Assembly: GCA_964543705.1 (NCBI GenBank)
Contig: CAZIZP010000006.1
Location: forward strand, 16-64,015
Source: an uncultured Chitinophagaceae bacterium
GTDB taxonomy: Bacteria > Bacteroidota > Bacteroidia > Chitinophagales > CAIOSU01
Reading direction: 5' to 3'
Length of the DNA stretch: 64,000 nt
Shown here: positions 1 to 64,000 of the stretch, piece by piece
How positions within the stretch are numbered: the first letter of the stretch is position 1
Layout of the letters: every line of letters starts with the position of its first letter
Program-made: the position numbers and the translations under genes
Notes under the pieces: model-generated
What the model saw: the letters and a program-made list of their open reading frames with translations, nothing else
Databases searched by the model: none
What the model was told of the DNA's origin: nothing

Positions 1-2241
1 TACATTAGTAGTAGTAATGCTAATTTGTGGACTTGGATTACTATTAACTGCATTACCAGAAGAAGTAGTACATCCATTAGCATCAGTAACTGTAACAGTA
101 TATCCACCTGCACAAAGTCCAGAAATAGATTGTGTATTAGCACCGGTATTCCATAAATAAGTATATGGTGCTTCTCCTGTAGTAACCGATACAGAAGCAG
201 AACCATCACATAAAGGTGCACAGGTAGCATTAATAGTGTTAACATCAGCCACAGGCTCAGGTGCAGATGTTACATTAAAGGGCTGAGAAACTGCAGAACA
301 GCCATTGGCATAAGTTACAGTAACCCGATAAGACCCAACTGAATTTACAGTAATAGTTGCAGTAGTAGCACCTGTTGACCACACGTATGAAGCTGCGGGT
401 GAAGCAGTTTGTAGTGTTAAAGTTGAAGGTTGGTCATCACAAAGTTTATTTCTGCCGGAAACAGAAACTACCTGAGGTTGAAGGATATCTAAATCATCCT
501 GTGGTCTTACAGTAAAAATTTGTCGTTGCGGGCAACCTGTTCCTCCACCCAGTGTTGATGGGTTTACAAAATCACGAGCAATAACTCTAGTTCCGTTTAA
601 ATATGGATAATGTACTTCAACGATATATTCAAAATTAGCCCCATTAGGCAAGCCAAAATGAACTATTTGAGGATCTTGCGTGCCATGACCATTACCACCA
701 TTTACTTCTCTTAAACCAGAAAGTACCGTGTTGCCACAATCTCCTTTCAAAACTATGTTAGCACCTGTTGCAGGTCTATCCGGCACTGTAAGGTTTTTGT
801 TTTCTAGAACCTCTACCATTAAATAGTCACACTTCTTAGAGGTGGAATTCAGATTATTTTCCCAAAGCTGATTGGCACCTCCATTAATATTTAAATACAA
901 ATCAAGATCGCCATCATTATCATAATCAATAAATGCCGAACCTTCAACATTGGCATTTGGAAGTATTCCGAAATTATCAGTCCCGGCTCTAACAAATTTC
1001 ATTGCCTGACCCTGAGAAGTAAGATTTAGAAATAAATAGCTAGGTGCACTACCACTTCCGGTAGCTCCTCCAAAAAAAACGTCTAAGTCACCATCGTTAT
1101 CAATGTCGCCTACTGCAATACCGTCATAACCAAGATCGTAGCCACTGCAATCAGAAAAATCAGTTCTAGAAATGCCTGATGAAGCCCAAGGCTCGTTGGT
1201 TGCAACAAAGTTGCCAGTTCCAACTCCACTCTGCAACCATATTTGGGTTCTGTCATTATCTGTCCATATCATGTCATAGTCGCCATCATTATCTAAGTCA
1301 TACATAGACACTGCACCTTTATTGCCATTACATGCCTGTTGGTCAAAGAAAAAAGCACCTGATGTTACAGGTGCAAAAGTTCCATTGCCATTATTTCTGA
1401 AAAAATCATTTTCATTTCTTTTACGAGCTATAGCATCTACATAACCATCATCATTAAAATCGGTTACTGTTCCATAGTCACCATCAACAGCACTTTGTGG
1501 AAGTCCCAACCCATTTGAATTAGGGGTAGCATGTTGAAAGCCTGAATTGCCATTAGGTATCGCTGCATTTACATAAGAACCATTTTGCGGAATATTGTTT
1601 CTGTAAATATCTATACCCCAGTTGTGGTTTTCAATAAATATGTCCAAATCTCCATCGTTGTCAAAATCGAAAAAACCTATACCTTCCGTATTCATTCCAT
1701 TAGGTATTCCGTTTGAGGGATTATTGTCTCCAGTGCTACTGGTCCATAAAACAAAATTTGGCGTTTGGTTAGTGCCAACGCCAAAACTGTATGCAGGTGA
1801 GCCGCTTGCTCCTTTATTTAAATAAACTTCTATTCTTGTTGATGTGTTTCTTATAAAGTCTAAAAAGCCGTCACCATTTAGATCTCCAGCTACACCAGAG
1901 CGCTCCATCGTATTTCCTCCTGATAGCCCTGAAGCACTTAACCCTTTTGCATGTGTGCTTGTTATATCAGTAAAAGAAAACCCTGAACCTGAACCTCCGT
2001 TTCTATAAAGCCTGCTTCTACCAGAGGAGTTATCGTTATTGGTATTAACCATTAAATCCAAGTCGCCATCGTTATCCATATCAAAAAAGGTGAAACCACC
2101 ATCTTTTGAACCACTAAGATTAACTGCCTTAGCAGTAGCAACGTTTGTAAATGTTGGAGTTTGAGCTGAAATTTTAACAGAATTAAAAATTACAATACAA
2201 AAAATAATTGTAATTGCTGAGAAACTACTTAATTGTTTCAT
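1..2241 (-). CDS. FG-GAP/VCBS-repeat (ASPIC/UnbV, CRTAC1-like) secreted protein with C-terminal SprB-type repeats; 3' end runs off the window
   Basis: Own minus-strand translation from ATG at 2239-2241; it is absent from the ORF track because there is no stop inside the window. Signal peptide MKQLSSFSAITIIFCIVIFNSVKISAQ. Repeated Ca-binding FG-GAP loops (FFDMDNDGDLDL, AGDLNGDGFLD, FFDFDNDGDLDI, VGDIDNDGDLDVF, FIDYDNDGDLDLY). Then SprB-like repeats (CAPLCDGSASVSVTTGEAPYTYLWNTG, TVTVTDANGC). The frame stays open to nt 1. Confidence 0.8.
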   Translation of the reverse strand, partial: MKQLSSFSAITIIFCIVIFNSVKISAQTPTFTNVATAKAVNLSGSKDGGFTFFDMDNDGDLDLMVNTNNDNSSGRSRLYRNGGSGSGFSFTDITSTHAKGLSASGLSGGNTMERSGVAGDLNGDGFLDFIRNTSTRIEVYLNKGASGSPAYSFGVGTNQTPNFVLWTSSTGDNNPSNGIPNGMNTEGIGFFDFDNDGDLDIFIENHNWGIDIYRNNIPQNGSYVNAAIPNGNSGFQHATPNSNGLGLPQSAVDGDYGTVTDFNDDGYVDAIARKRNENDFFRNNGNGTFAPVTSGAFFFDQQACNGNKGAVSMYDLDNDGDYDMIWTDNDRTQIWLQSGVGTGNFVATNEPWASSGISRTDFSDCSGYDLGYDGIAVGDIDNDGDLDVFFGGATGSGSAPSYLFLNLTSQGQAMKFVRAGTDNFGILPNANVEGSAFIDYDNDGDLDLYLNINGGANQLWENNLNSTSKKCDYLMVEVLENKNLTVPDRPATGANIVLKGDCGNTVLSGLREVNGGNGHGTQDPQIVHFGLPNGANFEYIVEVHYPYLNGTRVIARDFVNPSTLGGGTGCPQRQIFTVRPQDDLDILQPQVVSVSGRNKLCDDQPSTLTLQTASPAASYVWSTGATTATITVNSVGSYRVTVTYANGCSAVSQPFNVTSAPEPVADVNTINATCAPLCDGSASVSVTTGEAPYTYLWNTGANTQSISGLCAGGYTVTVTDANGCTTSSGNAVNSNPSPQISITTTNV

Positions 2242-2400
2242 GTTAGTGCCGTTTTTAAGCATTGGAGCGCAAATTTAGGTATAAATGCGTAATAAAATAT
2301 ACGGCAAGTTAATTTTCAAGATTTAAAATGTCAATTATTTTTTTCATAAATCCCAATATTTGCTTGCAGTAAGTGCATTTACGCATTTTTTTATAAAAGG

Positions 2401-2464
2401 TTACAGCTAAATACTACGATTGTGTGAATATCATAATAATACTCATTGTAATATTTAGCTGTAA
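2401..2464. repeat. 13-bp perfect inverted repeat TTACAGCTAAATA / TATTTAGCTGTAA with a 38-nt spacer, between two minus-strand genes
   Basis: Read directly. It lies 74 nt downstream of the 2538..7316 stop and about 160 nt upstream of the 1..2241 start. No clear U-tract follows, so its role (terminator or operator) is open. Confidence 0.5.
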
Positions 2465-2537
2465 TAGCTGAAAATAATTAAAAAGTTAACTTAATTGCAT
2501 ACTTAATAATCTAATTGTGGTTGTTTTAAAAAAAAAA

Positions 2538-5500
2538 TTATTTTTTAAACACTTGAATCTTTCTAAAAGTGGCGAAATTTTGTCCTGAAACCTTTATGAA
2601 ATAATTGCCGGTAACCAAATGCTCTCTTAAATCAATAGATAGCTTCAAGGTTTCTGACTCATTATTTACTGTTAAAGCTTTAATAACTGCCCCATTCATG
2701 TCTATAATATGTACGTGAATTTCTTTTTCATCGGTAGGGGCCAGAATATTCACTAATCCATCGGTAGGGTTAGGGTAAACTTTCACTTCAACATCGCTTG
2801 TAGTAATGCTTGTTGAAGAATTCGTTACACTAATTAAATCAGTATAAGCATATTTACCGTCAAAGTCTATTTGTTTTAATCGGTAGTAAGCTATTCCCTT
2901 CACAGGTTTATTGTCAGAAAATTGATAGCTTAATGCTGTATTGCTGTTTCCCGCACCGGCTACTTCACCCAGGTCTTCAAAATTTTCTCCGTCTAAAGAG
3001 CGTTGTATCAAAAACTTCTCATTATTAATTTCTGTTGCGGTAGTCCAAAACAAATCAACTGCTTTGGTTTTAGTATTCATTGCTCCTGTAAAGGAAAGTA
3101 ATTCTATAGGTAAGCCACTTCCACCACCTTCATCACCTACTCCAAAATCAGAGAAACTGGTTAGCCCTCCTCTTTCAGCTCTAGAGTTTCTCATAATTTG
3201 GCCAATAGACTGACCCAAATTACCTACTATATTATTATTTCTTTGACCATTACCTAAGCCCCAATTGGTAGCAGGAGCTCCTGAAGGTTTTTTAAGAATA
3301 CCTACTTCGGTACTGGTAATAGACCTGAAATTTTTCAAATCGGCAATTACACTATAGCTGCCACTTGTAGGCTGAATATTAGGCTCAATAGTCCACATAC
3401 CTTCTTCGCAAAGGCGAGTGTAAGTAACCCCATCTTCCTGAATATTGGCATTTGCGAGCAAATTACTTATTACTTGAGGGTCTTCATCTAAATCTCTGAA
3501 AATGGTGGTTAGCTGAGAAATACCGTTCATATTGTTGTTTTTAATACTTATCAGATATGCTTCATCAGTGCTTCCTTTCCCTACAGGAAAAGCATAAGTA
3601 TCTCGGTTTCTGTTAAGGTATCTGGTTAAATAGCCTACCACATGGCTATCATCTTCGTTATACTCTTTAATACTGTTATTAGCACTGTTTCTAGCCACTA
3701 CAACGGTGTCGCCATTAGTATATAAATAGCCATCTCTCAAGTACAACTCATGGTTCACCTGAACACTTGCCCCTGTCATATATACTCCTGTTGAAGAAGT
3801 GTTTTCAATATAAAGCCTATGAAATTGAGTGCGGCATGCTGCATAAATGTATTGCGCCATACTGCCATTAAACTTAATATGCCCGTTATTTACTACAAAT
3901 CCGCATCCATCAACATGTAAATTACCTTTTATATTTAAAGTGGCACCTGAGGCACTAGAAAGTGTTGCCATATTTTCAAAATGAATATGGTTTACACTGT
4001 AATCTGAACTTCCATCTAATTCTAAAACATTTGGCGTACCATATGGCACATAAACACTGTCGGTTTCAGAAGGCACTTCATTAGTGCTCCAGTTAGAAGC
4101 TTTTGACCATTTTTTATCAGAAGTGCCTCTCCAGATAATTGTCCCTGCTGGCACTAATGATTCCAAAGAACCAATACTGTAAAAAGTAGATGGGGCGTTT
4201 TGGTTATTATATTCAGTACAAATCCAATCAATAGAACGTACTACATTTGCTAAACGCAATTCATCTATACTACCTTGCAGGTAGCGATTATCACTTCCTA
4301 ATCGTTTTCCAATATTTAAGCCGCCTGTAGTTGAGTTAATTGTACCATTTGCATTTTCAGAAGCTACCAAACTACCGTTTACATATGTAAACAAACGAGG
4401 GTTAGATGCTTTCGCACCATCATAAACGGTAACTACATAAGCCCATGTATCGTTAGGTAAAGTGTTGGCATCATATCTAAAATGTCCACCCGAAGTTGTA
4501 ACTCTTCTGTTTACATAACGATTGCTTCCGTTCTGAATCCCTAACATGTATTGCTCTTGATTCATAGTGGTGCCTTTTACCACAAATGGAGCATCTTGCG
4601 AATTTTGCGGCACTTTTACCCATGCCGACATAGTAATTGCATTACCTGTAATATTTAAACTGCTACTATTAGCTACCGATATAAACTGATTACTGCCATT
4701 AAACGAGCGCGCTTCAGCAATTTTACCTGAATTGTTATTAGTAGAGCCTGAATTTGAGCCATTGTTATTATTTCCGCTGTGATCGTTAATAGAATTATTG
4801 AAATGCCATACAGCATTATAACTATTGCTCCAAACCCCTGTAGAAGATGGATTAGCTGTAACACCTGTTTTTCCGAAATACATGTAAATAGTTTTGTCGG
4901 CATTATGTGGCAATGAAGGAATTTTTACCCAGGCCACAAATAAGCCCGAAGAAGCTGTGTATTTTTCAATTTGATGTTCTAATATGGTATTCCCGTCAGA
5001 ATCAGTAAATACTATATCATAGCCATTGGCATTTAGCACTTTACCTCCATTAGCCAAGGTTCTTAAATCATTATCGGTTACACTTATTAGTATTGGAAAA
5101 TTACTTAGTGTACTGTTTCCACAAACTTTAGTATTATCAATGGTTACAGTTTTTCTGAATTCATACCCTGAAAGCATTTCTATATCTTCAGGCTCACCAT
5201 CTTCCTGATTTACAGTTGTATTTGCTGTAGTAGTGCAGCCATTTTCATCGGTAATAGTTACTGTATAATTTCCTGCTGAAAGATTGGTTCTGCTTGCATT
5301 ATTATTATTACCGCCACCCCAATCGTATTCATATGGGGGCTCTCCACCTGTAGCCGATGCCGTAATGCTACCGTTTCCACAACCATTACAGGTTTCATGT
5401 TGATTAATGGTAATGCTACCTGTTAATGCAGCTGCGGGTTGTTCTATAGTAACTTCAGCTGTAGTAGTAGCACCCACTGCGTCAGTAACGGTTACGGTAT

Positions 5501-7316
5501 AGGTTCCGGCCGTAACATTAATTTTTGTAGCATTGTTTCCACCGCCTGACCATGCATAAGTGTATGGTGTAGTTCCACCTGTTACATTAGCTGTTAATGA
5601 GCCGTTGTTTCCACCAAAACAAGATACATGGGTAGCATCTACTGTGGCACTTAATGGTAGCTGATAACTAATTATTAATCTCGGACGATTTGAAGCCGTG
5701 CTGTTTTCGCGAGAAGCAAAATCTTTTTCTTCATCACCCCCGCTTTCGGTGGCAAACTTTAACAATACACCATAGTTTGGATGTGTTCCGTTAACCCAGT
5801 TTTCTGTTAAATCTTTGATGTTCCAATTGTAGGTGCCATTACCTGCCACTGAAATAGTAGCTTCAGCAGTTGAGTTGAAGTCTCCACCCACAGTTGACCA
5901 TGAAGTATTGGTAGTCCTTCTGTTCCAGGTAACATTTCCTTTAGTTCCATCTGAACAGCCCCCGGTGCCTTCTGTCCACTCGCTGATAATACGATGAACG
6001 CTTAAATTATGAGCACCATTCTTACCTCCAATTTTTTGTAACCTTAACGATGCAGAAACTATTTCTGCATTAGCAGGTATGGATGATAAATCAAACTGAA
6101 ATAAACCTCTTTGTTGTGGACCTCTATTAATATATATCTTATTACAAGTACCGTAGTTATCATCTTTTTTGTTGGTCCAGATTTCAGAATCGATGCTTGC
6201 TGTAATATCTAAATCATAAGTAGGAGTAGAAATTGCCTGCTCGGCACTAAGAGTGTAAAATGCTGATGGATTGTTTTGGTTGTTATATTCTGTTAATATC
6301 CAGTCTGCTGACTTAGCAGCAGTAGAAATTCTAAGTTCATCTAAACTCCCTCTTATACTTCTGTTGTCTGAATTAGATCTTCTTGCAATATACAATGCAT
6401 CAGTGTTTGATGTTATATTTCCCGATGCATTTTGTGAAGAAGTTAACACACCATTTACATACATTCTCATTCGTGGGTTAGCCCCTAATGTGCCATCATA
6501 TACCATTACGACATATGCCCATTGGTTAAAACCCACATTGGTTACATTATACCTGTGATGAGCCGCATTGGTGGTAGTACGCATGTTATAGGTTTTAGTT
6601 CCACCATCATTGTTTACACCAAGCATATACCTTTCTTGATTAGTTGATACTCCTTTTACTACAAATGGAGCATCTTCCGGAACATCAGTAATATTTGCCC
6701 ATGCAGAAATTGTAATGGTATTGCCCGTTATATTTAAACTGCTGCTGTTAGCAACTGTAATATATTGTGAACCATTAAATCCTCTACCTTGTCCGATTTT
6801 TGCTGAACTAACATTGGTTGAACTGAAATTGGCACCATTATTATTATTTGACGTAGCATCACTAATAGAGTTGTTAAAGTGATACACAGCGCGGTAATCA
6901 CTTGTCCATGTACTATTTGATGATGGATTGGTGCTTACACCAGACTTGCCATAATAAATTCTTATTTCAGTATTGGCATTATGTAATAAAACCGGGACTT
7001 TAACCCATGCAATGAGATTACCGGTATTCGCTGTGTAGCTTTCTATCTGAAAGCTCAAATCGGTAGAGCCTGTATTATTAGTAAATAATATATCCCAGCC
7101 ATTGCTGTTTTGTAATCTGCCCCCATTTCCTATAGTTCTTAGCGCATTATCGGTTACAGATATTAATATAGGAAAATCATTTAGGTTATTGCTACCAGAA
7201 ACCTTAGTATGGTCTATGGTTATGGTTTTATAATAGCTAAATCCTGAAGCTGATTGTGCATTAGCATTTAGCCAAGCGAACATAAATGTTAACAATACTA
7301 AACTTAGCTTTTTCAT
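2538..7316 (-). CDS. Giant T9SS (type A CTD) surface protein: 2x [DUF2341-like + LamG/ConA-like lectin], DNRLRE-type module, SprB repeats
   Basis: ORF track, 1592 aa. Signal peptide MKKLSLVLLTFMFAWLNANAQ. Internal duplication (FSYYKTITIDHTKVSG...DELRISTAAKSADWILTEYNNQ versus YEFRKTVTIDNTKVCG...DELRLANVVRSIDWICTEYNNQ). DNRLRE-like RGLFQFDLSSIPANAEIVSASLRL...WTEG. SprB repeats CFGGNNGSLTANVTGGTTPYTYAW. C-terminal VKVYPNPTDGLVNI... is a Por/T9SS sorting tail. Confidence 0.9.
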   Translation of the reverse strand: MKKLSLVLLTFMFAWLNANAQSASGFSYYKTITIDHTKVSGSNNLNDFPILISVTDNALRTIGNGGRLQNSNGWDILFTNNTGSTDLSFQIESYTANTGNLIAWVKVPVLLHNANTEIRIYYGKSGVSTNPSSNSTWTSDYRAVYHFNNSISDATSNNNNGANFSSTNVSSAKIGQGRGFNGSQYITVANSSSLNITGNTITISAWANITDVPEDAPFVVKGVSTNQERYMLGVNNDGGTKTYNMRTTTNAAHHRYNVTNVGFNQWAYVVMVYDGTLGANPRMRMYVNGVLTSSQNASGNITSNTDALYIARRSNSDNRSIRGSLDELRISTAAKSADWILTEYNNQNNPSAFYTLSAEQAISTPTYDLDITASIDSEIWTNKKDDNYGTCNKIYINRGPQQRGLFQFDLSSIPANAEIVSASLRLQKIGGKNGAHNLSVHRIISEWTEGTGGCSDGTKGNVTWNRRTTNTSWSTVGGDFNSTAEATISVAGNGTYNWNIKDLTENWVNGTHPNYGVLLKFATESGGDEEKDFASRENSTASNRPRLIISYQLPLSATVDATHVSCFGGNNGSLTANVTGGTTPYTYAWSGGGNNATKINVTAGTYTVTVTDAVGATTTAEVTIEQPAAALTGSITINQHETCNGCGNGSITASATGGEPPYEYDWGGGNNNNASRTNLSAGNYTVTITDENGCTTTANTTVNQEDGEPEDIEMLSGYEFRKTVTIDNTKVCGNSTLSNFPILISVTDNDLRTLANGGKVLNANGYDIVFTDSDGNTILEHQIEKYTASSGLFVAWVKIPSLPHNADKTIYMYFGKTGVTANPSSTGVWSNSYNAVWHFNNSINDHSGNNNNGSNSGSTNNNSGKIAEARSFNGSNQFISVANSSSLNITGNAITMSAWVKVPQNSQDAPFVVKGTTMNQEQYMLGIQNGSNRYVNRRVTTSGGHFRYDANTLPNDTWAYVVTVYDGAKASNPRLFTYVNGSLVASENANGTINSTTGGLNIGKRLGSDNRYLQGSIDELRLANVVRSIDWICTEYNNQNAPSTFYSIGSLESLVPAGTIIWRGTSDKKWSKASNWSTNEVPSETDSVYVPYGTPNVLELDGSSDYSVNHIHFENMATLSSASGATLNIKGNLHVDGCGFVVNNGHIKFNGSMAQYIYAACRTQFHRLYIENTSSTGVYMTGASVQVNHELYLRDGYLYTNGDTVVVARNSANNSIKEYNEDDSHVVGYLTRYLNRNRDTYAFPVGKGSTDEAYLISIKNNNMNGISQLTTIFRDLDEDPQVISNLLANANIQEDGVTYTRLCEEGMWTIEPNIQPTSGSYSVIADLKNFRSITSTEVGILKKPSGAPATNWGLGNGQRNNNIVGNLGQSIGQIMRNSRAERGGLTSFSDFGVGDEGGGSGLPIELLSFTGAMNTKTKAVDLFWTTATEINNEKFLIQRSLDGENFEDLGEVAGAGNSNTALSYQFSDNKPVKGIAYYRLKQIDFDGKYAYTDLISVTNSSTSITTSDVEVKVYPNPTDGLVNILAPTDEKEIHVHIIDMNGAVIKALTVNNESETLKLSIDLREHLVTGNYFIKVSGQNFATFRKIQVFKK

Positions 7317-7677
7317 AATAGTATATTTTGCCCTTTTTTAAAATCAATTCATTTGTACGTGTATTTAATTAATATTGTTTCATTCAGTTGGTATTATTTG
7401 CTTAATTATATTATTACAAGTAGGTGTTTTATATAAAAAACAACGATGCATTATTAATGTATTTCAGACTTTATTTTTAAAGAAGAACTATAAAAATGTT
7501 GGCTGAATTAACCATAGAAAATGTTTACTCTTCTGCCATATCACACAGCGAAAAGAATTTTAGTAAGCAAGTATAAATTGCAGTCAAAAAAGCGTAGAAG
7601 GAAATGCTAATAAAATAATGTGTAAGAATTTCGAAATACTAAATAACTATTTCGATGGCATAGTTGCAATAATAATA

Positions 7678-8343
7678 TTAATAACTGTTTACCACTCTCA
7701 TCTTTTTTACATGCTGGGTATCATCAGCATCAATCATTACATAGTACTTTCCTTTAGTAAGCATATTTCTTAAATCTAATGAAGCATAGAAGTTTGGTTC
7801 ATTATTAGCAATGCTCATCATTCTTATTACCTGGCCCATTTCGTCTAAAATTTTCACTTCCACATTGCTTTTTGCAGAAGGCAATAACAACCTGAACATA
7901 CCATCGTTAGGATTAGGAATGATAAACGAGGCCTCATGATTATCAGGATAAACCACATTCATACTTATGGTTTCAGTATAAAACTCAGTTTTGTCTTTGG
8001 TAATTAATTTCAGCCTGTAAAACGAAAGACCTTTTAAAGGTTTTACATCGGCACAATTATAGGTTGTGATAGCCCCGGTAGTACCCGCAGCTTTTATAAT
8101 ACATACATCTTCAAAAGTTTCAGTGTCTTCTGAACGCTGTAATACAAACATGTAGCTATTATATTCCGAATTGGTTTCCCAGTTAAGGTGTAGCGTGTTA
8201 GCATTATATTCATAATCGCCCGAAAACGATTTTAAATCTATTGCAGGAACTTCAGCATTGTTGAAAATACTTTTTCCATAACCTGCATTTGCAAAAACCG
8301 ATATACTTATTACTGTAAATAACCAAAATACAACTGCTCTCAT
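7678..8343 (-). CDS. Small secreted protein with Ig/FN3-like module and T9SS type A C-terminal sorting domain
   Basis: 221 aa. Signal peptide MRAVVFWLFTVISISVFANA. Module LHLNWETNSEYNSYMFVLQRSEDTETFEDV...SFYRLKLITKD is shared with both neighbouring giants. Tail FIIPNPNDGMFRLLL. Confidence 0.8.
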   Translation of the reverse strand: MRAVVFWLFTVISISVFANAGYGKSIFNNAEVPAIDLKSFSGDYEYNANTLHLNWETNSEYNSYMFVLQRSEDTETFEDVCIIKAAGTTGAITTYNCADVKPLKGLSFYRLKLITKDKTEFYTETISMNVVYPDNHEASFIIPNPNDGMFRLLLPSAKSNVEVKILDEMGQVIRMMSIANNEPNFYASLDLRNMLTKGKYYVMIDADDTQHVKKMRVVNSY

Positions 8344-8564
8344 CTCAAACCCAATTTATTCGGTTTTTTCTACGCAGAAAGTAGTAATTGGTTACGAAGT
8401 TTGGTTTTTTTCAGGCAGTTTATAGACGAAAGTGCAAAAATCATCGATGAAAATTTATTTTATCACCTTAACAGTAAATACATTTTGCTGCGCGTAACAA
8501 ATTAGGCGCTTATTCGTAGAATTAGAGTTAAGTAAAAAAATTGACACTAACACTTTATGTAATT

Positions 8565-11500
8565 ATGAAAAAATTTTTGAGACTAATTAGTGTTATTGGT
8601 TCAGTAATATTATTGAGTATAAATTTTGCATTTGCACAAGCTACTTTATACTCAGAAACTTTTACTGCTGCAAATAACACTGTTACAGGCAGTGGTAGTC
8701 CACCAAATTGGGAAAGAGATTTAAATGGAAATACTCCCGTAAACATGAGCGTGCAAAGCAATGTTTTTAGGGTTACTAATTCAGGGGGGGAAGTTATATG
8801 GAAATCGAAGCCTATTTTTATTCAAGGCTGGGAAAATATTTCTGCTACAGTAGAAATGCCCGTTATTACAGAAAAAATGGAAAGTGATGATTATATCAAT
8901 TTCTATTATAAGTTAGATGGGGGTGCAGAAACGCTTTTTTCAACTAATGGTGCCAATAGCGGAAATTTTAATGCCGGAAGAGTTGCAAGACAAAAATACC
9001 TTAAAGGAAATACTCTAGAAATAATAGTAAGAATTAAAAACAATGCCGGTGACGAGATTCACTATTTTGATAATGTTACAGTTTCAGGCAGTAATCGTTT
9101 TTATGAAGAGGATTTTATTGTTTATACAAATGGTACTACTTCATCTTCTTTATGGTCAATAAATACTCCTTCTGCAAGAACATTCAGTGTTCAAAATAAC
9201 GAGTTTCAATACAGAAACTCTAGCCAAGCAGCTGTATGGACTTCTTCAGTAATGGACATTTCTGCCTACACAAGTGTTAACCTTCAGGTTACACTAAGAG
9301 AGAATACTGACAGTAGGTTAGAAAATTCAGATTGGATTGAAGTATTATATAAATTAAATGGCGGTGCCGAAACAAGGTTTGAAACCAACGGATATTTTGC
9401 AGATGACTTTCCTTCGCCTTATACTTTTGTGGCTTCGCATAATAATCTTTTAGGTAGTACTATACAAATTATAGTTAAGGCAAAAACCAATGCCGATGAT
9501 GAATATTTCTATTGGGACAATATTTTTATGACAGCCAATATGCCTGTGCCGCCTGTCTTACAACTATTAACAAGCCCGGTAAATGTTACCGGCTGCGAAG
9601 AAGGAAATACCAATGGGGGTGTTTCAATATCAATAATTAATGGGCTTTCGCCATTTACTTATTTATGGTCTAGTGGTGCTACAACTCAAAACTTGGCTAA
9701 TGTAGGTACAGGAAACTATACTGTAACGGTTACTGATTTCAACGGGATTACCGCAACAACAACTCCACAAACCGTGGAACACCCTGCATTAATAAATATT
9801 TCAGTAGTTAAAACACCACCAACAACAGGATTTTCAAGAGATGGAAGTATAGAACTTATAATTACAGGTGGCTCTAAACCCTATACTTTTTCATGGAGTA
9901 ATACTGAAACTACACAAAACATAGATTCTGTTGACTCGGGTTCATACACTTGGTTAGTAAAAGATAGCGCAGGCTGTGAAAAAACCAATATGGAATATTT
10001 GACTTATAATGATACTATTCCTGTAGGCTCCTTTATTATAAATATGGGCGTAACGCCACAAACTATTGCTAATGGGTTAAAACCTTATGGGTTGGTTTAT
10101 CAATTAGTACGCAATCATAAAGTACCGGTAATATGGGCTATAAACCCAAATAAAAATAAAGATGGTATCGACTTTACATACAACGGTACTGACTACAGGG
10201 GTGGCACGTTTGTTATTGAAGAAGGTTTTATAACCAACGATGTAAAAAATTTAATTACTACTTGGCAGGGAAAAGGTGTAGTAGGGGTTTATACCTCATC
10301 GCCAACTGTAATTCCGGTTTACCAAAAAATTACCGGCTTTGCCAGTTTAGTAGTTGATAGTGATAATGAAGGCTTGGTAATTCCATATTTCAATAATGCT
10401 GAAATACCCAGCTCTATATATACTATTGGTTTACCTTCTGATTTAGGCGATTGTCATGACTTTTTTATGATGCCACATGCCGACCCGGAATGGGCAACTC
10501 ATGGAGAGCTATATAATTTTAACCGTACCAGAAAAGGGCATATCTGGTCAGGCTGCCATGCACCTAGTATGCTAGAAGCAGTAGTTAATCCCGGCAATAA
10601 TACTCAACGTTTAAATTTCTTATCAAAATCAGGATTACAATGCTACAAAAGTGGTAGTTGTGGCGTAATTGGGGAAGTTCATGCAGGCACTCATACAGCA
10701 CCCACCATTTATGACAGTCAGTTTAACACACACCCAATTATGCAATTGATGGGAGATATGACAGGTGCAACAAATAACGGTTCAGAAGAGTGGTATATAC
10801 CTATATCAAATGGTGGATGGAATAGTAATGTTGCACGTGCATTAAAAACTAGCGATGGAAGTGCGGGCAAAGAAGGTGTTAAATTGGCATTTGGTTATGG
10901 CTATAATAATCCGCTAAATGGCATTGTAATGTACACAGGTGGTCATACTTCACATGATAAGGGAACAGTACCTGAGAGGGTTGCCGTACAAAGAGCATTT
11001 TTTAATTTTATTCTGCATGCAAGTATAGAAAAATTTATAAGTACAAAGGGAAATATTCCTACTACATTTATAAATATGCAAGGCCAAACCATGTCGGTAA
11101 TTGCTGAAGGAGGAAACCCGCCATACACCTATTCGTGGACGGCCACTGTTCCAGGAACATTTAGTAATGCTGATTCAAGTGTAACAGAATTCATACCTAC
11201 AGGCGGACAGGCAGACAGAAGTTACTTTGTTACTTGTATGATACAAGATGCCTGCGGAAGAATTAATTACGTTAGCTCACCAATAGAGTTTTTTAATATT
11301 AACGGTACTGTAACAAATGTTATTTGTAATGGAGCATCAACCGGAGCGATAGATGTTACTATAACCGGTGGCACACCACCTTACACATATTTATGGTCAA
11401 CAGGTGCCACAACACAAGATATCGTAAATATTCCTGCTGGAGAATATGAAGTATTAGTTGCTGATGCCAGTGGTTATTCTGAAAATAAACTTTTTGAAGT

Positions 11501-13529
11501 ATCACAGCCCTCTCCCATTGTAGATTCTTCTTTTATTACCCCTACTACAGGTGCTTGTTTATCTGATGGCAGCATAGAATTGTTTGTTGAAGGTGGTAAT
11601 GGCAACTATACTTATCAATGGTCTACCGGTGCTACTACAAAAGATATTCTGGCTTTATCAAAGGGAAATTACATAGTAACCATTACTGATGAAACAATGT
11701 GTAGCGCTACCAGCACCATTAATGTTACGGGGCCAGCAAATATTTCTATAAACTTTGCCGCTACTGATGTTGAAAATTATTATGAAAGCACAGGTACTTT
11801 AGAAGCGCTGGTTTCGGGTGGAAACACCCCTTATACTTATGTGTGGTGTAATGCTGAAGTAACTGCTACAATTAACAATAAAAAAGCCGGCCCTTATTCT
11901 GTAACCGTAACAGATGATAGAGGATGCACTGCAACTGCCAAGGGTGTAATAGGTGTTAATAATGCAACTATATTCACCGGCATTCAAACTCAGGGTATTA
12001 CAGAATTAACATGGAATTCCTCGTCAAACTGGCATGGAAACTTATTACCTAACTCTAATACCAGTGTAGTTATACCTTCGGGTTGTGCTACTACAGTAAC
12101 TGTTCCTGTAAATGCCAATGCAAAAAACTTAATTATAACCGAAGGTGCACATTTAATTATTAACGGAACATCTACTGTAGAAATTAGTGGCGATTTGATT
12201 TTGGAAGGTTCACTTTCTACCGGAACAGGCACCGTAATTTTTAATGGCAATATTGAACAAAAAATTTACACTACTATACCTGTTCAATTTCACAATCTTA
12301 CTATCAATAATTCTTCTGAAACAGGTTTAGTAATTGATACGAGTGTATTTATTCAAAATCAGTTATCATTAAACAATGGAAATTTTATTATTCAGCAAGA
12401 CGATACTGTATTTGTAACAAATACTGCATCTAATGCCATTGTTAATCATTCAGCACAAAGCTATATAATAGGAAACCTTTGCCGACACATCATTAACTCA
12501 GGACAAACAGTATATGATTTCCCTTTAGGTTATGGATTATCTTCAGAGTATTATAAAGCCACTTTGATTTCACGTGCATTACAAACCACTTCTAAAATTA
12601 CAGGTAGCGTAAAACCAATGGAGCGCAGCGAAATACTTTTTAATACAGAACAGCATTACAATATAACTGACCCTGCAATTAACTATGTAAAAGTTCACCC
12701 TGAAGTTTTGTGGACATTGGAACCTGATGTACAGCCAACTTCAGGAATGTACGATATAAAATTACATATTGATAATATTGCCAATCTGGTAGATAATTAC
12801 TATGGAATATTAAAAAGACAAGCTGGCGGTACTGATGCCGATTGGGTTGCTGATTTTGGAGAAATAAATCCTTTTGGTGGAGAAGGTAGAACCAGAGAAT
12901 ATGGATATGCTTTGAAAAAAGGAGCCGCTTCATTTTCAGAATTTGGCATTGGTAGTGGACAAAGTAACCCCTTGCCTATTGAATTATTAATGTTTGATGC
13001 AAGAATTAAAGATGATGGTAAAACTCATATTGAATGGTACACTGCTACAGAAATTGATAATGATTACTTTACCATTGAACGCATTCAAAACTTTGACGAC
13101 ACTCCCGAAACTATTGCTATAGTTAAAGGTGCGGGTAATAGCAGCTCGCTTAATAAGTACGCAACTATAGATGAAAAGCCATTGGAGGGTGTTTCTTACT
13201 ATCGCTTAAAGCAAACCGATTATGATGGCACTACTTCTTATTCAAACTGGGTTTCGATAACTAACAAAAAGAAAACCAACTTTTCATTTAAGGTTTTTCC
13301 AAATCCTGCCAGTACATTCACTAACGTGAGCTTTAAAAACATTGAAGGCAACATTAACCTAATAATTTTTGATGTTGCCGGTAATATTATCTTTTCAAAA
13401 AGTTTTATTGCTGACTCTGAAAGTTTAGTTCATAAAATTTCAATACCTGATAAGATTGCGAAAGGCGTTTATATAATTAAAGCCATGGTAAATGATGAAA
13501 CCTATATACAACGATTAACCATACAGTAA
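8565..13529 (+). CDS. Giant T9SS (type A CTD) surface protein: 2 N-terminal CBM-like repeats, about 7 SprB repeats, uncharacterised central domain
   Basis: The ORF track gives 8541..13529 from a TTG. The ATG at 8565 ([25 protein letters not shown], signal peptide) is the likelier start. SprB repeats ([27 protein letters not shown] and others). C-terminal [15 protein letters not shown] is a T9SS tail. Confidence 0.88.
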   Translation: [1654 protein letters not shown]

Positions 13530-13578
13530 TATTATTTATTTAAATGGTGAGATTGAAATTGTATTTTTTAATTATCAT

Positions 13579-14055
13579 TTATTTTACTCGTTTCCAGTTA
13601 CCTTTTTCACTGTCATAATTGAAGTGTTTAAAAAAACTATCAGCACTAGGTATTTCTTTAAAATGCATGGCATCGAAATAAATATAGCCACCACATACAT
13701 GTCCTTCATTTATAAAAATTCGCTTTTTACTATCAATAGCTATTGTAATATCTCCAATATCACTGTTGTCATGTGCAGAATGGGTTTCAAAATAAATCCA
13801 GCCATCATCTCCGGTATATAAAATATTTTTACCCTTAACTTCTACCGAAAGTATAATGCCATCAACATGCTCGTTTTCTTGTAAAGTTGCTTTTTGAAAA
13901 ACTGTTTCAGGTTTTATTTTTTTCAGCTCACTGGTTTTTTCTTTTATCCATTGATTTCTTTTTTCTTCAGAAAATTTAGCGATGCCTTCATCAGCCTGGG
14001 CAAATACAAAGAAACAATGTAGGCTAAGCAGAAAAGATAAAAAAAGCTTTTGCAT
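13579..14055 (-). CDS. Hypothetical secreted protein
   Basis: 158 aa with signal peptide MQKLFLSFLLSLHCFFVFAQA. No motif recognised. Confidence 0.55.
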   Translation of the reverse strand: MQKLFLSFLLSLHCFFVFAQADEGIAKFSEEKRNQWIKEKTSELKKIKPETVFQKATLQENEHVDGIILSVEVKGKNILYTGDDGWIYFETHSAHDNSDIGDITIAIDSKKRIFINEGHVCGGYIYFDAMHFKEIPSADSFFKHFNYDSEKGNWKRVK

Positions 14056-14120
14056 AATTTAAAACTATAAGTATAGTAAAGATATAAATTGCTATTTCTG
14101 AAGAATTAATGAAACCAAAC

Positions 14121-14150
14121 AAAAAGCCCCGAAAATTTTCGAGGCTTTTT
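14121..14150 (-). terminator. Rho-independent terminator downstream of pckA
   Basis: AAAAAGCCCCGAAAATTTTCGAGGCTTTTTT is a GC-rich stem (GCCcCGAAAA/TTTTCGaGGC) flanked by A/T runs on both sides. It lies about 25 nt after the pckA stop. Confidence 0.75.
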
Positions 14151-14172
14151 TAATTATAACCAGAAAAACTAT

Positions 14173-15786
14173 TTATGCTTTAGCAGCAACTTTTGGACGT
14201 GCAGCTAAAATTTCTTCGCTGGCTTGTGAAGCAAAACGGTCGAAGTTTTTATTGAAAGCTTCAGCCAGTTCATTAGCTTTCGCATCGTAAGCTGCTTTGT
14301 CGTTCCAGGTATTTCTTGGGTTTAGTACTTCATCGGGCACATTAGGGCAAGTAACCGGCATTAAAACACCAAATACTGCGTGTGGTTCATAAGCCACATC
14401 GTTCAGCTTTCCTTCTAAGGCAGCAGTTATCATAGCGCGGGTATAAGAGAGTTTCATTCTTGAACCTACACCATAAGGGCCACCTGTCCAGCCGGTATTA
14501 ATAAGCCAAATATTTACTTTGTTTTCTTGCATTTTCTTACCTAACATTTCGGCATATTTAGTAGGGTGCAAAGGCAAAAATGGTGCGCCAAAGCAAGAAG
14601 AAAAGGTAGTTTGCGGCTCGGTAACACCTGCTTCGGTTCCTGCTACTTTAGCAGTGTAGCCAGAAATAAAATGAAACATTGCCTGACCGGGGGTAAGTTT
14701 TGAAATGGGGGGTAATACTCCAAAAGCATCGGCAGTTAAAAAGAAAATATTTTTAGGCAAGCCTGCATAGGAAGGCTCTTTTGCATTATTGATATAGCTT
14801 AACGGATACGATACCCTCGTGTTTTCGGTTCTGCTGCCATCGGCATAATTTACAGTGCGAGTGCCTTCGAAAAACTTTATATTTTCCAATATAGCACCAT
14901 GCTTAATAGCGCGATAAATGTCTGGTTCTTTTTCTTCTGTTAAGTCTATACATTTAGCATAGCAGCCACCTTCAAAGTTAAAAATGGCATCAGCACTCCA
15001 GCCATGTTCATCATCGCCAATAAGCGAGCGGTTAGGGTCGGCAGAAAGGGTGGTTTTACCCGTGCCTGATAAACCGAAGAATACTGCTACATCGCCTTCT
15101 TTGCCTTCGTTGGCCGAGCAGTGCATGGGCAATACTCCTTTCTCGTGTGGCAATACATAGTTCAACACCGTGAAAATGCCTTTTTTAATTTCACCGGTAT
15201 AGCCTGTTCCACCAATAATGATCATTTTTTTGGTAAAACTAACGATGGCAAAATTGCCTTGACGAATGCCATCTTCTACAGGGTTGCCTTTAAATGAAGG
15301 CACACATAATACATTCCATTCGGGCTCTATTGTGTTAATTTCTTCTTTGGTAGGGCGAATGAACATATTGCCGGCAAACATATTGCTCCAAGGTAATTCA
15401 GTTATTACTCTTAAACTCATTTTATATTGCGGATGTGCACAGGCAAAAGCATCGCGGGCATATAATTTTTTACCTTCTAAATATGCAGTCATTTTAGTCA
15501 ATAACTGATCGAAATATTTAGGCTCAATTGGAATATTGAAACCACCCCAGTCAACACTGTTTTCGGTATTGCTGTCTTTTACAATGAACTTGTCTTTTGG
15601 TGCACGACCTGTAAACTCGCCTGTATCTACCACTAATGCGCCAGTATCATTTAACACACCTTGCCCCTGAATAAGCGTGTGCTCTACCAGTTCGGCAGGG
15701 GTTAAATTCCAGTAAACAGCGTCTAAATTTTTAAGGCCCAATTTCGATAAATCTGCATTGGGATTCTTGTGACCAACAGACTTCAT
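14173..15786 (-). CDS. pckA: Phosphoenolpyruvate carboxykinase (ATP)
   Basis: Full-length match by eye to ATP-dependent PEPCK, including kinase-1a FFGLSGTGKTTLS, GDDEHGW and NTGWTGG. The track ORF starts at an upstream TTG; ATG (MKSVGHKN...) at 15786 is preferred. Confidence 0.95.
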   Translation of the reverse strand: MKSVGHKNPNADLSKLGLKNLDAVYWNLTPAELVEHTLIQGQGVLNDTGALVVDTGEFTGRAPKDKFIVKDSNTENSVDWGGFNIPIEPKYFDQLLTKMTAYLEGKKLYARDAFACAHPQYKMSLRVITELPWSNMFAGNMFIRPTKEEINTIEPEWNVLCVPSFKGNPVEDGIRQGNFAIVSFTKKMIIIGGTGYTGEIKKGIFTVLNYVLPHEKGVLPMHCSANEGKEGDVAVFFGLSGTGKTTLSADPNRSLIGDDEHGWSADAIFNFEGGCYAKCIDLTEEKEPDIYRAIKHGAILENIKFFEGTRTVNYADGSRTENTRVSYPLSYINNAKEPSYAGLPKNIFFLTADAFGVLPPISKLTPGQAMFHFISGYTAKVAGTEAGVTEPQTTFSSCFGAPFLPLHPTKYAEMLGKKMQENKVNIWLINTGWTGGPYGVGSRMKLSYTRAMITAALEGKLNDVAYEPHAVFGVLMPVTCPNVPDEVLNPRNTWNDKAAYDAKANELAEAFNKNFDRFASQASEEILAARPKVAAKA

Positions 15787-15968
15787 TTGTGATGTTTTAA
15801 TTTTAGGAAAGTGCAAATTTAGAGAATTTTCGGGCTACAGCATTTATATAGTTATATTATATGATAAATACTGTTGATAAACGATTATCTAATGTGTTTT
15901 AAGTAATAATTTAATTTAAAAAATCTTTCAAAAAAGAATGGTATTGTCTATAAATGAGGTTTATTCTT

Positions 15969-17177
15969 TTATTGGTTTTTCATCATAGTAGCAATCATGT
16001 TGTAGGCTGATTCACATGCACCATGAACTGTAGATTGATTATCTATTGATAAGGCTTCTCCGGCAAAATAAATTTTATCTAATACCGGTTTGTTTATTGT
16101 TGCCACAATGCTTTCTTGATTTCCCTCAAAAGAATAAGAATAAGCACCCTGAATAAATGGTTCGTTAGACCAATTTTGTATTACATGATTTAAATAATTT
16201 GCAGAAGCTTTTCCATTGAATATTTCATCTAATTCTGTTAAAAACTGATTAATTATTTCTTGTTCTGAATTGAGTTGCGTGTATGCGCTTGCCTTTTCAT
16301 TAATGGCAAAAAGACCCAAAATATTTTGATTAGAATTTTTTCTGAAAGCAGCATCATAAACAAATTTTTCTTCTTCATTTAGTGCCTGAAAAACATTTCC
16401 GAAAGCCAATATATCAGGATAAAATCTTTCTTTAAACTCTACAAAAATTTTTATGCCATCCCCCATAAATATTTGGCTGATAGCTTCTTTTTTTTCTTCA
16501 GGCAAAGAAGGTATAAACATTATCTGTTCATTTTGAAGCGTTTTTATGGGTGTAGTTATAAGCACTTTATCCGCTTCAAAAGTTTCGTTGTTTTGGGTAG
16601 TTAATATTACCTTATCGCTTTCATAATTTATTTGTTTAACTAGGGTGTTTAATACAATTTTATCTGAAATAGAGGGTACAATATATTGTTCAAAAAAATC
16701 AAACCAGGTACTTTTTTTAAATTTCCATTCGCTATAAAAATTACTGATAAAGTTGTGCGACTTCAATTTATTATTGTTCCATGATTGAACTGTTTGCGGG
16801 TTGTAAGTTATAATTTCAATATTTGCGTTTGAATTGGGGTTATTGATAATATCTGCCAATATTTTTGGGTCTGTATGTATCCATTCTGCGCCTAAATCAA
16901 TAGGAAAATCGGCAAAGCCTTCTATCTTTTTAAGTCGCCCGCCATATACCGAAGAAGCTTCAATTATTTCAAAATCTATGTTGTATCTCTGAAGTAAATA
17001 ACCTGCAGCTAAACCTGCTGCGCCCGCCCCTACAATAAGTACTTTCCCCGAAAAATTGGTTTCAAATTTTGGGAAAAATGAATCGCTCTTTTTACAAGAC
17101 TGTACTAGTAAACTAGATAAAAATGGTAACCCGATGCCCATGATCATGCTATTTTCAATAAATTCTTTTCTGTTCAT
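15969..17177 (-). CDS. FAD-dependent amine oxidase family oxidoreductase
   Basis: 402 aa. Dinucleotide-binding VLIVGAGAAGLAAGYLL...IEASSVYGGR. C-terminal FAGEA...GA(x)ESA pattern typical of flavin amine oxidases. The start overlaps the upstream stop as ATGA. Confidence 0.8.
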   Translation of the reverse strand: MNRKEFIENSMIMGIGLPFLSSLLVQSCKKSDSFFPKFETNFSGKVLIVGAGAAGLAAGYLLQRYNIDFEIIEASSVYGGRLKKIEGFADFPIDLGAEWIHTDPKILADIINNPNSNANIEIITYNPQTVQSWNNNKLKSHNFISNFYSEWKFKKSTWFDFFEQYIVPSISDKIVLNTLVKQINYESDKVILTTQNNETFEADKVLITTPIKTLQNEQIMFIPSLPEEKKEAISQIFMGDGIKIFVEFKERFYPDILAFGNVFQALNEEEKFVYDAAFRKNSNQNILGLFAINEKASAYTQLNSEQEIINQFLTELDEIFNGKASANYLNHVIQNWSNEPFIQGAYSYSFEGNQESIVATINKPVLDKIYFAGEALSIDNQSTVHGACESAYNMIATMMKNQ

Positions 17178-17749
17178 TGTTTATCTATTGAATTGAATTT
17201 TATAATTAAACCTGTTGATACTCCTGCAAATCCTGAACTAATATTTTTCGAACCATACTTTTTTCCATAGGTAGCTTTAAAATAAAAGCCTAAGCGTTTT
17301 TTAGGGTCAATGCCAAAACCTAGATTAAAGTTGGGTAAGAAATAATGTAAAGCATCATAACGATAATCTGTCTCTCCGGTAGCAAGGTTGAGTGTTCCAT
17401 CTTGTTTTTGAAAAGAAAGTAAATAGCCAAACCCAAATGAAGAAGAAAGATAAAATCGCTTACTTGTTCTATTCCATTTATATACAATTTCAGGATTTAC
17501 AAGCAGATTGTGAGCAATATTGAATTGTGAAAAATAACTCAATTGCGATAAAACTTGTAAACGATGATTTGACTTAGGCTTATTGAAAGTACTTATATCT
17601 ATTGCAACACCCGCATTGCCACCAGCATTTACCAAATATGGGGCAGTATATCCTACTTGCCACTCCATCGCTTTTTTTTGTGCCAAAAGATGGCTGCACG
17701 AAATGAACAGAGCAACTAAAAATAAAAGTGATGTTTTAAATTTTTTCAT
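17174..17749 (-). CDS. Predicted outer-membrane beta-barrel / lipoprotein-like protein
   Basis: The track ORF is 17174..17857. The internal Met (MKKFKTSLLFLVALFISCSHLLAQ, signal peptide) starts right after the upstream gene's stop. Alternating beta-strand pattern and aromatic-rich C-terminus. Confidence 0.6.
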   Translation of the reverse strand: MKKFKTSLLFLVALFISCSHLLAQKKAMEWQVGYTAPYLVNAGGNAGVAIDISTFNKPKSNHRLQVLSQLSYFSQFNIAHNLLVNPEIVYKWNRTSKRFYLSSSFGFGYLLSFQKQDGTLNLATGETDYRYDALHYFLPNFNLGFGIDPKKRLGFYFKATYGKKYGSKNISSGFAGVSTGLIIKFNSIDKQ

Positions 17750-17751
17750 GG

Positions 17752-18351
17752 CTAAAATATTCTGTAGGCTATACCTAAATAAATTACACTGTTTCTTAAA
17801 TCTTTTCCTCTTACTAAATTGGTTATTCCCTGATTGTATCTGAAACCAATTGTCCAATCTTCAAAAACCTCATACCCCAAGCCCGCATTAAAAGAAAAAT
17901 CAAAAGTTTCAAAGTTTTCGAGTTTTAAACTATCGGGAACTGATTTAGTAGTATTGATAGTAAGGAAGCCCAATTGAGGCCCTACCTCCAGATAAAATTT
18001 CTTATGTTTCCATTTAAACATTACTGGAATATTGAGGTATGAAATTTTACACCTTCCATTATCTTTCGATTTTTCGCCCTGTAACGACCATATGGCTTCA
18101 GGCTGAATTTTCCATTCTTCTGAAATTTTAAAAGAGGCATAGGCACCAAAGGAATACCCTATTTTTCTGTCGCTTTCAGGCAGCGCATCATCGCCCCATA
18201 ATTCGGCAAAATTGATACCTGCTTTTAGCCCATATTGGTCATTATCTTTTTTCTTTACCTGCGTGCTGTCTTGGGCATACAAATGTGTTGTATAAAAAAA
18301 TGAAATAACAATAAGCGTAACCCGTATATATGTATCTGTTATTTTAAGCAT
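17752..18351 (-). CDS. Porin-family outer-membrane beta-barrel protein (OMP_b-brl_2-like)
   Basis: 199 aa. Signal peptide ...HLYAQ. GLKAGINFAELWG...GYSFGAYASF...YLNIPVMFKWK...LEVGPQLGFL... with terminal YRIF aromatic residue. Confidence 0.75.
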   Translation of the reverse strand: MLKITDTYIRVTLIVISFFYTTHLYAQDSTQVKKKDNDQYGLKAGINFAELWGDDALPESDRKIGYSFGAYASFKISEEWKIQPEAIWSLQGEKSKDNGRCKISYLNIPVMFKWKHKKFYLEVGPQLGFLTINTTKSVPDSLKLENFETFDFSFNAGLGYEVFEDWTIGFRYNQGITNLVRGKDLRNSVIYLGIAYRIF

Positions 18352-18464
18352 CTATGAACATGATTCACAAATATCTAAAAAAACTAATGATTAGTTCCGT
18401 TCATCTTCTTAAAAAAATGAACTTAGTTTAGTATTATTTGTATGTATTGCTGAAATTTGTGTTT

Positions 18465-19490
18465 ATGTATATCACCAATCAATGGTATTTAGTTGCGCTT
18501 GAAGATGAATTGCTGAAGCAAAATCCGCTGGGTAAAAAAATACTGGGGCAAGAGGTTGTAATATTTAAAACCGAATCGGGAAAAATTCAGGTAATAGAGA
18601 ATCGTTGTTGCCACCGCAATGTAGCTTTATCTATGGGCTATGTAAAAGACGAAGCTATAAAGTGCGCTTATCATGGCTGGGAATTTGACGGCACAGGTAA
18701 ATGTGTGAATATTCCTTCGCTGCAAGATAAAAGCCAGATACCTGCTTCGGCCTGTGTAAAAAAATATGAGGTAAAAATTTACAACCACATGATATGGGCC
18801 TTTTTTGGTGAAGCCTCAAAAGCACATGAAGTAGCGTTGCCTCCCATGCCCGAAATGGGGCAGTTTCCTTATGTGTTTAATTACCATGTGGTAAAAGCCG
18901 ATTTGAAATTAGTTGCAGAAAGTTTAATAGACCCTTATCATATAGACCATGTGCATCGCAACAGTATTAAAACTTTTATGGGCAACCTGAACCGCGCCAG
19001 TGTTGAGTTTAACATTGAAATGGATGGCACGGCCATGACAGGCTCGTATATGCGCGAAAACACCGGCAACTTTTTTGAGAAATTTTATTTTGGTTTTGCC
19101 CCTGAAATCAAAACCAATTTTGCCTTTTACTTTCCGCATACATCAAAGTTGCATATTGCTTTTAAGGAAAAGAATATGTTTATCTACGAGCACTTCTACC
19201 CTATTGAAGATGATAAAATAATGATGCTGCAAATTACCTGCTGGCAAGGCATTTTCAGGCGATTCCCCATGTGGTTTGCCAAAAAAATGATGCTCGATAA
19301 ATCGAATAAAATTGTTGAAGAAGATATAGATTTTTTAGAGTGCAACAAGCGTTATCACGACACACAAAAACTACACGATTTATTAATTAAAGCCGATAAG
19401 GTTTCTATAGAGTTTGCCAAACTATGGCGCACCAATGTAGAGAAAATGAAAAGTAAAACCGAAGCCGTTGCCGCTGAAACAGAACTGTAG
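18465..19490 (+). CDS. Rieske [2Fe-2S] non-heme-iron oxygenase (PaO/ring-hydroxylating alpha-subunit-like)
   Basis: Rieske motif CCHRNVALS...CAYHGWEFD. Downstream DPYHIDHVH looks like a mononuclear Fe site. The track start (TTG 18438) was replaced by ATG MYITNQWY. Confidence 0.8.
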   Translation: MYITNQWYLVALEDELLKQNPLGKKILGQEVVIFKTESGKIQVIENRCCHRNVALSMGYVKDEAIKCAYHGWEFDGTGKCVNIPSLQDKSQIPASACVKKYEVKIYNHMIWAFFGEASKAHEVALPPMPEMGQFPYVFNYHVVKADLKLVAESLIDPYHIDHVHRNSIKTFMGNLNRASVEFNIEMDGTAMTGSYMRENTGNFFEKFYFGFAPEIKTNFAFYFPHTSKLHIAFKEKNMFIYEHFYPIEDDKIMMLQITCWQGIFRRFPMWFAKKMMLDKSNKIVEEDIDFLECNKRYHDTQKLHDLLIKADKVSIEFAKLWRTNVEKMKSKTEAVAAETEL

Positions 19491-19581
19491 CTTCAGGCTT
19501 TAGTACATTCACAACATTTGGGTGGGTAAGTATTTTTAAAATTCATTATTCAACAATACACTAAAGTTATTTTTGTAGCAC

Positions 19582-21636
19582 GTGAATTCCATCAGCACAT
19601 ATCGCCCGGCTGCATTAATTGCATTGGTGTTTAGTATAGGCAGTTTTTTATCGGTAATATTTCAAATACTATATCGCTCGCTTGAAATTGCACCTATACC
19701 TTCGGGTATAGACCACGTAATTTTACAAATTACCATTATTTCTTTTTTAGGCAGCACACTGGCTTTTGCCCATTACTGGCTCGATAATAATAAAAATGAA
19801 GCTCCCTGGGCTATCATAGTAAGAAAAGGTTCGCTGGCAGCGGGCGTGTCATTTATTCTAATTCCCGAATACATTTATATTTTTTACCCCAAGCAACTGG
19901 CTTTTGCAGCTTATACCCAATTGTATTTATTTCTTCAGGTTTTCATTTTACAGTTATACCTATCGTTGTTTATTTTTCATTTCAGAAAATTTTTGCCTGC
20001 CAATTTAATTGGCTTAAAAAGAATAGTATGGAAAATGTATATGGTGCTTTTGGTTCTGGCAGTGTTCAGCAATTTTACCAAAGATTATGTGCCCTATTTT
20101 TTCAGGGTTTTTCATGTAACACTCGCATTTGTTTTTGCTGTGTATTTAAGCATAAACATGAAGTGGATGGTAGATATTCCTGTTTCTAAAAGACTATCAA
20201 CTATACTATGGTTATTGTTTATCAGCTGTATTCATCTTTTTCTGGTTTATCATTATTACAATGAAGAATCGCACGGATTTTTTAATGTATTAAGCCTGCC
20301 AACCGAATATTATTTATTACTGCTTTTTATTCCGGCAACATTCAGCATAACAGCCCTGTTTGCCAATATATTTTATTTACCACTGGCAAAAGTGGTAGAT
20401 AGAAAAGAAAATGAAATTCGCAGCCTTACTCAAATGAGTAAGTTTATTCAAAAGAAAGAAAACTTAGATGGTGTTTTTAATTTTCTGCTGAATAATTGTG
20501 TAAACGATACTGAAGCCAATGCCGGTTGGATTTTACTGCAAGACAACGAACAAAAAGAAACCCTGAAAAGCAAAAATATTAATATAGACCGTGCTATGGC
20601 TATCAGCCAGGCTTTTCTTTCAGACTATGCAGAACAATTAAGACTGTTGCAATATGTAAGCATTTTAAATACTGAAAATGCCAAGCCTGAAATTAAAAAT
20701 ATAGGCAACTATAAATCGTTGCTGGTATGTAATATAGAACTGCACAAAGGCGAATCGGGTAAATTGTTTTTGATAAACGAAGAAGAAGAAAGTTTTGACG
20801 ACCAAAGTATAGAAATGGTGCGCTCTTATATAGACCAGGCACGTATTGCTTATGAAAATCAGCGGCTGTTTTCAGAAAGTGTAAAATCGGAAAGTGTGAA
20901 GCGTGAACTGGAAGTGGCTTCGCAAATACATAAAAGCCTGTTGCCTGCAAAATTTCCGCAATACAGCAGTTATGAAATAGTTGCCCACATGGAAACCTCT
21001 AAAGAACTGGGTGGCGATTTTTACGACTTTTTTCATTTAGATGAAAACCGGCTGGCATTAATTATAGGCGATGTATCGGGTAAAGGAATGCCGGCTGCCC
21101 TGTATATGGCCGAAATAAAAGGTATTTTCAACTCGCTGGCACAATTTGATTTATCGCCCGAAGAAATAATTTTAAAAGCCAACGAAACGATTTCTAAATG
21201 CTTTGATAAAAGCCATTTTGTTACCCTTATCTATTTGGTAATAGATGTTAAGCATCGTAAGTTTTATTACCTGCGCTGTGGCCACTGCCCTATTCTTTAT
21301 TACGATTTTACAGTAAATAAAACCGATTACTTTAACGATTCGGGAATTGGCCTAGGCATTATCAGAAGTTCGCAGTATAGCAATCATATTCGCTTATATG
21401 AGCGCGAGTTTCATACTAATGATTTACTTGTACTTTATACCGATGGTTTAATAGAAGCAACCGATAAAAAAACTAAAAAAAGTTTCGGTTTAAAAGAGCT
21501 GAAACTGGCCTTGGAAACAGCACGTAAGTTAAATGCCGAAGAAGCACTGAAAGATGTTTTAAACGAATTTAAAATTACTATCAGCATTCAGGAAAACCCC
21601 GATGATTTAGCGCTGATAGTAATTAAATTCTTGTAA
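19582..21636 (+). CDS. Multi-pass membrane protein with C-terminal PP2C/SpoIIE-type Ser/Thr phosphatase domain
   Basis: 684 aa. About 8 hydrophobic helices in the N-terminal half. C-terminal GGDFYDFF...IGDVSGKGMPAALYMA...LYTDGLIEA is SpoIIE/RsbU-like. GTG start. A TATTTTTG box about 6 nt upstream leaves the start or leader uncertain. Confidence 0.8.
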   Translation: MNSISTYRPAALIALVFSIGSFLSVIFQILYRSLEIAPIPSGIDHVILQITIISFLGSTLAFAHYWLDNNKNEAPWAIIVRKGSLAAGVSFILIPEYIYIFYPKQLAFAAYTQLYLFLQVFILQLYLSLFIFHFRKFLPANLIGLKRIVWKMYMVLLVLAVFSNFTKDYVPYFFRVFHVTLAFVFAVYLSINMKWMVDIPVSKRLSTILWLLFISCIHLFLVYHYYNEESHGFFNVLSLPTEYYLLLLFIPATFSITALFANIFYLPLAKVVDRKENEIRSLTQMSKFIQKKENLDGVFNFLLNNCVNDTEANAGWILLQDNEQKETLKSKNINIDRAMAISQAFLSDYAEQLRLLQYVSILNTENAKPEIKNIGNYKSLLVCNIELHKGESGKLFLINEEEESFDDQSIEMVRSYIDQARIAYENQRLFSESVKSESVKRELEVASQIHKSLLPAKFPQYSSYEIVAHMETSKELGGDFYDFFHLDENRLALIIGDVSGKGMPAALYMAEIKGIFNSLAQFDLSPEEIILKANETISKCFDKSHFVTLIYLVIDVKHRKFYYLRCGHCPILYYDFTVNKTDYFNDSGIGLGIIRSSQYSNHIRLYEREFHTNDLLVLYTDGLIEATDKKTKKSFGLKELKLALETARKLNAEEALKDVLNEFKITISIQENPDDLALIVIKFL

Positions 21637-21649
21637 GCTGTTACTGCAT

Positions 21650-24619
21650 TTATCTTAACAAGGTTACGCTTCCTGTTAAAGTTTGAATATTCAGGTCGGT
21701 GGTAACAAACTTTAAATAATATACATACACGCCCTGTTCCTGTTCTTTACCTTTAAAGGTGCCATCCCAAATTTGTGTTGGGTCTTTCGTTTCAAATACT
21801 TTTTGTCCCCAACGATTGTGTATGGTTAAATAAAACTCTTTAAACGAGCCACCATAAATCTGAAACAAATCGTTTTCGCCATCGCCATTGGGCGAAAAAG
21901 CATTTGGAATAAACACCGGTACTTCAGGGCTGGTGTTTATAGTTACTGAATCTTGCGCTTCACAGCCAAATTCATTGGTATAAACAAGCGTTACTATTGT
22001 GGTATCGTCAACTCTTACTGTAGGGCTTTCGCAATCTGTACAACTTAAAACATCTTCAGGCTGCCACGAATAGCTTACATTACCGCTTGCCGCTGGGCTA
22101 ATTACTGGTGTAATTTGAATACCGCTTCCACGGTTTACTGTGGTATCATTGCCTAAATCTACAGTTGAAGGCGAGCCATAAACAATATTTACGGTATCGC
22201 TTGCCAAACAGCCATTGGCATCGGTAACTACTACTACATAACTGCCTGAAGTATCAGCAGAAAGTGTTTGTGTGGTATCGCCTGTATTCCATTGATAACT
22301 TACAAAACTGCTTCCTGCATCTAGGGTAACTAAGATGTCTTCGCAAACAATAATATCGTTACCAAGATTTACCGGTGTAGCGGCAATTTCATTTACCGTA
22401 AATGTAGCTGTTCCGGTGCAAGTGGCATCAGCAGCTGTTACACTGTAAGTGCCCGCTTGTGTTACAGTAATAGAATCATTGGTGCTGTTATCACTCCAGG
22501 TATAAGTAGTGCCTCCTGTAGCGGTAAGTACTGTGCTTGTGCCGCTACAAAAATCTGCATTACCATCTATAGTTACTACAAGGCTCGAAGTTTCGGTAAC
22601 TACTGCAGAAGCTGTTCCGATGCATCCGTTGGCATCGGTAGCCGTAACATCATAGCTGCCCTGTGTAACAGTTATAGCGGCCGTTGCATCGCCTGTATTC
22701 CACAAATAAGTATCGCCACCACTTGCAGTTAAGGTAGTGTTGCCGCCTATGCAGTAATTCAACAAACCATTAATGCTAATTACAGGCAGTGCATTTTCGA
22801 TAACTGTAGCATCGGCTGTGGCTGTGCAGCCATTGGCATCTGTTCCGGTTACGGTGTAGTTGCCTTGTGTAACCGTAACAGCAGCAGTTGCATCGCTGGT
22901 ACTCCACAAATAACTGTTGCCTCCGCTTGCGGTAAGGGTGGTATTGCTTCCTGCGCAATAACTCAAGGTGCCATTAATTGCAATAGCAGGGGCAGCACTT
23001 TCTGTTACACTGGCAGAAGCTGTTCCGGTGCAGCCGTTGGCATCGGTAGCGGTAACGGTGTAGTTGCCCTGTGTAACGGTAATGGCAGCCGTAGTGCTGT
23101 TGCCGGTATCGTTCCATACATAGCTGTTACCCCCGCTTGCAGTAAGCGTGGTGTTACCGCCCGGGCAGTAACTTAAATTTCCTGCAATATTCACGGTTAA
23201 GCTGGTAAGTTCTGTTACGGTTGCGGTTGCCGTGTCGGCACAACCGTTGGCAGCAGTAACCAATACCACATAACCACCTTGTGTAACGGTTACGCTGGCT
23301 GTATTGCCAATATTATTTCCGCCTAAATCGAACCAGGCATAGTTGCCCCCGCCACTGGCAGTAAGGGTAGTGTTGCTTCCGGTGCAATAGGTTAAATTGC
23401 CGCTGATAGCAGCAGTAGGCGCGGTAAGTTGTGCATCGTTGCTGAAAGCGTTGCTTGTGCCCGAATCGCAGTTGCCATCGCTGGCAATAACGGTATAGTT
23501 GGTTCCGGGTGTAGTGCCGCTGATTACCCCCCCTGCACCTGCTGTGGGGCCTGCGGGCGAAAAAATATAAGTAAGCGATGCATTATAATTGGTAATAGTG
23601 CTGCTGCCTGCTGCTGTGCAGCTTGCCGCAACAGTAGTAATGGTAGGTATTGCCGGAGGGGCAGTTTGCGCTGCATTGCTGAAAGCAGCACTTGCCGGAG
23701 AATCGCAACCATTTTCTCTTGCAATAACGGTATAGCTGGTTCCGGTAGTCATGCCGTTTATAGCACCACCTGCGGCTACTGTAGGCCCTGCGGGCGTAAA
23801 CACATAAGTTACGTTTGCATTGTAATTGCTAATAGCACTGCTGCCTGCTGCTGTGCATGTGGGTGGGGTTGATCCTATGGTTGGGGTAGGCGGTAAAACC
23901 ACCGGACCACCATAAGTAATTAAAATGCCCCCTGCAGCGCCACGGCCACCATTGCTATCGCCACCGCCTGCACCGCCACCACCATATACCGCACCGGGAT
24001 TATTAGTACTGGCACCACCTGCACCGCCATTAGGCCCTGCCGCTGAACCACCGGCACCGCCACTGCCCCCGCTGCCATTGTTTCCAGCCCCACCGGTTGT
24101 ATTGGTAGTGCCGCCACTTGCAGTTCCACCGGCACCACCTGAACCGGTGCCTCCACACGACTCCCCTTCTCTTCCTCTTTGTCCGCCATTCGCTACTAAA
24201 TTGATAGGATTACCTCCTGAATCTGTACCTGTAAACGTAGTGTTTCCTCCGTTAGAACCCGGGTCGCCATCGCTTAAATCTGAACCGTTTCCGCCACCAC
24301 AACCCCCTGAACCAATGGTGTAAGTAAAAGTAGCTCCGGGCGTAACAGGAAAAGTTCTGGTAGCAAAGCCACCGGCACCGCCACCGCCACCACCTCTGGT
24401 GTTACAAATACCACCACCACTACCACCGCCACCACCACCGGCACCACCGCCACCGCCATATACTTCAACAGTAATAGAAGTTACACCACAGGGTACCGTC
24501 CAAGTGCCCGATGCGGCTGCGGCATTACAGTTGGCAGCACCGTTTAAGGTTTCATCTTGTGCGGTGGCATTAAAAAAACTGAATAATACAAATAGCAGAA
24601 TAGTAATAAGTGCTTTCAT
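21650..24619 (-). CDS. T9SS type B (CHU_C / gliding-motility-associated C-terminal domain) surface protein with N-terminal glycine-rich domain and Ig-like repeats
   Basis: 989 aa. Signal peptide MKALITILLFVLFSFFNATAQ. GTWTVPCGVTSITVEVYGGGGGAGGGG...GILITYG glycine-rich domain. 2 x about 85-aa and 6 x about 70-aa repeats (LTASGGNSY.W...ITVTQGNYTVTATDANGC). C-terminal IPNAFSPNGDGENDLF...NRWGQKVF...WDGTFKG...GVYVYY is a type B sorting domain. Confidence 0.9.
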   Translation of the reverse strand: MKALITILLFVLFSFFNATAQDETLNGAANCNAAAASGTWTVPCGVTSITVEVYGGGGGAGGGGGGSGGGICNTRGGGGGGAGGFATRTFPVTPGATFTYTIGSGGCGGGNGSDLSDGDPGSNGGNTTFTGTDSGGNPINLVANGGQRGREGESCGGTGSGGAGGTASGGTTNTTGGAGNNGSGGSGGAGGSAAGPNGGAGGASTNNPGAVYGGGGAGGGDSNGGRGAAGGILITYGGPVVLPPTPTIGSTPPTCTAAGSSAISNYNANVTYVFTPAGPTVAAGGAINGMTTGTSYTVIARENGCDSPASAAFSNAAQTAPPAIPTITTVAASCTAAGSSTITNYNASLTYIFSPAGPTAGAGGVISGTTPGTNYTVIASDGNCDSGTSNAFSNDAQLTAPTAAISGNLTYCTGSNTTLTASGGGNYAWFDLGGNNIGNTASVTVTQGGYVVLVTAANGCADTATATVTELTSLTVNIAGNLSYCPGGNTTLTASGGNSYVWNDTGNSTTAAITVTQGNYTVTATDANGCTGTASASVTESAAPAIAINGTLSYCAGSNTTLTASGGNSYLWSTSDATAAVTVTQGNYTVTGTDANGCTATADATVIENALPVISINGLLNYCIGGNTTLTASGGDTYLWNTGDATAAITVTQGSYDVTATDANGCIGTASAVVTETSSLVVTIDGNADFCSGTSTVLTATGGTTYTWSDNSTNDSITVTQAGTYSVTAADATCTGTATFTVNEIAATPVNLGNDIIVCEDILVTLDAGSSFVSYQWNTGDTTQTLSADTSGSYVVVVTDANGCLASDTVNIVYGSPSTVDLGNDTTVNRGSGIQITPVISPAASGNVSYSWQPEDVLSCTDCESPTVRVDDTTIVTLVYTNEFGCEAQDSVTINTSPEVPVFIPNAFSPNGDGENDLFQIYGGSFKEFYLTIHNRWGQKVFETKDPTQIWDGTFKGKEQEQGVYVYYLKFVTTDLNIQTLTGSVTLLR

Positions 24620-24888
24620 AACTGGGTTTATGGTTGATTATTGCAGCAGTTTTTATTTCAGGATAAAGAATGAAAATTAAAACCTGCTGTTTTTTTACAC
24701 GGCACTAAAAATACTTAATACTAATGAAAATTTCAGCTTAGAGTTTTAATATCCTTTAAACCATAAAGCACCTAACAGGCTTTCTTTAACATGCGCTTAA
24801 CAATATACTGAACCTGATAAATAGCCATAAACTGTTTTTCAGCAAGCTAATAATGGTATTTTTTATTCATTACAGGTAATTGTAATTG

Positions 24889-25075
24889 TTTGGCATTTAG
24901 ATGTTAGCTGTTAGTTTTATGTTTTAAGTTATCAGTTATCAGTTTTTGGTAGAGCCTTTAGCCTTTAGCTATTAGCCTTTAGTTTTCAGGAAAGCCAAGT
25001 CCCCCTTTGAAGGGGGCAGGGGGATGATTTTTGAGTTTTGAATTTCGATTTTTGAATTTGTTTAGGATTTAGCTT
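24889..25075. repeat. Composite heptad-phased low-complexity element (TTWTCAG/TTAGCCT heptads, GC hairpin CCCCCTTTGAAGGGGG, ANTTTTG heptads)
   Basis: Read directly. About 14 in-phase 7-mers lie at 24889-24990. A hairpin lies at about 25001-25016. ATTTTTG AGTTTTG AATTTCG ATTTTTG AATTTGT lies at 25027-25061. The element is homologous in inverted orientation to 49501-49690. Confidence 0.8.
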
Positions 25076-25128
25076 TCCTGTTAAAATACTTCCCGTTATA
25101 GGGCTTTTAGTATGGCAAAAGGTGGCGA

Positions 25129-25156
25129 TTTGTTAAAAATGAAATAAGTATATTTT
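25129..25156 (+). promoter_or_regulatory. Promoter-like TTTG-N16-TATATTTT inside the conserved leader, pointing into 42-bp array A
   Basis: Resembles the Bacteroidota -33 TTTG / -7 TAnnTTTG, with the last base T not G and the spacer shorter than the reported optimum. The same motif, spacing and downstream ATG (19 nt) recur at locus B. Confidence 0.35.
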
Positions 25157-25187
25157 AAGTAAGACTTACAGAACCATGCTATCGCTA

Positions 25188-25302
25188 CTCCAACTTTGGA
25201 TATGCCCTTCCAGACGTCTGAAACCCCGACTCCAACTTTGGATATGCTCTTCCAGAGGTCTGAACCCCCGACTCCAATTTTGGATATGCTCTTCCACGAG
25301 TG
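25188..25302. repeat. 42-bp tandem array A (about 2.7 copies), reverse complement of array B
   Basis: Units CTCCAACTTTGGATATGCYCTTCCAGACGTCTGAAACCCCGA. The conserved leader at 25078-25187 is about 90 percent identical by eye to the reverse complement of 47846-47952. Confidence 0.9.
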
Positions 25303-25615
25303 TGAAACTGCATTACGAATTATTAGATAAGTGAAACACGAAAAAGGAAAGGCACCGGCAACAAGCGTATTGGCCCTAAATGCTACATACTTTGCTATGG
25401 TATGTTTTTTTAACATAACTACTTGCTGAAAAGAGGCTATGGAAAAAATTGCATTTCAAATATAACAATTAAAACTATGTAAAAAGAAAATTTTTGCGCT
25501 GAAGCTAACCTGGTGGCGATTGCCGGGCTGTATGTATTCCATGCTGCAAAGGTGCAATTGGCATGGCTACTCGCATAATGAAATTATGAACTATAAAAGG
25601 AGGATAGTATTTTCA

Positions 25616-26267
25616 CAGTCTGCCGTTATGGGCAAGGCTAAAAACCCAGAGACAAAATCAAAACATCAGACAAAGTATTAATGACTGACAGAATTTTCAT
25701 AGAAGACCAGGATTTAGTTGAAAGAATGCTAAATAGATTAACACCTCTAAACGAAAGTTCAGGATGGCAGTGTGAACTTTTTATCGACAAAACGACCAAT
25801 CAAAAATGGGAAAAATATCTTTTTGAATTGTTTGACACTGATGATGATGGAATAGGATTAAGACGTTATCCATATCCTTCAACCAAAGAAATAATTAGAA
25901 TCGCTTTGACTTCAAAATATTTTGATGAAATAGACGGAGCTTGTGGTTTGCTGCTTGATATGGAATTTGACAAAATTGAGTTTAGAGATATGCTACTCTC
26001 TGAAATTGAAAAAATTATAAATGACATTAATGAAGACCGATTTGAAATTATATACAACAGAGCAGAATTGTATGACACATTAAACAAGAGAGAGATATTA
26101 GGAAAACATTATAAAGAAATCGAAAAAGACGCAGAATATTTCAAAGAATTAATGACTAAAGCTGAGAAACTAAGACAGAGAATTAAACAAAACGAGAAAA
26201 ACTAATAGAAAACAATGACCTTGAAGACAGAAAGAAAACAAAGCCCAGCCCATAACAGCCGTAACTG
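25616..26267. repeat. Imperfect about 24-26 bp inverted repeats bracketing the 174-aa ORF (cassette-like unit)
   Basis: The left arm is CAGTCTGCCGTTATGGGCAAGGCT (25616-25639). The reverse complement of the right arm is CAGTTACGGCTGTTATGGGCTGGGCT (26242-26267). The core is GCYGTTATGGGC..GGCT. The interior is AT-rich. Confidence 0.5.
25681..26205 (+). CDS. Hypothetical cytoplasmic acidic protein (possibly immunity-protein-like; unassigned)
   Basis: 174 aa with no signal peptide. A sampled line gives about 28 percent G+C versus about 42 percent in pckA. No motif recognised. Confidence 0.55.
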   Translation: MTDRIFIEDQDLVERMLNRLTPLNESSGWQCELFIDKTTNQKWEKYLFELFDTDDDGIGLRRYPYPSTKEIIRIALTSKYFDEIDGACGLLLDMEFDKIEFRDMLLSEIEKIINDINEDRFEIIYNRAELYDTLNKREILGKHYKEIEKDAEYFKELMTKAEKLRQRIKQNEKN

Positions 26268-26366
26268 TTGCACAACTCTCTAAAAGAAGAGAATGGAGAT
26301 AAAAACGGCTTCATTAAAAGCATTTTTAGCGCAGTTGTAATGTAAGCTACCCTAAAGCTAAGTTTA

Positions 26367-27296
26367 CTAATTCAAATACCTTGGCGATTTCAGGAAGGTA
26401 GATTTGGGTTTTATGCCGCCAAATCTTCCTATTAAGGTAAGCTCGTGAGAGCCGCTTTGGTTGGTGCTTAACTCGCCAAAGTCGAAATCGTAAGAGTAGC
26501 TCACCATGAATTTCCCGAAGTGAACGCCTAATAACATACCTACATCATCGGTAGTTCTGTAAAACGTACCTACGGTTACCCGCTTATTGAAGGTAGCATT
26601 AATGGCAATATCGGCCTGGGTAATAAAGGCACTGCTTCTAACAAAAACGGCAGGCTGCAACATGGTTTTTTCGCTTACATTCCAGTTGTATTTAGCATAG
26701 CCAAAGTAGTGGCGCGGCACTCTGAAAACGGTTGCTTTTTTCAGCGATTGGTCCAGGTGGGTAATAGAGGCCCCTAATACCAAACCTTTACCCGAAAATT
26801 CGAGCCCTAAACCCACATCGGGCTTCATATTATTTTCAAAAGCATTCAAAGCACTCTGGTCGCCACCATCCTGAAAAATTAAATCGTTGCCTCTCACCGC
26901 ACGGTTCAGTATGCCTAAGCTAATACCACCCGAAAGGTACACATCATCGCCCACGCGCTGGCGGTAGGCATAAGATAAACGGGCAGCTACCGAGCGCTCG
27001 TTGCCCAGGCGGTCGTTTACCAATACCATACCTATACCGCCTTTAATTTTAGGTATATAGCCATAGGCATTGAGCAATTGGGTAGAAGGCGCACCTTTAA
27101 AGCCAATCCACTGCTGGCGGGCCAGCAAGCCCACGTTAATGGTTTTGGTATTGCCTGCGTTGGCAGGGTTATAAACATGTTCGTGATACATGAAATGATT
27201 AATCATGGGGTCGTTTTGTGCTACGGTGGCAGTAGCAGCCATTACAACGGTGGTAATTGATAAAATCAGTTTTTTCAATGGGCTTAGGTTTATCAT
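26367..27296 (-). CDS. Type IX secretion system membrane protein PorP/SprF family
   Basis: 309 aa. Signal peptide then QNDPMINHFMYHEHVYNPANAG...ARQQWIGFKGAPSTQ, the hallmark N-terminal PorP/SprF motif. It is the last gene of a type-B adhesin operon. Confidence 0.88.
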   Translation of the reverse strand: MINLSPLKKLILSITTVVMAATATVAQNDPMINHFMYHEHVYNPANAGNTKTINVGLLARQQWIGFKGAPSTQLLNAYGYIPKIKGGIGMVLVNDRLGNERSVAARLSYAYRQRVGDDVYLSGGISLGILNRAVRGNDLIFQDGGDQSALNAFENNMKPDVGLGLEFSGKGLVLGASITHLDQSLKKATVFRVPRHYFGYAKYNWNVSEKTMLQPAVFVRSSAFITQADIAINATFNKRVTVGTFYRTTDDVGMLLGVHFGKFMVSYSYDFDFGELSTNQSGSHELTLIGRFGGIKPKSTFLKSPRYLN

Positions 27297-27326
27297 TGTA
27301 TCGTTATTTAAGCTTTTCGTTAGTTA

Positions 27327-29213
27327 TTAGTTGTTTATTACTCTGAAAGTAGTTCTTCGGTTTAGCTGATGCTCGTCTTCGGTTTTAGCACCTTTTACTA
27401 CCGGCTGAGAAGAGCCCCACCCTTTAAATGAAAGGCGCGTAGGGTTAATACCTTTCGATACTAAATATTCTACCACCGATTTTGCACGGTTTTCAGAAAG
27501 CTGCTGGTTATAAGAAGGCTTACCTCTTTCATCGGTATGAGAGTTTAACTGAATATTAGCTTCCGGGGTATCTTCCAGCAGTTTCACCAGCTTATCTAAA
27601 TTAGGTTTCGATTCATCTCTTAAAACAAAGCTGTTATAGTCGTAATAAATATCATCAATCTTAATTTCTTCTTTCGGTATTCTCTTTATGCTGAAATCGT
27701 AGTTGTGGCCGTTGGCTTTTGAAAACTCTTTTGAAAACATTTCGCCCTGGGTGGTTAGCTTTTTAGAATCGCCAAAATAGCCGGGGTTGTTTACATTTAT
27801 CTTGTAGTCTTTGTTTTTAGCTAACTTAAATTCATACTCGCCTTTATCGTTGGTATAGGTGGTATCGGTTTCGCCATCGGTAGTGGTAAGCACTACCATT
27901 GCACCTTTTAAAGGGGTGTTGCCATCTACATCGTTTACTTTTCCTTTTACAATTAAATTAATGGGGGTAAGAAAGAAGGTATATAAATCATCGGCACCTG
28001 CACCACCTGTTCTGTTAGATGAAAAATAACCTTCGCTTTTATCGGCAGCGGTAAATACCATATGAAAATCATCGGCACTGCTGTTAAAAGGTGCTTTCAT
28101 GTTTACAGGCTTAGTCCAGTTGCCATCTCTTTTTACAGTATAAAACAGGTCGAGCCCGCCAAAACCATTATGACCTTCAGAAGAAAAATACAATACCGTA
28201 TCCTGAAAAATTATAGGAAACATTTCATCAAATTCGGTATTGATAACTGAACCCAGATTGGTGGGTTGTTCCCACTGCAAGCCGCGCTTCACCATGGTCC
28301 AAATATCGCTGTTGCCACTGCCGCCTTCCATTTTGCTTACAAAATACAGGGTTTGTCCATCGGCAGAAATAGAAGGGTGCCAGATATCTGCCTTTTGGGT
28401 AATGGTAGTGTAAAGCGCTTTAGGTGCCGACCATACATTGTTATCGTCTAAGATGCTTTCATAAATAGTACATAATTCATCTTTACCGCTTTTGCCATTG
28501 CATTGGGTAAAGTAGGCGGCTTTTGTTTTTTCACAGTAAGTAAAAGAACCATCGTTAAAAGGCGTGTTTAGCGCATCTATTTTTACGGGTTTGTTCCAAA
28601 CTTTGTCTTTAATATTATAAGAGGTTTCATAAAAATCAGAAAAGCCTTGCCCATCGAAAGTATAGGTGTTTGCTTCTTCTTTATTCTCAATTCTTGATGA
28701 GGTAAATACCACTTTGCTCTTTACAGGTACCATGCCATAGTCGCTGTATGCAGTATTCAGCGATGCAATATTCTGAACCGTATAAATAGAAGGCTGTTCG
28801 GTTGCGTTTTGTGCATATTTGGCATTGTCTAACATACGCAGGGCGTCTTTATCATTAGGCTGAACCGCCAAGAACTCGTTCAGCTTGTTTTGTGCATCGG
28901 CATATTTGCCCTGCTGCATATAAATTTTAGCCGTTTGAAATAGCAGGTTAGGCTGTTCATAGCCTTCGCTTTTAGCACGGTTATACCATTCTAAAGCATT
29001 ATCGTATTGCCCCGTGTAGCGGTAACACTCTGCTATCTTAAAAGTAATTTCGTTGCGGTCTTTCACTTTTCCCTGAAGCACTTTCTGAAAACCTTCTAAA
29101 GCAACAGTATATTGTCTGTTATCGAAAGCTTCGTTGGCTAATTCCAGTCGCGTTTGAGCAAAAATGAAAGTTGCAGAAAACAGTAAAACAACTAAAACAA
29201 ATATTTTTCTCAT
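27327..29213 (-). CDS. OmpA-family protein with N-terminal TPR and PD40/TolB-like beta-propeller repeats
   Basis: 628 aa. TPR-like N-terminus. C-terminal OmpA motif NSHTDERGKPSYNQQLSENRAKSVVEYLVSKGI...GWGSSQPV. This is the typical partner of PorP/SprF in gliding-type operons. Confidence 0.88.
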   Translation of the reverse strand: MRKIFVLVVLLFSATFIFAQTRLELANEAFDNRQYTVALEGFQKVLQGKVKDRNEITFKIAECYRYTGQYDNALEWYNRAKSEGYEQPNLLFQTAKIYMQQGKYADAQNKLNEFLAVQPNDKDALRMLDNAKYAQNATEQPSIYTVQNIASLNTAYSDYGMVPVKSKVVFTSSRIENKEEANTYTFDGQGFSDFYETSYNIKDKVWNKPVKIDALNTPFNDGSFTYCEKTKAAYFTQCNGKSGKDELCTIYESILDDNNVWSAPKALYTTITQKADIWHPSISADGQTLYFVSKMEGGSGNSDIWTMVKRGLQWEQPTNLGSVINTEFDEMFPIIFQDTVLYFSSEGHNGFGGLDLFYTVKRDGNWTKPVNMKAPFNSSADDFHMVFTAADKSEGYFSSNRTGGAGADDLYTFFLTPINLIVKGKVNDVDGNTPLKGAMVVLTTTDGETDTTYTNDKGEYEFKLAKNKDYKINVNNPGYFGDSKKLTTQGEMFSKEFSKANGHNYDFSIKRIPKEEIKIDDIYYDYNSFVLRDESKPNLDKLVKLLEDTPEANIQLNSHTDERGKPSYNQQLSENRAKSVVEYLVSKGINPTRLSFKGWGSSQPVVKGAKTEDEHQLNRRTTFRVINN

Positions 29214-29228
29214 GGTTTATGTTGGTGG

Positions 29229-32200
29229 TTAGTCTTGAATTAATAATACGGTTCCTTTAATAATATTTTCTCGTTCGGTAATATTTTGCAAAGTAAGAAT
29301 GTAGAAGTAAGTACCCGGTGAAACTTCTTTACCATCGAAAGTTCCGTCCCAGCCGTCAACACCACGATACAATTCCTGTCCCCAGCGGTTTAATACTACC
29401 AGGTCATAACCTTTTAAGAAAAGGTCGTTTCTGCCATCGCCATTAGGGGTAAAGGCATTGGGGAAGTCTCTTACGTTTACCACTACCGCTACCGGTTCGC
29501 CTACACACTCGCCTTGTGTAGCTACCACCGAAACCGAATCGCCATTTACCAGCTTGCTGGAAGCAAATGTGTTTTCAGGGCCGCTTTGAATACTGTTTCC
29601 GTTTACAAAAAACTCATAATTATCGTAGCTGCCCGGCAAAGCCGTAAATGTAATGGCCTCGCTTGGGAATACGGCATTGTTTTCTCTGTCGCTCGTTAGT
29701 GTTACTTCAGGTAATGGCAATACTTCTATTGTTGCAACAGTTCTTCCACTAACATTAGCACAGCCATTACTGCCTTCAGCCTGAACATAAATGGTGGTGT
29801 TTTCAGTAAGGCTGCCTGTATTGTAAGTGCTGCCTGTACCTAAAAGGGTGCCACCGGTAGCAGTACTCCACCACGTAATCGTAGTTCCTGCAGGGGTAGC
29901 CGATGCTGACAAGGTAGCCGATTCACCAAAACACACTTCATTTCCTTCAGCAACCACAGCAGCCGAAGGGGCAGCTTTAACATTTACTGTAACAGGAACT
30001 CTTCCTCCCGAATTTCTGCAACCAAAATCGTTTACTACCTCTAAATAATAGGTGGTGGTAGTTACAGGCGAAACCGTAAGCGGACTGTTGCCCAAAAAGT
30101 TTCCACCGGTAGCAGCATCGAAAAAGTTGTAAGATATATTGCCCGAACCTGACCCAGTGGCTGTAATGGTAGTGCTTTCGCCTTCACAAATATCATCGTT
30201 GCTAATATTTACTAAAGGCGCATTCGGTGCCGGATTTACAGTTACTTCTATAGTTTGTGGCGCAGAATTTCCGCAGGTATTAGAAGCAATTACACTTACT
30301 GTATAAGTTCCGGGTGTATTCCACTGTATGCTTGCGGTATTGCTTCCCTGCCCATCAACAATACTGCCGCCACCCGAAACACTCCAGGTATATCCGGTGG
30401 CGTTAGGAACATCATTTACCAAATAAACATTAATATCCGGGCAAGCATTAACAGTGCCGTTTATCTGCCCCGGTGTAGCAGGTTCCGCAGGTAAAATGGT
30501 AATGCTTAATGTTGAAGCACTGCTGGTACCACAATCGTTTGAAGCTGTTACCGAAATAGTGTAGCTGCCACTTGCACCTGTCCAATCTATAGTAATGCTG
30601 TTAGTACCTTGTCCTTGTGTAATGGTGCCACCTCCCGAAATAGTCCAGTCATAAGAAGTTGCCCCCGCTACTACAGGCACGGTGTAATTCTGGCTTCCGC
30701 TACATACCGTGTTTTGTCCGTTAATTGTTCCGGGTGTTGCCGGTACACCATCTTTAACTGTAACCTGAATTACCGATGGGTTGCTGCTGGCACAAGTGCT
30801 GTTAGCCACTACCGAAACTGTGTAAGGGCCACCTGAGGCAGTCCAGTTAACCGTTATAGATTCAGTACCTTGCCCTTGTGTAATAGTGCCACCACCTGAA
30901 ACAGTCCAGGTGTAATCTACCGCACCTTGCACCGGCTGAATACTATATGTGGCAGTTCCCGGGCATAACTCATCATCGCCTGAAATGTTACCCGGTAATA
31001 AAGGCACCCCTTGTTGCACATCAATATTTAAAGTAGTGGCTGCACTTGCTCCGCAAATATTTTCTGCAACTACTGATAAGGTATATGGGCCACCTGAAGT
31101 AGTCCAGTCAATAGCAATTTGTGTAGTGCCTTGTCCTGAGGTAATAGTACCTCCGCCACTTAATGTCCAGGTATAATTGCTTGCACCTGTAACATTCGCA
31201 ATAGAATAGTTTGAAATACCCGGACATGGATTGTTATTGCCTGCTATTGCAGCAGGTGTTGCAGGTGCACCATTTAACAAGGTAACATTTAAGGTTGCTG
31301 CCTGTGTACTTCCACAAACATTATTGGCTGTTACGGATATAGTAGCATTGCCTGAAGTTGCACTCCAATCTATTTCTATTGAGGTAGTGCCTTGCCCCGA
31401 AATAATAGTGCCGCCATTGCTCACACTCCAGGTATAGTCAGAAGCATTATTGGCCCCGCCCACACTATAAACTTCAGTACCCGGACAAACAGTGGTTGCT
31501 CCACTAATAGCCCCTAAACCATTAGGTGCATTCGGAATTACTTCTACCTGTAAAGTTTGTGGCGCACTGTTTCCGCAGGCATTATTAGCCACTACTGAAA
31601 CGGTGTAAACACCCCCACTAATCCAGTTAATAGTAGCATTAGCAGTTCCTTGCCCGGCTGTTACAGTGCCGCCCCCTGAAACACTCCAGCTATAACCCGT
31701 AGCCCCCTGAACAGGCTGAACAGCATATTGTTGCGAACCTAAACACACCGGACTATTACCAATAATGGGGTTGGGAGTTGCAGGAGGGCCTTGTTGCACA
31801 TTTACAGTAGTAGAACTTGATGCAGTGCCACAAGAATTGGTAGCTTCTACCGATACGGTATATGGGCCACCGGTGGTAGTCCATGTTACCGTAGCTGATG
31901 CGCCATTACCTGAAATAGTTCCACCGCCAGACACACTCCAGTTGTAAGTGGTGGCTCCGCTAACAGTTACGGTATAAGTTTCAGCAACGGGGCAGGGAAA
32001 ATTGTTTCCTGTAACGCCTACGGTAACTGTAGGAGGCCCTTGTTGCACCGTAACGGGATAAGTACCTGTAACACTTCCGCAGCTATTACTTGCTACTACT
32101 GAAATGGTATGGTTACCTGCCGAAGTCCAGTTGATGGTAGCATTGGCAGTACCCTGACCACCTGTAACTGAGCCGCCACCCGAAACACTCCAGGTATAGG

Positions 32201-34040
32201 CCGTAGCATTAGTTGCAGTTACCGTATAGTTTTGCGAAGAGGGACATGGGTTGTTATTTCCTGCTATGGTAGCCTGTGTTGGTGCAGCAGGATTAACTGT
32301 TACCGTTACAGAAGTTCTGGCGCTTACGCAACCCGGATTGGCATTATCATCTGCTTCTACCCAATAGGTAGTGGTAGTGGTTGGAGAAACCGGTCTTGGC
32401 GTAGTACCAATAGAAGTTCCACCGGTTTGTTGTGTATATACACGATAAGTAACATTGCTTCCGCCTGAAGCATTAATGGTTACTGAAGTACCGGGGCAAA
32501 CAGGATTATTGTTAGAAAGTGTAACTGTTGGAGCAGGTGGAGGAGTGCAGGCTATAGTTCGGCAAACTACACTCACTCCGGGCGTAGGCACAGTTATTAC
32601 AGGCGTAAAACTACCATTGGTTACTGTATTAGAATTCCAGTTATTATAAAAAGGATCGGCATAGGAATAAGAAGGCCCATTGTTGGAGACTGTAATGTTA
32701 GCAGCGGGGCAATCAACCGGTGCATTTCCTGCTGAATCGGCTTTTACAATTTGCATATCGAAATTGGTACCACCAGCTCCTAAGGTTGCGCTAATAAAAC
32801 CTTTATCGGCTGCTGCACTACCGTTTGGAAGCAGGGTGAATAAACCTAAATCGTATGATTTAGCAAAAACTACACTATTATTACTTGGATTAACTTTTAT
32901 AATTGCCTGACCCACTTGAAAAGCCAGAGGGTTAACATATTGCCCAATAGCAGCATAATTGCCATCGTAAGTTTCAAAAAAGTTATTTATTAATGCTGTA
33001 GCCAACAATCCTGTTGAGTACCTCCTTATCCATGTTGGATTTGACCAGCCACCTGAAGCAGGTAAACGCATAAACAACATACTGGTGCCATCATCACCCG
33101 CTAATATTGGCAGACCTGCTGCGGTTTTTTTAATAGAATATAATCGTTTGCTCGATGCAGAAGCTGAAGTATTGGGTGCATCAATTTGTCTATGATAGGT
33201 AATAGCACCTGCTGTAGTCGTTTTCAGAAATAGTGCATCGTTTGAAGTCGCATCATCACCATCAGAATTTGTATTGGAAAGAAAATCATTTACATCATAA
33301 CTGCCTACCGCAATGTAGCCATCATTAACTTCTACCACATCAGTAAAGGAAGCATCATTATAAATTCTGTCAGCAGGTGCTTTTCCTGAATTTTTATAAT
33401 ATCGTGTAACATGGTGCCATACATGATTTCCGTTGGCATCAAACTTCACGATTAAGGGTGAGCCTATTCTCTCTGTCTCACTACCATCTGCATTAGTATA
33501 GGTTATAGTGCTAAATTTAATTTCAGGACCGGCACCATCGGGATCGTAGCCTGTAACATAACCTACAGCCACATAGCCGCCATCATTTGCTTTAATAATT
33601 CTGTTAAAATATGCTCCATCAGCCTGTGAAATGGAAAAGTTTCTGGAAACAACAGGTGTTCCGTTAGCATCTAAAACCATAATAAATGCCGCACTCGACT
33701 CTGTTCCGCCACAGGCATAATAAGTATTGGAAGCTACATCTCGTTTCAAATCATTTATTTGCATAGATATGCTGCTGGTATATCGTCTGCTCCATACCAG
33801 ATTACCGGCACTGTTTACTTCAGTAATGGTAGCTGTAATAGGAATAATATTGGTATTCCAACCGGTGAGAATATAATTTCCGTTTGTGAGTGCATCGCCA
33901 GCGGTGGCAGCAAAATCAAAATTATTGAAATCGTAATTTACTCTGAATGTAGTTTGTTGTGCCTTTATATTTTCATAGGAAAACATCAGCACAAAAAATG
34001 CAACTGTAAATAAGCCTTTTATAAAACACTTGTTGGTCAT
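29229..34040 (-). CDS. Giant T9SS type B adhesin-like protein (about 480-aa beta-propeller-like head, about 10 PKD-like Ig repeats, CHU_C sorting domain)
   Basis: 1603 aa with a signal peptide. About 80-aa repeats (NPCPG..YSV..V.GAT.YTWSVSGGGTI.SGQGT..I.I.W...G.YT.SV.A.N.CG.S). C-terminal FPNAFTPNGDGRNDLF...LNRWGQELY...WDGTFDGKEVSPGTYFYIL. Confidence 0.9.
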   Translation of the reverse strand: MTNKCFIKGLFTVAFFVLMFSYENIKAQQTTFRVNYDFNNFDFAATAGDALTNGNYILTGWNTNIIPITATITEVNSAGNLVWSRRYTSSISMQINDLKRDVASNTYYACGGTESSAAFIMVLDANGTPVVSRNFSISQADGAYFNRIIKANDGGYVAVGYVTGYDPDGAGPEIKFSTITYTNADGSETERIGSPLIVKFDANGNHVWHHVTRYYKNSGKAPADRIYNDASFTDVVEVNDGYIAVGSYDVNDFLSNTNSDGDDATSNDALFLKTTTAGAITYHRQIDAPNTSASASSKRLYSIKKTAAGLPILAGDDGTSMLFMRLPASGGWSNPTWIRRYSTGLLATALINNFFETYDGNYAAIGQYVNPLAFQVGQAIIKVNPSNNSVVFAKSYDLGLFTLLPNGSAAADKGFISATLGAGGTNFDMQIVKADSAGNAPVDCPAANITVSNNGPSYSYADPFYNNWNSNTVTNGSFTPVITVPTPGVSVVCRTIACTPPPAPTVTLSNNNPVCPGTSVTINASGGSNVTYRVYTQQTGGTSIGTTPRPVSPTTTTTYWVEADDNANPGCVSARTSVTVTVNPAAPTQATIAGNNNPCPSSQNYTVTATNATAYTWSVSGGGSVTGGQGTANATINWTSAGNHTISVVASNSCGSVTGTYPVTVQQGPPTVTVGVTGNNFPCPVAETYTVTVSGATTYNWSVSGGGTISGNGASATVTWTTTGGPYTVSVEATNSCGTASSSTTVNVQQGPPATPNPIIGNSPVCLGSQQYAVQPVQGATGYSWSVSGGGTVTAGQGTANATINWISGGVYTVSVVANNACGNSAPQTLQVEVIPNAPNGLGAISGATTVCPGTEVYSVGGANNASDYTWSVSNGGTIISGQGTTSIEIDWSATSGNATISVTANNVCGSTQAATLNVTLLNGAPATPAAIAGNNNPCPGISNYSIANVTGASNYTWTLSGGGTITSGQGTTQIAIDWTTSGGPYTLSVVAENICGASAATTLNIDVQQGVPLLPGNISGDDELCPGTATYSIQPVQGAVDYTWTVSGGGTITQGQGTESITVNWTASGGPYTVSVVANSTCASSNPSVIQVTVKDGVPATPGTINGQNTVCSGSQNYTVPVVAGATSYDWTISGGGTITQGQGTNSITIDWTGASGSYTISVTASNDCGTSSASTLSITILPAEPATPGQINGTVNACPDINVYLVNDVPNATGYTWSVSGGGSIVDGQGSNTASIQWNTPGTYTVSVIASNTCGNSAPQTIEVTVNPAPNAPLVNISNDDICEGESTTITATGSGSGNISYNFFDAATGGNFLGNSPLTVSPVTTTTYYLEVVNDFGCRNSGGRVPVTVNVKAAPSAAVVAEGNEVCFGESATLSASATPAGTTITWWSTATGGTLLGTGSTYNTGSLTENTTIYVQAEGSNGCANVSGRTVATIEVLPLPEVTLTSDRENNAVFPSEAITFTALPGSYDNYEFFVNGNSIQSGPENTFASSKLVNGDSVSVVATQGECVGEPVAVVVNVRDFPNAFTPNGDGRNDLFLKGYDLVVLNRWGQELYRGVDGWDGTFDGKEVSPGTYFYILTLQNITERENIIKGTVLLIQD

Positions 34041-34136
34041 ATCAGCACTTTAGATTTTTAAAAATGAAGTCTGAAAATAGTGTTTTATTCGATAATTTAA
34101 CAATAGTTTTATTTGTAGCTAACAACTTGTTGAACT

Positions 34137-37100
34137 TTAATCTTTTACAACTAATACGGTTCCTTTAATAATATTTTCACTATCGGTTATATTCTTTAAT
34201 GTTAAAATATAAAAGTAGGTACCGGGTGCAACTTTGCTGCCGTTGAAGGTACCATCCCAACCATCTTCACCCCGATACAATTCTTGTCCCCAACGATTCA
34301 GAATTACTAAATCGAACCCTTTTAAAAACACATCGTTTCTGCCATCGTTATTTGGGGTAAAGGCATTGGGGAAATCTGTAACTCTTACTACAGCTTCAGC
34401 AATATTTCCGGAGCAACCGTTCAAAGTAGCCACTACTTTAATGGTATCGTTATTACTAAAACGACTGCTGGCATATTCATTTTCAATGCCACTTTGAACC
34501 GAATTGCTGTTTACAAAAAATTCGTAATTATCATAACCACCGGGCAATGCCGTAAACGTAATTACTTCATTGAAGAAAACAGTATTGTTGTCTTTATCGC
34601 TCGTTAACGTTACATCGGGCGAAGCATTCACAAACACTTCAAAAGGCACTCTGCCTGCTGCATTGTTACAACCTTGTATGGTAGTAGCTTGCGCATAAAA
34701 AATAGTTGTTGTGGTTAAGTTACCTGTTACAAAACTGTTCCCTGTTGCTAATTGTGTTCCTCCTGTAGCACTGTTCCACCAGGTGATAGTCGCAGAAGAA
34801 GGACTTGCTGTTGCATTTAAAACGGTACCTTCATTAAAGCACACCGAATCATTTTCAGCAGTAATAGCCAGGCCGGTGGCAGGGGTATTTACATAAATGG
34901 TTGAAGGTATGCGGTTGTTCCCAAAACGGCATCCAAACTCGTTGGTAACTTCTAAATAATATGTTGTAGTGGTTAAAGGTGTAACGCTAAGAGGACTCAC
35001 TCCTAAAAGATTTCCACCTGTAACTTCATCATAAAAACTGTAGGCGATTGTTCCGCCTGTAGAATTGCTTGCTGTAATAGTTACTGTTTCGCCCGGACAA
35101 ATAGTATCGTTACTTACTGATACACTTGGTAAAGTTGGCGAAGGGTTAACCGTAATGGTTGCAGTAAATACATTTGAACTACCACAGGTGTTAGAAGCTG
35201 AAACGCTTAGCGTATAAGTGCCCGGGGCGGTATTCCATTGAACACTGATTTGAGAAGTACCCTGACCGCTTAATATAGCGTTACCCACTGTAACTGCCCA
35301 TGTATAAGAAGTAGCACCCGCCACTTCAGTTACCGAATAGGTGGCAATATTTCCCGCACAGGCTTCAAGACTTCCAAATATTGGCCCGGGTGTAGCAGGC
35401 GCACCCTCTAAAATATTAATGGTTGTAGTTGCAGTATTACTGCTGCCACAGTTATTTTCAGCTAAAACCGAAAGCGTGTAATTGCCGGGCGTGGCAGCCC
35501 AGTCAATGGTAATCTGTGTAGTGCCTTGTCCGCTAACAATGGTGCCGCCACCGCTTAATGTCCAAACATAATTAGTGGCATTGGCTACTGATGCAATGGT
35601 ATAAACTTCTGAAATACTACCACATGAAGAAAGTGTACCTGTAATATTACCCGGAGTAGCGGGTGCAGCATTATCTACTGTAACCGCTAAAGTAACAGGG
35701 TTGCTACTGCTACATGAATTACCTGCAACAACCGAAACAGTATAGCTGCCCGCTTGTGTCCAGTTCACTGTTATTTGATTTGTACCCTGCCCTGATGCAA
35801 TTGTTCCACCACCACTCAATGTCCATGTATAGCTATCTGCACCAACAACGGCAGGTATGCTATAATTTTCATTTTGCGGACAAACCACATCATTGCCCGT
35901 TATGTTTCCCGGAACTAATGGTGTACCATTTTGCACATTTACCTGAACCTGTGCTGCACTGCTGTTTCCGCAGGCATTTTCTGCAATTACTGAAATGGTG
36001 TAAGGCCCGCCTGTGGTTGTCCAGTCAACTGTTATTGAGGTAGTCCCCTGCCCTGCTGTAATAGTGCCCCCATTATTTAATGTCCACACATAATTGGTGG
36101 CATCAGCTACAGGCTGAATAGTATAAGTTTGATTGCCCGGACAAGGATTTGTATTGCCCGTTATAGCAGAAGGTGTAGCAGGTGCGCCACCTACAACCGT
36201 TACATTTAGCGTAACAGGTGTTGCACTTCCACATACATTTTCAGCTACAACCGAAACAGGAAACGTACCCGAAGTAGCACCCCAGTTTACCGTAATAGTA
36301 GGTGTGCTTTGTCCTGAAGTAATGGTGCCGGGAGAAGGCACTGTCCACGTATAACTTGTTGCATTTATTAATCCTGAAACGGTATAAGTTTGATTACCCG
36401 GGCAAACTGTTGCAACACCGCTAATGCTTCCGCTGCCTGTTGGTGCATTGGGTGTAACCGTAACGCTGTAAGTTGAAGGTGCGCTGTTTCCGCAGGTTCC
36501 GGTTGCCACCACTGAAACGGTATAAGTACCCCCGCTAATCCAGTTAATATTTATATTAGTGCTACCCTGACCTGATGCAATACTGCCACCACCGCTTACA
36601 CTCCAGGTATAGCTGGTTGCACCACTTACAGGCTGAATGCTATACGCCTGGTTACTAATGCAAATATTATTATTTCCTGAAATGGCTCCGGGTTGGTTGG
36701 GCGCACCCGGTTGCACGTTTACTTGAATAGTTTGTGGGGTACTATTTCCGCAGGTATTATTGGCCACTACCGAAAACGTGTAAGGCCCGCCAACTGTTGT
36801 CCAGTTAACAGTTATAGCATTACTACCTTGCCCCGAGGTTATAGAGCCACCACCACTTAATGTCCAGTTATAAGTTACTCCTGAAACATTGGGCACTGAA
36901 TAGTTTTGCTGCCCGGCACAAGGCGTAGTGGTGCCTGTAATAGCTCCGGGTTGGTTAGGTGCAGCAGCTGTAACTGAAACCTGTAAAATTCTTACTGTGC
37001 TAGTGCCACAGGCATTTGAAGCAGTAACTGAAATGGTATGAGTACCTTGCTGTGTCCAGTTAATGGATATGGTGTTGCCACTGCCGCTTATAGTTCCGCC

Positions 37101-38918
37101 ACCACTTACTGACCAATTATAAGTTACACCGGCAACATTGGTAACCGAATAGTTTTGAGTGCCTGCACACACATTGGTTTGTCCGCTTATTGCTGAAGGT
37201 TGCGCAGGTGTTCCCGGTTGAACTGTAACTTGTGTAGTAGCAGGCGTGCTATTGCCACATACATTAGTAGCTGTAACGGAAACCGTATAAGAGCCACCCG
37301 CAGTTGTCCAGTTTACAGAAATTGAAGTAGTACCTTGTCCGCTTTGAATAGTACCACCACCACTTACTGTCCATGTATAGCCGGTTGCTCCGCTTACACT
37401 TGCAATTGAATAATTTGCAGTTCCCGCGCAAAGATTTGTATTTCCGGTAATAGCTCCGGGTTGGTTGGGTACACCCGAAGTAACAGTAACCTGCAAAGTT
37501 CTGGCACTACTGGTTCCACAAGTATTTGTTGCAGTTACTGAAATAGTATGTGTTCCGGCTTGTGTCCAGTTGATTGAAATGCTGTTGCCACTACCACTAA
37601 TATTTCCGCCACCACTTACCGACCAGTTATAGGTTGTCCCGGCAACATTGGTTACTGAATAGTTTTGGTTTCCAACACATACATTGGTTTGCCCTGTTAT
37701 TGCCGAAGGTTGCGTAGGTGGCTGTGTAACCGTTACACTTACCGATGCACAATTACTATTACAACCATTCACTACATTCCTTGCTGAATAAGTTGTAGTG
37801 GTACTAGGACTTACATTTACATTGGCACCACTGCCAATAACACCTCCACTACATGAACCTCCGGAATACCACTGTGTATTCGCTCCGGTATTATTTCCGC
37901 TTAATGTAACCTGTGTATTGGGGCAAACCGGATTAGGCGAAAAAGTTAAAGCAGAAGGTGCTGTGGGTGTAGGATTTACAGTAACGGTAGTTTGCACACA
38001 ACTGGTTATGCTGTTTCCATCGCAACCCTGAGTATTAGCTGCAAAATAGGTGGTAGTAGTCGTTGGCGAAACGGTTATAGAAACGCCAGTACCCACTAAT
38101 GTACCACCGCAACTTCCGGTGTACCAACGGGTAGAAGCATTTCCACCTTGGGCGGTTAATGTTGTTGAGCTACCCGAGCAAATAGTAGTTGTACCTGTAA
38201 TAGAGGTTGGCGGGTTTCCGTTTGGGGCAGCGGTAAAAGTCATTCTAATGTTTGCTCTGTTACCTGTTGCCGAAATAAATGAAGGTAAAGCGGTTTCGCT
38301 GGTGGCAAATCTGCATCTTACATCAGAACCGCTGAAATAACTGTATCTCCATCTTGGCCCGTCACTAAGACCTGAACCAATGGCTGCGCCACTATTGTTT
38401 ACTACCAGGATTTGTAAATTATTTACATTGTCGAATAAAAAAGGAGTGTTTAATGTAATGGTGCGCCATCCCTGGTCTCCGCTGCCACCATGATTATAAG
38501 TTCCGTTAAATACCAGTGTATATCCTGACGTTGACCACGATCCGGTAGAAATGGTACTGGCTGAAGTAAGTTTCATATACACCGAAACATTGGGACATGT
38601 TGAAGTAGAAGAATTTTGAGACCCTTTATAAAAAGCAATAGAGGTAATACAACCTGCACTGTTAAAGTTTACCGAGTTTAATTCAGCTTTAGTATAAATA
38701 TATTCGCTAACACTATAGTTAGCAGGTACTGCACCATTGCCATTACGGTCTCTGTAAACAGGGTTTGTAAATATTAATCCGCCTGAAGGAGGACTGCCGG
38801 GGCCAAGATTGTTAGAGTTATAAGGCGCATAGGTAATAGTGGTTTGACCAAAAACACCGGTAACAGAAAATAGCAATAAACAAAGTATAGCAACACTTCT
38901 TAAAAAACCGTTTAACAT
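34137..38918 (-). CDS. Giant T9SS type B adhesin-like protein, paralog of 29229..34040 with an unrelated about 230-aa N-terminal head
   Basis: 1593 aa. Signal peptide ...VTGVFGQ. It has the same PKD-like repeat stalk. Its C-terminal about 330 aa are highly similar to the neighbour (FPNAFTPNNDGRNDVF...LNRWGQELY...WDGTFNGSKVAPGTYFYIL). Confidence 0.9.
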   Translation of the reverse strand: MLNGFLRSVAILCLLLFSVTGVFGQTTITYAPYNSNNLGPGSPPSGGLIFTNPVYRDRNGNGAVPANYSVSEYIYTKAELNSVNFNSAGCITSIAFYKGSQNSSTSTCPNVSVYMKLTSASTISTGSWSTSGYTLVFNGTYNHGGSGDQGWRTITLNTPFLFDNVNNLQILVVNNSGAAIGSGLSDGPRWRYSYFSGSDVRCRFATSETALPSFISATGNRANIRMTFTAAPNGNPPTSITGTTTICSGSSTTLTAQGGNASTRWYTGSCGGTLVGTGVSITVSPTTTTTYFAANTQGCDGNSITSCVQTTVTVNPTPTAPSALTFSPNPVCPNTQVTLSGNNTGANTQWYSGGSCSGGVIGSGANVNVSPSTTTTYSARNVVNGCNSNCASVSVTVTQPPTQPSAITGQTNVCVGNQNYSVTNVAGTTYNWSVSGGGNISGSGNSISINWTQAGTHTISVTATNTCGTSSARTLQVTVTSGVPNQPGAITGNTNLCAGTANYSIASVSGATGYTWTVSGGGTIQSGQGTTSISVNWTTAGGSYTVSVTATNVCGNSTPATTQVTVQPGTPAQPSAISGQTNVCAGTQNYSVTNVAGVTYNWSVSGGGTISGSGNTISINWTQQGTHTISVTASNACGTSTVRILQVSVTAAAPNQPGAITGTTTPCAGQQNYSVPNVSGVTYNWTLSGGGSITSGQGSNAITVNWTTVGGPYTFSVVANNTCGNSTPQTIQVNVQPGAPNQPGAISGNNNICISNQAYSIQPVSGATSYTWSVSGGGSIASGQGSTNININWISGGTYTVSVVATGTCGNSAPSTYSVTVTPNAPTGSGSISGVATVCPGNQTYTVSGLINATSYTWTVPSPGTITSGQSTPTITVNWGATSGTFPVSVVAENVCGSATPVTLNVTVVGGAPATPSAITGNTNPCPGNQTYTIQPVADATNYVWTLNNGGTITAGQGTTSITVDWTTTGGPYTISVIAENACGNSSAAQVQVNVQNGTPLVPGNITGNDVVCPQNENYSIPAVVGADSYTWTLSGGGTIASGQGTNQITVNWTQAGSYTVSVVAGNSCSSSNPVTLAVTVDNAAPATPGNITGTLSSCGSISEVYTIASVANATNYVWTLSGGGTIVSGQGTTQITIDWAATPGNYTLSVLAENNCGSSNTATTTINILEGAPATPGPIFGSLEACAGNIATYSVTEVAGATSYTWAVTVGNAILSGQGTSQISVQWNTAPGTYTLSVSASNTCGSSNVFTATITVNPSPTLPSVSVSNDTICPGETVTITASNSTGGTIAYSFYDEVTGGNLLGVSPLSVTPLTTTTYYLEVTNEFGCRFGNNRIPSTIYVNTPATGLAITAENDSVCFNEGTVLNATASPSSATITWWNSATGGTQLATGNSFVTGNLTTTTIFYAQATTIQGCNNAAGRVPFEVFVNASPDVTLTSDKDNNTVFFNEVITFTALPGGYDNYEFFVNSNSVQSGIENEYASSRFSNNDTIKVVATLNGCSGNIAEAVVRVTDFPNAFTPNNDGRNDVFLKGFDLVILNRWGQELYRGEDGWDGTFNGSKVAPGTYFYILTLKNITDSENIIKGTVLVVKD

Positions 38919-39098
38919 GCAGTTAATTTTATGTACTCACAAATTTATAGGTTGAAGCACAGGTTTGGCGTTAATAGCTAATTTTTACTTTTTAATAAAA
39001 ACAGCTATTGATACGCTAAAAACACTTTATTTATATAAAGCTTATAAAATAAACAGTCAGTTTAGAGTACTAATAATATGCCCTAAATTGTCAAATAT

Positions 39099-39126
39099 TT
39101 TGAAGGATTCACAAACCCTATATTTG
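39099..39126 (+). promoter_or_regulatory. Putative Bacteroidota-type promoter TTTG-N16-TATATTTG upstream of the MazG-like gene
   Basis: A perfect TAnnTTTG lies at about 39119-39126, 21 nt before the ATG at 39148. TTTG lies at about 39099-39102. Confidence 0.4.
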
Positions 39127-39147
39127 TAACATAAACATTATTAAATC

Positions 39148-39513
39148 ATGGATATAAAAACCTATCTCACGCAAAGCGAAAAAACTTTATCAGAACAGTT
39201 TCATGCAAGCGATGCCAAAACTCAAAAGCTATTGCATGCTGCTATTGGATTAACTACTGAAAGTGGTGAATTATTAGACCAAATGAAAAAAGTTATTTTT
39301 TACGGAAAAGAATTAGACCGAACCAATATAAAGGAAGAATTGGGCGACCTGATGTGGTACATGGCTATTATGTTGCGCGAACTGGATTTAGATTTTGAAG
39401 ATGTTTTAGAAGTAAACATCAATAAGCTTAAAGCTCGTTATGGTGAAAAATTTAATTCAGAAGGTGCTCTTAACAGAAATTTAGACAAAGAAAGAGAGAT
39501 ATTAGAGCAGTAA
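39148..39513 (+). CDS. MazG-like nucleoside triphosphate pyrophosphohydrolase domain protein
   Basis: 121 aa. All-alpha, with EELGDLMWY (EExxD/E metal motif) and E..GE upstream, typical of small MazG/dimeric-dUTPase-like proteins. Confidence 0.7.
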   Translation: MDIKTYLTQSEKTLSEQFHASDAKTQKLLHAAIGLTTESGELLDQMKKVIFYGKELDRTNIKEELGDLMWYMAIMLRELDLDFEDVLEVNINKLKARYGEKFNSEGALNRNLDKEREILEQ

Positions 39514-39564
39514 GAATACTTATGATTAAACAAAGAAATTGACCGTTTATTTAATTAAATCGCT

Positions 39565-40140
39565 GTGAAGAAATTTTTTCTTTATACAGTTTTTGTACTT
39601 ACTGCCATTATAGTTGGTGGTAGCGTAGCATTGTATCGCATTACGCACCCTGATGAATCTATTGCTACTATTGTAAACGGCTCGTGGATGGCGCACCGTA
39701 CCATGGACCTTGGTAAAGACAAATTATTTACTGCACAAATTGCCGTGGCTACGCTTTATGCACTTAATCCTTCAGAAGTAATTTACATGGTAGCTGAAAA
39801 AGATGCTGAGGGTAACAAATTAAGTGCCGAACATGATTATATTATTTCAGGAAATAAAAATCACTTAAACGCCCGGTACTGGAGTGTTACTGTTTATGCC
39901 GATGATTATTTTCTCATTCCGAATGAGATGAAAAAGTATTCATTCAACAAATTCAATACTGTATGCGATGATACAGGAAATTTCAACATAACCATTTCTA
40001 AGAATAAAAAAAGTGGCAACTGGATACCCTCTAAAAATGAAGGGCAAATGTATATTCTTTTGCGTATGTACCATGCCGATAAAACAGTGTATGAAAATTT
40101 AGAAACCATTGCTTTACCCAAAATAGAAAAATTGAAATAA
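39565..40140 (+). CDS. DUF1214-like protein (membrane-anchored)
   Basis: 191 aa, GTG start, N-terminal TM helix. ARYWSVTVY...GNWIP...YILLRMYHA resembles DUF1214. It is paired with the DUF1254-like gene that starts at the next nucleotide. Confidence 0.6.
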   Translation: MKKFFLYTVFVLTAIIVGGSVALYRITHPDESIATIVNGSWMAHRTMDLGKDKLFTAQIAVATLYALNPSEVIYMVAEKDAEGNKLSAEHDYIISGNKNHLNARYWSVTVYADDYFLIPNEMKKYSFNKFNTVCDDTGNFNITISKNKKSGNWIPSKNEGQMYILLRMYHADKTVYENLETIALPKIEKLK

Positions 40141-40683
40141 GTGCTAAAAGCTACCTCGATATTTAAGATATTAATCTGGCTAATGATAGCAGCCTGCACT
40201 TATTATACAACAGTGTTTATTACACCTTATGCCATTTTGCTGGGTATAAAACTGAAAACAAAAACTGAATTTAATAAACCCGTTTTCACCAACGTGGTTG
40301 ATGAAACCGAGCGAAGGGTGGTAATGCCCAATCCCGATTTTATTTATGTAGTAATGGGCTACGATGTTAGCCAGCACCCGGTGCGCCTAACCGGACTAAT
40401 GCCCGACAGCACTTATGCCTCGGTAGCCATGTATGCTTCAAACACCGAAAATTATTTTGTATTAAATGACCGTCAGCTGCCACAGAAAAAATTCGATATT
40501 ATTTTAACCAAAGAAATCAATTCTGTGGATGTGTTGCAGGCAAAATATCCCGATTCAGAAATTGTATTGGCAAAAAGCATACGGGGCACCGTGATGATGC
40601 GCATTCTAATTACCGGGAACGAACAGATTGACTATTTGAAATCGATTCAGCAAAGCTTTATGGCTAAAGTGCTAAAAGAATAG
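40141..40683 (+). CDS. DUF1254-like protein (membrane-anchored)
   Basis: 180 aa, GTG start abutting the previous TAA, N-terminal TM helix. The MPNPDFIYVVMGYDV...ASVAMY pattern resembles DUF1254. Confidence 0.6.
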   Translation: MLKATSIFKILIWLMIAACTYYTTVFITPYAILLGIKLKTKTEFNKPVFTNVVDETERRVVMPNPDFIYVVMGYDVSQHPVRLTGLMPDSTYASVAMYASNTENYFVLNDRQLPQKKFDIILTKEINSVDVLQAKYPDSEIVLAKSIRGTVMMRILITGNEQIDYLKSIQQSFMAKVLKE

Positions 40684-40798
40684 GTTTTATTCATTCTAAA
40701 TGTCTCTCTTAGCATATCATTCTATTGGTAACAGATATTTTAACAAATCTTATCAAACAATATATATTGAGGTTTCGTTAATGTGTTAAACCAGTTTT

Positions 40799-41569
40799 AT
40801 GAAATACGTTTTAATATTTATTGCAATTGTATCATTTTCTTCTTGTGCAGTAATTCGTCCGGGCGAAGTGGGTGTTCGCTCTTCTTTTGGAAAACTTAAA
40901 GGCAATATTAAGGAAGGGGGCGTAATGGTTTTCAATCCTTTTGTTACCAGAATAATTAAAATTCCTACCAGAACAATTAACAGAGAACTGGCCATTAGCT
41001 TGCCTTCAAAAGAAGGTTTAACTATACAATCTGACATCTCAATACTATATCATGTAAAAGGCGGAAAAGCAAAAGAGTTGATTACTACAATTGGTACAAG
41101 CTTCGACCCCATTATTACAGCCGTTTTTCGTTCCGCTTCATCAGATGTATGCGCTAGGTATTTTGCAAAAGACATGCATAGCGGACAAAGAGATGCTATA
41201 GAGAAAGAAATTTGCAAAAAAATGAATGATATGTTGCAAGATAAAGGCTTCGAGATAGAAGCAGTACTGCTAAAATCTATTGCGCTACCCCCCGGTTTAG
41301 CAAAAGCTGTTGAAAATAAATTGGAAGCAGAACAACAAGCTCAGCAAATGGAATTTGTTTTAATGAGAGAACAAAAAGAAGCAGAAAGAAAAATTGTTGA
41401 AGCTAAAGGTACTCGTGATGCTCAGCTTATTTTATCAGAAGGCTTAACCGATAAAATTCTGGAGTTAAGAAATATTGAAATGATGCGTGAACTAATAAAA
41501 TCAGGCAATACAAAAGTGATTATTACAGATGGTAAAACGCCCGCTTTTATAAACACTGATAAACCTTAA
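40799..41569 (+). CDS. SPFH/band-7 (prohibitin-family) lipoprotein
   Basis: 256 aa. Lipobox FSSC. VIRPGEVGVRSSFGKL...LTIQSDISILYHV SPFH core, followed by an EAEQQAQQ coiled coil. Confidence 0.8.
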   Translation: MKYVLIFIAIVSFSSCAVIRPGEVGVRSSFGKLKGNIKEGGVMVFNPFVTRIIKIPTRTINRELAISLPSKEGLTIQSDISILYHVKGGKAKELITTIGTSFDPIITAVFRSASSDVCARYFAKDMHSGQRDAIEKEICKKMNDMLQDKGFEIEAVLLKSIALPPGLAKAVENKLEAEQQAQQMEFVLMREQKEAERKIVEAKGTRDAQLILSEGLTDKILELRNIEMMRELIKSGNTKVIITDGKTPAFINTDKP

Positions 41570-41756
41570 TCTAAAGAAATTATTAGTCTCCAAAATAGTT
41601 AAGTTAAATTATGCCTACACTGAAACAAGTGGGTAGAAAACTCAAAAAATAAATTTCAGCACAGAATCTTTAAGCTGAATAAAATTTTAGTAACAAAACT
41701 GACATTAATCAGTTTTAGCCTTTATTTCTATATTGCAAAAGCAATTATTTTCTGTA

Positions 41757-42569
41757 ATGAAAATTATAACCCGGAACATTGAGTTTTTACCTTACAAACC
41801 CATAAGCCACTGGCGCAAACTGGCCATTACCACATGGCGCACTTCTGAAGAGGCCAGTTTTTATGGCTGGATGGATATTGATGCCACTGCAATAAGAAAA
41901 GTAATAAACGATTTTCATAGTAAAGGATTAAAGCTTTCGCCCACAGCCATAGTAGCCAAAGCAGTTGCGGTTGCTATTGCTTCATATCCTAAAGTAAATG
42001 GTGTTATTCGCTTTGGAAGAATTTACCAGCGCAAAAGTGTTGATATATTTTTTCAGGTGGCACCCGATGGCACAGGCGATACCCTTACCGGCATGGTAGT
42101 AAGAAATTGCGATAAAAAATCGCTGCAAGAAATACACGAGGAAATACAACAAAGGGCATCAAGAATAAGAGGTGGCGAAGATGATTTTGCACGTTTCGGA
42201 CACATTATGAATAAACTACCGGCATTTGTAATAGGCTGGCTGCAAAAGCTCGTAAGTTTTTGTGTATATAAACTCAACATTTGGTCGCCCCTGTTTGGCA
42301 TACCCAAAGATGCTTTTGGAAGCGCCATGGTTACATCGGTAGGTATGTTAGGTATTCAGCGGGGGTTTGCACCATTAATGCCTTATGTGGAATGCCCTGC
42401 GATAATTACTGTTGGAAAAATAGAGCAGAAGACTATAGTTGAAAATGGCAAAGTTGAAATTAAAGAAGTATTGCCTCTTTGTGCTACCATGGACCACCGT
42501 ATAGTTGATGGCGTAGGCGTAGCTAATATGCTGAAAACTTTAAAAACCTATTTTGAAAACCCTTTTTGA
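41757..42569 (+). CDS. 2-oxoacid dehydrogenase acyltransferase (E2) catalytic-domain protein without lipoyl domain
   Basis: The catalytic motif MDHRIVDG lies near the C-terminus, and WMDIDAT... marks the start of the CAT-like fold. The track start (TTG 41733) was replaced by ATG MKIITRN. Confidence 0.75.
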   Translation: MKIITRNIEFLPYKPISHWRKLAITTWRTSEEASFYGWMDIDATAIRKVINDFHSKGLKLSPTAIVAKAVAVAIASYPKVNGVIRFGRIYQRKSVDIFFQVAPDGTGDTLTGMVVRNCDKKSLQEIHEEIQQRASRIRGGEDDFARFGHIMNKLPAFVIGWLQKLVSFCVYKLNIWSPLFGIPKDAFGSAMVTSVGMLGIQRGFAPLMPYVECPAIITVGKIEQKTIVENGKVEIKEVLPLCATMDHRIVDGVGVANMLKTLKTYFENPF

Positions 42570-42597
42570 ATGGCAAAGGTGTGTTTTTAAAAAAGAA

Positions 42598-43701
42598 TTA
42601 CCCTACTTTATACACCTTACCCGGCAATGATTTCACTGCACCCTTGAATTCAAGATTTAAAAGATTAGAGGCCACTTCACTCGATGATAGCTGCGATTGT
42701 AAAACAATTTCATCTATACGCATTTCACCGGTAGCTTTCAGCAAATCGTAAACCTGCTTTTCGGTCTCGGTTAAGTCTATGAGCAACTCGTGTTGCTTGG
42801 GCTTGTTTATGTGTTTGCTTTTCCAGCCTAAGATTTCGGGCAGTTCTTCAACATCGTCTAACATAGCAGCTTTGTTGGTTTTAATTAAAAAGTTGCAGCC
42901 CTGCGAGTAAGGTTTATTTATGTTTCCGGGTATGGCAAAAACATCTTTATTATAAGAATCGGCTAATTCGGCAGTAATTACCGAGCCACCTTTGGTTTTG
43001 GTTTCTATTACAATAGTAGCATCTGAAATGCCAGCCACTATTCTGTTTCGAGCCGGAAAATTACCCGGTACAAATTTGGTTTTAGAGGGAAAATCGGTCA
43101 GCAGCCCACCGTTGGCCACCATATGCTTGGCAATGCTTTTGTGCTGTGCCGGATATAAAGTATCTAAACCATGTGCCAAAACTCCTACAGTTGGTAAGCC
43201 TACTTCTACACATTTTTTATGAGCGCAAACATCAATACCATAGGCAAGTCCGCTAACCACCAAGACATTATAAGGAGCTAAAGTTTCAATTAATTTTTCA
43301 CAAACCGATTTGCCGTAATCAGTTGCATTTCTAGTGCCCACAATGCTTACAATTTTTGAATTATTTAAATCGGCATTGCCTAAATAATATAGTATAAATG
43401 GTGCATCGTAACAATGCATTAATCTTTGCGGGAAACTTTTATCGGTATAGAAAAGCACTTGTATTTTATGCTTTTCAATAAACTCTAATTCAGCGGCTGC
43501 TTTTTCTAATGCCTCTGCTTTACTTTCTATTATTTGGCTTGAAAACTTCTCTCCTATTCCGGGTACTTTATCAAGCTTTGCTTTGCTTGCATTAAAAACA
43601 GCTTCAGCCCCGCCACAATAACTCACCAGGTTTCGTGCGCTGATATCGCCTACGTTTTTCAGGAAAGACAACCCTACCTTATATAGCAAATCATTATTCA
43701 T
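42598..43701 (-). CDS. dprA: DNA-processing protein DprA (Smf)
   Basis: 367 aa. SIVGTRNATDYG...SGLAYGIDVCAHKKC...TVGVLAHGLDTLYP...GGLLTDFP...RNRIVAGISDATIVIE plus a C-terminal winged-helix region. Confidence 0.92.
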   Translation of the reverse strand: MNNDLLYKVGLSFLKNVGDISARNLVSYCGGAEAVFNASKAKLDKVPGIGEKFSSQIIESKAEALEKAAAELEFIEKHKIQVLFYTDKSFPQRLMHCYDAPFILYYLGNADLNNSKIVSIVGTRNATDYGKSVCEKLIETLAPYNVLVVSGLAYGIDVCAHKKCVEVGLPTVGVLAHGLDTLYPAQHKSIAKHMVANGGLLTDFPSKTKFVPGNFPARNRIVAGISDATIVIETKTKGGSVITAELADSYNKDVFAIPGNINKPYSQGCNFLIKTNKAAMLDDVEELPEILGWKSKHINKPKQHELLIDLTETEKQVYDLLKATGEMRIDEIVLQSQLSSSEVASNLLNLEFKGAVKSLPGKVYKVG

Positions 43702-43818
43702 TATTGCGAAATTAAAATGAAAATTAACGATTGCAACAACCGGGTTTCAGCCTGAACAACAACTACTCATTTTTTTGCTTAATTTTAATATCATTCTATT
43801 TATTCCACAAGAAATTAT

Positions 43819-46116
43819 ATGAGAGTAATTATTATTTCAGCCCTAACCATCATGTCTTTGTTTGTTGTTGCACAACCGTGTACTACTACTAATGCTTCGG
43901 GCTGCAGCTGCCCCGATGGAAGAGACACCTGTGTGCTGCTTCCCGACTTAAATATTTCGTGGCTGGCCATTACCGATTATAAAAGCGGGCCCAATGAATT
44001 TTCGCAAACCGGTAATGCCAATGGCAATAATGGTCGCTTACGCTTAACCGGTGCAACACCCAATATTGGTTATGGTTCTTTCACGGTTCGTGGCAGTAAT
44101 TATTTTCTATGCGGAACAGACACTGTTTTTAGTGCTAACAGAAACCCAACCTGTTCTAACGGTCTAGCTCCTACTAATTTATTGTATCAAAGAATTTATA
44201 AGAAAATGGGCAACACCATGACTTATGAAGATGTGTTTACCGGTGGGCAAACTTTTCACCCTACACACGGGCATAACCATGTGGATGATTGGGTGGTGTT
44301 TACTTTAAGAATGGAAGACCCTAATAACCCCGATACCCTTTCTTGGCCCATTGTTGGCGAAGGAGCAAAAATTGGCTTCTGCTTAATGGATTATAATAGC
44401 TGCAACGACTATCCCGGTTATTGTCGCGACAATCAAATGTATCAAATGGGTAATGCACTTACTCAGCCAAATTTTCCCAACTATGGTCTTGGTGGCGGGC
44501 AGTATAATTGCTCGCCTGTTGAACAAGGGATTTCTTCAGGCTTTATGGATATTTACGATGAAGACTTAGATGGCATGTGGATTAATATTCCGCCCGGCAC
44601 TTGCAATGGCAACTACTGGATAGTAGCACAAGTTGACCCTTTAAACAGTTTTCTTGAAAGCGATGAAACCAATAACTGGACAGCAGTGCCCGTTACACTT
44701 ACTAAACAAACCCCTGCCGGAAATGCAGTTGCAACAGTAGATTTAAGCGGAGAAAGATATTTATGTAATGGCCAGTCGCTTACTTTAACGGCCAATCTTG
44801 CTTCAAGTTATTTATGGAGCAATGGCGAAACCACACGTTCTATTACTGTTCAGGATGGTGGTAATTATTCAGTACAAATAAATACTGCCTGTGGCAGTGC
44901 AACTTCTTCGGTAATAGAAGTAGTAAAAAGTAATATTGACTTTGTTACTTTAAAAGGCGATACTTCTTGTCAATCGAGAAACATGATTTTAACGGCAGAA
45001 GGCAATGCAACTACCTTATGGTATGATAGCGATACTTCGGAAGTTGAAATTTATTCAGGGGCAATATTTGAAACACCTGTTTTAAACAACACTAAAACTT
45101 ATTATGCTGAACTGAAAGAAATTATTGAATCGCAAACCTATTACAGCGCGCCCACTAACCATAGCGGCACGAGTAATTTTAGTGGCACACAATATAATGG
45201 CTCAATTATCTTCGATGCCTATCAATCATTTATTCTGAAAACGGTAAAAGTATATTCTGATATTGAAGCGGTAAGAATTATTGAGTTAAGAGACATGTTT
45301 GATAATGTACTGCAATCTAAAACAATAAACATAATGCCCGGCATGAGCCGAATAACTTTAAACTTTGAAGTGCCTGCAGGAATAGATCTACGATTAGGCA
45401 CTAATACCGACAATAATTTACAGTTATTTGGTTTTGAAAGCCCTCAATTAAGAAGAAGCAGTTCCGGTGTTAATTATCCTTATACCATTACCGATGTAGT
45501 TTCACTTAAAGACTCGCCTAATGGTAGCTCATTTTATTATTATTTCTACGATTGGGAAATTTACAGGGAAGTGTCGTGCATATCGGAAAGAGTACCTGTT
45601 ACCGCTTTATTCAATAATGTTCCTCAGGTTACATTTACTTTAACAGATACATTGTTTGAAATGAATTCCGGGGTGGTGTCTTTAACAGGTAATCCGGCAG
45701 GTGGTACCTTTTCAGGCCAGGGGGTTTCCGGAAATACTTTTAACCCTGCACTTGCCGGGGTTGGCGGGCCTTACACCATTACTTATAATTATACTGAACC
45801 CAATTCAGCCTGCTCAAACTTTGCAACGCAAGCAGTAAGCGTATATGAAAACCCTACAGGAGTTATCAGCTACAATGATATTACACTTCATGTTTATCCT
45901 AACCCGGCAAAAAAAACACTACAGCTTCACTTTAATAAAAATTTCAGCAAAGCAGCAATACAACTCTACAATACCTTAGGGGCTTTAGTAAAAACTTATA
46001 TGGTTGCTGATGAAAAAAATATTCAGTTGCCGATTGAAGATTTACATACAGGCTTGTATTTTGGCGATGTAATAATAGAAGGGAAAAATTATCCGTTCAG
46101 ATTTTTGAAACATTAA
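43819..46116 (+). CDS. Secreted lysyl-oxidase-like (LOX catalytic domain) protein with Ig-like repeats and T9SS type A sorting domain
   Basis: 765 aa with signal peptide ...LFVVAQ. HPTHGHNHVDDW aligns with LOX WHSCHQHYHSMDEF. GAKIGFCLMDY aligns with GHKASFCLEDT. GFMDIYDEDLDGMWINIP...GNYWIVAQVDPLNSFLESDETNNW aligns with GCYDTYGADIDCQWIDIT...[24 protein letters not shown]. C-terminal HVYPNPAKKTLQL tail. Confidence 0.8.
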   Translation: MRVIIISALTIMSLFVVAQPCTTTNASGCSCPDGRDTCVLLPDLNISWLAITDYKSGPNEFSQTGNANGNNGRLRLTGATPNIGYGSFTVRGSNYFLCGTDTVFSANRNPTCSNGLAPTNLLYQRIYKKMGNTMTYEDVFTGGQTFHPTHGHNHVDDWVVFTLRMEDPNNPDTLSWPIVGEGAKIGFCLMDYNSCNDYPGYCRDNQMYQMGNALTQPNFPNYGLGGGQYNCSPVEQGISSGFMDIYDEDLDGMWINIPPGTCNGNYWIVAQVDPLNSFLESDETNNWTAVPVTLTKQTPAGNAVATVDLSGERYLCNGQSLTLTANLASSYLWSNGETTRSITVQDGGNYSVQINTACGSATSSVIEVVKSNIDFVTLKGDTSCQSRNMILTAEGNATTLWYDSDTSEVEIYSGAIFETPVLNNTKTYYAELKEIIESQTYYSAPTNHSGTSNFSGTQYNGSIIFDAYQSFILKTVKVYSDIEAVRIIELRDMFDNVLQSKTINIMPGMSRITLNFEVPAGIDLRLGTNTDNNLQLFGFESPQLRRSSSGVNYPYTITDVVSLKDSPNGSSFYYYFYDWEIYREVSCISERVPVTALFNNVPQVTFTLTDTLFEMNSGVVSLTGNPAGGTFSGQGVSGNTFNPALAGVGGPYTITYNYTEPNSACSNFATQAVSVYENPTGVISYNDITLHVYPNPAKKTLQLHFNKNFSKAAIQLYNTLGALVKTYMVADEKNIQLPIEDLHTGLYFGDVIIEGKNYPFRFLKH

Positions 46117-46123
46117 TTCAGGC

Positions 46124-47350
46124 ATGTTTCATAACTATATTTTTCGGTTTTTATTTACAGTGGTATTATTTTTTTCTTCGGAAATAAAAGCGCAGTTTAC
46201 TATATACAATACCCAAAATTCCGGGTTGCCAAGCAATACCATTAACTGCATTACAGTGGCATACGACAGCAGCGTATGGGTAGGTACCGATTTCGGCTTA
46301 GTACATTTCAGCAATAACAACTTTTTGGTGTATCAAACTGCTAATTCTAATATTACCGATAATGACATACGGTGCATTGGCATTGCTAAAGACAGCACCA
46401 TTTGGATTGGCACTTTTTTAAACGGCTTCTCAAAGTTTAAGAATGGTGTTTTTGAAAACTACAATACACAAAACAGCAATCTGCCTTCAGATTTTATAAA
46501 GTGCATGGCTTTCGATACGCTGGGTACTGCATGGCTGGGCACTTCTAACGGTATCGTTCAGGTAGCCGATACAGGCCTGGTAATTTATAATATGAGTAAC
46601 ACCCCGCTATCTACCAACAACATTATTAGCATTTACATAGATAAAAGCAATGTGAAATGGATGGGCACATTAAACGGTGGCTTGGTAAAGTTTGATGATA
46701 ACGTCTGGACAATTTACAATATCAATAATTCTCAATTGCCCGATAATACTATTGTTGATATTAAAGAAGACCACAACCAGATATTATGGCTATCAACGCC
46801 TGCTGCTGCCATTGTGCAATTTAACCGCAGCTCGTGGAATTTTCTAAACCCACTTAACAGCCCTTTGCCCGATTACTCGATAAATGAAATTGCCTTCAAC
46901 AATAACAACACAACCTATATTGCAACTAAAGAAAGCGGGCTGGCCAAGTATGCAGGCAGTTTACAATGGAATTTTTATAACGCGAGCAACAGCAATATTG
47001 CCTCAAATAATCTTACAGCTGTGGCAGTTGATTTTCAAAACAAAATTTGGGCAGGTACCCAACAGCATGGCTTGTTATTACTTGATGAAACCATAACAAA
47101 CATTTCAAAAGATACAGAAACGTTCAGCATACAAATTTTTCCCAACCCTGCTGAAGATTTTATTATGCTGAATAGCGGCCATAATACTATTCAACGGGTA
47201 AGCATATTTAGTATTGAAGGAAAACTTTTTATGGACACCGCCCCGCATAACGATACTGTAGAAATTACAGCACTTCCAAAAGGCACTTACCTGCTTAAAG
47301 CTGTTTCAACCCACGGAAACACTTTTATTCAAAGGTTTATTAAACATTAA
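46124..47350 (+). CDS. Two-component-regulator-propeller (Reg_prop) repeat protein with T9SS type A sorting domain
   Basis: 408 aa with a signal peptide. Repeated YNTQNS.LPSN.I..I..D....W.GT..GL motifs. C-terminal IQIFPNPAEDFIMLN. Confidence 0.8.
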   Translation: MFHNYIFRFLFTVVLFFSSEIKAQFTIYNTQNSGLPSNTINCITVAYDSSVWVGTDFGLVHFSNNNFLVYQTANSNITDNDIRCIGIAKDSTIWIGTFLNGFSKFKNGVFENYNTQNSNLPSDFIKCMAFDTLGTAWLGTSNGIVQVADTGLVIYNMSNTPLSTNNIISIYIDKSNVKWMGTLNGGLVKFDDNVWTIYNINNSQLPDNTIVDIKEDHNQILWLSTPAAAIVQFNRSSWNFLNPLNSPLPDYSINEIAFNNNNTTYIATKESGLAKYAGSLQWNFYNASNSNIASNNLTAVAVDFQNKIWAGTQQHGLLLLDETITNISKDTETFSIQIFPNPAEDFIMLNSGHNTIQRVSIFSIEGKLFMDTAPHNDTVEITALPKGTYLLKAVSTHGNTFIQRFIKH

Positions 47351-47441
47351 TCTGAAGAGTTTATTTGCGATTTTCTCATTAGTACTTTAGCGAACGCTGT
47401 AATCAAGTGGAGATGATTTTGCAAGTTATAAAAATTGCTGC

Positions 47442-47507
47442 TTCATTAATCGTTCCAAGTGACCGCAGGCACGCACTATGCTACGTGCGAACACTTGGAA
47501 GAACAGG
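47442..47507 (+). repeat. 65-bp hairpin repeat element, copy H1
   Basis: TTCATTAATCG-TTCCAAGTG-(30 nt with inner GCACG/CGTGC stem)-CACTTGGAA-GAACAGG. The outer stem is 9 bp and perfect. It abuts array B. Confidence 0.75.
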
Positions 47508-47516
47508 GCTCGTTCC

Positions 47517-47845
47517 GCACTCGTGAAAGAGCATATCCAAAGTTGGAGTCGGGGCTCCAGACGTCTGGAATGGCATATCCAAAGTTGGAGTCGGGGGTTC
47601 AGACGTCTGGAAGAGCATATCCAAAGTTGGAGTCGGGGTTTCAGACGTCTGGAAGGGCATATCCAAAGTTGGAGTCGGGGTTTCAGACGTCTGGAAGAGC
47701 ATATCCAAAGTTGGAGTCGGGATTTCAGACGCCTGGAAGGGCATATCCAAAGTTGGAGTCGGGGTTTCAGACGTCTGGAAGGGCATATCCAAAGTTGGAG
47801 TCGGGGTTTCAGACGTCTGGAAGAGCATATCCAAAATTGGAGTAA
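47517..47845. repeat. 42-bp tandem array B (about 7.5 copies, no spacers); each unit holds two palindromes
   Basis: Unit starts at 47531, 47573, 47615, 47657, 47699, 47741, 47783 and 47825 give a period of exactly 42. The unit is GCATATCCAAAGTTGGAGTCGGGGTTTCAGACGTCTGGAAGR. It contains the perfect 12-bp palindrome CCAGACGTCTGG and TCCAA-AG-TTGGA. Confidence 0.95.
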
Positions 47846-47873
47846 CGATAGCATGGCTCTGTAAGTCTTACCT

Positions 47874-47901
47874 AAAATATACTTTTTCCATTTTTAACAA
47901 A
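47874..47901 (-). promoter_or_regulatory. Promoter-like TTTG-N16-TATATTTT in leader B, pointing (minus strand) into array B
   Basis: The motif, the spacing and the 19-nt distance to the conserved ATG (47852-47854) match locus A. Confidence 0.35.
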
Positions 47902-47968
47902 TCGCCACCATTTGCCACATTATAAACCCTATAACGGGAAGTATTTTAACAGGTAAAAGACTTGCTTT

Positions 47969-48033
47969 TTCATTAAGCCTTCCAAGTCGCCCCAGCTCAG
48001 CACAAGGCTATGCGGGAACCTTGGAAGAACAGG
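47969..48033 (+). repeat. 65-bp hairpin repeat element, copy H2
   Basis: TTCATTAAGC-CTTCCAAG-TCGCCCCAGC...CTATGCGGGAAC-CTTGGAAG-AACAGG. It shares its flanks with H1 and its core with the reverse complement of H3. Confidence 0.75.
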
Positions 48034-48056
48034 AACTTAATATTACTGTATTTAGC

Positions 48057-48090
48057 AAAAAAAACGAGCAATATTATTTGCTCGTTTTTC
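48057..48090 (-). terminator. Rho-independent (bidirectional-looking) terminator after the MORN/YwqK-like gene
   Basis: AAAAAAAA-CGAGCAA-TATTAT-TTGCTCG-TTTTTC: a 7-bp stem with A-run and T-run flanks, about 100 nt downstream of the stop at 48184. Confidence 0.7.
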
Positions 48091-48183
48091 TATTTTCTGT
48101 GAAAATGATTTCTTTATTTTATTGGGCTTTTAGAAAGTGTTTTTGCTAAAAAGTGATGTTTTGATACATTACCCATTACCATC

Positions 48184-49044
48184 TTATTCGTAAATAAATT
48201 GAAAACTATTAACATGCTCTTCTTTAACAAAATTATTATCATCTAGTAATTTAGCTTTTACTTCAAATATATGTTGCCCCTTTTTTATAAAGTCATTAGA
48301 ATACACACTGTAGTATTTGTTATTAGAAGATATTTCTTCCCATTTCGAATTAAATCCATTTATTCTAATAAAAACTTCTGATTTAAATTCAGGCGGTACT
48401 ACAGGATAAACATGAACCAAAAACTGTTCATCAACCTTATAAATAAAATCATCTTCTTTTCTTACATGAATTAAAGGAGACATAGCCCCATCTTCACTCA
48501 GAAACACTCCATGATCATATTGACGTACATAAACTAAACGCCCTGCAAGATCGAAAAATTCATAATTAATAATTTGCCCATCTAAATTAAATTCATATTG
48601 ATGAGATAATTGTTTGCCATTTTTCCAGTATTCAATTGACTTAATGGATTTATCCTTTACAGTATCGCTATCAAAATACCAAACCCAAACACTGTCTTTA
48701 AACCCATTTTTATTATTTCCAATATATTCAAGATTACCACTATTATAATATCCTTTCTGTGTACCTTCTTTCTTCCCGTTAATATATAATACCTCGACCA
48801 TTTTTTTCCCATTAGGATGATAAAATTTCAAAACTCCATCAACTATAGTATCATCTTTTACAATTCCATCAACTATGGTATTATTCTTCACCAACTTATA
48901 TGGCAACTCACTCTCAATGGTGCCGTCAGGATAGTATCTTATTGAAACATTATTATTTTTTATATCTTCGTCTTTCTTTGCATGTTCTCTCTGTTGACAT
49001 GAAATCCCTAATAAAAAAAGTAGCATTAGCAGACATCTATTCAT
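48184..49044 (-). CDS. MORN-repeat-variant (YwqK-family, antitoxin/immunity-like) lipoprotein
   Basis: 286 aa. Lipobox LLGISC. Repeats YPDGTIESELPY, FYHPNGKKMVEVLYINGKKEG, GYYNSGNLEYIGNNKNGFKDSVWVWY, IEYWKNGKQ. Sampled lines give about 25-28 percent G+C. Confidence 0.75.
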   Translation of the reverse strand: MNRCLLMLLFLLGISCQQREHAKKDEDIKNNNVSIRYYPDGTIESELPYKLVKNNTIVDGIVKDDTIVDGVLKFYHPNGKKMVEVLYINGKKEGTQKGYYNSGNLEYIGNNKNGFKDSVWVWYFDSDTVKDKSIKSIEYWKNGKQLSHQYEFNLDGQIINYEFFDLAGRLVYVRQYDHGVFLSEDGAMSPLIHVRKEDDFIYKVDEQFLVHVYPVVPPEFKSEVFIRINGFNSKWEEISSNNKYYSVYSNDFIKKGQHIFEVKAKLLDDNNFVKEEHVNSFQFIYE

Positions 49045-49196
49045 ATATTATACCTATTGTTTTATTCTTTCTGGATGGTTTCTTTCTTCAGTCGGAGTTC
49101 CATTATGAGGTACCGCAATTCCGCTGCTGTCTTTAAAAACACCTTCGCAACCATCTTTACATCTAAATATTGTACCTTCAGATTTATTAAATACAA

Positions 49197-49263
49197 CCTG
49201 TTCTTCCAAGTCTTCCCGCATAGCCATGAGCGTTTGCTGGGGCGACTTGGAAGCTTTTATGAA
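49197..49263 (-). repeat. 65-bp hairpin repeat element, copy H3 (inverted relative to H1/H2)
   Basis: The plus strand reads CCTGTT-CTTCCAAGTC-TTCCCGCATAGCC...GCTGGGGC-GACTTGGAAG-CTTTTATGAA. Its reverse complement matches H2 (CTTCCAAGTCGCCCCAGC...CTATGCGGGAA). The stem is 10 bp and perfect. Confidence 0.75.
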
Positions 49264-49500
49264 AAAAGAAGTCTCTGACTTCTTTACATTTAAAACTATA
49301 AATCCCCCTACTGTAGTAGCATCCGCTACTACCCAAAACCCTAAAGCATCCGCTTATATTTTTCATCTTGTTTCAAGATAAGTATTTTCTAAAATATTTA
49401 CTTCACCCATTTTTTTAAATCCACCATAATCAGTGCTATCCTTTAATCCATCTCATCTGCGATGCTGACATACTTTTTTGAATAAACTCAATTGAGAGAA

Positions 49501-49690
49501 ATGCTAAATCCTAAACAAATTCAAAATACAAAGCTCAAAATTCAAAAAGCTAATGGCTCTAGCAAAAAACTGATAACTGATTACTGAAAACTGATAACTT
49601 AAAACATAAAACTAAAGGCTAATAGCTAAGGGCTAACGGCTCTACCCAAAACTGAAAACTGATTACTGAAAACTGAAAACTTATTACATA
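49501..49690. repeat. Heptad-phased low-complexity element (CAAAnnn, CTGAWWA, CTAAnGG heptads), inverted homolog of 24889-25075
   Basis: CTGATAA CTGATTA CTGAAAA CTGATAA CTTAAAA CATAAAA CTAAAGG CTAATAG CTAAGGG CTAACGG ... CTGAAAA CTGATTA CTGAAAA CTGAAAA. The end GCTAAATCCTAAACAAATTCAAAA is the reverse complement of the locus A end. Confidence 0.8.
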
Positions 49691-49813
49691 ATACATTCCT
49701 GCCTATAAGCCATTTCATTGTAATTCAAAAAATATTTTTCGCTTCCGTGAAACTCATTTTTGTTTTCTGCGTACAAGGCAGAAACTATTGTGTAATTAAA
49801 ACTATTTTGAATC

Positions 49814-51595
49814 ATGGTAACAAAGAAGATTTCTATGTATGGAAGGCTCTCTAAAATGGTAATCACAGCATTATCATTCTCACTTTTCTTCCCTGTATTT
49901 GTAAACGCGCAAACTGCTACAACCAAAAAGGCAGACATCTGGTATTTTGGCGACAAGGCCGGTCTCGACTTTTCGGGCGGTAACCCTGTGCCTTTAACCA
50001 ACGGTGTTTTGCAGTCTTTTGAAGGCTCGGCCGTGGCAACTACAGAAGCGGGACAACTATTATTTTATTCTAACGGTGGCAGCACTCCATATCAGGGAGC
50101 AATCTGGAACCGTAATCACCAGATGATGCCTAATGGCAACTTAACCGGTGCAGGTGGCTGTAACAGTTCTATTCAGTCATCGTTAATATTGCCTTTACCT
50201 AACAGCAGCAGCAGACATTATTTGTTTACTACCGACTGTATGGAAAATGGCGCAAATGGCGGTTTACGCTATAACATTATCGATATGAATTTAGATGGCG
50301 GCTTAGGCGATGTGGCTGTTAAAGGCAGAAAACTAGCCGATGCGGTAGATGAATCATTAACTGCTGTTCAGCATGCCAATGGTAAAGACTGGTGGGTAAT
50401 AGCTCATAAAATGCATTCCGATTCATTTTTTGTACATCATTTAACTGAAAACGGAATTACCGGTGTAGTTAAAACCAGAATTGGCAATACTACTCCTGAT
50501 TATGCAGGTGCTTTAGTGGCTTCTTCTGATGGAAAAAAATTAGTGCATGCCGGGCAAAGCTTTACCTCATTGTTTAAATTCGACAATGCTACAGGAAAAA
50601 TTACCGACCATGTAGATTTAGGAACAGCCGGTTATACTGCCGCCTTTTCACCAAACTGCAACATGTTATATGTAGGCGATGGTGTAGGTAAAAATATTTA
50701 TCAGTTTACTTTAGCTGCTGAAGATATTGCTTCAACTAAGTTTCATGTAGGTACTATTGATGCAACCGGTGTTGGTGGCATGCAATTAGGCCCTGACGGT
50801 AAAATTTATATTGCACGTTTTCTTAGCAGCAATTCTCTTAGCGTAATTGCTGACCCTGACAGAAGAGGTTCTCGTTGCGCTTTTGTTGATAAAGGAATTA
50901 ACCTGGGCGGTAAAATTGCTAAAGGGGGCTTGCCTAACTTCCCTAACAATTATGTAGGAAAATGTGCAGCTTCTTTACCTACCAGCGGAACAGTAATTAC
51001 TTCTTCAGCTCCATTAAACATCAGAGTTCAAAGTATAGTAGGCAATGGTGCCACTATTGTTTGGAATCCGACTCCGGTAACATCTTTAGGCTACACCGTT
51101 TTATATCGTGAAAAAGGTGCTAAAGAGTGGACTGCTGAAAACACTTATGACAACAGCATTTTCATTAGCGATTTGAAAACCAATAGCGACTACGAAGTAG
51201 CAGTTATTGAAAAAGAAGAAGCTGATGCTGATTACATTACAGTTACCGACCACTTGGTAAATAACTTAATACCGGTAAGCAACACTACTGCTGAAAAGAA
51301 AAACTTTGCAACAGTAAGTTTAAGAAGCAAAGCCGATTTCACAGTGGCTCCAAACCCTGCAAGTACAGTTGTAACACTTGACTTGAAAAACATTAACAGC
51401 GAAGTAAAAACTTATGTACGCATTACTGATGTATCGGGTGCAGAAGTTTACAGCGAAGTATTAAATGCTGAAAATGTAAACCACAGCATTAATACCGGTA
51501 ACCTGAAAGATGGTATGTACTTTATCTCAATTCTTTCTGATACCAACGATGGTAAGAAAGTTTTAGAAACTAAAAAATTATTGGTGGCACACTAA
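49814..51595 (+). CDS. Secreted beta-propeller-like protein with FN3-like module and T9SS type A sorting domain
   Basis: 593 aa. The start is uncertain; Met8 or Met15 give a better signal peptide (...FFPVFVNAQ). N-terminal ADIWYFGDKAGLDF. C-terminal FTVAPNPASTVVTLDL tail. Confidence 0.8.
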   Translation: MVTKKISMYGRLSKMVITALSFSLFFPVFVNAQTATTKKADIWYFGDKAGLDFSGGNPVPLTNGVLQSFEGSAVATTEAGQLLFYSNGGSTPYQGAIWNRNHQMMPNGNLTGAGGCNSSIQSSLILPLPNSSSRHYLFTTDCMENGANGGLRYNIIDMNLDGGLGDVAVKGRKLADAVDESLTAVQHANGKDWWVIAHKMHSDSFFVHHLTENGITGVVKTRIGNTTPDYAGALVASSDGKKLVHAGQSFTSLFKFDNATGKITDHVDLGTAGYTAAFSPNCNMLYVGDGVGKNIYQFTLAAEDIASTKFHVGTIDATGVGGMQLGPDGKIYIARFLSSNSLSVIADPDRRGSRCAFVDKGINLGGKIAKGGLPNFPNNYVGKCAASLPTSGTVITSSAPLNIRVQSIVGNGATIVWNPTPVTSLGYTVLYREKGAKEWTAENTYDNSIFISDLKTNSDYEVAVIEKEEADADYITVTDHLVNNLIPVSNTTAEKKNFATVSLRSKADFTVAPNPASTVVTLDLKNINSEVKTYVRITDVSGAEVYSEVLNAENVNHSINTGNLKDGMYFISILSDTNDGKKVLETKKLLVAH

Positions 51596-51624
51596 TAAGC
51601 CTTCAGTAAATAAACACAATAGAA

Positions 51625-51658
51625 AAGCGGTTCTTTCAAGAGCCGCTTTTTTTGTTTT
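51625..51658 (+). terminator. Rho-independent terminator
   Basis: AAGCGGTTC-TTTCAA-GAGCCGCTT followed by TTTTTTGTTTTG, about 30 nt after the stop at 51595. Confidence 0.75.
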
Positions 51659-51711
51659 GTGTAATGAATTGTTTCAATAAAAAATCACTATTACGTATTC
51701 ATCAATAATAT

Positions 51712-52344
51712 TTATTGAAATTTTTTATTTAGTCTATCAATATAATCTATCATGACACTATTTGATTTATTATCAATTTCACTTTTGTAGCTTTCAAGCA
51801 AATCGGGAAATGGTGTCAATAATTCATTCATTCTAGCAGGTTTTAAAATCTCAGCATATTCAGTCTCAGTATCTAAACAATAAGCATATAAAACCATTTC
51901 ACCACCGCCACTGGCTAATATATATCCAATTAACCCAAATGCTATTGTAGCAATCATTTTTGCTTCATCAATATTCATAGAAACAAGGAATACCATATAT
52001 CTACCTATAGTAACAACTTTACAGAATTGAGAAGTAACTGTAATGTCCAATATTCTACTATTTAGATACAAATTATCGTTTTTGCTCGCTAAGAAAATAT
52101 TTTTTCTTAGGTAGCTATTTTTATAATTGTCGTTATTAGAAAATATTTTATAGACACCAACTATAGTATCTGCCATTATTGGGAATGTTTTTTCAATATC
52201 ATAATTACTTTCTTCCATTACAGGCTTATCATTCAAAAAATCTTTTATTGATAAGTATGCTCCTTTAGCCAAAAAATTACTTTGTGTATATGCAGAAAAG
52301 ACAGTGCTAAGCATTACTATCAAAATCACAAAAAATTTATTCAT
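51712..52344 (-). CDS. Hypothetical exported/membrane protein
   Basis: 210 aa. Signal peptide MNKFFVILIVMLSTVFSAYTQ and one internal hydrophobic helix (IATIAFGLIGYILASGGG). AT-rich. No motif recognised. Confidence 0.55.
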   Translation of the reverse strand: MNKFFVILIVMLSTVFSAYTQSNFLAKGAYLSIKDFLNDKPVMEESNYDIEKTFPIMADTIVGVYKIFSNNDNYKNSYLRKNIFLASKNDNLYLNSRILDITVTSQFCKVVTIGRYMVFLVSMNIDEAKMIATIAFGLIGYILASGGGEMVLYAYCLDTETEYAEILKPARMNELLTPFPDLLESYKSEIDNKSNSVMIDYIDRLNKKFQ

Positions 52345-52535
52345 ACATGTCGTATAGAGTAAAAAGAGTTTAGTACTACTTCTAATAAAACTAGAGCTAA
52401 GTTCTATATTTAATATTTAACATACAATGAATAGGTTACTCATATTATCTGACAATATCTTAACCATTGTAATAAACAATTGAATCGCAACAAAACTTTT
52501 ATTCAGCAAACTAAAGGCTGCCCCCAAAAAAAAAC

Positions 52536-53906
52536 TTATCGTATCACCGCAGCCAGTTTAGTATTTAATTCGGCCCAGCCGTTAATATACCAAAGGGTAT
52601 CGCTTTTTATGGGTGTATCGTTAGTGCGTTTTTGGTAGATAGCCAGAATATTATCGGGAATAGGAAAACGATAAGACAGGTCTTTATACATTTCTTTAAT
52701 TCTTTCGCTGCCTAAAAAAGTCCACCAGCCCAGCAGCAAAGTGCCCGATAATTCATAAGCACCAAAGCCTGTATTGGGTGCAGCTTTAGGGTAGTTCCAT
52801 CGGTAAAGGCCGTTCCAGCCATTCATGTAATTAAAAGTAAGGTAAGTATCGGCAACATCTGAAGGTTCCTGAAGGGCAAAAAGAAAAAATTGTTTTTCAA
52901 GCCCCTGTAAAAGTTTACCGTAAAATGCCTGCAAAGAAGTATCGTTTGCAGAAGCTTCTATAAAACTTTGCAGCCATAGTGCATTCCGGTGCGAGTGCGA
53001 AACATCTTCCGATATATCATCTACCGGTAGTGGCTGGGGATTTTCTTTGTGAAAAAAGCCTGCATATTTATAATCATCGTGCTGTGTCCAGTAGCCGGGT
53101 TGCAATAGCCAGCCACCGGCCTCATTCCATTCAACACGCCTGTTAAATACAATGTATGCAAAGTCTAAAATATCATTCAGGGTTTGGTTTTTGGGAAAGG
53201 TATCGGCTTCTGTATGTATTAAATAAGCTTTCAGGTTGGCGGCAATAGCAAGCGTATATTTTTCTGCATCGGTAATCGCGCGGTGATAAATTTTATCGGG
53301 CAGTTGAACATTATACAATTTCCATAATAAAAGGCTTCTCATGTTTTCAAAAGAAGTGGTTTGCAAATCAGGATGTTTCCAAACACTTGCCGGCTCATAG
53401 TTCCAGGTATTATCAATTTCGTCATAAATAATGCTGAACAGTTGCTGGCAGGTAGCTGTATCATACTGTTGTTTGGCAGCAAGCAACAAATACCAGCTGG
53501 CAAGGTAATAATATTGCAGGCGATAAAGCTTTACCGGCTCTGCTTCAAACCTGCCATCAGTTACAAAATTTTTAAAATGCCCGGCAAACTGCTGTTGCCA
53601 TGTTGCTTGCTGAAATTGAAATGCAGCCTGAAGCGGCAACATGTAAAAATGCCCTGCATTGTAAGCATTACCCGCAGCCCAAAGGGGCGTTTGCAGGCCG
53701 GGCGCAACCAGTTTATTCCACTGTTGTGTTATAACAGAATCGTTTATAGATAATGTAAGCGTGTCGGAAGCTGTTAATTTCTTCATGGCAATAAACTCAT
53801 TATAATTTAGCGAAGCAGTGTCTTTGGCAAAATTTTGCGCTTGTGCTACAGCGGTAAAAAGGCCTGCACAACAAAAAGCAAAAATGTAGGAAATATGTTT
53901 TCTCAT
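52536..53906 (-). CDS. Hypothetical secreted Trp/Tyr-rich protein next to the polysaccharide locus
   Basis: The track ORF starts at GTG 53939. ATG MRKHISYIFAFCCAGLFTAVAQAQ (signal peptide) is preferred. Any glycan-active role would be guesswork; no motif recognised. Confidence 0.6.
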   Translation of the reverse strand: MRKHISYIFAFCCAGLFTAVAQAQNFAKDTASLNYNEFIAMKKLTASDTLTLSINDSVITQQWNKLVAPGLQTPLWAAGNAYNAGHFYMLPLQAAFQFQQATWQQQFAGHFKNFVTDGRFEAEPVKLYRLQYYYLASWYLLLAAKQQYDTATCQQLFSIIYDEIDNTWNYEPASVWKHPDLQTTSFENMRSLLLWKLYNVQLPDKIYHRAITDAEKYTLAIAANLKAYLIHTEADTFPKNQTLNDILDFAYIVFNRRVEWNEAGGWLLQPGYWTQHDDYKYAGFFHKENPQPLPVDDISEDVSHSHRNALWLQSFIEASANDTSLQAFYGKLLQGLEKQFFLFALQEPSDVADTYLTFNYMNGWNGLYRWNYPKAAPNTGFGAYELSGTLLLGWWTFLGSERIKEMYKDLSYRFPIPDNILAIYQKRTNDTPIKSDTLWYINGWAELNTKLAAVIR

Positions 53907-53984
53907 TCTCACAGGGTGTAACACATTATCAAAATACACACCAAATTTTTGCTTCGGTTTCTAAAAGCCTGAATAAACTTTATA

Positions 53985-54815
53985 TTATTTTTTGCCTGCA
54001 AAGGCTGCCACTAAAGCAGCAACAGCACCACTCACCAGTGCCGCAACAGTTGCAGCAGCCATAAGCAATATAGCCGAAGGGTTGGCCGCTTTATTGGGCA
54101 CCGTAGGTTTAGAAAGCAACTCAACTCCTTTAAGCAATTTTAAATCTTGCCTTGCCTGATAAACTTTTTCGTTTATGTTAACGGCTTCCAGGTGTATGTT
54201 GGAAGGAAAAATAATGTTAGAAGCAGTTTTAGCTTTATCGGCCAGTACCAGCGCAAGCGATTTTTTTAAGCTATCTAATCTCACCAGTTCGGTTTCTCCG
54301 TTTTTGGTAAATATCTCCAGTTCGCCCCTAATTACATTTAATCGGTTGCTGATGTATGGGCTGTTATCAAAATACTGCATAAAGCCATTACTAATTTCAG
54401 GAATGCTGTTGGGGTTGGCAACCTTCAGCGCAATATCGGCCGAATAAAAATCTTTTAGTGTAACCTTATTTCTGATTTCAATTTTTAAAATATCATCTGC
54501 CGCATCTTTTGAAATATTTAAGCGAGCAGCCAGCTCGTCATAGTTACCATCTTTTCTTAATTCAGAAAGCGCAGTAACCATAGGCTCTATAGTATTGCCT
54601 GTAAAATTTGCCGAGCCTACTGAAATTTTAGTGTAGTAATAAGGCTTCTGGCTGAAAACATAAAAGGCAGCAGCTAACATTACGGCTGTAAACACAATAA
54701 CAAATACCAGTATTTTTTCTTTAATTATAGTAAGTAAAGAATGTAAAGAAATAGCATCGCCTTCGCTTTCTTTAATTATGTATTTTATTTCTTCCACAGG
54801 AATAATTTGAAACAA
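53985..54815 (-). CDS. Wzz/PCP-like polysaccharide chain-length determinant (bitopic, two TM helices)
   Basis: 276 aa with a non-ATG (TTG) start. N-terminal TM ILVFVIVFTAVMLAAAFYVF and C-terminal TM AILLMAAATVAALVSGAVAALVAAFAG flank a predicted coiled region. The gene sits in a polysaccharide locus. Confidence 0.5.
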   Translation of the reverse strand: MFQIIPVEEIKYIIKESEGDAISLHSLLTIIKEKILVFVIVFTAVMLAAAFYVFSQKPYYYTKISVGSANFTGNTIEPMVTALSELRKDGNYDELAARLNISKDAADDILKIEIRNKVTLKDFYSADIALKVANPNSIPEISNGFMQYFDNSPYISNRLNVIRGELEIFTKNGETELVRLDSLKKSLALVLADKAKTASNIIFPSNIHLEAVNINEKVYQARQDLKLLKGVELLSKPTVPNKAANPSAILLMAAATVAALVSGAVAALVAAFAGKK

Positions 54816-54847
54816 ATATACTTCTAAAGCATCATTGGAATAAGGTT

Positions 54848-56194
54848 ATGAGTATTTTTACGCCATTGAAAGCTTCCATAAAATATTCCGACTTGTTGCT
54901 GAAACTGCTGTTTGTTTTAACAGCACTTGCGTGGAAACTAATGCTCGAATTTTACTACGAACTGTTCAGCAAAGATTTTGGCTATTACGGTATGATATAT
55001 GCCTCGAGAGATGGCTATAACCTTTCATTTTCTTATACAGCAGTTGCTGTTATAGCAGCATTTATTCCCGTGCAGGTTCGCAAGCCTTCGTGGGTTATTA
55101 TTACCCTGTTGTTTTTGTTTTGTTTTATTCCCATATCGGTTGTGTTTAGTGGTAACGAGCATCATCCGGCTATGGGCTTTTATGGATTAAGTTTTTGTTT
55201 TTTGTTGCTGATACTTTTTCAGCAAATAAACTTTTTTCCGGCTTTCAGTTCGCGCAACTATCTGAAACTCGACTCACTGAATGGTGTGCTGGCCGGGTTT
55301 TATGCCTTATCGTTTTTGGCAATAGCAGCCTATTATGGTTTTGCGCTTAAGTGGGTAAGCTTTGCCGATGTTTACGATACCCGTGCTGAATATGCCGGAC
55401 AATCTAACAGGCTGATTGGCTATTTGTATGGCTGGCTAAGCCATGTTATTAATATTGCCTTAATGCTTTACGCATGGAACAGAAAAAACTATGCGCTGTT
55501 TGCAATGGCAATAGCAGTACAGCTTTATTTATATACGCTGGGCGGACATAAATCTGTACTGTTAATAATTCCTTTTGTTTTTTGGGTTTGGGCAGGTGTA
55601 AAATTTGCTTCAAGGGCGTTGTCGTTATATTTATTATTTACCCTTTTTACCATTACTACTTTACTTTTTTATGGCGATTTTCAAAACGGGCAATACAGCA
55701 ATGCCGCATCGCTTTTTGTAAGAAGAAACCTGCTGTTGCCCGCTCAAATATATTTTCATTTTATTGAGTTTTTTGAAAACAATTACTACGACTACTTTGC
55801 ACAAAATTTTCCATTCAATCTGTTATACGAAACCAAATACAACGAAAAGCTGCCTGCACTTATAGGAAAAACTTATTTCACTTTTAAAGAAGGCATTTAT
55901 GCCAACGGCAATATTTTTGCCGATATGTTTGCCAATATGGGTTATGTTTCATTTGTGCTGGGCGCGGTTGTTTTATCTGCGCTGTTAAAACTGCTCGATA
56001 CAGTTACTAAAGACAAAAACCTGCTGTTTGTATTACCAATGGCTGCGGTAACTATTGTAACGCTAAGCAATAGCGGGTTGATAGTAAATCTTATTACTCA
56101 TGGCATTTTAATGATGGTAATATTGCTAAGGTGGTATCCTAAAACACTTTTTTATTTACGATTTAATAAAGCTGAAAAAGATACCCTTGTCTAA
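54848..56194 (+). CDS. Polytopic membrane protein, O-antigen/EPS polymerase (Wzy)-like
   Basis: 448 aa with about 11 hydrophobic helices and no diagnostic motif. The call rests on topology and operon context. Confidence 0.45.
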   Translation: MSIFTPLKASIKYSDLLLKLLFVLTALAWKLMLEFYYELFSKDFGYYGMIYASRDGYNLSFSYTAVAVIAAFIPVQVRKPSWVIITLLFLFCFIPISVVFSGNEHHPAMGFYGLSFCFLLLILFQQINFFPAFSSRNYLKLDSLNGVLAGFYALSFLAIAAYYGFALKWVSFADVYDTRAEYAGQSNRLIGYLYGWLSHVINIALMLYAWNRKNYALFAMAIAVQLYLYTLGGHKSVLLIIPFVFWVWAGVKFASRALSLYLLFTLFTITTLLFYGDFQNGQYSNAASLFVRRNLLLPAQIYFHFIEFFENNYYDYFAQNFPFNLLYETKYNEKLPALIGKTYFTFKEGIYANGNIFADMFANMGYVSFVLGAVVLSALLKLLDTVTKDKNLLFVLPMAAVTIVTLSNSGLIVNLITHGILMMVILLRWYPKTLFYLRFNKAEKDTLV

Positions 56195-57290
56195 ATTAAT
56201 TTGCCATATAACCACCGTGCATAAAAGCAAAGACATGCGCATTTTTTACAAAGAATGTGTATCGCTGGCAAAGCATGGTTTTAATGTTAAACTTATTGTA
56301 ATTAATGGCGAAAGCGAAACCCTTGATGGCGTTGAAATTATTGGCGTGCCTTGCACATTTAATTCTAAGCTGCAACGCTTTTTAAAAGCCGGAAAAGCTG
56401 CTTATGAAAAGGCTTTGCAACTTAACGCTGCGGTGTATCATTTTCACGACCCCGAGTTTTTGTGGTATGGTTATAAACTAATGCAGCAAGGCAAAAAAGT
56501 TATTTACGATGCCCATGAAGATGTGCCAAGACAAATTTTAGGCAAGGCCTGGATACCTGCTGTTTTAAGAAAGCCCTTTTCTTTTTTGTTTGAAAAGTTT
56601 GAAAACTTTTTGGCGGCCCGATTAACGGGCATTGTTACCGTTACCGATTTTATTGAAGCACGTTTTTTGAAAGTAAACCCCAATACCATCACGGTAAAAA
56701 ACTTCCCCATACTTTCTATGCTGCCGCAACCGGGCAATTGGGAAAATAAAAAAGACCAGCTATGCTATATTGGCGATATTACCCGTGTAAGAGGTATTAT
56801 TGAAATGGTAAAGCCTTTAGAAAATTTGCCTGTACAACTGGCTTTGGGCGGTAAATTTTCTCAGGCAGGGTTAAGAGAAGAAACGGTGCAGTTAGCCGGC
56901 TGGCAAAATGTTATAGAATATGGTTTTGTTAACCGAGAGCAAGCCAAAGAAATGCTGGCGCAATCGAAAATTGGTTTGGTATTGCTGCACCCTATTATTA
57001 ACTATCAGGATGCCTTGCCGGTGAAGCTGTTTGAATTTATGGCTGCGGGCATTCCGGTAATTGCTTCTAATTTGCGCTTGCAAAAACAAATTGTAGAAGA
57101 AAACAACTGCGGTATGGTAGTAGATATTTTTGATACCAAAGCGGTACAGGAAGCCATACTGTTTTTAATAAACAACCCCGAACAAGCCAAAGCCATGGGC
57201 AACAACGGCCGCAAAGCAGTAGAAGAAAAATTTAGCTGGGGGAAGGAGGAGGAGAAGTTAATATCACTCTATAAATCTCTCATAAAATAG
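56187..57290 (+). CDS. Glycosyltransferase family 4 (GT-B)
   Basis: 367 aa. The TTG start overlaps the previous gene by 8 nt. N-terminal ICHITTVHKSKDMRIFYKE. C-terminal LPVKLFEFMAAGIPVIAS (E-x7-E region). Confidence 0.8.
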   Translation: MSKLICHITTVHKSKDMRIFYKECVSLAKHGFNVKLIVINGESETLDGVEIIGVPCTFNSKLQRFLKAGKAAYEKALQLNAAVYHFHDPEFLWYGYKLMQQGKKVIYDAHEDVPRQILGKAWIPAVLRKPFSFLFEKFENFLAARLTGIVTVTDFIEARFLKVNPNTITVKNFPILSMLPQPGNWENKKDQLCYIGDITRVRGIIEMVKPLENLPVQLALGGKFSQAGLREETVQLAGWQNVIEYGFVNREQAKEMLAQSKIGLVLLHPIINYQDALPVKLFEFMAAGIPVIASNLRLQKQIVEENNCGMVVDIFDTKAVQEAILFLINNPEQAKAMGNNGRKAVEEKFSWGKEEEKLISLYKSLIK

Positions 57291-57291
57291 A

Positions 57292-58038
57292 ATGAAACCA
57301 ATCATCTCCATCATCACGCCCGTTTATAATGCAGCCGCTTTTATTGCTGAAACCATTCAATCGGTTTTAAACCAAACTTATCCTCATTGGGAAATGATTT
57401 TGGTTGATGATGTTTCTAGTGATAATTCTGTAGCAGTTATCAATTCTTTTCAAGATGAAAGAATTCAGTTAATTCAGTTAGAAAAAAACTCGGGGCCTGC
57501 CGTTGCCCGCAACACGGCTATTCTGCAAGCCAAAGGACAATACATTGCTTTTTTAGACAGCGATGATTTTTGGCTGCCCGAAAAACTGGAAAAGCAACTG
57601 GCTTTTATGCAGCAAAAGAAATGTGCCATAGTACATTCGGCTTATGAAATAATGGATGCCAGAGGCAACAGAACGGGCAAAATAATTTCAGCACCCGAAA
57701 AACTTACTTACAACCAACTGCTCAACTACAATTATATTGGTTGCCTAACGGGCATGTATGATACTGAAAAAACAGGTAAAGTATTAATGCCCAATATTGC
57801 AAAGCGACAAGATTATGGTTTGTGGCTGGCAATTTTGCGCATGGGGCACACCGCCTGTTTTCAGCATGAGGTATTGGCCTTGTATAGAACGGGCAGGGCT
57901 TCTGTTTCGAGCAACAAAGCCGCCACCGCTTCTTACAACTGGAAAATACTTCGCGATATTGAAAAGCTTCCTTTATGGAAAGCAGCCTGGCATTTTGGTG
58001 TTTATACTTTTTTGGGTTTTAAGAAATATTACTTCTGA
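57292..58038 (+). CDS. Glycosyltransferase family 2 (GT-A)
   Basis: ISIITPVYNAAAFIAETIQSVLNQTYPHWEMILVDDVSSD... and FLDSDDFW (DxD). Confidence 0.85.
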   Translation: MKPIISIITPVYNAAAFIAETIQSVLNQTYPHWEMILVDDVSSDNSVAVINSFQDERIQLIQLEKNSGPAVARNTAILQAKGQYIAFLDSDDFWLPEKLEKQLAFMQQKKCAIVHSAYEIMDARGNRTGKIISAPEKLTYNQLLNYNYIGCLTGMYDTEKTGKVLMPNIAKRQDYGLWLAILRMGHTACFQHEVLALYRTGRASVSSNKAATASYNWKILRDIEKLPLWKAAWHFGVYTFLGFKKYYF

Positions 58039-58101
58039 AAGATTTGCATTTTTGCGCAGGCAACTAACTAATATTTATAACTAAAAACTATTTTCGTTTT
58101 T

Positions 58102-59532
58102 GTGAACAGGTCTAAAAGAAGAAGAGATAATTTTCAGTCGGTATTTCGCAAATACTTTTTATTCTTTTGCGATATACTGTTGCTGGGCTTTTCTTTAATG
58201 ATATATCTTATTTTCTTCGAGCCCACCATAAACGATTTTAGTGATACCACAAAGGCTGACCCCAGTTGGTTTATTGTGCTTATACTTATATGGGTGGCTT
58301 ATTCTTACTTTTTCAATTTATACTCGGTAGTTAATGCCTCAAAAACCGATGAAATAATAAAACGCACTTTCTTTGTTGCCTTCTTCACCTCGCTTACTTA
58401 TTTGTTTATCCCTTTTTTAAGTCCGGTTTTCCCTTCGCATCGGTTGCCATTTTATTTTTTTCTTTTGCAAATAACACTCACCATGTCAATATGGCATTTC
58501 ATATTTGCCACACTATTTAAAAATCCTATTCTTGAAAAGCGTGCAATTATAGTAGGCGCAGGATGGTCGGGAAGAGAAATAGCAAGAGTATTGTTGAAAG
58601 ACGAAAAAATTTACCGCGAAAAAGCCTATAAAATTTTTGGGTTTATTGATGATGACTATAACAAAATTGGTAAAGATTATGAAGGGCTAAGAGTAGTTGC
58701 CAACTCTGATGAATTGCCCAAGTATGCAAGGCGTTTAAAGTTAGATGAAATAATAGTTGCCGTGCCTTACGATAAATCTATTAAAGGCAAACTATACAAT
58801 GCGCTGTTGCTTTGCGAACAAGAGTATGATATTGTAGCCAAGCCTGTAAACGAATTGTATGAAGAAGCAACAGGTATGGTAATGGTAAAACAAAAAGAAA
58901 ATGAGTTTTACCTCAACTACCCCTACCCTGTTAAACGCACCGCAGATTTGTATACGTTGCTGAACCGACTGGTAAATATTGGCATTGGTCTGGTGGGTGT
59001 CTTTATTCTTATTACCGCCATTCCATTTGTGTGGTTAGGCAATTTATTTTTTAACAGAGGGCCGTTGTTCTATAGCCAAACCCGTGTGGGCCTTAAAAGC
59101 AAAAACTTTACTATTTACAAATTCAGAACCATGGTGCCTAATGCCGAAAAAAATACCGGGGCAGTGTGGGCACAAAAAAACGATGCCCGCATCACCGCAA
59201 TGGGCAAGTGGCTGCGTAAATCCAGGGTAGATGAATTACCTCAATTCTGGAACATATTAGCTGGCGAAATGAACCTGATTGGCCCTCGCCCCGAGCGACC
59301 TGAATTTGTAGAAAAACTTTTAGTTACCATACCTTTTTATAATACACGCCACTTGGTAAAACCGGGCATTACCGGCTGGGCACAGGTAAACTATAAATAT
59401 GGAAACGAAGACATTGATTCGCTGCGTAAACTTCAATACGATTTGTATTACATAAAATACCGTTCAGTATTACTAGATATTATAACTGTACTTAGAACCT
59501 TTGGTGTAGTAGCTAAATTTAAAGGTATGTAA
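58102..59532 (+). CDS. Polyprenyl-phosphate glycosyl-1-phosphate transferase (WbaP/EpsB-type priming sugar transferase)
   Basis: 476 aa, GTG start. N-terminal TM helices and a Rossmann-like IIVGAGWSGREIA. C-terminal bacterial sugar transferase core PLFYSQTRVG...YKFRTM...DARIT..GKWLRKSRVDELPQFWNIL.GEMNLIGPRPERPEF. Confidence 0.88.
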   Translation: MNRSKRRRDNFQSVFRKYFLFFCDILLLGFSLMIYLIFFEPTINDFSDTTKADPSWFIVLILIWVAYSYFFNLYSVVNASKTDEIIKRTFFVAFFTSLTYLFIPFLSPVFPSHRLPFYFFLLQITLTMSIWHFIFATLFKNPILEKRAIIVGAGWSGREIARVLLKDEKIYREKAYKIFGFIDDDYNKIGKDYEGLRVVANSDELPKYARRLKLDEIIVAVPYDKSIKGKLYNALLLCEQEYDIVAKPVNELYEEATGMVMVKQKENEFYLNYPYPVKRTADLYTLLNRLVNIGIGLVGVFILITAIPFVWLGNLFFNRGPLFYSQTRVGLKSKNFTIYKFRTMVPNAEKNTGAVWAQKNDARITAMGKWLRKSRVDELPQFWNILAGEMNLIGPRPERPEFVEKLLVTIPFYNTRHLVKPGITGWAQVNYKYGNEDIDSLRKLQYDLYYIKYRSVLLDIITVLRTFGVVAKFKGM

Positions 59533-60758
59533 TGGGTAGTTTTTTAAATACCATAACCTCTGTTCATCAATTAATATTATTCTGTTCGGTACTGGTAGTG
59601 GTTTCGCTTCCCTTCGGAAAAAATTTTAGCACCATACCCATGATATTGTTAGTTATATCATGGTTGTTTAATTTCAAGAAAGAAAATATTGTTGCCTTAA
59701 TAAAAGAAAAATACTTCTGGATTTTTACAGCATTATTCTGGATGGCGTTTATAGGTGTACCCTTTGCCAACAATACTGCCCGTGCTGCTTTCATTATTAA
59801 GTTGTATTTGCCACTATTAATATTTCCTGTTGTTTTTTTTACCACAACCATAAGTAAACAAAACCTGCTTTCTATTTTTCGATGGTTTATTATTGGTGCT
59901 TTTGCAGCCACAGTTTGGTGCATTTTGTTGGCTGCTTATCACTCTTATAATGGAGAAAAAAATGCTTTTTTCTATACCAAGCTTTCTATTATTCACCCCA
60001 CTTACTTTGCTACTTATCTCAATTTTGTACTTATACTTTTAGGCAACTACTTTGCCACACAACACCAAAAACTAAGCCGTTTAAAAAAGATATTACTTAC
60101 ACTGCTAATAGCCTATTTTATAGTATTTATTATTTTGCTTTCTTCACGCGTTGCCATTATTTCAATTGCATTTGTGTTTAATGGCTTGGTAATTTTTCAC
60201 TTTCTGAAAAAGCGTTTTGCAACTGTTACTTTTATAGTACTTATTTCTTTAAACTTAATTCCGGTATTGGTAGCAATAAACAGCCCGATAATTGAAAAAC
60301 GTTTTTCAGAATTACAACACTTAAATAAAATGAAAAACAACAGCATAATTGAAAATAGTACCAACAGCCGACTTATTATTTGGAAAGCAGCTTTCAGTTT
60401 AATAAAAGAAAATTTTTGGACAGGCCTTGGTTCAGGCGATGTTACCGATGAACTGGTAAAAACTTATGAAGAAGATAATTTTAAAAAAGGGCAACAAAAA
60501 CGCTACAATGCACACAATCAATACTTGCAGGTTTGGCTGGCTTATGGTGTGTTTGGCTTGCTTATTTTTCTTTCAGGCTTTTATATTTTTTATGCTGCTG
60601 CCATACAAAATGACGATAGTGTTTATCTCATTTTTCTAATTCTTGTTTCATTAGTATTTCTTACCGAAACATTTTTAAACAGCCAGAGCGGTGTGGTGTT
60701 TTTTGCTTTTTTCAATAGCCTGCTGTTTGCTTTTAACAAAGCGAAAGCAACTAAGTAA
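59532..60758 (+). CDS. O-antigen ligase / Wzy_C family membrane protein
   Basis: 408 aa with a TAATG overlap with the previous gene. Polytopic. The periplasmic loop SRLIIWKAAFSLIKENFWTGLGSGD...YNAHNQYLQVWLAYG is typical of the family. Confidence 0.75.
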   Translation: MGSFLNTITSVHQLILFCSVLVVVSLPFGKNFSTIPMILLVISWLFNFKKENIVALIKEKYFWIFTALFWMAFIGVPFANNTARAAFIIKLYLPLLIFPVVFFTTTISKQNLLSIFRWFIIGAFAATVWCILLAAYHSYNGEKNAFFYTKLSIIHPTYFATYLNFVLILLGNYFATQHQKLSRLKKILLTLLIAYFIVFIILLSSRVAIISIAFVFNGLVIFHFLKKRFATVTFIVLISLNLIPVLVAINSPIIEKRFSELQHLNKMKNNSIIENSTNSRLIIWKAAFSLIKENFWTGLGSGDVTDELVKTYEEDNFKKGQQKRYNAHNQYLQVWLAYGVFGLLIFLSGFYIFYAAAIQNDDSVYLIFLILVSLVFLTETFLNSQSGVVFFAFFNSLLFAFNKAKATK

Positions 60759-61323
60759 GTGCCTTTAATATCATGCTGTCAACTGTAAAGTGCAAGTCTC
60801 TGGGTTTTAGTTTGCGCCATAAAAGAGCATTCAGTTTTTCTCCGGCACTTAAGTAGTAAAAAATATTGTTGCTGCGCATTTCATCTAAAACATGTTGCCT
60901 GAAATTAATTAATGCAATCCAGCCACCTTCATCTTTTATATCATCAAACCATTCTTCATAATAGCAATCGTCTGATGCATGAAAATTCAATACGTTTTCA
61001 CCAATTAAAATAAAACGCACAATGCCCTCTTTCAGCATAGGGTCAATAATATCACGCTTCAAAATCATAATATCGTTGGTAATGGCATCATTCCATTCGC
61101 CAATAAATTCTATAATAGCAAACTGTTGTTCGTAATCAGCAAATAATACCTTTAAATACATGGTTGAAGAGCCAAAGTAATCCCACTGCGGATGAATGTA
61201 GTAGTTATAAATCGTATTGGTGTATTCAAACTCGTTATGTTGGGTTTCAAAAAAAGGCGATAACGGGTCTTCTTCAGCAGTATAGTAATCGCGCCAGCCG
61301 TAATAAGGTTCTATTTCGTGCAT
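60751..61323 (-). CDS. Conserved-looking hypothetical cytoplasmic protein
   Basis: 190 aa, acidic and aromatic-rich, with no recognised motif. Its 3' end overlaps the convergent ligase gene by 8 nt. Confidence 0.6.
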   Translation of the reverse strand: MHEIEPYYGWRDYYTAEEDPLSPFFETQHNEFEYTNTIYNYYIHPQWDYFGSSTMYLKVLFADYEQQFAIIEFIGEWNDAITNDIMILKRDIIDPMLKEGIVRFILIGENVLNFHASDDCYYEEWFDDIKDEGGWIALINFRQHVLDEMRSNNIFYYLSAGEKLNALLWRKLKPRDLHFTVDSMILKALT

Positions 61324-61329
61324 TTAAAG

Positions 61330-61371
61330 TTTTTAGTTATCAGTTTGCAGTTATCTGTATTCAGTTTTCCG
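61330..61371. repeat. Six in-phase TTWTCAG-type heptads directly abutting the start codon of 60751..61323
   Basis: TTTTTAG TTATCAG TTTGCAG TTATCTG TATTCAG TTTTCCG. These are the same heptad words as at 24889-24990 and 49501-49690, in the same sense orientation relative to the downstream gene. Confidence 0.7.
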
Positions 61372-61599
61372 GTAATAAAGTTATAGTTACAAGCTAATTT
61401 TTCATAAACAGCTATAAAAACATTTTACCCAACACCATAAAAAACTATTTGTTCCTGAAACGCTACAAGGCGTGTAATAATTGTTGAAAACACTACTTGG
61501 TATTGTCTTTTAATGGTTGTTTCTTATTGTTATTATTGCATACCTAAAGCACAAGGTGCTTAACTTAGAACATACAACTTATAACTTACTACTTTCAAA

Positions 61600-63459
61600 A
61601 TGGCACAACAACATAATTATACCGAAGACAATATTCGCTCGCTCGATTGGAAAGAGCACATTCGCCTGCGCCCGGGCATGTATATTGGCAAACTAGGCGA
61701 TGGTTCTTCGCCCGATGATGGCATATATGTATTGCTGAAAGAAATTATCGACAACTCGATAGACGAGTATGTAATGGGTTTCGGAAAACGCATAGACATA
61801 AAAGTTTCTGATGAAGAAGTGCGTGTACGCGATTATGGTCGTGGCATTCCGTTGGGTAAGGTTATAGATTGCGTTTCAAAAATTAATACAGGCGGAAAGT
61901 ACGATAGCGAAGCCTTTCAGAAATCTGTAGGGCTGAATGGCGTGGGTACAAAGGCAGTAAACGCACTTTCTACACGCTTTATCGTTACAGCTTTTCGCGA
62001 TGGACAATGCAAGAAAGCCGAATTTTCAAAAGGCGAATTAGTAGTAGATCATAAGATTACCAAAACCGATGAGAAAGACGGCACAGAAATGGTTTTTACA
62101 CCCGATGATACGGTGTTTAAGAAGTTTCATTTTATTGCTGAATATGTAGAAGCGCAAATAAGAAACTATACGTATTTGAATGCAGGCTTAGCCATTTATT
62201 TCAACGGGCAACAATACATTTCTAAAAACGGCTTACTGGATTTATTAACCGATAAAACTGATGCCGATGAATTGCGCTACCCCATTATTCATTTAAAAGG
62301 AAAAGATATTGAAGTAGCCTTAACACACGGCAATCAATATGGCGAGGAATATTATTCTTTCGTAAACGGACAATACACTACACAAGGCGGCACACACTTA
62401 GCGGCTTTCCGTGAAGCAGTAGTAAAAACGGCTCGCGATTTTTATAAAAAAGATTTCGATGCCGAAGATATTCGCACTGCTATTATTGGTGCTATAAGTG
62501 TTCGTGTGCAAGAGCCTGTTTTCGAGTCGCAAACCAAAACCAAATTAGGCTCGCTCAATATGGGTCCCGATGGCCCAACCGTGCGTGGCTACATCAACGA
62601 TTTTGTAAGAAAAGATTTAGACGATTATTTACACAAGCACCCCGAAACAGCCGATATTCTTTTAAAAAGAATTTTGCAAAGCGAGCGTGAACGTAAAGAA
62701 ATAGCCGGCATTAAAAAGCTTGCCAATCAACGAGCTAAAAAAGCCAATCTGCATAATAAAAAACTGCGCGACTGCCGCTACCATTACGATGAAAACAAAG
62801 GCGAGCTTTCCGATAAATCTACCATATTTATTACCGAGGGCGATTCGGCAAGCGGCTCTATTACCAAGGCCCGCAATCCTGAATATCAGGCTGTGTTTAG
62901 TTTGCGTGGTAAGCCGCTTAACTGTTTCGGCTTAACCAAAAAAGTAGTGTATGAAAACGAAGAATTTAATTTGCTGCAACATGCTTTAAATATTGAAGAC
63001 AGCATGGACGACCTGCGCTATAACAAAGTAGTAGTGGCAACCGATGCCGATGTAGATGGCATGCACATTCGTTTGTTGCTGCTTACTTTCTTCTTACAGT
63101 TTTTTCCCGATTTGGTAAAGAAAGGGCATGTGCATGTTTTAGAAACGCCACTTTTCCGTGTAAGAAACAAAAAAGAAACCATTTATTGCTACAGCGAAGA
63201 AGAGAAGCAAGAAGCAATGAAGAAGCTGGGTAGCAAGCCGGAAATAACCCGCTTTAAAGGTTTAGGCGAAATTTCTCCCGATGAGTTCGGACAGTTTATT
63301 GGCGATGATATTCGCCTTACCCGTGTTTCTATGGATAAAGAAATGGCCATAAAAAACCTGTTAGAATATTACATGGGCAAAAACACTATGGAACGCCAAA
63401 ACTTTATTATAGAAAACCTGAGAATAGAAATGGACAGGCCCGTTGAGGCTGAAGTATAA
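61600..63459 (+). CDS. parE: Type IIA topoisomerase subunit B, topoisomerase IV ParE-type
   Basis: 619 aa. GHKL ATPase LRPGMYIG...EIIDNSIDE...GRGIP...GLNGVG. Toprim EGDSASG...[10 protein letters not shown]. The short length and N-terminus fit Bacteroidota ParE rather than GyrB. Confidence 0.88.
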
Positions 63460-63592
63460 CTTAGTAAAATTGTTGTTTTGCTAAAATATTTCAGAATAAA
63501 TAAAAATCCCCTCGTTGAGATAAGGATAAAATTTCGTTGAGACAAAACCCACTCTAAAGTAAATTAGGGCTAATAAGTTTAATAAACAAAAA

Positions 63593-63620
63593 AGTCCTCG
63601 ACTAACAAAAGTTGAGGACT
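63593..63620. terminator. Bidirectional-looking terminator hairpin between parE and the cytochrome oxidase gene
   Basis: AAAAAA-AGTCCTC-gactaacaaaagtt-GAGGACT-TTGATTT. It lies about 23 nt from the stop of the minus-strand gene at 63643. Confidence 0.6.
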
Positions 63621-63642
63621 TTGATTTATAAACTGAAAGATG

Positions 63643-64000
63643 TTACGACACCTTGTGCCCTTGCTTCTCCAGTTCTTTAATTTCTGCTTCAGTATAAGGT
63701 TCAGTTTGAGGAATAAAGTCTCTTCCGTCTTTACTGTAATCATAAGGCCAGCGGTGTACTTCAGGCAATGCGCCTTCCCAGTTGCCATGTCCGGGGTTAA
63801 CCGGTGTAGTCCATTCTAAGGTAGTGGCACCCCAAGGGTTCAATTCAGTAACCTCTCTGCCTTTATACATGCTATAGAAATAGTTATACAAGAAAACCAT
63901 CTGAACCAAAAATGCCACTATAGCAAACACGGTAATAAACACGTTCATATCAGAATATTGGTTAAACTGCTCAAAAGCATCAAACTGAAAATAACGTCTT
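63643..64000 (-). CDS. Cytochrome c oxidase subunit I (heme-copper oxidase), C-terminal part; 5' end outside window
   Basis: The frame is open to the window edge. The last TM helix is followed by ELNPWGATTLEWTTP, typical of subunit I C-termini. Confidence 0.75.
   Translation of the reverse strand, partial: RRYFQFDAFEQFNQYSDMNVFITVFAIVAFLVQMVFLYNYFYSMYKGREVTELNPWGATTLEWTTPVNPGHGNWEGALPEVHRWPYDYSKDGRDFIPQTEPYTEAEIKELEKQGHKVS

Follow-up and report, generated by a model that had tools for sequence, protein, structure and literature searches.

The intergenic region beside a glycine-rich adhesin gene of an uncultured Bacteroidota bacterium raises the question whether a leader followed by a few 42-bp tandem units, found there and once more about 22 kb away in inverted orientation, represents a discrete genetic element and, if so, of what kind. 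The window, i.e., the whole 64-kb stretch of DNA analyzed here, is chromosomal; its genes include many for cargo of type IX secretion (Por_Secre_tail, CHU_C) as well as a PorP/SprF operon and those for PEPCK, DprA and glycosyltransferases. Its exact proteins are present on one 155,240-bp NCBI contig and in the Logan assemblies of runs SRR14492177-200. The topoisomerase IV subunit B encoded in the window shows at most 79-80% identity to organism-named proteins, which belong to metagenome-assembled genomes (MAGs) labelled Chitinophagales or Cytophagales. The gene next to the region (21650-24619, minus strand), described as glycine-rich by the first-pass annotation, indeed encodes a Gly_rich_2/CHU_C type IX secretion cargo protein. 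In the following, the copy beside this gene is called locus A and the distant one locus B.

Homology of the two copies

The two copies are true paralogues, and the inverted second copy is real. An inverted-repeat search of the window paired 25074-25307 (+) with 47723-47956 (-) over 234 nt at 91% complementarity, and alignment of the leader alone, that of locus A against the minus strand of 47840-47956, yielded 90.6% identity over 117 nt. The leader identity of about 90% that had been estimated by eye was thus confirmed by formal alignment, and the similarity is not confined to the 42-bp units, the leader homology being significant. Likewise, the features said to be shared were all present in both copies, namely a TTTG-N16-TATATTTT box, an ATG 19 nt past this box (at 47854 in locus B) and the 42-bp units. 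The box and the ATG 19 nt downstream of it are identical between the copies despite an overall leader divergence of 9%.

Tandem Repeats Finder (TRF) detected, at period 42 and with 90-94% matches, 2.9 copies of the unit at 25187-25308 and 7.5 copies at 47527-47843; these numbers rest on a single metagenome-assembled contig and have no independent cross-check because the Logan assemblies break at the flanking repeats. The value for locus B equals the one first proposed, whereas locus A had been put at about 2.7 units. A 25-nt pattern derived from the unit occurs 11 times in the window as compared to 0 expected occurrences. Judged by the unit register, the true array starts are 25165 (A) and 47865 (B), each being a degenerate unit that contains the ATG, and the arrays end in an 18-nt degenerate partial unit, either CTTCCACGAGTGTGAAAC or CTTTCACGAGTGCGGAAC. 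Leader and array together span 232 bp at locus A (25077-25308) and 442 bp at locus B (47512-47953). The coordinates of all features are compiled in Table 1.

Extent of the duplicated block

The boundaries of the copies turned out to be less sharp, and the duplicated unit larger, than first described. On the array side, where homology was thought to stop after CACGAGTG, it runs on for approximately 8 nt and reaches GAAAC (25308) or GGAAC (47512). On the leader side, it is only the collinearity of the homology that ends at CCTGTT: a match of 82-89% to 49492-49690 was obtained for the 190 bp that lie upstream of leader A (24890-25084), and at locus B an extra 1,535 bp (47957-49491) separate this heptamer block from the leader. 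Therefore, the leader-side boundary is not an element end; this edge is an insertion/deletion difference within a larger duplicated block, which amounts to about 420 bp (heptamer block, leader and array) instead of the 233 bp originally assigned. The divergence of the duplicated parts is alike (91, 89, and 82% identity; 90.6% for the leader alone), which points to a single duplication event. The view of the locus as a discrete element rather than random low complexity thus holds insofar as a structured module has been duplicated; it does not hold for a sharply bounded, self-contained locus of leader and array, and neither terminal inverted repeats nor a target-site duplication were found. The module is present twice in the 64-kb window and absent from about 17 kb of extra flank, and a third leader copy was found neither in the window nor in approximately 200 kb of fetched loci.

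Table 1. Features of locus A, locus B and the blocks surrounding them (positions in the window).
Feature	Position	Strand	Remarks
Strain-specific block A	24896-26355	.	Heptamers, leader A, array A, 315-bp spacer, 640-bp cassette; at synteny breakpoint
Heptamer-repeat block A	24896-25076	-	TAACTGA-type direct repeats reading towards the adhesin gene; TRF rows 24913-25059
Bidirectional terminator-like hairpin	25001-25023		Inside heptamer block A; terminator scan
Leader A	25077-25164	+	Unique sequence, start CCTGTTAAAATAC; 90.6% identity to 47840-47956 (-)
Promoter-like box A, TTTG-N16-TATATTTT	25129-25156	+	Resembles the Bacteroidota -33/-7 motif
Degenerate first 42-bp unit A	25165-25206	+	74% identical to 25207-25248; contains ATG 25176 (ORF 25176-25334)
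Two full 42-bp units A	25207-25290	+	Dyads CAGAC-GTCTG and TCCAA-nn-TTGGA in each, 21 bp apart
Terminal partial unit (tail) A, CTTCCACGAGTGTGAAAC	25291-25308	+	End of homology with locus B
Integron-type cassette	25623-26262		640 bp, one 174-aa ORF; downstream of array A
Strain-specific block B	47351-49722	.	Insertion of 2,372 bp separating the 408-aa gene from the 593-aa gene
Hairpin repeat H2	47430-47507	-	Third copy; abuts the end of array B
Array B	47512-47865	-	Degenerate unit 47824-47865, seven full units 47530-47823, 18-nt tail 47512-47529
Leader B	47866-47953	-	Box at 47874-47901
Locus-B-only segment	47957-49491	.	Between heptamer block B and leader B
Hairpin repeat H1	47954-48033	-	About 80 nt; at the edge of the locus-B-only segment
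Terminator	48060-48089		In the locus-B-only segment
MORN_2 gene	48184-49044	-	In the locus-B-only segment
Hairpin repeat H3	49197-49274	+	Inverted relative to H1; in the locus-B-only segment
Heptamer-repeat block B	49492-49690	+	Reads towards the 593-aa cargo gene at 49814

Relatives and accessory context

Contigs of relatives were obtained via members of the protein clusters of the window. At the site of locus B, the 408-aa and 593-aa genes are only 156-163 bp apart in two of them (L026 and L027, 81-92% nucleotide identity), in which homology ends at 47350 and 47372, respectively, and restarts at 49723 and 49718, so that the window carries 2,372 bp more. At locus A, collinearity with contig L028 covers 18411-24895, after which this contig jumps to PEPCK, while contig L007 is collinear with 26356-37287 and then continues with unrelated genes; therefore, 24896-26355 is strain-specific and located exactly at a synteny breakpoint. 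The module is consequently missing from the orthologous sites in L026, L027, L028, and L007, in each case as part of a larger block and not as a precise element. Leader, unit and hairpin repeat were not detected in about 100 kb of the relatives' sequence, where only heptamer repeats recur. Given this absence at orthologous sites, accessory or mobile DNA would fit the comparison better than a conserved regulatory region. The whole region is strongly rearranged among the relatives; in L027, for instance, the Rieske gene and the 2-oxoacid dehydrogenase gene adjoin each other in inverted order.

Further accessory DNA is found in the two blocks. TAACTGA heptamer regions of Bacteroidetes are intergenic, oriented to the downstream ORF and mixed with other heptamers; moreover, they are missing from close relatives and frequently cause contig ends (MacGregor, 2015; PMC4679880). 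The block upstream of leader A and its copy at 49492-49690 are of the same type; however, the likeness is limited to this neighbouring block and does not include leader or array, and the published regions were not described with an attached minisatellite. The hairpin repeat H is multicopy and Logan contigs break on it. The hexamer CCTGTT stands at the start of both leaders and of all three hairpin repeats. Kinship of the hairpin repeat with unit or leader was rejected (local alignment, p = 0.23-0.98). Seven unrelated contigs, one of Gelidibacter japonicus among them, contain the 640-bp cassette located downstream of array A at 97% identity, and a Chryseobacterium contains it at 89%. In one of the fetched contigs (L014), the 174-aa cassette is the third in an integron-type array with inter-cassette sites of about 130 nt that form attC-like imperfect hairpins; fold z values at these sites are -1.8, -2.6, and -5.4, as compared to -0.3 at the cassette of the window, where such sites are absent. 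The presence of heptamer regions and of the cassette within the blocks implies that both loci are sinks for accessory DNA. They mark two hotspots where the genome of an uncultured Bacteroidota bacterium gathers such DNA (heptamers, hairpin repeats, a MORN gene and an integron-type cassette). Furthermore, inversions could arise through the two inverted repeats, which are 22 kb apart within a stretch that is visibly rearranged in comparison to the relatives.

Neither the cassette nor a CRISPR array provides a model for the module itself. No attC-like fold follows either array. Derivation of the leader from an attC site was considered on the grounds that CCGTTATAGGG resembles the cassette core GTTATGGGC and that GGTGGCGATT recurs at 25512, and was rejected because matches so short are expected by chance. 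An AT-rich leader followed by an array of direct repeats is reminiscent of CRISPR; however, the units in the window are contiguous and without spacers, and the scanned ORFs of the window yielded neither cas genes nor Cas domains.

A non-coding minisatellite module as the favoured explanation

On balance, the two loci are probably copies of a lineage-specific, non-coding intergenic module that was copied by recombination as a block of about 420 bp and whose arrays were resized by slippage. The module consists of a unique leader of about 88 nt and a 42-bp minisatellite with degenerate first and last units. The array has the properties of a minisatellite or VNTR, namely head-to-tail 42-bp units without spacers, degenerate edges and a copy number that differs between the loci, and degenerate edge units combined with homogeneous internal units are as expected of an array grown by slippage. 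We propose that recombination or repair, and not a transposase, copied the block at intergenic sites prone to rearrangement, and that the arrays subsequently drifted in length, to 2.9 and 7.5 units, through replication slippage or unequal exchange, which the two short palindromes in each unit may favour. The module would have no dedicated cellular function, and promoter activity of the leader, if any, would be incidental. As a counterpoint to such a passive reading, it may be noted that the unit is non-random and that the box and its spacing to the ATG are kept in both copies. The finding matters mainly for annotation, since it accounts for a spurious 106-aa gene call over locus A.

Searches beyond the window are in line with a narrow distribution. 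The unit pattern had a single match in 185,579 species genomes, which lies inside a GC-rich coding region and is due to chance, and no match in JGI metagenomes. Distant blastn searches of plasmids and phages returned nothing, and three pattern scans of viral contigs returned nothing relevant, the single match (L033) being an Arg/Ser-rich giant-virus gene. A metagenome match to a leader 20-mer (L030) was dismissed as a chance match within coding DNA. The other such match (L029) is a 22-nt exact match at a contig end of another organism with a GC content of 34.5%, and it is indistinguishable from chance because about one match is expected.

Mycobacterial MIRUs and other bacterial VNTRs are tandem intergenic units of 40-100 bp, the copy number of which differs by locus and strain through slippage. 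The arrays in the window resemble them in their tandem intergenic units, locus-dependent copy number and degenerate edge units. By contrast, MIRUs are located inside operons with small overlapping ORFs, whereas the array in the window is paired with a conserved leader and duplicated within a larger block.

In its architecture the module is closest to BrickBuilt of Porphyromonas gingivalis, although it does not qualify as a MITE (transposable element of the miniature inverted-repeat type). BrickBuilt is a module of leader, minisatellite and tail in Porphyromonas that is present in 19 copies per genome (Klein et al., 2015; PMC4596501). Both belong to the same phylum, are strictly intergenic and are organized as a leader followed by spacer-less tandem repeats and a tail; the unit number varies between copies (1 to 22.8 in BrickBuilt), promoter-like elements are present in the leader, type IX secretion cargo genes are often nearby and the host range is limited. 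However, BrickBuilt has 23-nt units and 12-nt terminal inverted repeats like those of IS5-family elements, while the module described here has 42-bp units, an 18-nt tail, no terminal inverted repeats, no target duplication and only two copies in the window, and shares no sequence similarity with BrickBuilt.

Possible transcription of the array

The promoter-like box allows for the alternative that each copy is a stand-alone small RNA gene in which a candidate Bacteroidota-type promoter in the leader would drive synthesis of a repeat RNA from the array; this product could serve as a sponge with multiple sites for an RNA-binding protein or a second RNA. We regard this as rather unlikely. The TTTG-N16-TATATTTT box is kept in both copies at equal distance to the first unit, a terminator-like hairpin insulates leader A from upstream transcription, and array B has no downstream gene on its strand and would thus necessarily be a stand-alone unit; moreover, BrickBuilt leaders show promoter activity (PMC4596501). 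However, the box pattern TTTG-N15-20-TAnnTTTT occurs at chance level in the window (13 found, 9.2 expected) and the strict consensus TAnnTTTG is not enriched (2 found, 5.6 expected); conservation of the box is therefore not evidence of function. In addition, no terminator is common to both copies, the hairpins within each unit comprise just 3-4 bp, and the module is missing in relatives. Fold z values were -8.4 and -7.3 for the two strands of locus B, but only -1.9 and -1.4 for those of locus A, and RNA folding is uninformative here since, whichever strand is folded, the palindromes of the tandem units pair among themselves. No Rfam family was matched at gathering score, and at E ≤ 1 nothing was found for locus A, while sub-threshold matches over locus B were taken as chance.

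Dyads within the 42-bp unit

Each unit contains two dyads, CAGAC-GTCTG and TCCAA-ct-TTGGA, the second of which differs by a single G-to-T substitution from the perfect palindrome TCCAACGTTGGA. From centre to centre, the distance between the dyads is exactly 21 bp and thus corresponds to half a unit and two helical turns. In composition-matched shuffles, two dyads were obtained in 0.65% and the 21-bp spacing in 0.02% of cases, although this test was post hoc. Stand-alone copies of either dyad were not found elsewhere in the window. The dyads may reflect protein binding, a bias from hairpin-promoted slippage, or chance.

If protein binding is the explanation, the array would be a phased series of putative operator-like sites, the dyads TCCAGACGTCTGA and TCCAACTTTGGA being spaced two helical turns apart for a dimeric DNA-binding protein, and the protein coat on one face of the helix could possibly act as a decoy, a roadblock or a centromere-like scaffold. 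We consider this unlikely. The spacing of the centres (p ~0.0002) and the occurrence of two dyads at all (p 0.0065) argue in its favour, with the reservation that they were evaluated post hoc, and 42 bp equal four helical turns; furthermore, the dyads reach the centre with a spacer of 0-2 nt, which suits dimeric proteins more than RNA hairpins. A precedent is sopC of the F plasmid, in which SopB binds a 16-bp inverted repeat that is present in each of 12 tandem units of 43 bp (PMC3177203). The array shares with sopC the spacer-less tandem units of nearly the same length (~43 bp in sopC) with a short inverted repeat in each, and dyad-bearing tandem units as in a partition centromere or iteron array are present, here with two dyads per unit. 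In contrast to sopC, which is located on a plasmid beside sopAB, the array in the window is chromosomal, stands between housekeeping genes, has no partition genes and carries two dyads per unit, some of which are imperfect. No parA/parB or rep gene is adjacent, nor does any partition, replication or small DNA-binding gene adjoin either copy; instead, the neighbourhood comprises genes for type IX secretion cargo, MORN, PorP and DprA, and no plasmid was matched. Besides the lack of stand-alone dyads mentioned above, substitutions break the first dyad in several units (CAGGCGTCTG, CAGAGGTCTG).

A lattice of the same kind was found, by way of an exhaustive protein search, on an unrelated GC-rich contig (L032) that bears approximately 22 units of 42 bp between two-component signalling genes. 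These units contain GACGTC and AACGTT dyads exactly 21 bp apart and have 20-26 of 42 in-phase identities to the unit of the window. By our own count, matches to the window unit are enriched where the diverged units of L032 agree among themselves; they fall on 15 of the 19 conserved L032 positions and on 10 of the 23 variable ones. No leader similarity between L032 and the window was observed. The translation of the L032 array has a single relative in 5.8 billion clusters and is therefore not a protein family. Going by this comparison, L032 hints at a possible constraint on the dyads; however, it is an unproven parallel because it was chosen by a similarity search that favours these very motifs and whose E-values are inflated.

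Taken further, the comparison leads to the proposal that the 42-bp unit is a deliberately phased lattice, i.e., a functional scaffold (candidate sites for a dimeric DNA-binding protein or, provided that the leader drives transcription, a multi-site RNA sponge) that would belong to an undescribed, cross-phyla class of minisatellites; we judge it to be quite improbable. The lattice consists of alternating 14-bp and 12-bp ACGT-centred palindromes, TCCA-GACGTC-TGrA and TCCA-ACkT-TGGA, one every 21 bp, and L032, with the same period, dyad cores and spacing, is the sole other candidate member of such a class so far. Should the dyad lattice prove to be a binding platform or a repeat RNA, it would add a new regulatory or structural element to a phylum with a poorly known non-coding repertoire.

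Coding potential of the array

A small repeat protein or a precursor of multi-core peptides, encoded either in the ATG frame (MLSLLQLWICPSRRLKPR..., 52 aa at locus A and 142 aa at locus B) or in the reverse frame (GRAYPKLESGFQTS)n, is very unlikely, and the coding or RiPP precursor reading has been largely refuted. It had been considered since the ATG is kept 19 nt after the box and five of the six frames are open, the closed one having a TGA in every unit; five open frames in a 42-bp unit are, by our estimate, expected about 12% of the time. The ORFs starting from the conserved ATG comprise 52 codons (A) and 142 codons (B); however, the C-termini of the copies are unrelated read-through. Read in the ATG frame, the nine variant sites of the full units comprise two synonymous and seven non-synonymous ones. 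In the reverse GRAYPKLESGFQTS frame the corresponding numbers are five and four, but this ratio is not significant after correction for six frames and no start is conserved there. Modifying enzymes and transporters are not encoded nearby, and radical SAM, ATP-grasp and peptidase genes are not adjacent.

Homologues and families were likewise absent in the searches. No protein family was matched, and a word-indexed protein search with the five open frames joined identified no homologue. An exhaustive search of 1.84 billion representatives with the five frames joined returned only the gene call of the window itself and weak repeat-on-repeat matches, the E-values of which are inflated by periodicity. 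The databases contain a single entry, namely the reverse-strand gene call of 106 aa that covers locus A and is the only member of its cluster. Of two matches of the exhaustive search that were fetched, one is the L032 array discussed above, while the other (L031) is a 4.5-kb contig that consists wholly of a 44-bp satellite and was taken as chance. The protein entries P0046/P0068, P0047 and P0056 represent arrays with periods of 14 or 7 residues, in whose peptides FRTSG, FRISG or PKL motifs similar to those of the window unit are present.

Transposition and assembly

It is hardly conceivable that the copies delimit a mobile composite element of 22.9 kb (25077-47953) as its terminal inverted repeats or that each of them is a MITE. 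Indeed, the copies are inverted with their leaders pointing outward and their arrays inward, several transposase-binding repeats are common at transposon ends, and TGTT occurs within the left end. However, the interior consists of housekeeping genes (DprA, SPFH, PorP operon) and holds no transposase, and synteny with relatives is retained on either side of locus B, at which only the 2.4-kb block is extra in the window; a composite transposon is therefore excluded. Moreover, the scanned ORFs of the window include no transposase or recombinase. With regard to a MITE, the single copy has no terminal inverted repeat beyond GTT..AAC and no target-site duplication, and the inverted-repeat search detected no pair joining the two ends of either copy. 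Compared by eye, the left end (CCTGTTAAAATACTTCC) and the reverse complement of the right end (GTTTCACACTCGTGG at locus A, GTTCCGCACTCGTGA at locus B) have only GTT in common. The flanks, namely ...TAGCTTT / TGCATTAC... at locus A and ...GTCTTTTA / GAGCCCTG... at locus B, show no target-site duplication. The hexamer CCTGTT was considered as a target duplication and discarded, since it holds for H1 only and fails for H2, H3, and locus A.

An artefact of MAG assembly, in which the repeat would have been duplicated or joined chimerically, is scarcely credible: the window does derive from a single metagenome-assembled contig of 155 kb, the neighbouring repeats interrupt the Logan assemblies of the same samples and short-read assemblies give unreliable unit counts, but the copies differ at about 9% of positions and in their flanks, whereas a collapsed or duplicated repeat would be identical, and independent assemblies confirm the flanking genes up to the repeat edges.

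The Leader and the 42-bp Array

The public assembly annotates a 106-aa gene over leader A and its array of 42-bp units; this protein forms a cluster of one, and the call is almost certainly a spurious ORF arising from the open frames of the repeat. The leader matched a metagenome contig from a different, AT-rich organism (Ga0105048_10008395, 15-36) exactly over 22 nt (AAAATACTTCCCGTTATAGGGC), the match beginning directly after the position of CCTGTT, the hexamer that opens both leaders, and lying 15 nt from the contig end. This match may reflect a possible remote relative or chance. Tandem units of 42 bp were also found amid two-component signalling genes in L032, a GC-rich metagenome contig, where they carry two ACGT-centred dyads at a spacing of 21 bp; such units are far less numerous in a sister contig (protein P0070).

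Features of the window and of compared contigs
Feature	Location	Strand	Remarks
Annotated 106-aa gene	window 25096-25416	-	spans leader A and array A
42-bp tandem units, ~22	L032 800-1755		consensus TTTCCGGACGTCAGGGAACGCCTCGCCAACGTTGTCGGAGCA
640-bp single-ORF unit	window 25623-26262		174 aa; also in contigs L013-L020
TAACTGA-type heptamer direct-repeat blocks	window 24890-25060, 49492-49690, 61323-61598		intergenic
TAACTGA-type blocks in relatives	L026 ~3000-3470; L027 ~17070-17590		
Bidirectional terminator-like hairpin	window 25001-25023		CCCCCTTTGAAGGGGG; inside heptamer block A
~80-nt hairpin repeat	window 47430-47507, 47954-48033, 49197-49274	-, -, +	three copies
MORN_2-repeat protein gene	window 48184-49044		inverted hairpin-repeat copies on both sides
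CHU_C/Ig_7/PKD adhesin genes	window 29229-34040, 34137-38918		adjacent paralogues, ~1,600 aa each

Flanking Repeats and Cassettes

The 640-bp unit beside array A is 97% identical among seven unrelated metagenome or genome contigs, with a Chryseobacterium version at 89%, and its ORF product had no Pfam match. An integron-type array in L014 includes it among its cassettes and has attC-like hairpins of ~130 nt (cores GCCCATAAC ... GTTATGGGC). The window copy is solitary and has no full attC, and an integrase is not visible.

The TAACTGA-type blocks, intergenic in the relatives as in the window, point towards downstream genes, and similar heptamers flank the gene of a 23S rRNA intervening-sequence protein (PF05635) in relatives. 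The terminator-like hairpin embedded in block A, upstream of leader A, has an 85%-identical copy in a relative's intergenic DNA (L007 20765-20804).

The ~80-nt hairpin repeat (CCTGTTCTTCCAAG ... CTTGGAAG ... TTAATGAA) is probably multicopy in the genome, since the ends of independent Logan contigs fall within it; its inner stem varies in sequence among copies while pairing is kept. The MORN_2 gene that it brackets, which relatives lack at the corresponding site, looks like an inserted accessory gene.

Synteny and Adhesin Genes

Compared with relatives of 81-92% identity, the window displays several breakpoints (~18.4 kb, ~24.9 kb, ~26.4 kb and ~41.7 kb): in L027 the 2-oxoacid dehydrogenase gene is joined to the Rieske gene in inverted order, and in L028 PEPCK is joined to the adhesin upstream region. 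Internal repeats of about 261 bp are numerous in the two neighbouring adhesin genes.

What the first reader, a model, noticed from the sequence alone, without database searches (positions are those of the whole stretch)
47517..47952. Leader-plus-array locus B: about 7.5 spacer-less copies of a 42-bp unit with two palindromes, behind a promoter-like leader
- **Periodicity:** The array has exact 42-bp periodicity, with unit starts at 47531, 47573 and so on to 47825.
- **Unit content:** Each unit contains the perfect 12-bp palindrome CCAGACGTCTGG and the near-palindrome TCCAA-AG-TTGGA.
- **Variation:** Differences between units fall in a few spots: GGGGYTYCAG, one GACGYC, and GGAAKRGCAT.
- **Leader:** The adjacent about 105-bp leader (47846-47952) carries TTTG-N16-TATATTTT on the minus strand, aimed into the array.
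- **Repeat ORF:** 19 nt after the box, an ATG opens a 14-aa-repeat reading frame (LQLWICPSRRLKPR)n.
- **What it is not:** I cannot match this to a CRISPR, since there are no spacers. It also does not fit an ordinary microsatellite or any ncRNA class I know.
- **Candidate roles:** It could be a transcribed structured-repeat RNA, a translated basic Cys-repeat peptide, or an operator/iteron-like protein-binding array.
Basis: partly seen in the sequence, partly recalled or inferred. Interest (0 to 1): 0.7.

Follow-up and report, generated by a model that had tools for sequence, protein, structure and literature searches.

The report
Dispersed 42-bp double-palindrome repeat array
This is a real, non-coding, spacer-less tandem array, one of two copies in the window, and it belongs to a so far undescribed family of 42-bp repeats carrying two palindromes exactly two DNA turns apart, found between genes in Bacteroidota including Ignavibacteria; it most likely works as a DNA-level protein-binding or architectural element beside promoters, not as a CRISPR, a peptide gene or a classical structured RNA.

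Summary
47527-47843 is an indel-free 42-bp tandem array of 7.5 copies, attached to a 110-nt leader. A second leader plus array sits at 25077-25309.

It is not a CRISPR, because it has no spacers and no cas genes. It matches no Rfam family. It is not coding: relatives carry stops in all six frames.

Searches with patterns and with a neighbouring gene uncovered at least 20 related arrays in metagenomes and Ignavibacteria genomes. All have period 42. In 12 of 13 arrays profiled, the two best dyad centres lie exactly 21 nt apart. The arm sequences differ between lineages through compensatory changes.

Mismatches in the arms show no G·U-over-A·C bias on either strand (60 versus 79). The period never drifts from four helical turns. 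Both facts argue for a constraint on duplex DNA rather than on an RNA fold.

The arrays lie in promoter-proximal intergenic DNA. In Ignavibacteria one always precedes a conserved helical-bundle protein gene.

In the window, the leader carries a plausible sigma-A-type promoter (TTTG-N16-TATATTTT) aimed into the array, so transcription remains possible.

Best reading, at about 0.4 confidence: a phased array of dyad sites for dimeric DNA-binding or architectural proteins. It is a new variant of dispersed palindromic repeat arrays.

The parts
47527..47843 (-). Array B: 7.5 units of 42 bp. On the minus strand each unit reads ACTCCAAYTTTGGATATGCYCTTCCAGACGTCTGAAACCCCG. It holds dyad P1 (TCCAA-YT-TTGGA) and dyad P2 (TTCCAGA-CG-TCTGAAA), with centres 21 bp apart.
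   Evidence: TRF; pattern search; unit register and dyad scoring
47512..47526 (-). Degenerate terminal half-unit (CACGAGTGCGGAAC on the minus strand). It is shared with locus A and marks the 3' end of the duplicated element.
   Evidence: sequence; homology between A and B ends here
47844..47953 (-). Leader B, about 110 nt, roughly 91% identical to leader A.
   Evidence: alignment; BLAST 91% over 234 nt; exact 27-mer shared
47874..47901 (-). Promoter-like box TTTG-N16-TATATTTT, aimed into the array. The predicted start is near 47869.
   Evidence: 2 matches against 0.14 expected; same N16 spacing as TTTG-N16-TATATTTG before the MazG gene at 39148; -7 box consensus TAnnTTTG at -12 to -5 (PMC9723704)
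25077..25186 (+). Leader A, with the promoter-like box at 25129-25156.
25187..25309 (+). Array A: 2.9 units of the same 42-bp repeat, including the degenerate terminal half-unit CACGAGTGTGAAAC.
   Evidence: TRF
25385..25412 (+). Weak hairpin followed by T7, a possible terminator about 75 nt after array A.
   Evidence: fold -6.6 kcal/mol, z -0.6; suggestive only
49389..49425 (-). Locus C: a diverged copy of the leader's promoter-like module. It is followed by an unrelated body of about 130 nt and a terminator (49285-49262). It shares the upstream low-complexity block with locus A.
   Evidence: alignment A2; BLAST; fold z -3.2
47416..47507 (+). REP-like GC-rich hairpin element abutting the 3' end of array B. 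It is a separate repeat family.
47943..48033 (+). Second copy of the REP-like hairpin element, abutting the outer end of leader B.

Best explanation
Locus B, and its twin at 25077-25309, is a member of an undescribed family of dispersed intergenic tandem arrays.

**The unit.** It is exactly 42 bp, which is four turns of B-DNA. It carries two different dyad-symmetric elements whose centres are exactly 21 bp apart, which is two turns.

**Proposed mechanism (inferred).** The array works on duplex DNA. It presents a row of dyad sites on one face of the helix. Dimeric DNA-binding or architectural proteins load onto these sites cooperatively, next to a promoter, much like an operator, an upstream activating array, a centromere or an iteron array. 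The proteins are unidentified and encoded elsewhere.

**Window-specific arrangement.** The array is fused to a portable leader of about 110 nt with a sigma-A-type promoter that fires into it. The array is therefore probably also transcribed, or it controls that promoter.

**What is shown.** The repeat, its family, the 42/21 geometry, the compensatory evolution of the arms, the absence of coding, and the absence of an RNA-type strand bias.

**What is inferred.** Protein binding, and any regulatory consequence. Copy number differs between the two loci (3 versus 7.5 units); slippage or unequal exchange is the presumed cause.
For: **Geometry**
- TRF gives period 42 for every array of the family that was examined. 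This includes the arrays in nine loci (L183-L191, six of them distinct) found through a neighbouring protein rather than through the repeat sequence.
- In 12 of 13 arrays profiled, the two best dyad centres are 21/21 nt apart. Background pairing is about 0.25, against 0.6-0.9 at the centres.
- No indel has become fixed, even though the arm sequences differ completely between lineages.

**Compensatory evolution of dyad symmetry**
- In the P2 helix, 6 of 7 pairs change on both sides. The covariation score is 0.354, against 0.168 in shuffles (0 of 500 reach it) and at most 0.128 when partners are slid.
- P1 also changes in a compensatory way once ascertainment by pattern is removed. L183 has TTCTGA/TCAGAA at the same centre.

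**No RNA signature**
- Over 16 arrays the arm mismatches are G·T 60 and A·C 79. A·C exceeds G·T in 9 lineages, and the reverse holds in 5.
- Rfam finds nothing.
- The arms flank a 2-bp centre, which is poor for hairpin loops and usual for dimer sites.

**Position**
- The arrays lie in promoter-bearing intergenic DNA.
- In Ignavibacteria a 42-bp array lies 110-190 nt upstream of the same helical-bundle protein gene in all nine loci fetched through that gene. It has the gene's orientation in L107 and L183-L191 and the opposite orientation in L120 and L076, which suggests orientation-independent action.
- In one sub-lineage the 5' flank, read on the opposite strand, looks like TTG-N16-20-nAAnTTTG aimed at the divergent neighbour (my reading).

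**Multi-copy per genome, sharing the same dyads.** The window has 2 loci. Metagenome Ga0114951 gives L033 and L108. Metagenome Ga0307423 gives L107 and L130.
Against: - No binding protein has been identified, and no conserved partner gene lies near the window loci.
- Arm sequences that are free to vary while staying complementary are the classic signature of nucleic-acid stems, not of protein recognition. Under this model the proteins would have to co-evolve in each lineage, or recognise shape.
- In the window, the only promoter-like box points into the array, which places the dyads downstream of the start site. That is natural for a transcript and unusual for an activator array.
- Locus C suggests that the leader module is a genuine small-transcript promoter.
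- The promoter readings in the relatives are consensus matches in AT-rich DNA and are weak in L082 and L188.
- The mismatch counts are not phylogenetically independent.
Confidence: 0.4

Rival explanations
1. **Transcribed structured-repeat RNA.** The leader promoter makes an RNA of about 250-400 nt that consists of alternating small hairpins (P1, P2). It acts as a multivalent decoy or scaffold for an RNA-binding protein, or self-associates through its palindromes.
For: - The promoter-like box is conserved in both leaders and has the same N16 spacing as a gene promoter in the window.
- Locus C has a related promoter module followed by a folded body and a terminator.
- A hairpin followed by T7 lies after array A.
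- Compensatory changes keep both dyads complementary.
- Some lineages have 4-nt centres (AAAA, AAAG) that would make good loops.
- Both strands fold far better than shuffles, with z -8.4 and -7.0.
Against: - There is no excess of G·U over A·C on either strand.
- In the window itself, the wobble favours the strand opposite to the promoter.
- An RNA fold does not explain the strict 42-nt period and the 21-nt spacing.
- Most dyads have 2-nt centres, and the window's arms are only 5 bp long.
- The arrays occur in both orientations relative to the conserved Ignavibacteria gene.
- Rfam finds nothing. The high fold z-scores are automatic for any array of palindromes.
Confidence: 0.27
2. **Selfish or near-neutral dispersed repeat.** The element resembles BIME, BOX or mycobacterial MIRU repeats. 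It spreads and expands by hairpin-dependent slippage or by a hairpin-recognising enzyme, with only incidental effects on neighbouring genes.
For: - It is multi-copy within genomes, with genome-specific sequences.
- Copy number varies, and the terminal units are degenerate.
- It lies among other intergenic repeats: REP-like hairpins and heptamer blocks.
- The neighbouring genes vary.
Against: - The period and the dyad geometry are conserved across deeply diverged lineages without a single fixed indel.
- The array is kept at an orthologous position before one gene family across Ignavibacteria.
- It has no terminal inverted repeats.
- It has no consistent GTAG or CGTC tag (sequence inspection; tag definition from the abstract of PMC3733652, listed).
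- The one IS200-like (RAYT-type) transposase gene seen nearby, in L106, has its own different REPs.
- It is absent from viral, phage and plasmid collections.
Confidence: 0.22
3. **Translated repeat peptide.** The ORF 47854-47426 encodes (LQLWICPSRRLKPR)n.
For: An ATG lies about 15 nt after the predicted start, and the frame is open in both window loci.
Against: - Five of the six frames are open in the window array.
- The variable positions are non-synonymous (P/S/H).
- The open frame differs between lineages, and L186, L190 and L130 have stops in all six frames.
- A search of 5.8 billion protein clusters found nothing.
Confidence: 0.02
4. **Degenerate CRISPR-like or guide-RNA array**, either spacer-less or resembling a TIGR tandem guide array.
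For: It has a leader followed by a repeat array, and the repeats are palindromic.
Against: - Units abut without spacers, and they differ at only 1-3 positions.
- There are no cas or other nuclease genes in 64 kb.
- It matches no Rfam CRISPR repeat family.
Confidence: 0.01

Closest known systems
BIME-2 / REP clusters of enterobacteria
   Same: Intergenic, multi-copy tandem arrays of alternating palindromic units. The sequences are species-specific and the architecture is conserved. They are known DNA-level binding platforms for gyrase, IHF and Pol I (my knowledge).
   Different: REPs are inverted copies of one palindrome, carry a GTAG or CGTC tag, and are tied to RAYT transposases. Here there are two unrelated dyads in a fixed 21/21 register, no tag, no RAYT link, and a polar leader.
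BOX elements of Streptococcus pneumoniae (boxA-(boxB)n-boxC)
   Same: A modular dispersed element with a 5' module followed by a variable number of tandem units of about 45 bp. It is intergenic and can affect neighbouring gene expression (my knowledge).
   Different: boxA and boxC pair with each other and the element behaves like a MITE. Here the 5' and 3' flanks show no complementarity. The unit geometry (two dyads, 42 bp) is specific to this family.
Plasmid centromere and iteron arrays (F sopC 12 x 43 bp, R1 parC, 19-22-bp iterons)
   Same: Spacer-less direct repeats, each with a dyad or protein site, phased in whole helical turns. Sequences diverge with their cognate binding protein. They often overlap a promoter (my knowledge).
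   Different: Those lie on plasmids next to par or rep genes. These arrays are chromosomal, occur at several loci, have no par or rep neighbour, and are absent from 72,556 plasmid records.
MIRU-type bacterial minisatellites
   Same: Dispersed intergenic tandem repeats of 40-100 bp, with variable copy number and a unit length that is a multiple of 3.
   Different: As far as I recall, MIRUs have no paired dyads and sit inside operons with overlapping small ORFs. Here there is dyad covariation and no conserved frame.
CsrB/RsmZ-type sponge RNAs
   Same: Multi-copy loci with differing numbers of short hairpin modules behind a dedicated promoter.
   Different: Those are not exact tandem repeats, and they carry GGA loops for CsrA. 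Here there is no loop motif, no G·U bias and a strict period.

Membership tests
CRISPR array | Repeats separated by unique spacers of similar length | tested here: not met
   Units are contiguous, with period 42 and 0% indels, and differ at 1-3 positions
CRISPR array | cas genes nearby, or a known repeat family | tested here: not met
   Pfam scan of all ORFs of at least 90 aa in the window finds no Cas domain; no Rfam hit
REP/BIME (RAYT-associated) | Palindrome with a conserved GTAG or CGTC tag at its foot | tested here: not met
   The dyads of different lineages share no tag. CGTC occurs only inside some P2 cores. The tag criterion comes from the abstract of PMC3733652 (listed).
REP/BIME (RAYT-associated) | Cognate RAYT gene flanked by the same REPs | tested here: inconclusive
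   There is none in the 64-kb window. The IS200-like (RAYT-type, by its sequence motifs; not scanned against Pfam) gene in L106 has other REPs. The rest of the source genome was not available.
MITE / BOX-like element | Terminal inverted repeats, or complementary end modules | tested here: not met
   Local alignment of each 5' flank against the reverse complement of its 3' flank does not exceed shuffles in any of 13 loci
Plasmid iteron or centromere array | Location on a plasmid or phage next to rep or par genes | tested here: not met
   The window has ordinary chromosomal Bacteroidota gene content. There is no match in the plasmid or phage collections and there are no arrays in viral contigs.
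Plasmid iteron or centromere array | Direct repeats phased in whole helical turns, each with a protein-binding dyad | tested here: inconclusive
   The geometry is met: 42-bp period and dyad centres 21 bp apart. Protein binding is not testable here.
Known structured RNA (Rfam) | Match to a covariance model at the gathering score | tested here: not met
   0 matches at gathering score in the window. In 47300-48200, only chance-level hits with E of at least 0.036 and scores below half the gathering cut-off.
Functional RNA stem (generic) | G·U tolerated far more than A·C on the transcribed strand | tested here: not met
   G·T 60 versus A·C 79 over 16 arrays
Protein-coding repeat | A conserved open frame across relatives | tested here: not met
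   Stops in all six frames in L186, L190 and L130; the open frame differs between lineages; no protein homologues
Bacteroidota sigma-A promoter (leader) | -33 TTTG and -7 TAnnTTTG at suitable spacing | tested here: inconclusive
   TTTG-N16-TATATTTT matches 7 of 8 positions in the -7 box and has the same spacing as the MazG promoter-like site. No expression data are available.

The most novel reading that the evidence does not exclude
The 42-bp double-dyad arrays are a new class of bacterial cis-element. They form a phased platform, four helical turns per unit, on which lineage-specific dimeric proteins build a nucleoprotein filament next to promoters. This would be a chromosomal counterpart of plasmid centromere or operator arrays, or a bacterial enhancer or insulator. 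It is conserved across Bacteroidota including Ignavibacteria, and copy number would set the dose. An equally novel alternative is that the transcript of multivalent palindromes self-assembles into an RNA scaffold.
Probability: 0.3. Interest if true: 0.8.

Novelty: new variant of a known kind. Interest (0 to 1): 0.6.

Why it matters
- Bacteroidota and Ignavibacteria regulation is poorly charted, and very few cis-elements beyond the -33/-7 promoter are known.
- This repeat family has an invariant geometry of four helical turns and dyads that covary. It is kept before one conserved gene across Ignavibacteria and dispersed to other promoter regions. That makes it a ready-made handle for finding an unknown DNA-binding or RNA-binding system.
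- It would also explain recurrent assembly breaks in these genomes.
- It gives a clean natural test of helical-phasing constraints on repeat evolution.
- If instead it proves to be a selfish repeat, it is a new, structurally constrained type outside the REP/RAYT and MITE models.

Tried and rejected
**Searches that found nothing useful**
- Rfam at gathering score and at E of 10 or less: nothing.
- Exact unit core against GTDB representative genomes: 21 single chance hits, and the source genome is not there.
- A chimeric translation of the four open reading frames listed across the array, searched against 5.8 billion protein clusters: no hit.
- Viral contigs with two patterns: either unrelated arrays or matches inside coding sequence.
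- Plasmid and phage BLAST: no match.
- Four literature searches on the repeat family found no description of it.

**Hypotheses tested and dropped**
- Terminal inverted repeats or MITE structure: not significant.
- A RAYT/REP link: the one IS200-like (RAYT-type) gene seen, in L106, has its own REPs.
- A partner gene in the window: all ORFs scanned, and none is plausible.
- Complementarity of the unit to other window sequences, as sRNA targets: only chance 9-11-mers.
- The 174-aa ORF downstream of array A as an analogue of the Ignavibacteria gene: unrelated (hhalign probability 0.1), and no family match.

**Ignavibacteria neighbour protein**
- The structure model has pLDDT 85 and is an elongated helical bundle.
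- It has no fold match with E below 0.1 in the PDB or the viral library, so it does not look like a DNA-binding protein.

**Caveat.** The conservation of P1 in the first 12 metagenome loci follows from my search pattern. It was corrected using the arrays found through the neighbouring gene.

Full report
**1. What is in the sequence**

- Tandem Repeats Finder reports an array at 47527-47843 with period 42, 7.5 copies, 94% matches and no indels. It reports a second array of the same unit, in the opposite orientation, at 25187-25308 with 2.9 copies.
- The 33-nt unit core occurs 9 times with at most 3 mismatches, against 0 in shuffles.
  - The perfect 12-bp palindrome CCAGACGTCTGG is present in one unit only. 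Five others read TCAGACGTCTGG, and one has GACGCC.
  - Five of the six frames, not one, are open across the array.
- The leader is real. 47956-47723 on the minus strand and 25074-25307 on the plus strand are 91% identical over 234 nt.
- Both loci end with the same degenerate half-unit, CACGAGTGYGRAAC. The duplicated element is therefore leader, then array, then a degenerate end.
- Short-read assemblies from three sequencing runs reproduce the flanks. One breaks inside the array, so this is not an assembly artefact.

**2. Surroundings**

- All ORFs of at least 90 aa were scanned against Pfam.
- The window is ordinary Bacteroidota chromosome: type IX secretion cargo, SprB repeats, PorP/SprF, PEPCK, DprA, a gyrase-B/ParE-type topoisomerase subunit and exopolysaccharide genes.
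- There are no cas, rep, par, transposase or reverse-transcriptase genes.
- Locus B lies between two convergent genes. It is bracketed by two copies of an unrelated REP-like GC hairpin (47416-47507 and 47943-48033), and a third copy lies at 49197-49274.
- Locus A lies in a 1-kb gap, preceded by heptamer low-complexity blocks that recur at 49497-49700.

**3. The leader**

- TTTG-N16-TATATTTT occurs in both leaders and nowhere else in the window.
- The sigma-A -7 box of Bacteroidota is TAnnTTTG at positions -12 to -5 (PMC9723704).
- A gene promoter-like site in the same window, before the MazG gene at 39148, reads TTTG-N16-TATATTTG with the same spacing.
- A third locus at 49425-49389 on the minus strand has a diverged copy of this module, and shares upstream DNA with locus A. 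It is followed by a different body of about 130 nt that folds well (z -3.2) and ends in a canonical terminator.
- This makes a real promoter plausible. The predicted starts are near 47869 (minus strand) and 25161 (plus strand). There are no expression data.

**4. What it is not**

- **No known RNA family.** Rfam gives nothing at gathering score and only chance-level hits at E of 10 or less.
- **Not a CRISPR.** It has no spacers.
- **Not coding.**
  - A chimeric translation of the four open reading frames listed across the array found no homologue among 5.8 billion protein clusters.
  - The variable positions change the amino acid.
  - Relatives use different open frames or none. L186, L190 and L130 have stops in all six frames.
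- **Not viral or plasmid-borne.** It is absent from phage and plasmid records and from viral contigs as an array.
- **Not a MITE.** There are no terminal inverted repeats.

**5. A family**

Among the hits were 12 loci with 42-bp arrays built like the window's. Each unit has P1, then a short C-rich linker, then a second dyad P2, then a linker.
- P2 differs by lineage: CAGA/TCTG, CTAAG/CTTAG, TGAA/TTCA, GGAA/TTCC, CTAA/TTAG and TACG/CGTA.
- Two metagenomes each gave two loci with the same P2 (L033 and L108; L107 and L130), as does the window. The arrays are therefore multi-copy within a genome.
- On 51 distinct units, 6 of the 7 P2 pairs change on both sides. The covariation score is 0.354, against 0.168 in shuffles (0 of 500 reach it) and at most 0.128 for slid partners.
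- P1 conservation in this first set is an artefact of my search pattern.

**6. An unbiased sample**

- Three of the arrays lay next to the same unknown protein of about 230 aa.
- Its homologues are annotated as Ignavibacteriaceae or Ignavibacteriales hypothetical proteins. Many sit on very short contigs.
- I fetched nine loci through this protein, from six look-ups. Six of them are distinct and three are near-duplicates. Every one had a 42-bp array 110-190 nt upstream of the gene.
- In these arrays P1 has also changed by compensatory substitutions at the same centre: TTCTGA-AAAG-TCAGAA and TTCCA-AAAA-TGGAA.
- A dyad-symmetry profile made without any motif assumption puts the two best centres exactly 21/21 nt apart in 12 of 13 arrays.
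- TRF gives period 42 for every array of the family that was examined, sometimes with an 84-bp super-period.

**7. DNA or RNA?**

- Three observations favour a constraint on duplex DNA.
  1. Across 16 arrays, the non-Watson-Crick positions in the arms are G·T 60 and A·C 79. The direction differs between lineages. A functional RNA stem should show a strong G·U excess on one strand.
  2. The period has stayed at exactly 42, and the spacing at exactly 21, while the arm sequences were completely replaced. Indels in the 3-6-nt linkers would be harmless to hairpins but would break helical phasing (42 = 4 x 10.5).
  3. Most dyads have a 2-bp centre, which is usual for dimer sites and awkward for hairpin loops.
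- In Ignavibacteria the array precedes the conserved gene in either orientation. It has the gene's orientation in L107 and L183-L191 and is inverted in L120 and L076.
- In one sub-lineage the conserved 5' flank, read on the opposite strand, resembles a promoter (TTG-N16-20-nAAnTTTG) aimed at the divergent neighbour, whose start lies 53-120 nt further on. This is my reading of consensus matches. It is strong in L084, L183, L130 and L123 and weak in L082 and L188.
- The neighbour on the leader side is divergent in 14 of 19 loci.
- Points for RNA remain.
  - The window's promoter points into the array.
  - Locus C looks like a small-RNA gene with a related promoter.
  - Sequence-free complementarity is the hallmark of stems.
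- The high fold z-scores are automatic for arrays of palindromes and are not informative.

**8. The Ignavibacteria neighbour**

- The protein models confidently (pLDDT 85) as an elongated helical bundle.
- It has no Pfam, PHROG or NCBIfam family, no PDB sequence match, and no fold match with E below 0.1.
- It does not look like a DNA-binding protein.
- The window's 174-aa ORF downstream of array A is unrelated to it.

**9. Verdict**

- The locus is a real member of an undescribed family of dispersed, polar, promoter-proximal arrays of a 42-bp double-dyad unit.
- I rank the explanations as follows.
  - A DNA-level phased binding or architectural array, like an operator, centromere or iteron array: about 0.4.
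  - A transcribed hairpin-repeat RNA: about 0.27.
  - A selfish or near-neutral repeat: about 0.22.
  - A peptide or a CRISPR-like reading: 0.02 or less each.
- The closest known systems are BIME-2/REP clusters, pneumococcal BOX elements, MIRU minisatellites and plasmid sopC, parC or iteron arrays.
- The defining features of each were tested where possible and are not met. I therefore file it as a new variant of the general kind (dispersed palindromic tandem repeats), not as a member of any of them.

Noticed in passing
window 47416-47507 (+), 47943-48033 (+), 49197-49274 (-): A REP-like GC-rich hairpin family (cattaa..cTTCCAAGT...CTTGGAAGAACAGG) in an AT-rich genome. Two copies bracket locus B in direct orientation, and one follows the terminator of locus C.
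   Followed up: partly
window 49262-49425 (-): A candidate small-RNA gene. It has a promoter-like module related to the array leader, a body of about 130 nt with three hairpins (fold z -3.2), and a canonical terminator AAGAAGTC-AGA-GACTTCTTTTTT. It has no Rfam match.
   Followed up: partly
window 24880-25079 (+) and 49497-49700 (-): Shared low-complexity blocks of heptamer repeats (cagtttt, tagcctt), ending in ttttgaatttgtttaggatttagc. They lie upstream of both leader A and locus C.
   Followed up: partly
window 24410-24458: An ACCACC tandem repeat near the 5' end of the 989-aa glycine-rich type IX secretion cargo gene (minus strand), which encodes a Gly-rich run.
   Followed up: no
L107, L120, L076, L183-L191: An Ignavibacteria-specific helical-bundle protein of about 230 aa, with no known family, is always preceded by a 42-bp double-dyad array. 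Its neighbours on the other side are often restriction-modification or defence genes (Mrr, N6/N4 methylase, MjaI, KAP NTPase), so the pair sits at the edge of a variable island.
   Followed up: partly
L069, L074, L148, L152, L157, L159, L160 (IMG/VR and metagenome contigs): 59-bp tandem arrays in putative phage contigs. Each unit carries TCCAACTTTGGA twice, plus a GGCTG...CAGCC hairpin. Their relation to the 42-bp family is unknown.
   Followed up: no
L106 10065-10350; L060 3944-4213; L093 482-751; L045 4698-4982: Arrays made of 21-bp half-units, each with one P1-like dyad (periods 42 = 2 x 21 and 63 = 3 x 21). This suggests that the 42-bp unit arose from two 21-bp units.
   Followed up: partly
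L106 7700-8700: An IS200-like (RAYT-type) transposase gene, judged by its sequence motifs and not scanned against Pfam, flanked by its own REP hairpins (GCTCCnnnnGGAGC), about 1.7 kb from a 21+21-bp array.
   Followed up: partly
L096 3458-3550 and 3925-4020: Direct repeats of about 95 nt with GC hairpins bracket the 42-bp array. This echoes the REP-like elements that bracket locus B in the window.
   Followed up: no
window 25517-25560: Short echoes of leader motifs (GGTGGCGATT, CCATGCT) about 210 nt downstream of array A. They may be chance.
   Followed up: no

What the first reader, a model, noticed from the sequence alone, without database searches (positions are those of the whole stretch)
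49501..49690. Heptanucleotide-phased low-complexity elements upstream of three genes, always in the same sense orientation
- **Locations:** There are three runs of degenerate 7-mers, at 49501-49690, 24889-25075 (inverted) and 61330-61371 (inverted).
- **Orientation:** On the sense strand of the downstream gene they read CTGAWAA / CTAAnGG / CAAAnnn. The distances to the start codons are about 124 bp, about 270 bp and 6 bp respectively.
- **Stop codons:** Because 7 is not a multiple of 3, the embedded TGA/TAA/TAG triplets fall in all three frames. In the two long elements this holds on both strands.
- **TTTG phasing:** The opposite-strand ANTTTTG heptads place the -33-like TTTG motif every 7 bp.
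- **Candidate roles:** It could be a frame-independent translation insulator, phased T-tract bent DNA in a UP-like element, or a slippage-prone phase-variation tract.
Basis: partly seen in the sequence, partly recalled or inferred. Interest (0 to 1): 0.45.

Follow-up and report, generated by a model that had tools for sequence, protein, structure and literature searches.

The report
Mosaic 7-base repeat arrays between genes
The three tracts are real copies of a genome-wide family of A-rich 7-base tandem repeats, a known but still unexplained kind of bacterial non-coding repeat. Here they form the tail of a larger duplicated repeat element and are not a control device built for the three neighbouring genes.

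Summary
**Observation.** It is confirmed. All three tracts are 7-nt phased and lie at the stated distances from the start codons. Period 7 is strongly over-represented genome-wide: 125 tracts, against 2 to 31 for periods 6, 8 and 9.

**Class.** The unit CTGATAA is a rotation of TAACTGA. This places the tracts in the heptamer-repeat class already described in Cyanobacteria, Beggiatoaceae and a few Bacteroidetes (STRR; MacGregor 2015). This scan has also noted the class many times on other DNA.

**New details here**
- The two long tracts are inverted paralogous copies of one polar composite: a 42-bp hairpin array, then a leader, then the heptad mosaic.
- Same-genus genomes lack both arrays at the orthologous genes.
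- The same heptad words form the inverted arms around all six four-helix-bundle (23S rRNA IVS protein) genes of this genome. The window tracts themselves are unpaired and gene-less.
- The A-rich strand is the sense strand in 29 of 39 tracts within 150 nt of a start. There is no bias after stop codons.

- Stops in all six frames also occur in 72% of random intergenic segments, so an insulator is not indicated.
- There is no 10 to 11 bp A-tract phasing, so bent DNA is not indicated.
- The tracts have at most two perfect units, which argues against phase variation.

**Verdict.** This is an ordinary member of a known, unexplained repeat class.

The parts
49501..49690 (+). Heptad mosaic B. It holds an AAATnCn module (about 49505-49547), a short linker, then 18 in-register heptads (49565-49690) of the CTGAWAA, AAAACAT, CTAAnGG and CTCTACC types.
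24889..25075 (-). Heptad mosaic A, the inverted paralogue of B. It has the same module order, plus a G+C-rich hairpin module at 25001-25016.
25076..25160 (-). Leader of composite A. It joins directly to the heptad mosaic. The genome holds four copies.
25187..25308 (-). 42-bp tandem array of composite A (2.9 units).
47527..47843 (+). 42-bp tandem array of composite B (7.5 units).
47841..47956 (+). Leader of composite B. It matches leader A over 116 nt (about 90% identity in the 84-nt blastn match).
47957..49500 (.). About 1.55-kb insert that separates leader B from heptad mosaic B. It carries a MORN-repeat protein gene (48184-49044, minus strand) and copies of another dispersed repeat (49197-49391).
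61330..61371 (-). Short CTGAWAA-type tract, 6 nt upstream of a 190-aa gene. It is 20 nt shorter in a same-genus genome.
61562..61598 (+). Short AACTTAn tract that ends 3 nt before the parE-like start. It is conserved in genome G002.
49814..51595 (+). Downstream gene of mosaic B. It encodes a type IX secretion cargo protein (Por_Secre_tail, fn3).
21650..24619 (-). Downstream gene of mosaic A. It encodes a glycine-rich type IX secretion cargo protein (CHU_C).
60751..61323 (-). 190-aa gene with no Pfam match, preceded by the short tract at 61330-61371.
61600..63459 (+). ParE/GyrB-like topoisomerase subunit gene, preceded by the tract at 61562-61598.

Best explanation
**What the tracts are.** They are copies of a lineage-specific, genome-wide family of non-coding, A-rich heptanucleotide tandem repeats of the STRR / TAACTGA type. 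The repeats are assembled from a small vocabulary of 7-nt words in a recurring order.

**The two long tracts.** They are the 3' tails of two inverted paralogous copies of a polar composite repeat: a 42-bp hairpin array, then a leader, then the heptad mosaic.

**How they arise (inferred).**
- The elements arise and change by duplication and recombination between copies.
- They also gain and lose whole units through replication slippage.
- They sit in fast-changing filler DNA at rearrangement junctions.
- They are tolerated rather than required by the neighbouring genes.

**Orientation bias (inferred).** The A-rich strand is preferred as sense strand close to start codons. I read this as a filter. 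An unstructured, A-rich, G-poor leader is compatible with Shine-Dalgarno-independent translation initiation in Bacteroidota, whereas the U-rich complement is counter-selected.

**Shown versus inferred.**
- Shown: periodicity, dispersal, mosaic order, paralogy of the two long tracts, absence from congeners, orientation statistics and lack of RNA structure.
- Inferred: the slippage and recombination mechanism, and the selective filter.
For: - **Periodicity.** Period 7 is over-represented genome-wide.
- **Location.** 76 of 96 clusters are intergenic.
- **Dispersal.** Composite segments of 60 to 270 bp recur at more than 20 loci at 88 to 100% identity. Many lie at contig ends.
- **Mosaic order.** Neighbouring tracts share an orientation 80 times and are inverted 5 times.
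- **Paralogy.** Window loci 1 and 2 align as two copies of array, leader and heptads. Copy B is split by a 1.55-kb insert.
- **Absence from congeners.** Orthologous genes in same-genus genomes G001 and G002 lack the long arrays and have different neighbours. The flanks of three other composites map to different contigs in G001 and G002.
- **Turnover.** At one orthologous 5' UTR the heptads differ in number, unit and orientation among three congeners. Tract 3 is 20 nt shorter in G002.
- **No RNA structure.** The A-rich strand RNA is unstructured, with z-scores of +0.25 to +0.8 for the locus 1 array and -0.8 where the G+C hairpin of locus 2 is included.
- **Leader composition.** A general A-over-T skew and G depletion exist only in the last 25 nt before starts.
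- **Orientation.** The split is 29 to 10 near starts and 25 to 22 after stops.
- **Distribution.** Three consecutive CTGAWAA units occur in 24 of 401 Bacteroidota genomes sampled, a sporadic spread.
- **Literature.** The same class, with the same unit, is described with unknown function in PMC4679880. Heptamer over-representation and the slippage hypothesis are summarised in PMC4692102.
Against: - The sense bias extends to 150 nt, well beyond the 25-nt zone of general A-richness. A positive role in the leader is therefore not excluded.
- The tract that abuts the parE-like start is conserved between two species.
- The composites have a strict internal polarity: the 42-bp array lies 5' of the heptads in 16 of 19 cases. 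Neutral slippage does not explain this. It hints at a directional process such as transcription or a polar copying mechanism.
Confidence: 0.6

Rival explanations
1. **Cis-acting leader element.** The A-rich heptads are transcribed in the 5' UTR. There they enhance or regulate translation, either as an unstructured ribosome landing pad or as a binding site for an S1-, Csp- or CsrA-like RNA-binding protein. MacGregor proposed this for TAACTGA repeats.
For: - The sense bias is 29 to 10 within 150 nt of starts.
- All four tracts in the window are in sense orientation.
- The tract at 61562-61598 ends 3 nt before the parE-like start and is conserved in G002.
- The RNA is unstructured.
- In G001 a CTAAnGC tract lies between a conserved TATCTTTG -7 box and the start codon.
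- The proposal is published in PMC4679880.
Against: - The two long arrays end 123 and 269 nt from the starts.
- Orthologous genes in G001 and G002 lack them.
- At the C24 locus the long array lies upstream of the conserved -7 box, outside the likely transcript.
- Nine of 15 composites face a gene end.
- Tracts after stop codons show no orientation preference.
Confidence: 0.2
2. **Relics of cassette arms.** The tracts are solo or degraded arms of intervening-sequence-like cassettes. Such cassettes carry a four-helix-bundle (PF05635) gene between inverted heptamer arms, and the arms pair in RNA and are cut by RNase III.
For: - All six PF05635 genes of the genome are bracketed by inverted heptad arms.
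- Five of them rank in the top 16 of about 2900 ORFs for flank complementarity.
- The same holds for 26 such genes in 20 related genomes: the median score is 38.5, against 15 for neighbouring ORFs.
- Three cassettes use the same words as the window tracts. One match is a 22-nt identity to the AAATCCTAAACAAATTC module.
- One cassette folds with its arms paired, z = -2.97.
- The Coxiella IVS carries variable heptamers at its RNase III site (PMC4990558).
Against: - No PF05635 remnant is detectable in the window.
- The long arrays have no inverted partner nearby, and their RNA does not fold.
- The pair 61330-61371 and 61562-61598 does not form a significant hairpin, z = -0.45.
- The arrays are much longer than cassette arms and follow an ordered mosaic.
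Confidence: 0.1
3. **Contingency locus.** Slippage of the 7-nt units changes promoter or leader length and switches the downstream surface-protein genes on and off.
For: - Both long arrays precede type IX secretion cargo genes.
- Tract 3 differs by 20 nt between two species.
- Indels in 7-nt steps are reported for such repeats in PMC4679880 and PMC4990558.
Against: - The window tracts have at most 2 identical units in a row. The genome maximum is 4.
- Five assembled contigs from four sequencing runs, probably of one study, are identical to the window over the stretches they cover (tract 3, its parE-side partner and the MORN-gene insert). Their contigs stop short of the long array at 49501-49690, and locus 2 was not sampled.
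- The arrays lie more than 120 nt from the starts.
Confidence: 0.05
4. **Architectural DNA.** The arrays act as a bent or UP-like element, or as a frame-independent translation insulator.
For: - A-tracts recur regularly.
- Stops occur in all six frames of both long arrays.
Against: - AA/TT power at 10 to 11 bp is unremarkable, while at 7 bp it lies at the 99th to 100th percentile. Units 7 bp apart lie about 240 degrees apart on the helix, so bends cancel every three units (inference from B-DNA geometry).
- 72% of random intergenic segments also carry stops in all six frames.
Confidence: 0.05

Closest known systems
TAACTGA direct repeats of Beggiatoaceae, Cyanobacteria and a few Bacteroidetes (MacGregor 2015, PMC4679880)
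   Same: - The unit is identical, since CTGATAA is a rotation of TAACTGA.
- The repeats are intergenic and mixed with other heptamers.
- Orientation is forward near starts.
- The taxonomic distribution is sporadic.
- Close relatives lack the arrays at the same sites.
   Different: - Here the units are degenerate and embedded in an ordered mosaic with other words.
- They are linked to 42-bp arrays.
- The long arrays are far from the start codons.
STRR (short tandemly repeated repetitive) heptamers of heterocystous cyanobacteria, and the long heptameric simple-sequence repeats of Xanthomonas and Nostoc (Rehm 2015, PMC4692102)
   Same: - They are dispersed intergenic tandem heptamers.
- Heptamers are over-represented relative to other unit lengths.
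- Their function is unknown.
   Different: - Those units are G-rich and can form quadruplexes, and they are often long and perfect.
- These units are A-rich and degenerate, and the predicted RNA is unstructured.
23S rRNA intervening sequences carrying an S23p / four-helix-bundle ORF (for example Coxiella burnetii, PMC4990558)
   Same: The same heptad words form the inverted arms around all six PF05635 genes of this genome. The Coxiella IVS also carries variable tandem heptamers at its RNase III site.
   Different: The window tracts have no ORF, no inverted partner and no predicted stem.
BIME / REP mosaic elements of enterobacteria
   Same: Both are non-coding intergenic mosaics built from a few modules in a recurring order. 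A G+C-rich hairpin module is present in copy A.
   Different: - The building blocks here are direct heptamer runs, not palindromic units.
- No associated transposase was sought or found.

Membership tests
Dispersed heptanucleotide tandem repeats (STRR / TAACTGA class) | Tandem direct repeats with a 7-nt unit | tested here: met
Dispersed heptanucleotide tandem repeats (STRR / TAACTGA class) | Period 7 over-represented genome-wide relative to neighbouring periods | tested here: met
   Tract counts are 125 for period 7, against 23, 2 and 31 for periods 6, 8 and 9. TRF array counts are 110, against 6, 9 and 27.
Dispersed heptanucleotide tandem repeats (STRR / TAACTGA class) | Mostly intergenic | tested here: met
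   76 of 96 clusters and 93 of 117 tracts are intergenic.
Dispersed heptanucleotide tandem repeats (STRR / TAACTGA class) | Unit TAACTGA | tested here: met
   AACTGAT and AAAACTG are among the four commonest units. Exact (CTGAWAA)x3 occurs 7 times in the genome.
Dispersed heptanucleotide tandem repeats (STRR / TAACTGA class) | Length changes in 7-nt steps between close strains | tested here: inconclusive
   There is a 20-nt difference between two species. Contigs of the same strain are identical.
IVS-like four-helix-bundle cassette | PF05635 ORF between the arms | tested here: not met
   tblastn with the six proteins of this genome finds nothing in the window.
IVS-like four-helix-bundle cassette | Inverted complementary arms that pair in RNA | tested here: not met
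   Folds of the long arrays give z-scores of -0.8 to +0.8. The short pair gives z = -0.45. Neighbouring tracts are co-oriented 80 to 5.
IVS-like four-helix-bundle cassette | Arms built of heptamer words | tested here: met
   The window tracts share words with the arms of three cassettes.
Phase-variable simple-sequence contingency locus | Long run of identical units | tested here: not met
   The window has at most 2 identical units in a row, and the genome at most 4.
Phase-variable simple-sequence contingency locus | Length heterogeneity within a population | not testable with these tools
The assembled contigs are identical.
Intrinsically bent A-tract DNA / UP element | A-tracts phased at 10 to 11 bp | tested here: not met
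   AA/TT power at 10, 10.5 and 11 bp lies between the 9th and 94th percentile. At 7 bp it lies at the 99th to 100th percentile.
BIME/REP-like mosaic element | Recurring order of modules at many loci | tested here: met
BIME/REP-like mosaic element | Palindromic REP units and a REP-associated transposase | not tested
   Only one G+C hairpin module was seen. No search for a transposase was made.

The most novel reading that the evidence does not exclude
The heptad mosaic, the 21/42-bp hairpin arrays and the heptamer arms of the four-helix-bundle cassettes are products or substrates of one machinery that works in a 7-nt register. Supporting points are:
- All over-represented tandem periods in this genome are 7, 21 and 42.
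- The 42-bp arrays sit next to heptad clusters 15 times more often than chance.
- The order of array then heptads is polar in 16 of 19 cases.

The composite would then be a so far undescribed polar non-coding element, possibly a transcribed and processed unit, and not passive slippage debris.
Probability: 0.2. Interest if true: 0.65.

Novelty: new member of a known kind. Interest (0 to 1): 0.3.

Why it matters
Heptamer repeats are over-represented in many bacteria, and their origin and role have been open since 1990. This genome adds a Bacteroidota case with clear anatomy: an ordered mosaic, a polar link to 42-bp arrays, and word sharing with the arms of four-helix-bundle cassettes. It also supplies orientation statistics that separate leader-proximal tracts from all the others. 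For annotation, the practical point is that these tracts should not be read as regulatory sites of the adjacent surface-protein genes.

Tried and rejected
- **Rfam.** The whole window at gathering thresholds, and six other composite loci at E up to 1, gave no match.
- **Promoter and terminator scan.** Around locus 2 it returned only chance-level promoter hits, plus the G+C hairpin as a terminator-like site on both strands.
- **Replication direction.** Array strand shows no link to local GC skew or to regional gene strand.
- **Composites as promoter cassettes.** I rejected this as a general rule, because 9 of 15 composites face a gene end.
- **Empty versus filled sites in congeners.** This failed to give exact boundaries, because the flanks map to different contigs.
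- **Strain-level length variation.** Exact-protein look-ups returned only contigs identical to the window.
- **Loose tract detector.** It missed the short cassette arms. I replaced it with a flank-complementarity test.

Full report
**Observation**

The three tracts exist at the stated coordinates. Tandem Repeats Finder reports period-7 arrays inside both long tracts and a period-14 array in the short one.
- Read on the A-rich strand, 49565-49690 is 18 consecutive heptads in one register. The unit type changes along it: CTGAWAA, AAAACAT, CTAAnGG, CTCTACC, then CTGAWAA again.
- The gaps to the start codons are 123, 269 and 6 nt.
- A fourth tract, 61562-61598, ends 3 nt before the parE-like start. 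It is also in sense orientation.

The window lies in a 3.72-Mb, 36% G+C draft genome of an uncultured Bacteroidota bacterium. Type IX secretion domains are present, and ParE is at most 76% identical to named relatives.

Period 7 stands out across the whole genome.
- Self-match tracts number 125, against 23, 2 and 31 for periods 6, 8 and 9.
- Strong TRF arrays number 110, against 6, 9 and 27.
- The commonest units are AAAATTC, AACTGAT, AAAACTG and AAAGGCT.
- Most clusters are intergenic, 76 of 96.

**What the tracts belong to**

CTGATAA is a rotation of TAACTGA. MacGregor (PMC4679880) described intergenic TAACTGA direct repeats in several groups.
- They are often mixed with other heptamers.
- They occur in Beggiatoaceae, Cyanobacteria and five Bacteroidetes.
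- Orientation is forward near starts in some species.
- The arrays are absent from close relatives.
- No function is known.

Rehm et al. (PMC4692102) summarise the general over-representation of heptameric repeats and the polymerase-slippage idea.

In a sample of 401 Bacteroidota genomes, three consecutive CTGAWAA units occur in 24 genomes from 18 of 180 genera. This is a sporadic distribution.

Notes from this scan show that the class has been met many times on other DNA, including mosaic arrays in Bacteroidota.

**Anatomy in this genome**

Segments of the window arrays recur at more than 20 loci at 88 to 100% identity, often at contig ends. The loci are mosaics of a few modules in a recurring order:
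- an AAATnCn run;
- either a G+C hairpin or a 97-nt non-heptad core, which has about 20 copies;
- CTAAnGG;
- CTCTACC;
- CTGAWAA;
- AAAACAT.

Neighbouring tracts are co-oriented 80 times and inverted 5 times.

The genome also holds 51 tandem arrays of period 41 or 42 and 38 of period 21.
- Eighteen of the 51 lie within 400 bp of a heptad cluster, against 1.2 expected. The maximum was 6 in 1000 permutations.
- On the A-rich strand the 42-bp array lies 5' of the heptads in 16 of 19 pairs, p = 0.004.

Window loci 1 and 2 are two inverted copies of such a composite. In copy A the 42-bp array, the leader and the heptads are contiguous. In copy B a 1.55-kb insert carrying a MORN-repeat gene separates the leader from the heptads. 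An earlier first-reader note pointed to this; I checked it here.

**Relation to genes**

The A-rich strand is the sense strand in 29 of 39 tracts within 150 nt upstream of a start (p = 0.003). After stop codons the split is 25 to 22. General A-richness and G depletion cover only the last 25 nt before starts. There is no link to GC skew or to regional gene strand.

Downstream of the polar composites lie 6 gene starts and 9 gene ends.

The orthologues of both genes next to the long arrays lack the arrays in the two same-genus genomes, and they have other neighbours there. The flanks of three further composites map to different contigs in those genomes.

At one orthologous leader a TATCTTTG -7 box is conserved between G000 and G001 (G002 has a diverged sequence there). 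The heptads between the box and the start codon differ in number, unit and orientation among the three congeners. In this genome the long array at that locus lies upstream of the box.

Tract 3 is 20 nt shorter in G002, whereas the parE-proximal tract is conserved. Contigs of the same strain from four sequencing runs, probably of one study, are identical over the stretches they cover, which include tract 3 but not the two long arrays.

**Link to four-helix-bundle cassettes**

Earlier notes of this scan proposed that heptamer arrays bracket PF05635 genes, so I tested this here.
- The genome has six such genes. All six are bracketed by inverted heptad arms.
- Some sit inside housekeeping operons: accB-accC, grpE-dnaJ and era-der.
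- Five rank in the top 16 of about 2900 ORFs for flank complementarity.
- In 20 related genomes, 26 such genes have a median flank score of 38.5, against 15 for 49 neighbouring ORFs. Their period-7 arms use many different units.
- Three of this genome's cassettes use the same words as the window tracts.
- One cassette folds with its arms paired, z = -2.97.
- The Coxiella IVS carries variable tandem heptamers at its RNase III site (PMC4990558).

The window tracts, however, have no PF05635 remnant. They have no inverted partner and no significant fold.

- Insulator: stops occur in all six frames, but they do so in 72% of random 190-nt intergenic segments too.
- Phased TTTG: it is limited to one module.
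- Bent DNA: AA/TT periodicity is extreme at 7 bp and ordinary at 10 to 11 bp.
- Phase variation: identical units never exceed 2 in a row in the window or 4 in the genome.

**Conclusion**

The tracts are ordinary members of the known, unexplained heptamer-repeat class. Here they form the tail of a duplicated polar mosaic element in fast-changing filler DNA.

My preferred reading (0.6) has two parts:
- The elements spread by duplication and recombination and are resized by slippage.
- Near starts, a selective filter favours the A-rich strand in leaders.

A true leader function (0.2) and a cassette-relic origin (0.1) remain possible.

Two features are unexplained and form the most novel reading left open: the numerical link of periods 7, 21 and 42, and the polarity of the composites.

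Noticed in passing
whole genome; window 25187-25308 and 47527-47843: The genome holds 51 tandem arrays of period 41 or 42 and 38 of period 21, with many unrelated unit sequences. Periods 28 and 35 are not enriched. Many 42-bp units are two 21-bp halves, each with a small hairpin. Eighteen of the 51 lie within 400 bp of a heptad cluster, with a polar order.
   Followed up: partly
G000 contigs C16:94980-95350, C23:27151-27247, C35:5707-5803, C33:27002-27097 and others: A 97-nt non-heptad core has about 20 copies at 77 to 100% identity. It is always embedded between the AAATnCn and CTGAWAA runs and contains short hairpins. It has no Rfam match and is absent from the window.
   Followed up: partly
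window 49197-49391: Another dispersed repeat family lies inside the 1.55-kb insert. It has dozens of partial copies in the two same-genus genomes.
   Followed up: no
window 49767-49799 and 61461-61483: A similar motif lies upstream of both the 49814 gene and the parE-like gene, and both copies are conserved in G002. It is a small hairpin around TACAAGG followed by GTGTAAT. It could be a shared promoter or operator.
   Followed up: no
G000 C4:131561-131959, C12:51448-51687, C25:29568-29966, C15:25899-26258, C8:71353-71712, C8:131969-132328: Four-helix-bundle (PF05635) gene cassettes with inverted heptamer arms are inserted between genes of housekeeping operons: accB-accC, grpE-dnaJ, era-der and a thiolase operon. 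The arms abut the neighbouring stop and start codons.
   Followed up: partly
L064:5011-5259 (Pseudopedobacter beijingensis parE locus): A four-helix-bundle gene lies directly downstream of parE in this distant relative.
   Followed up: no
G000 C18:66427-67570: Long runs of AAACCCn and AAATCCT heptads occur here, including the plant-telomere-like word CCCTAAA. They belong to the same mosaic family.
   Followed up: no
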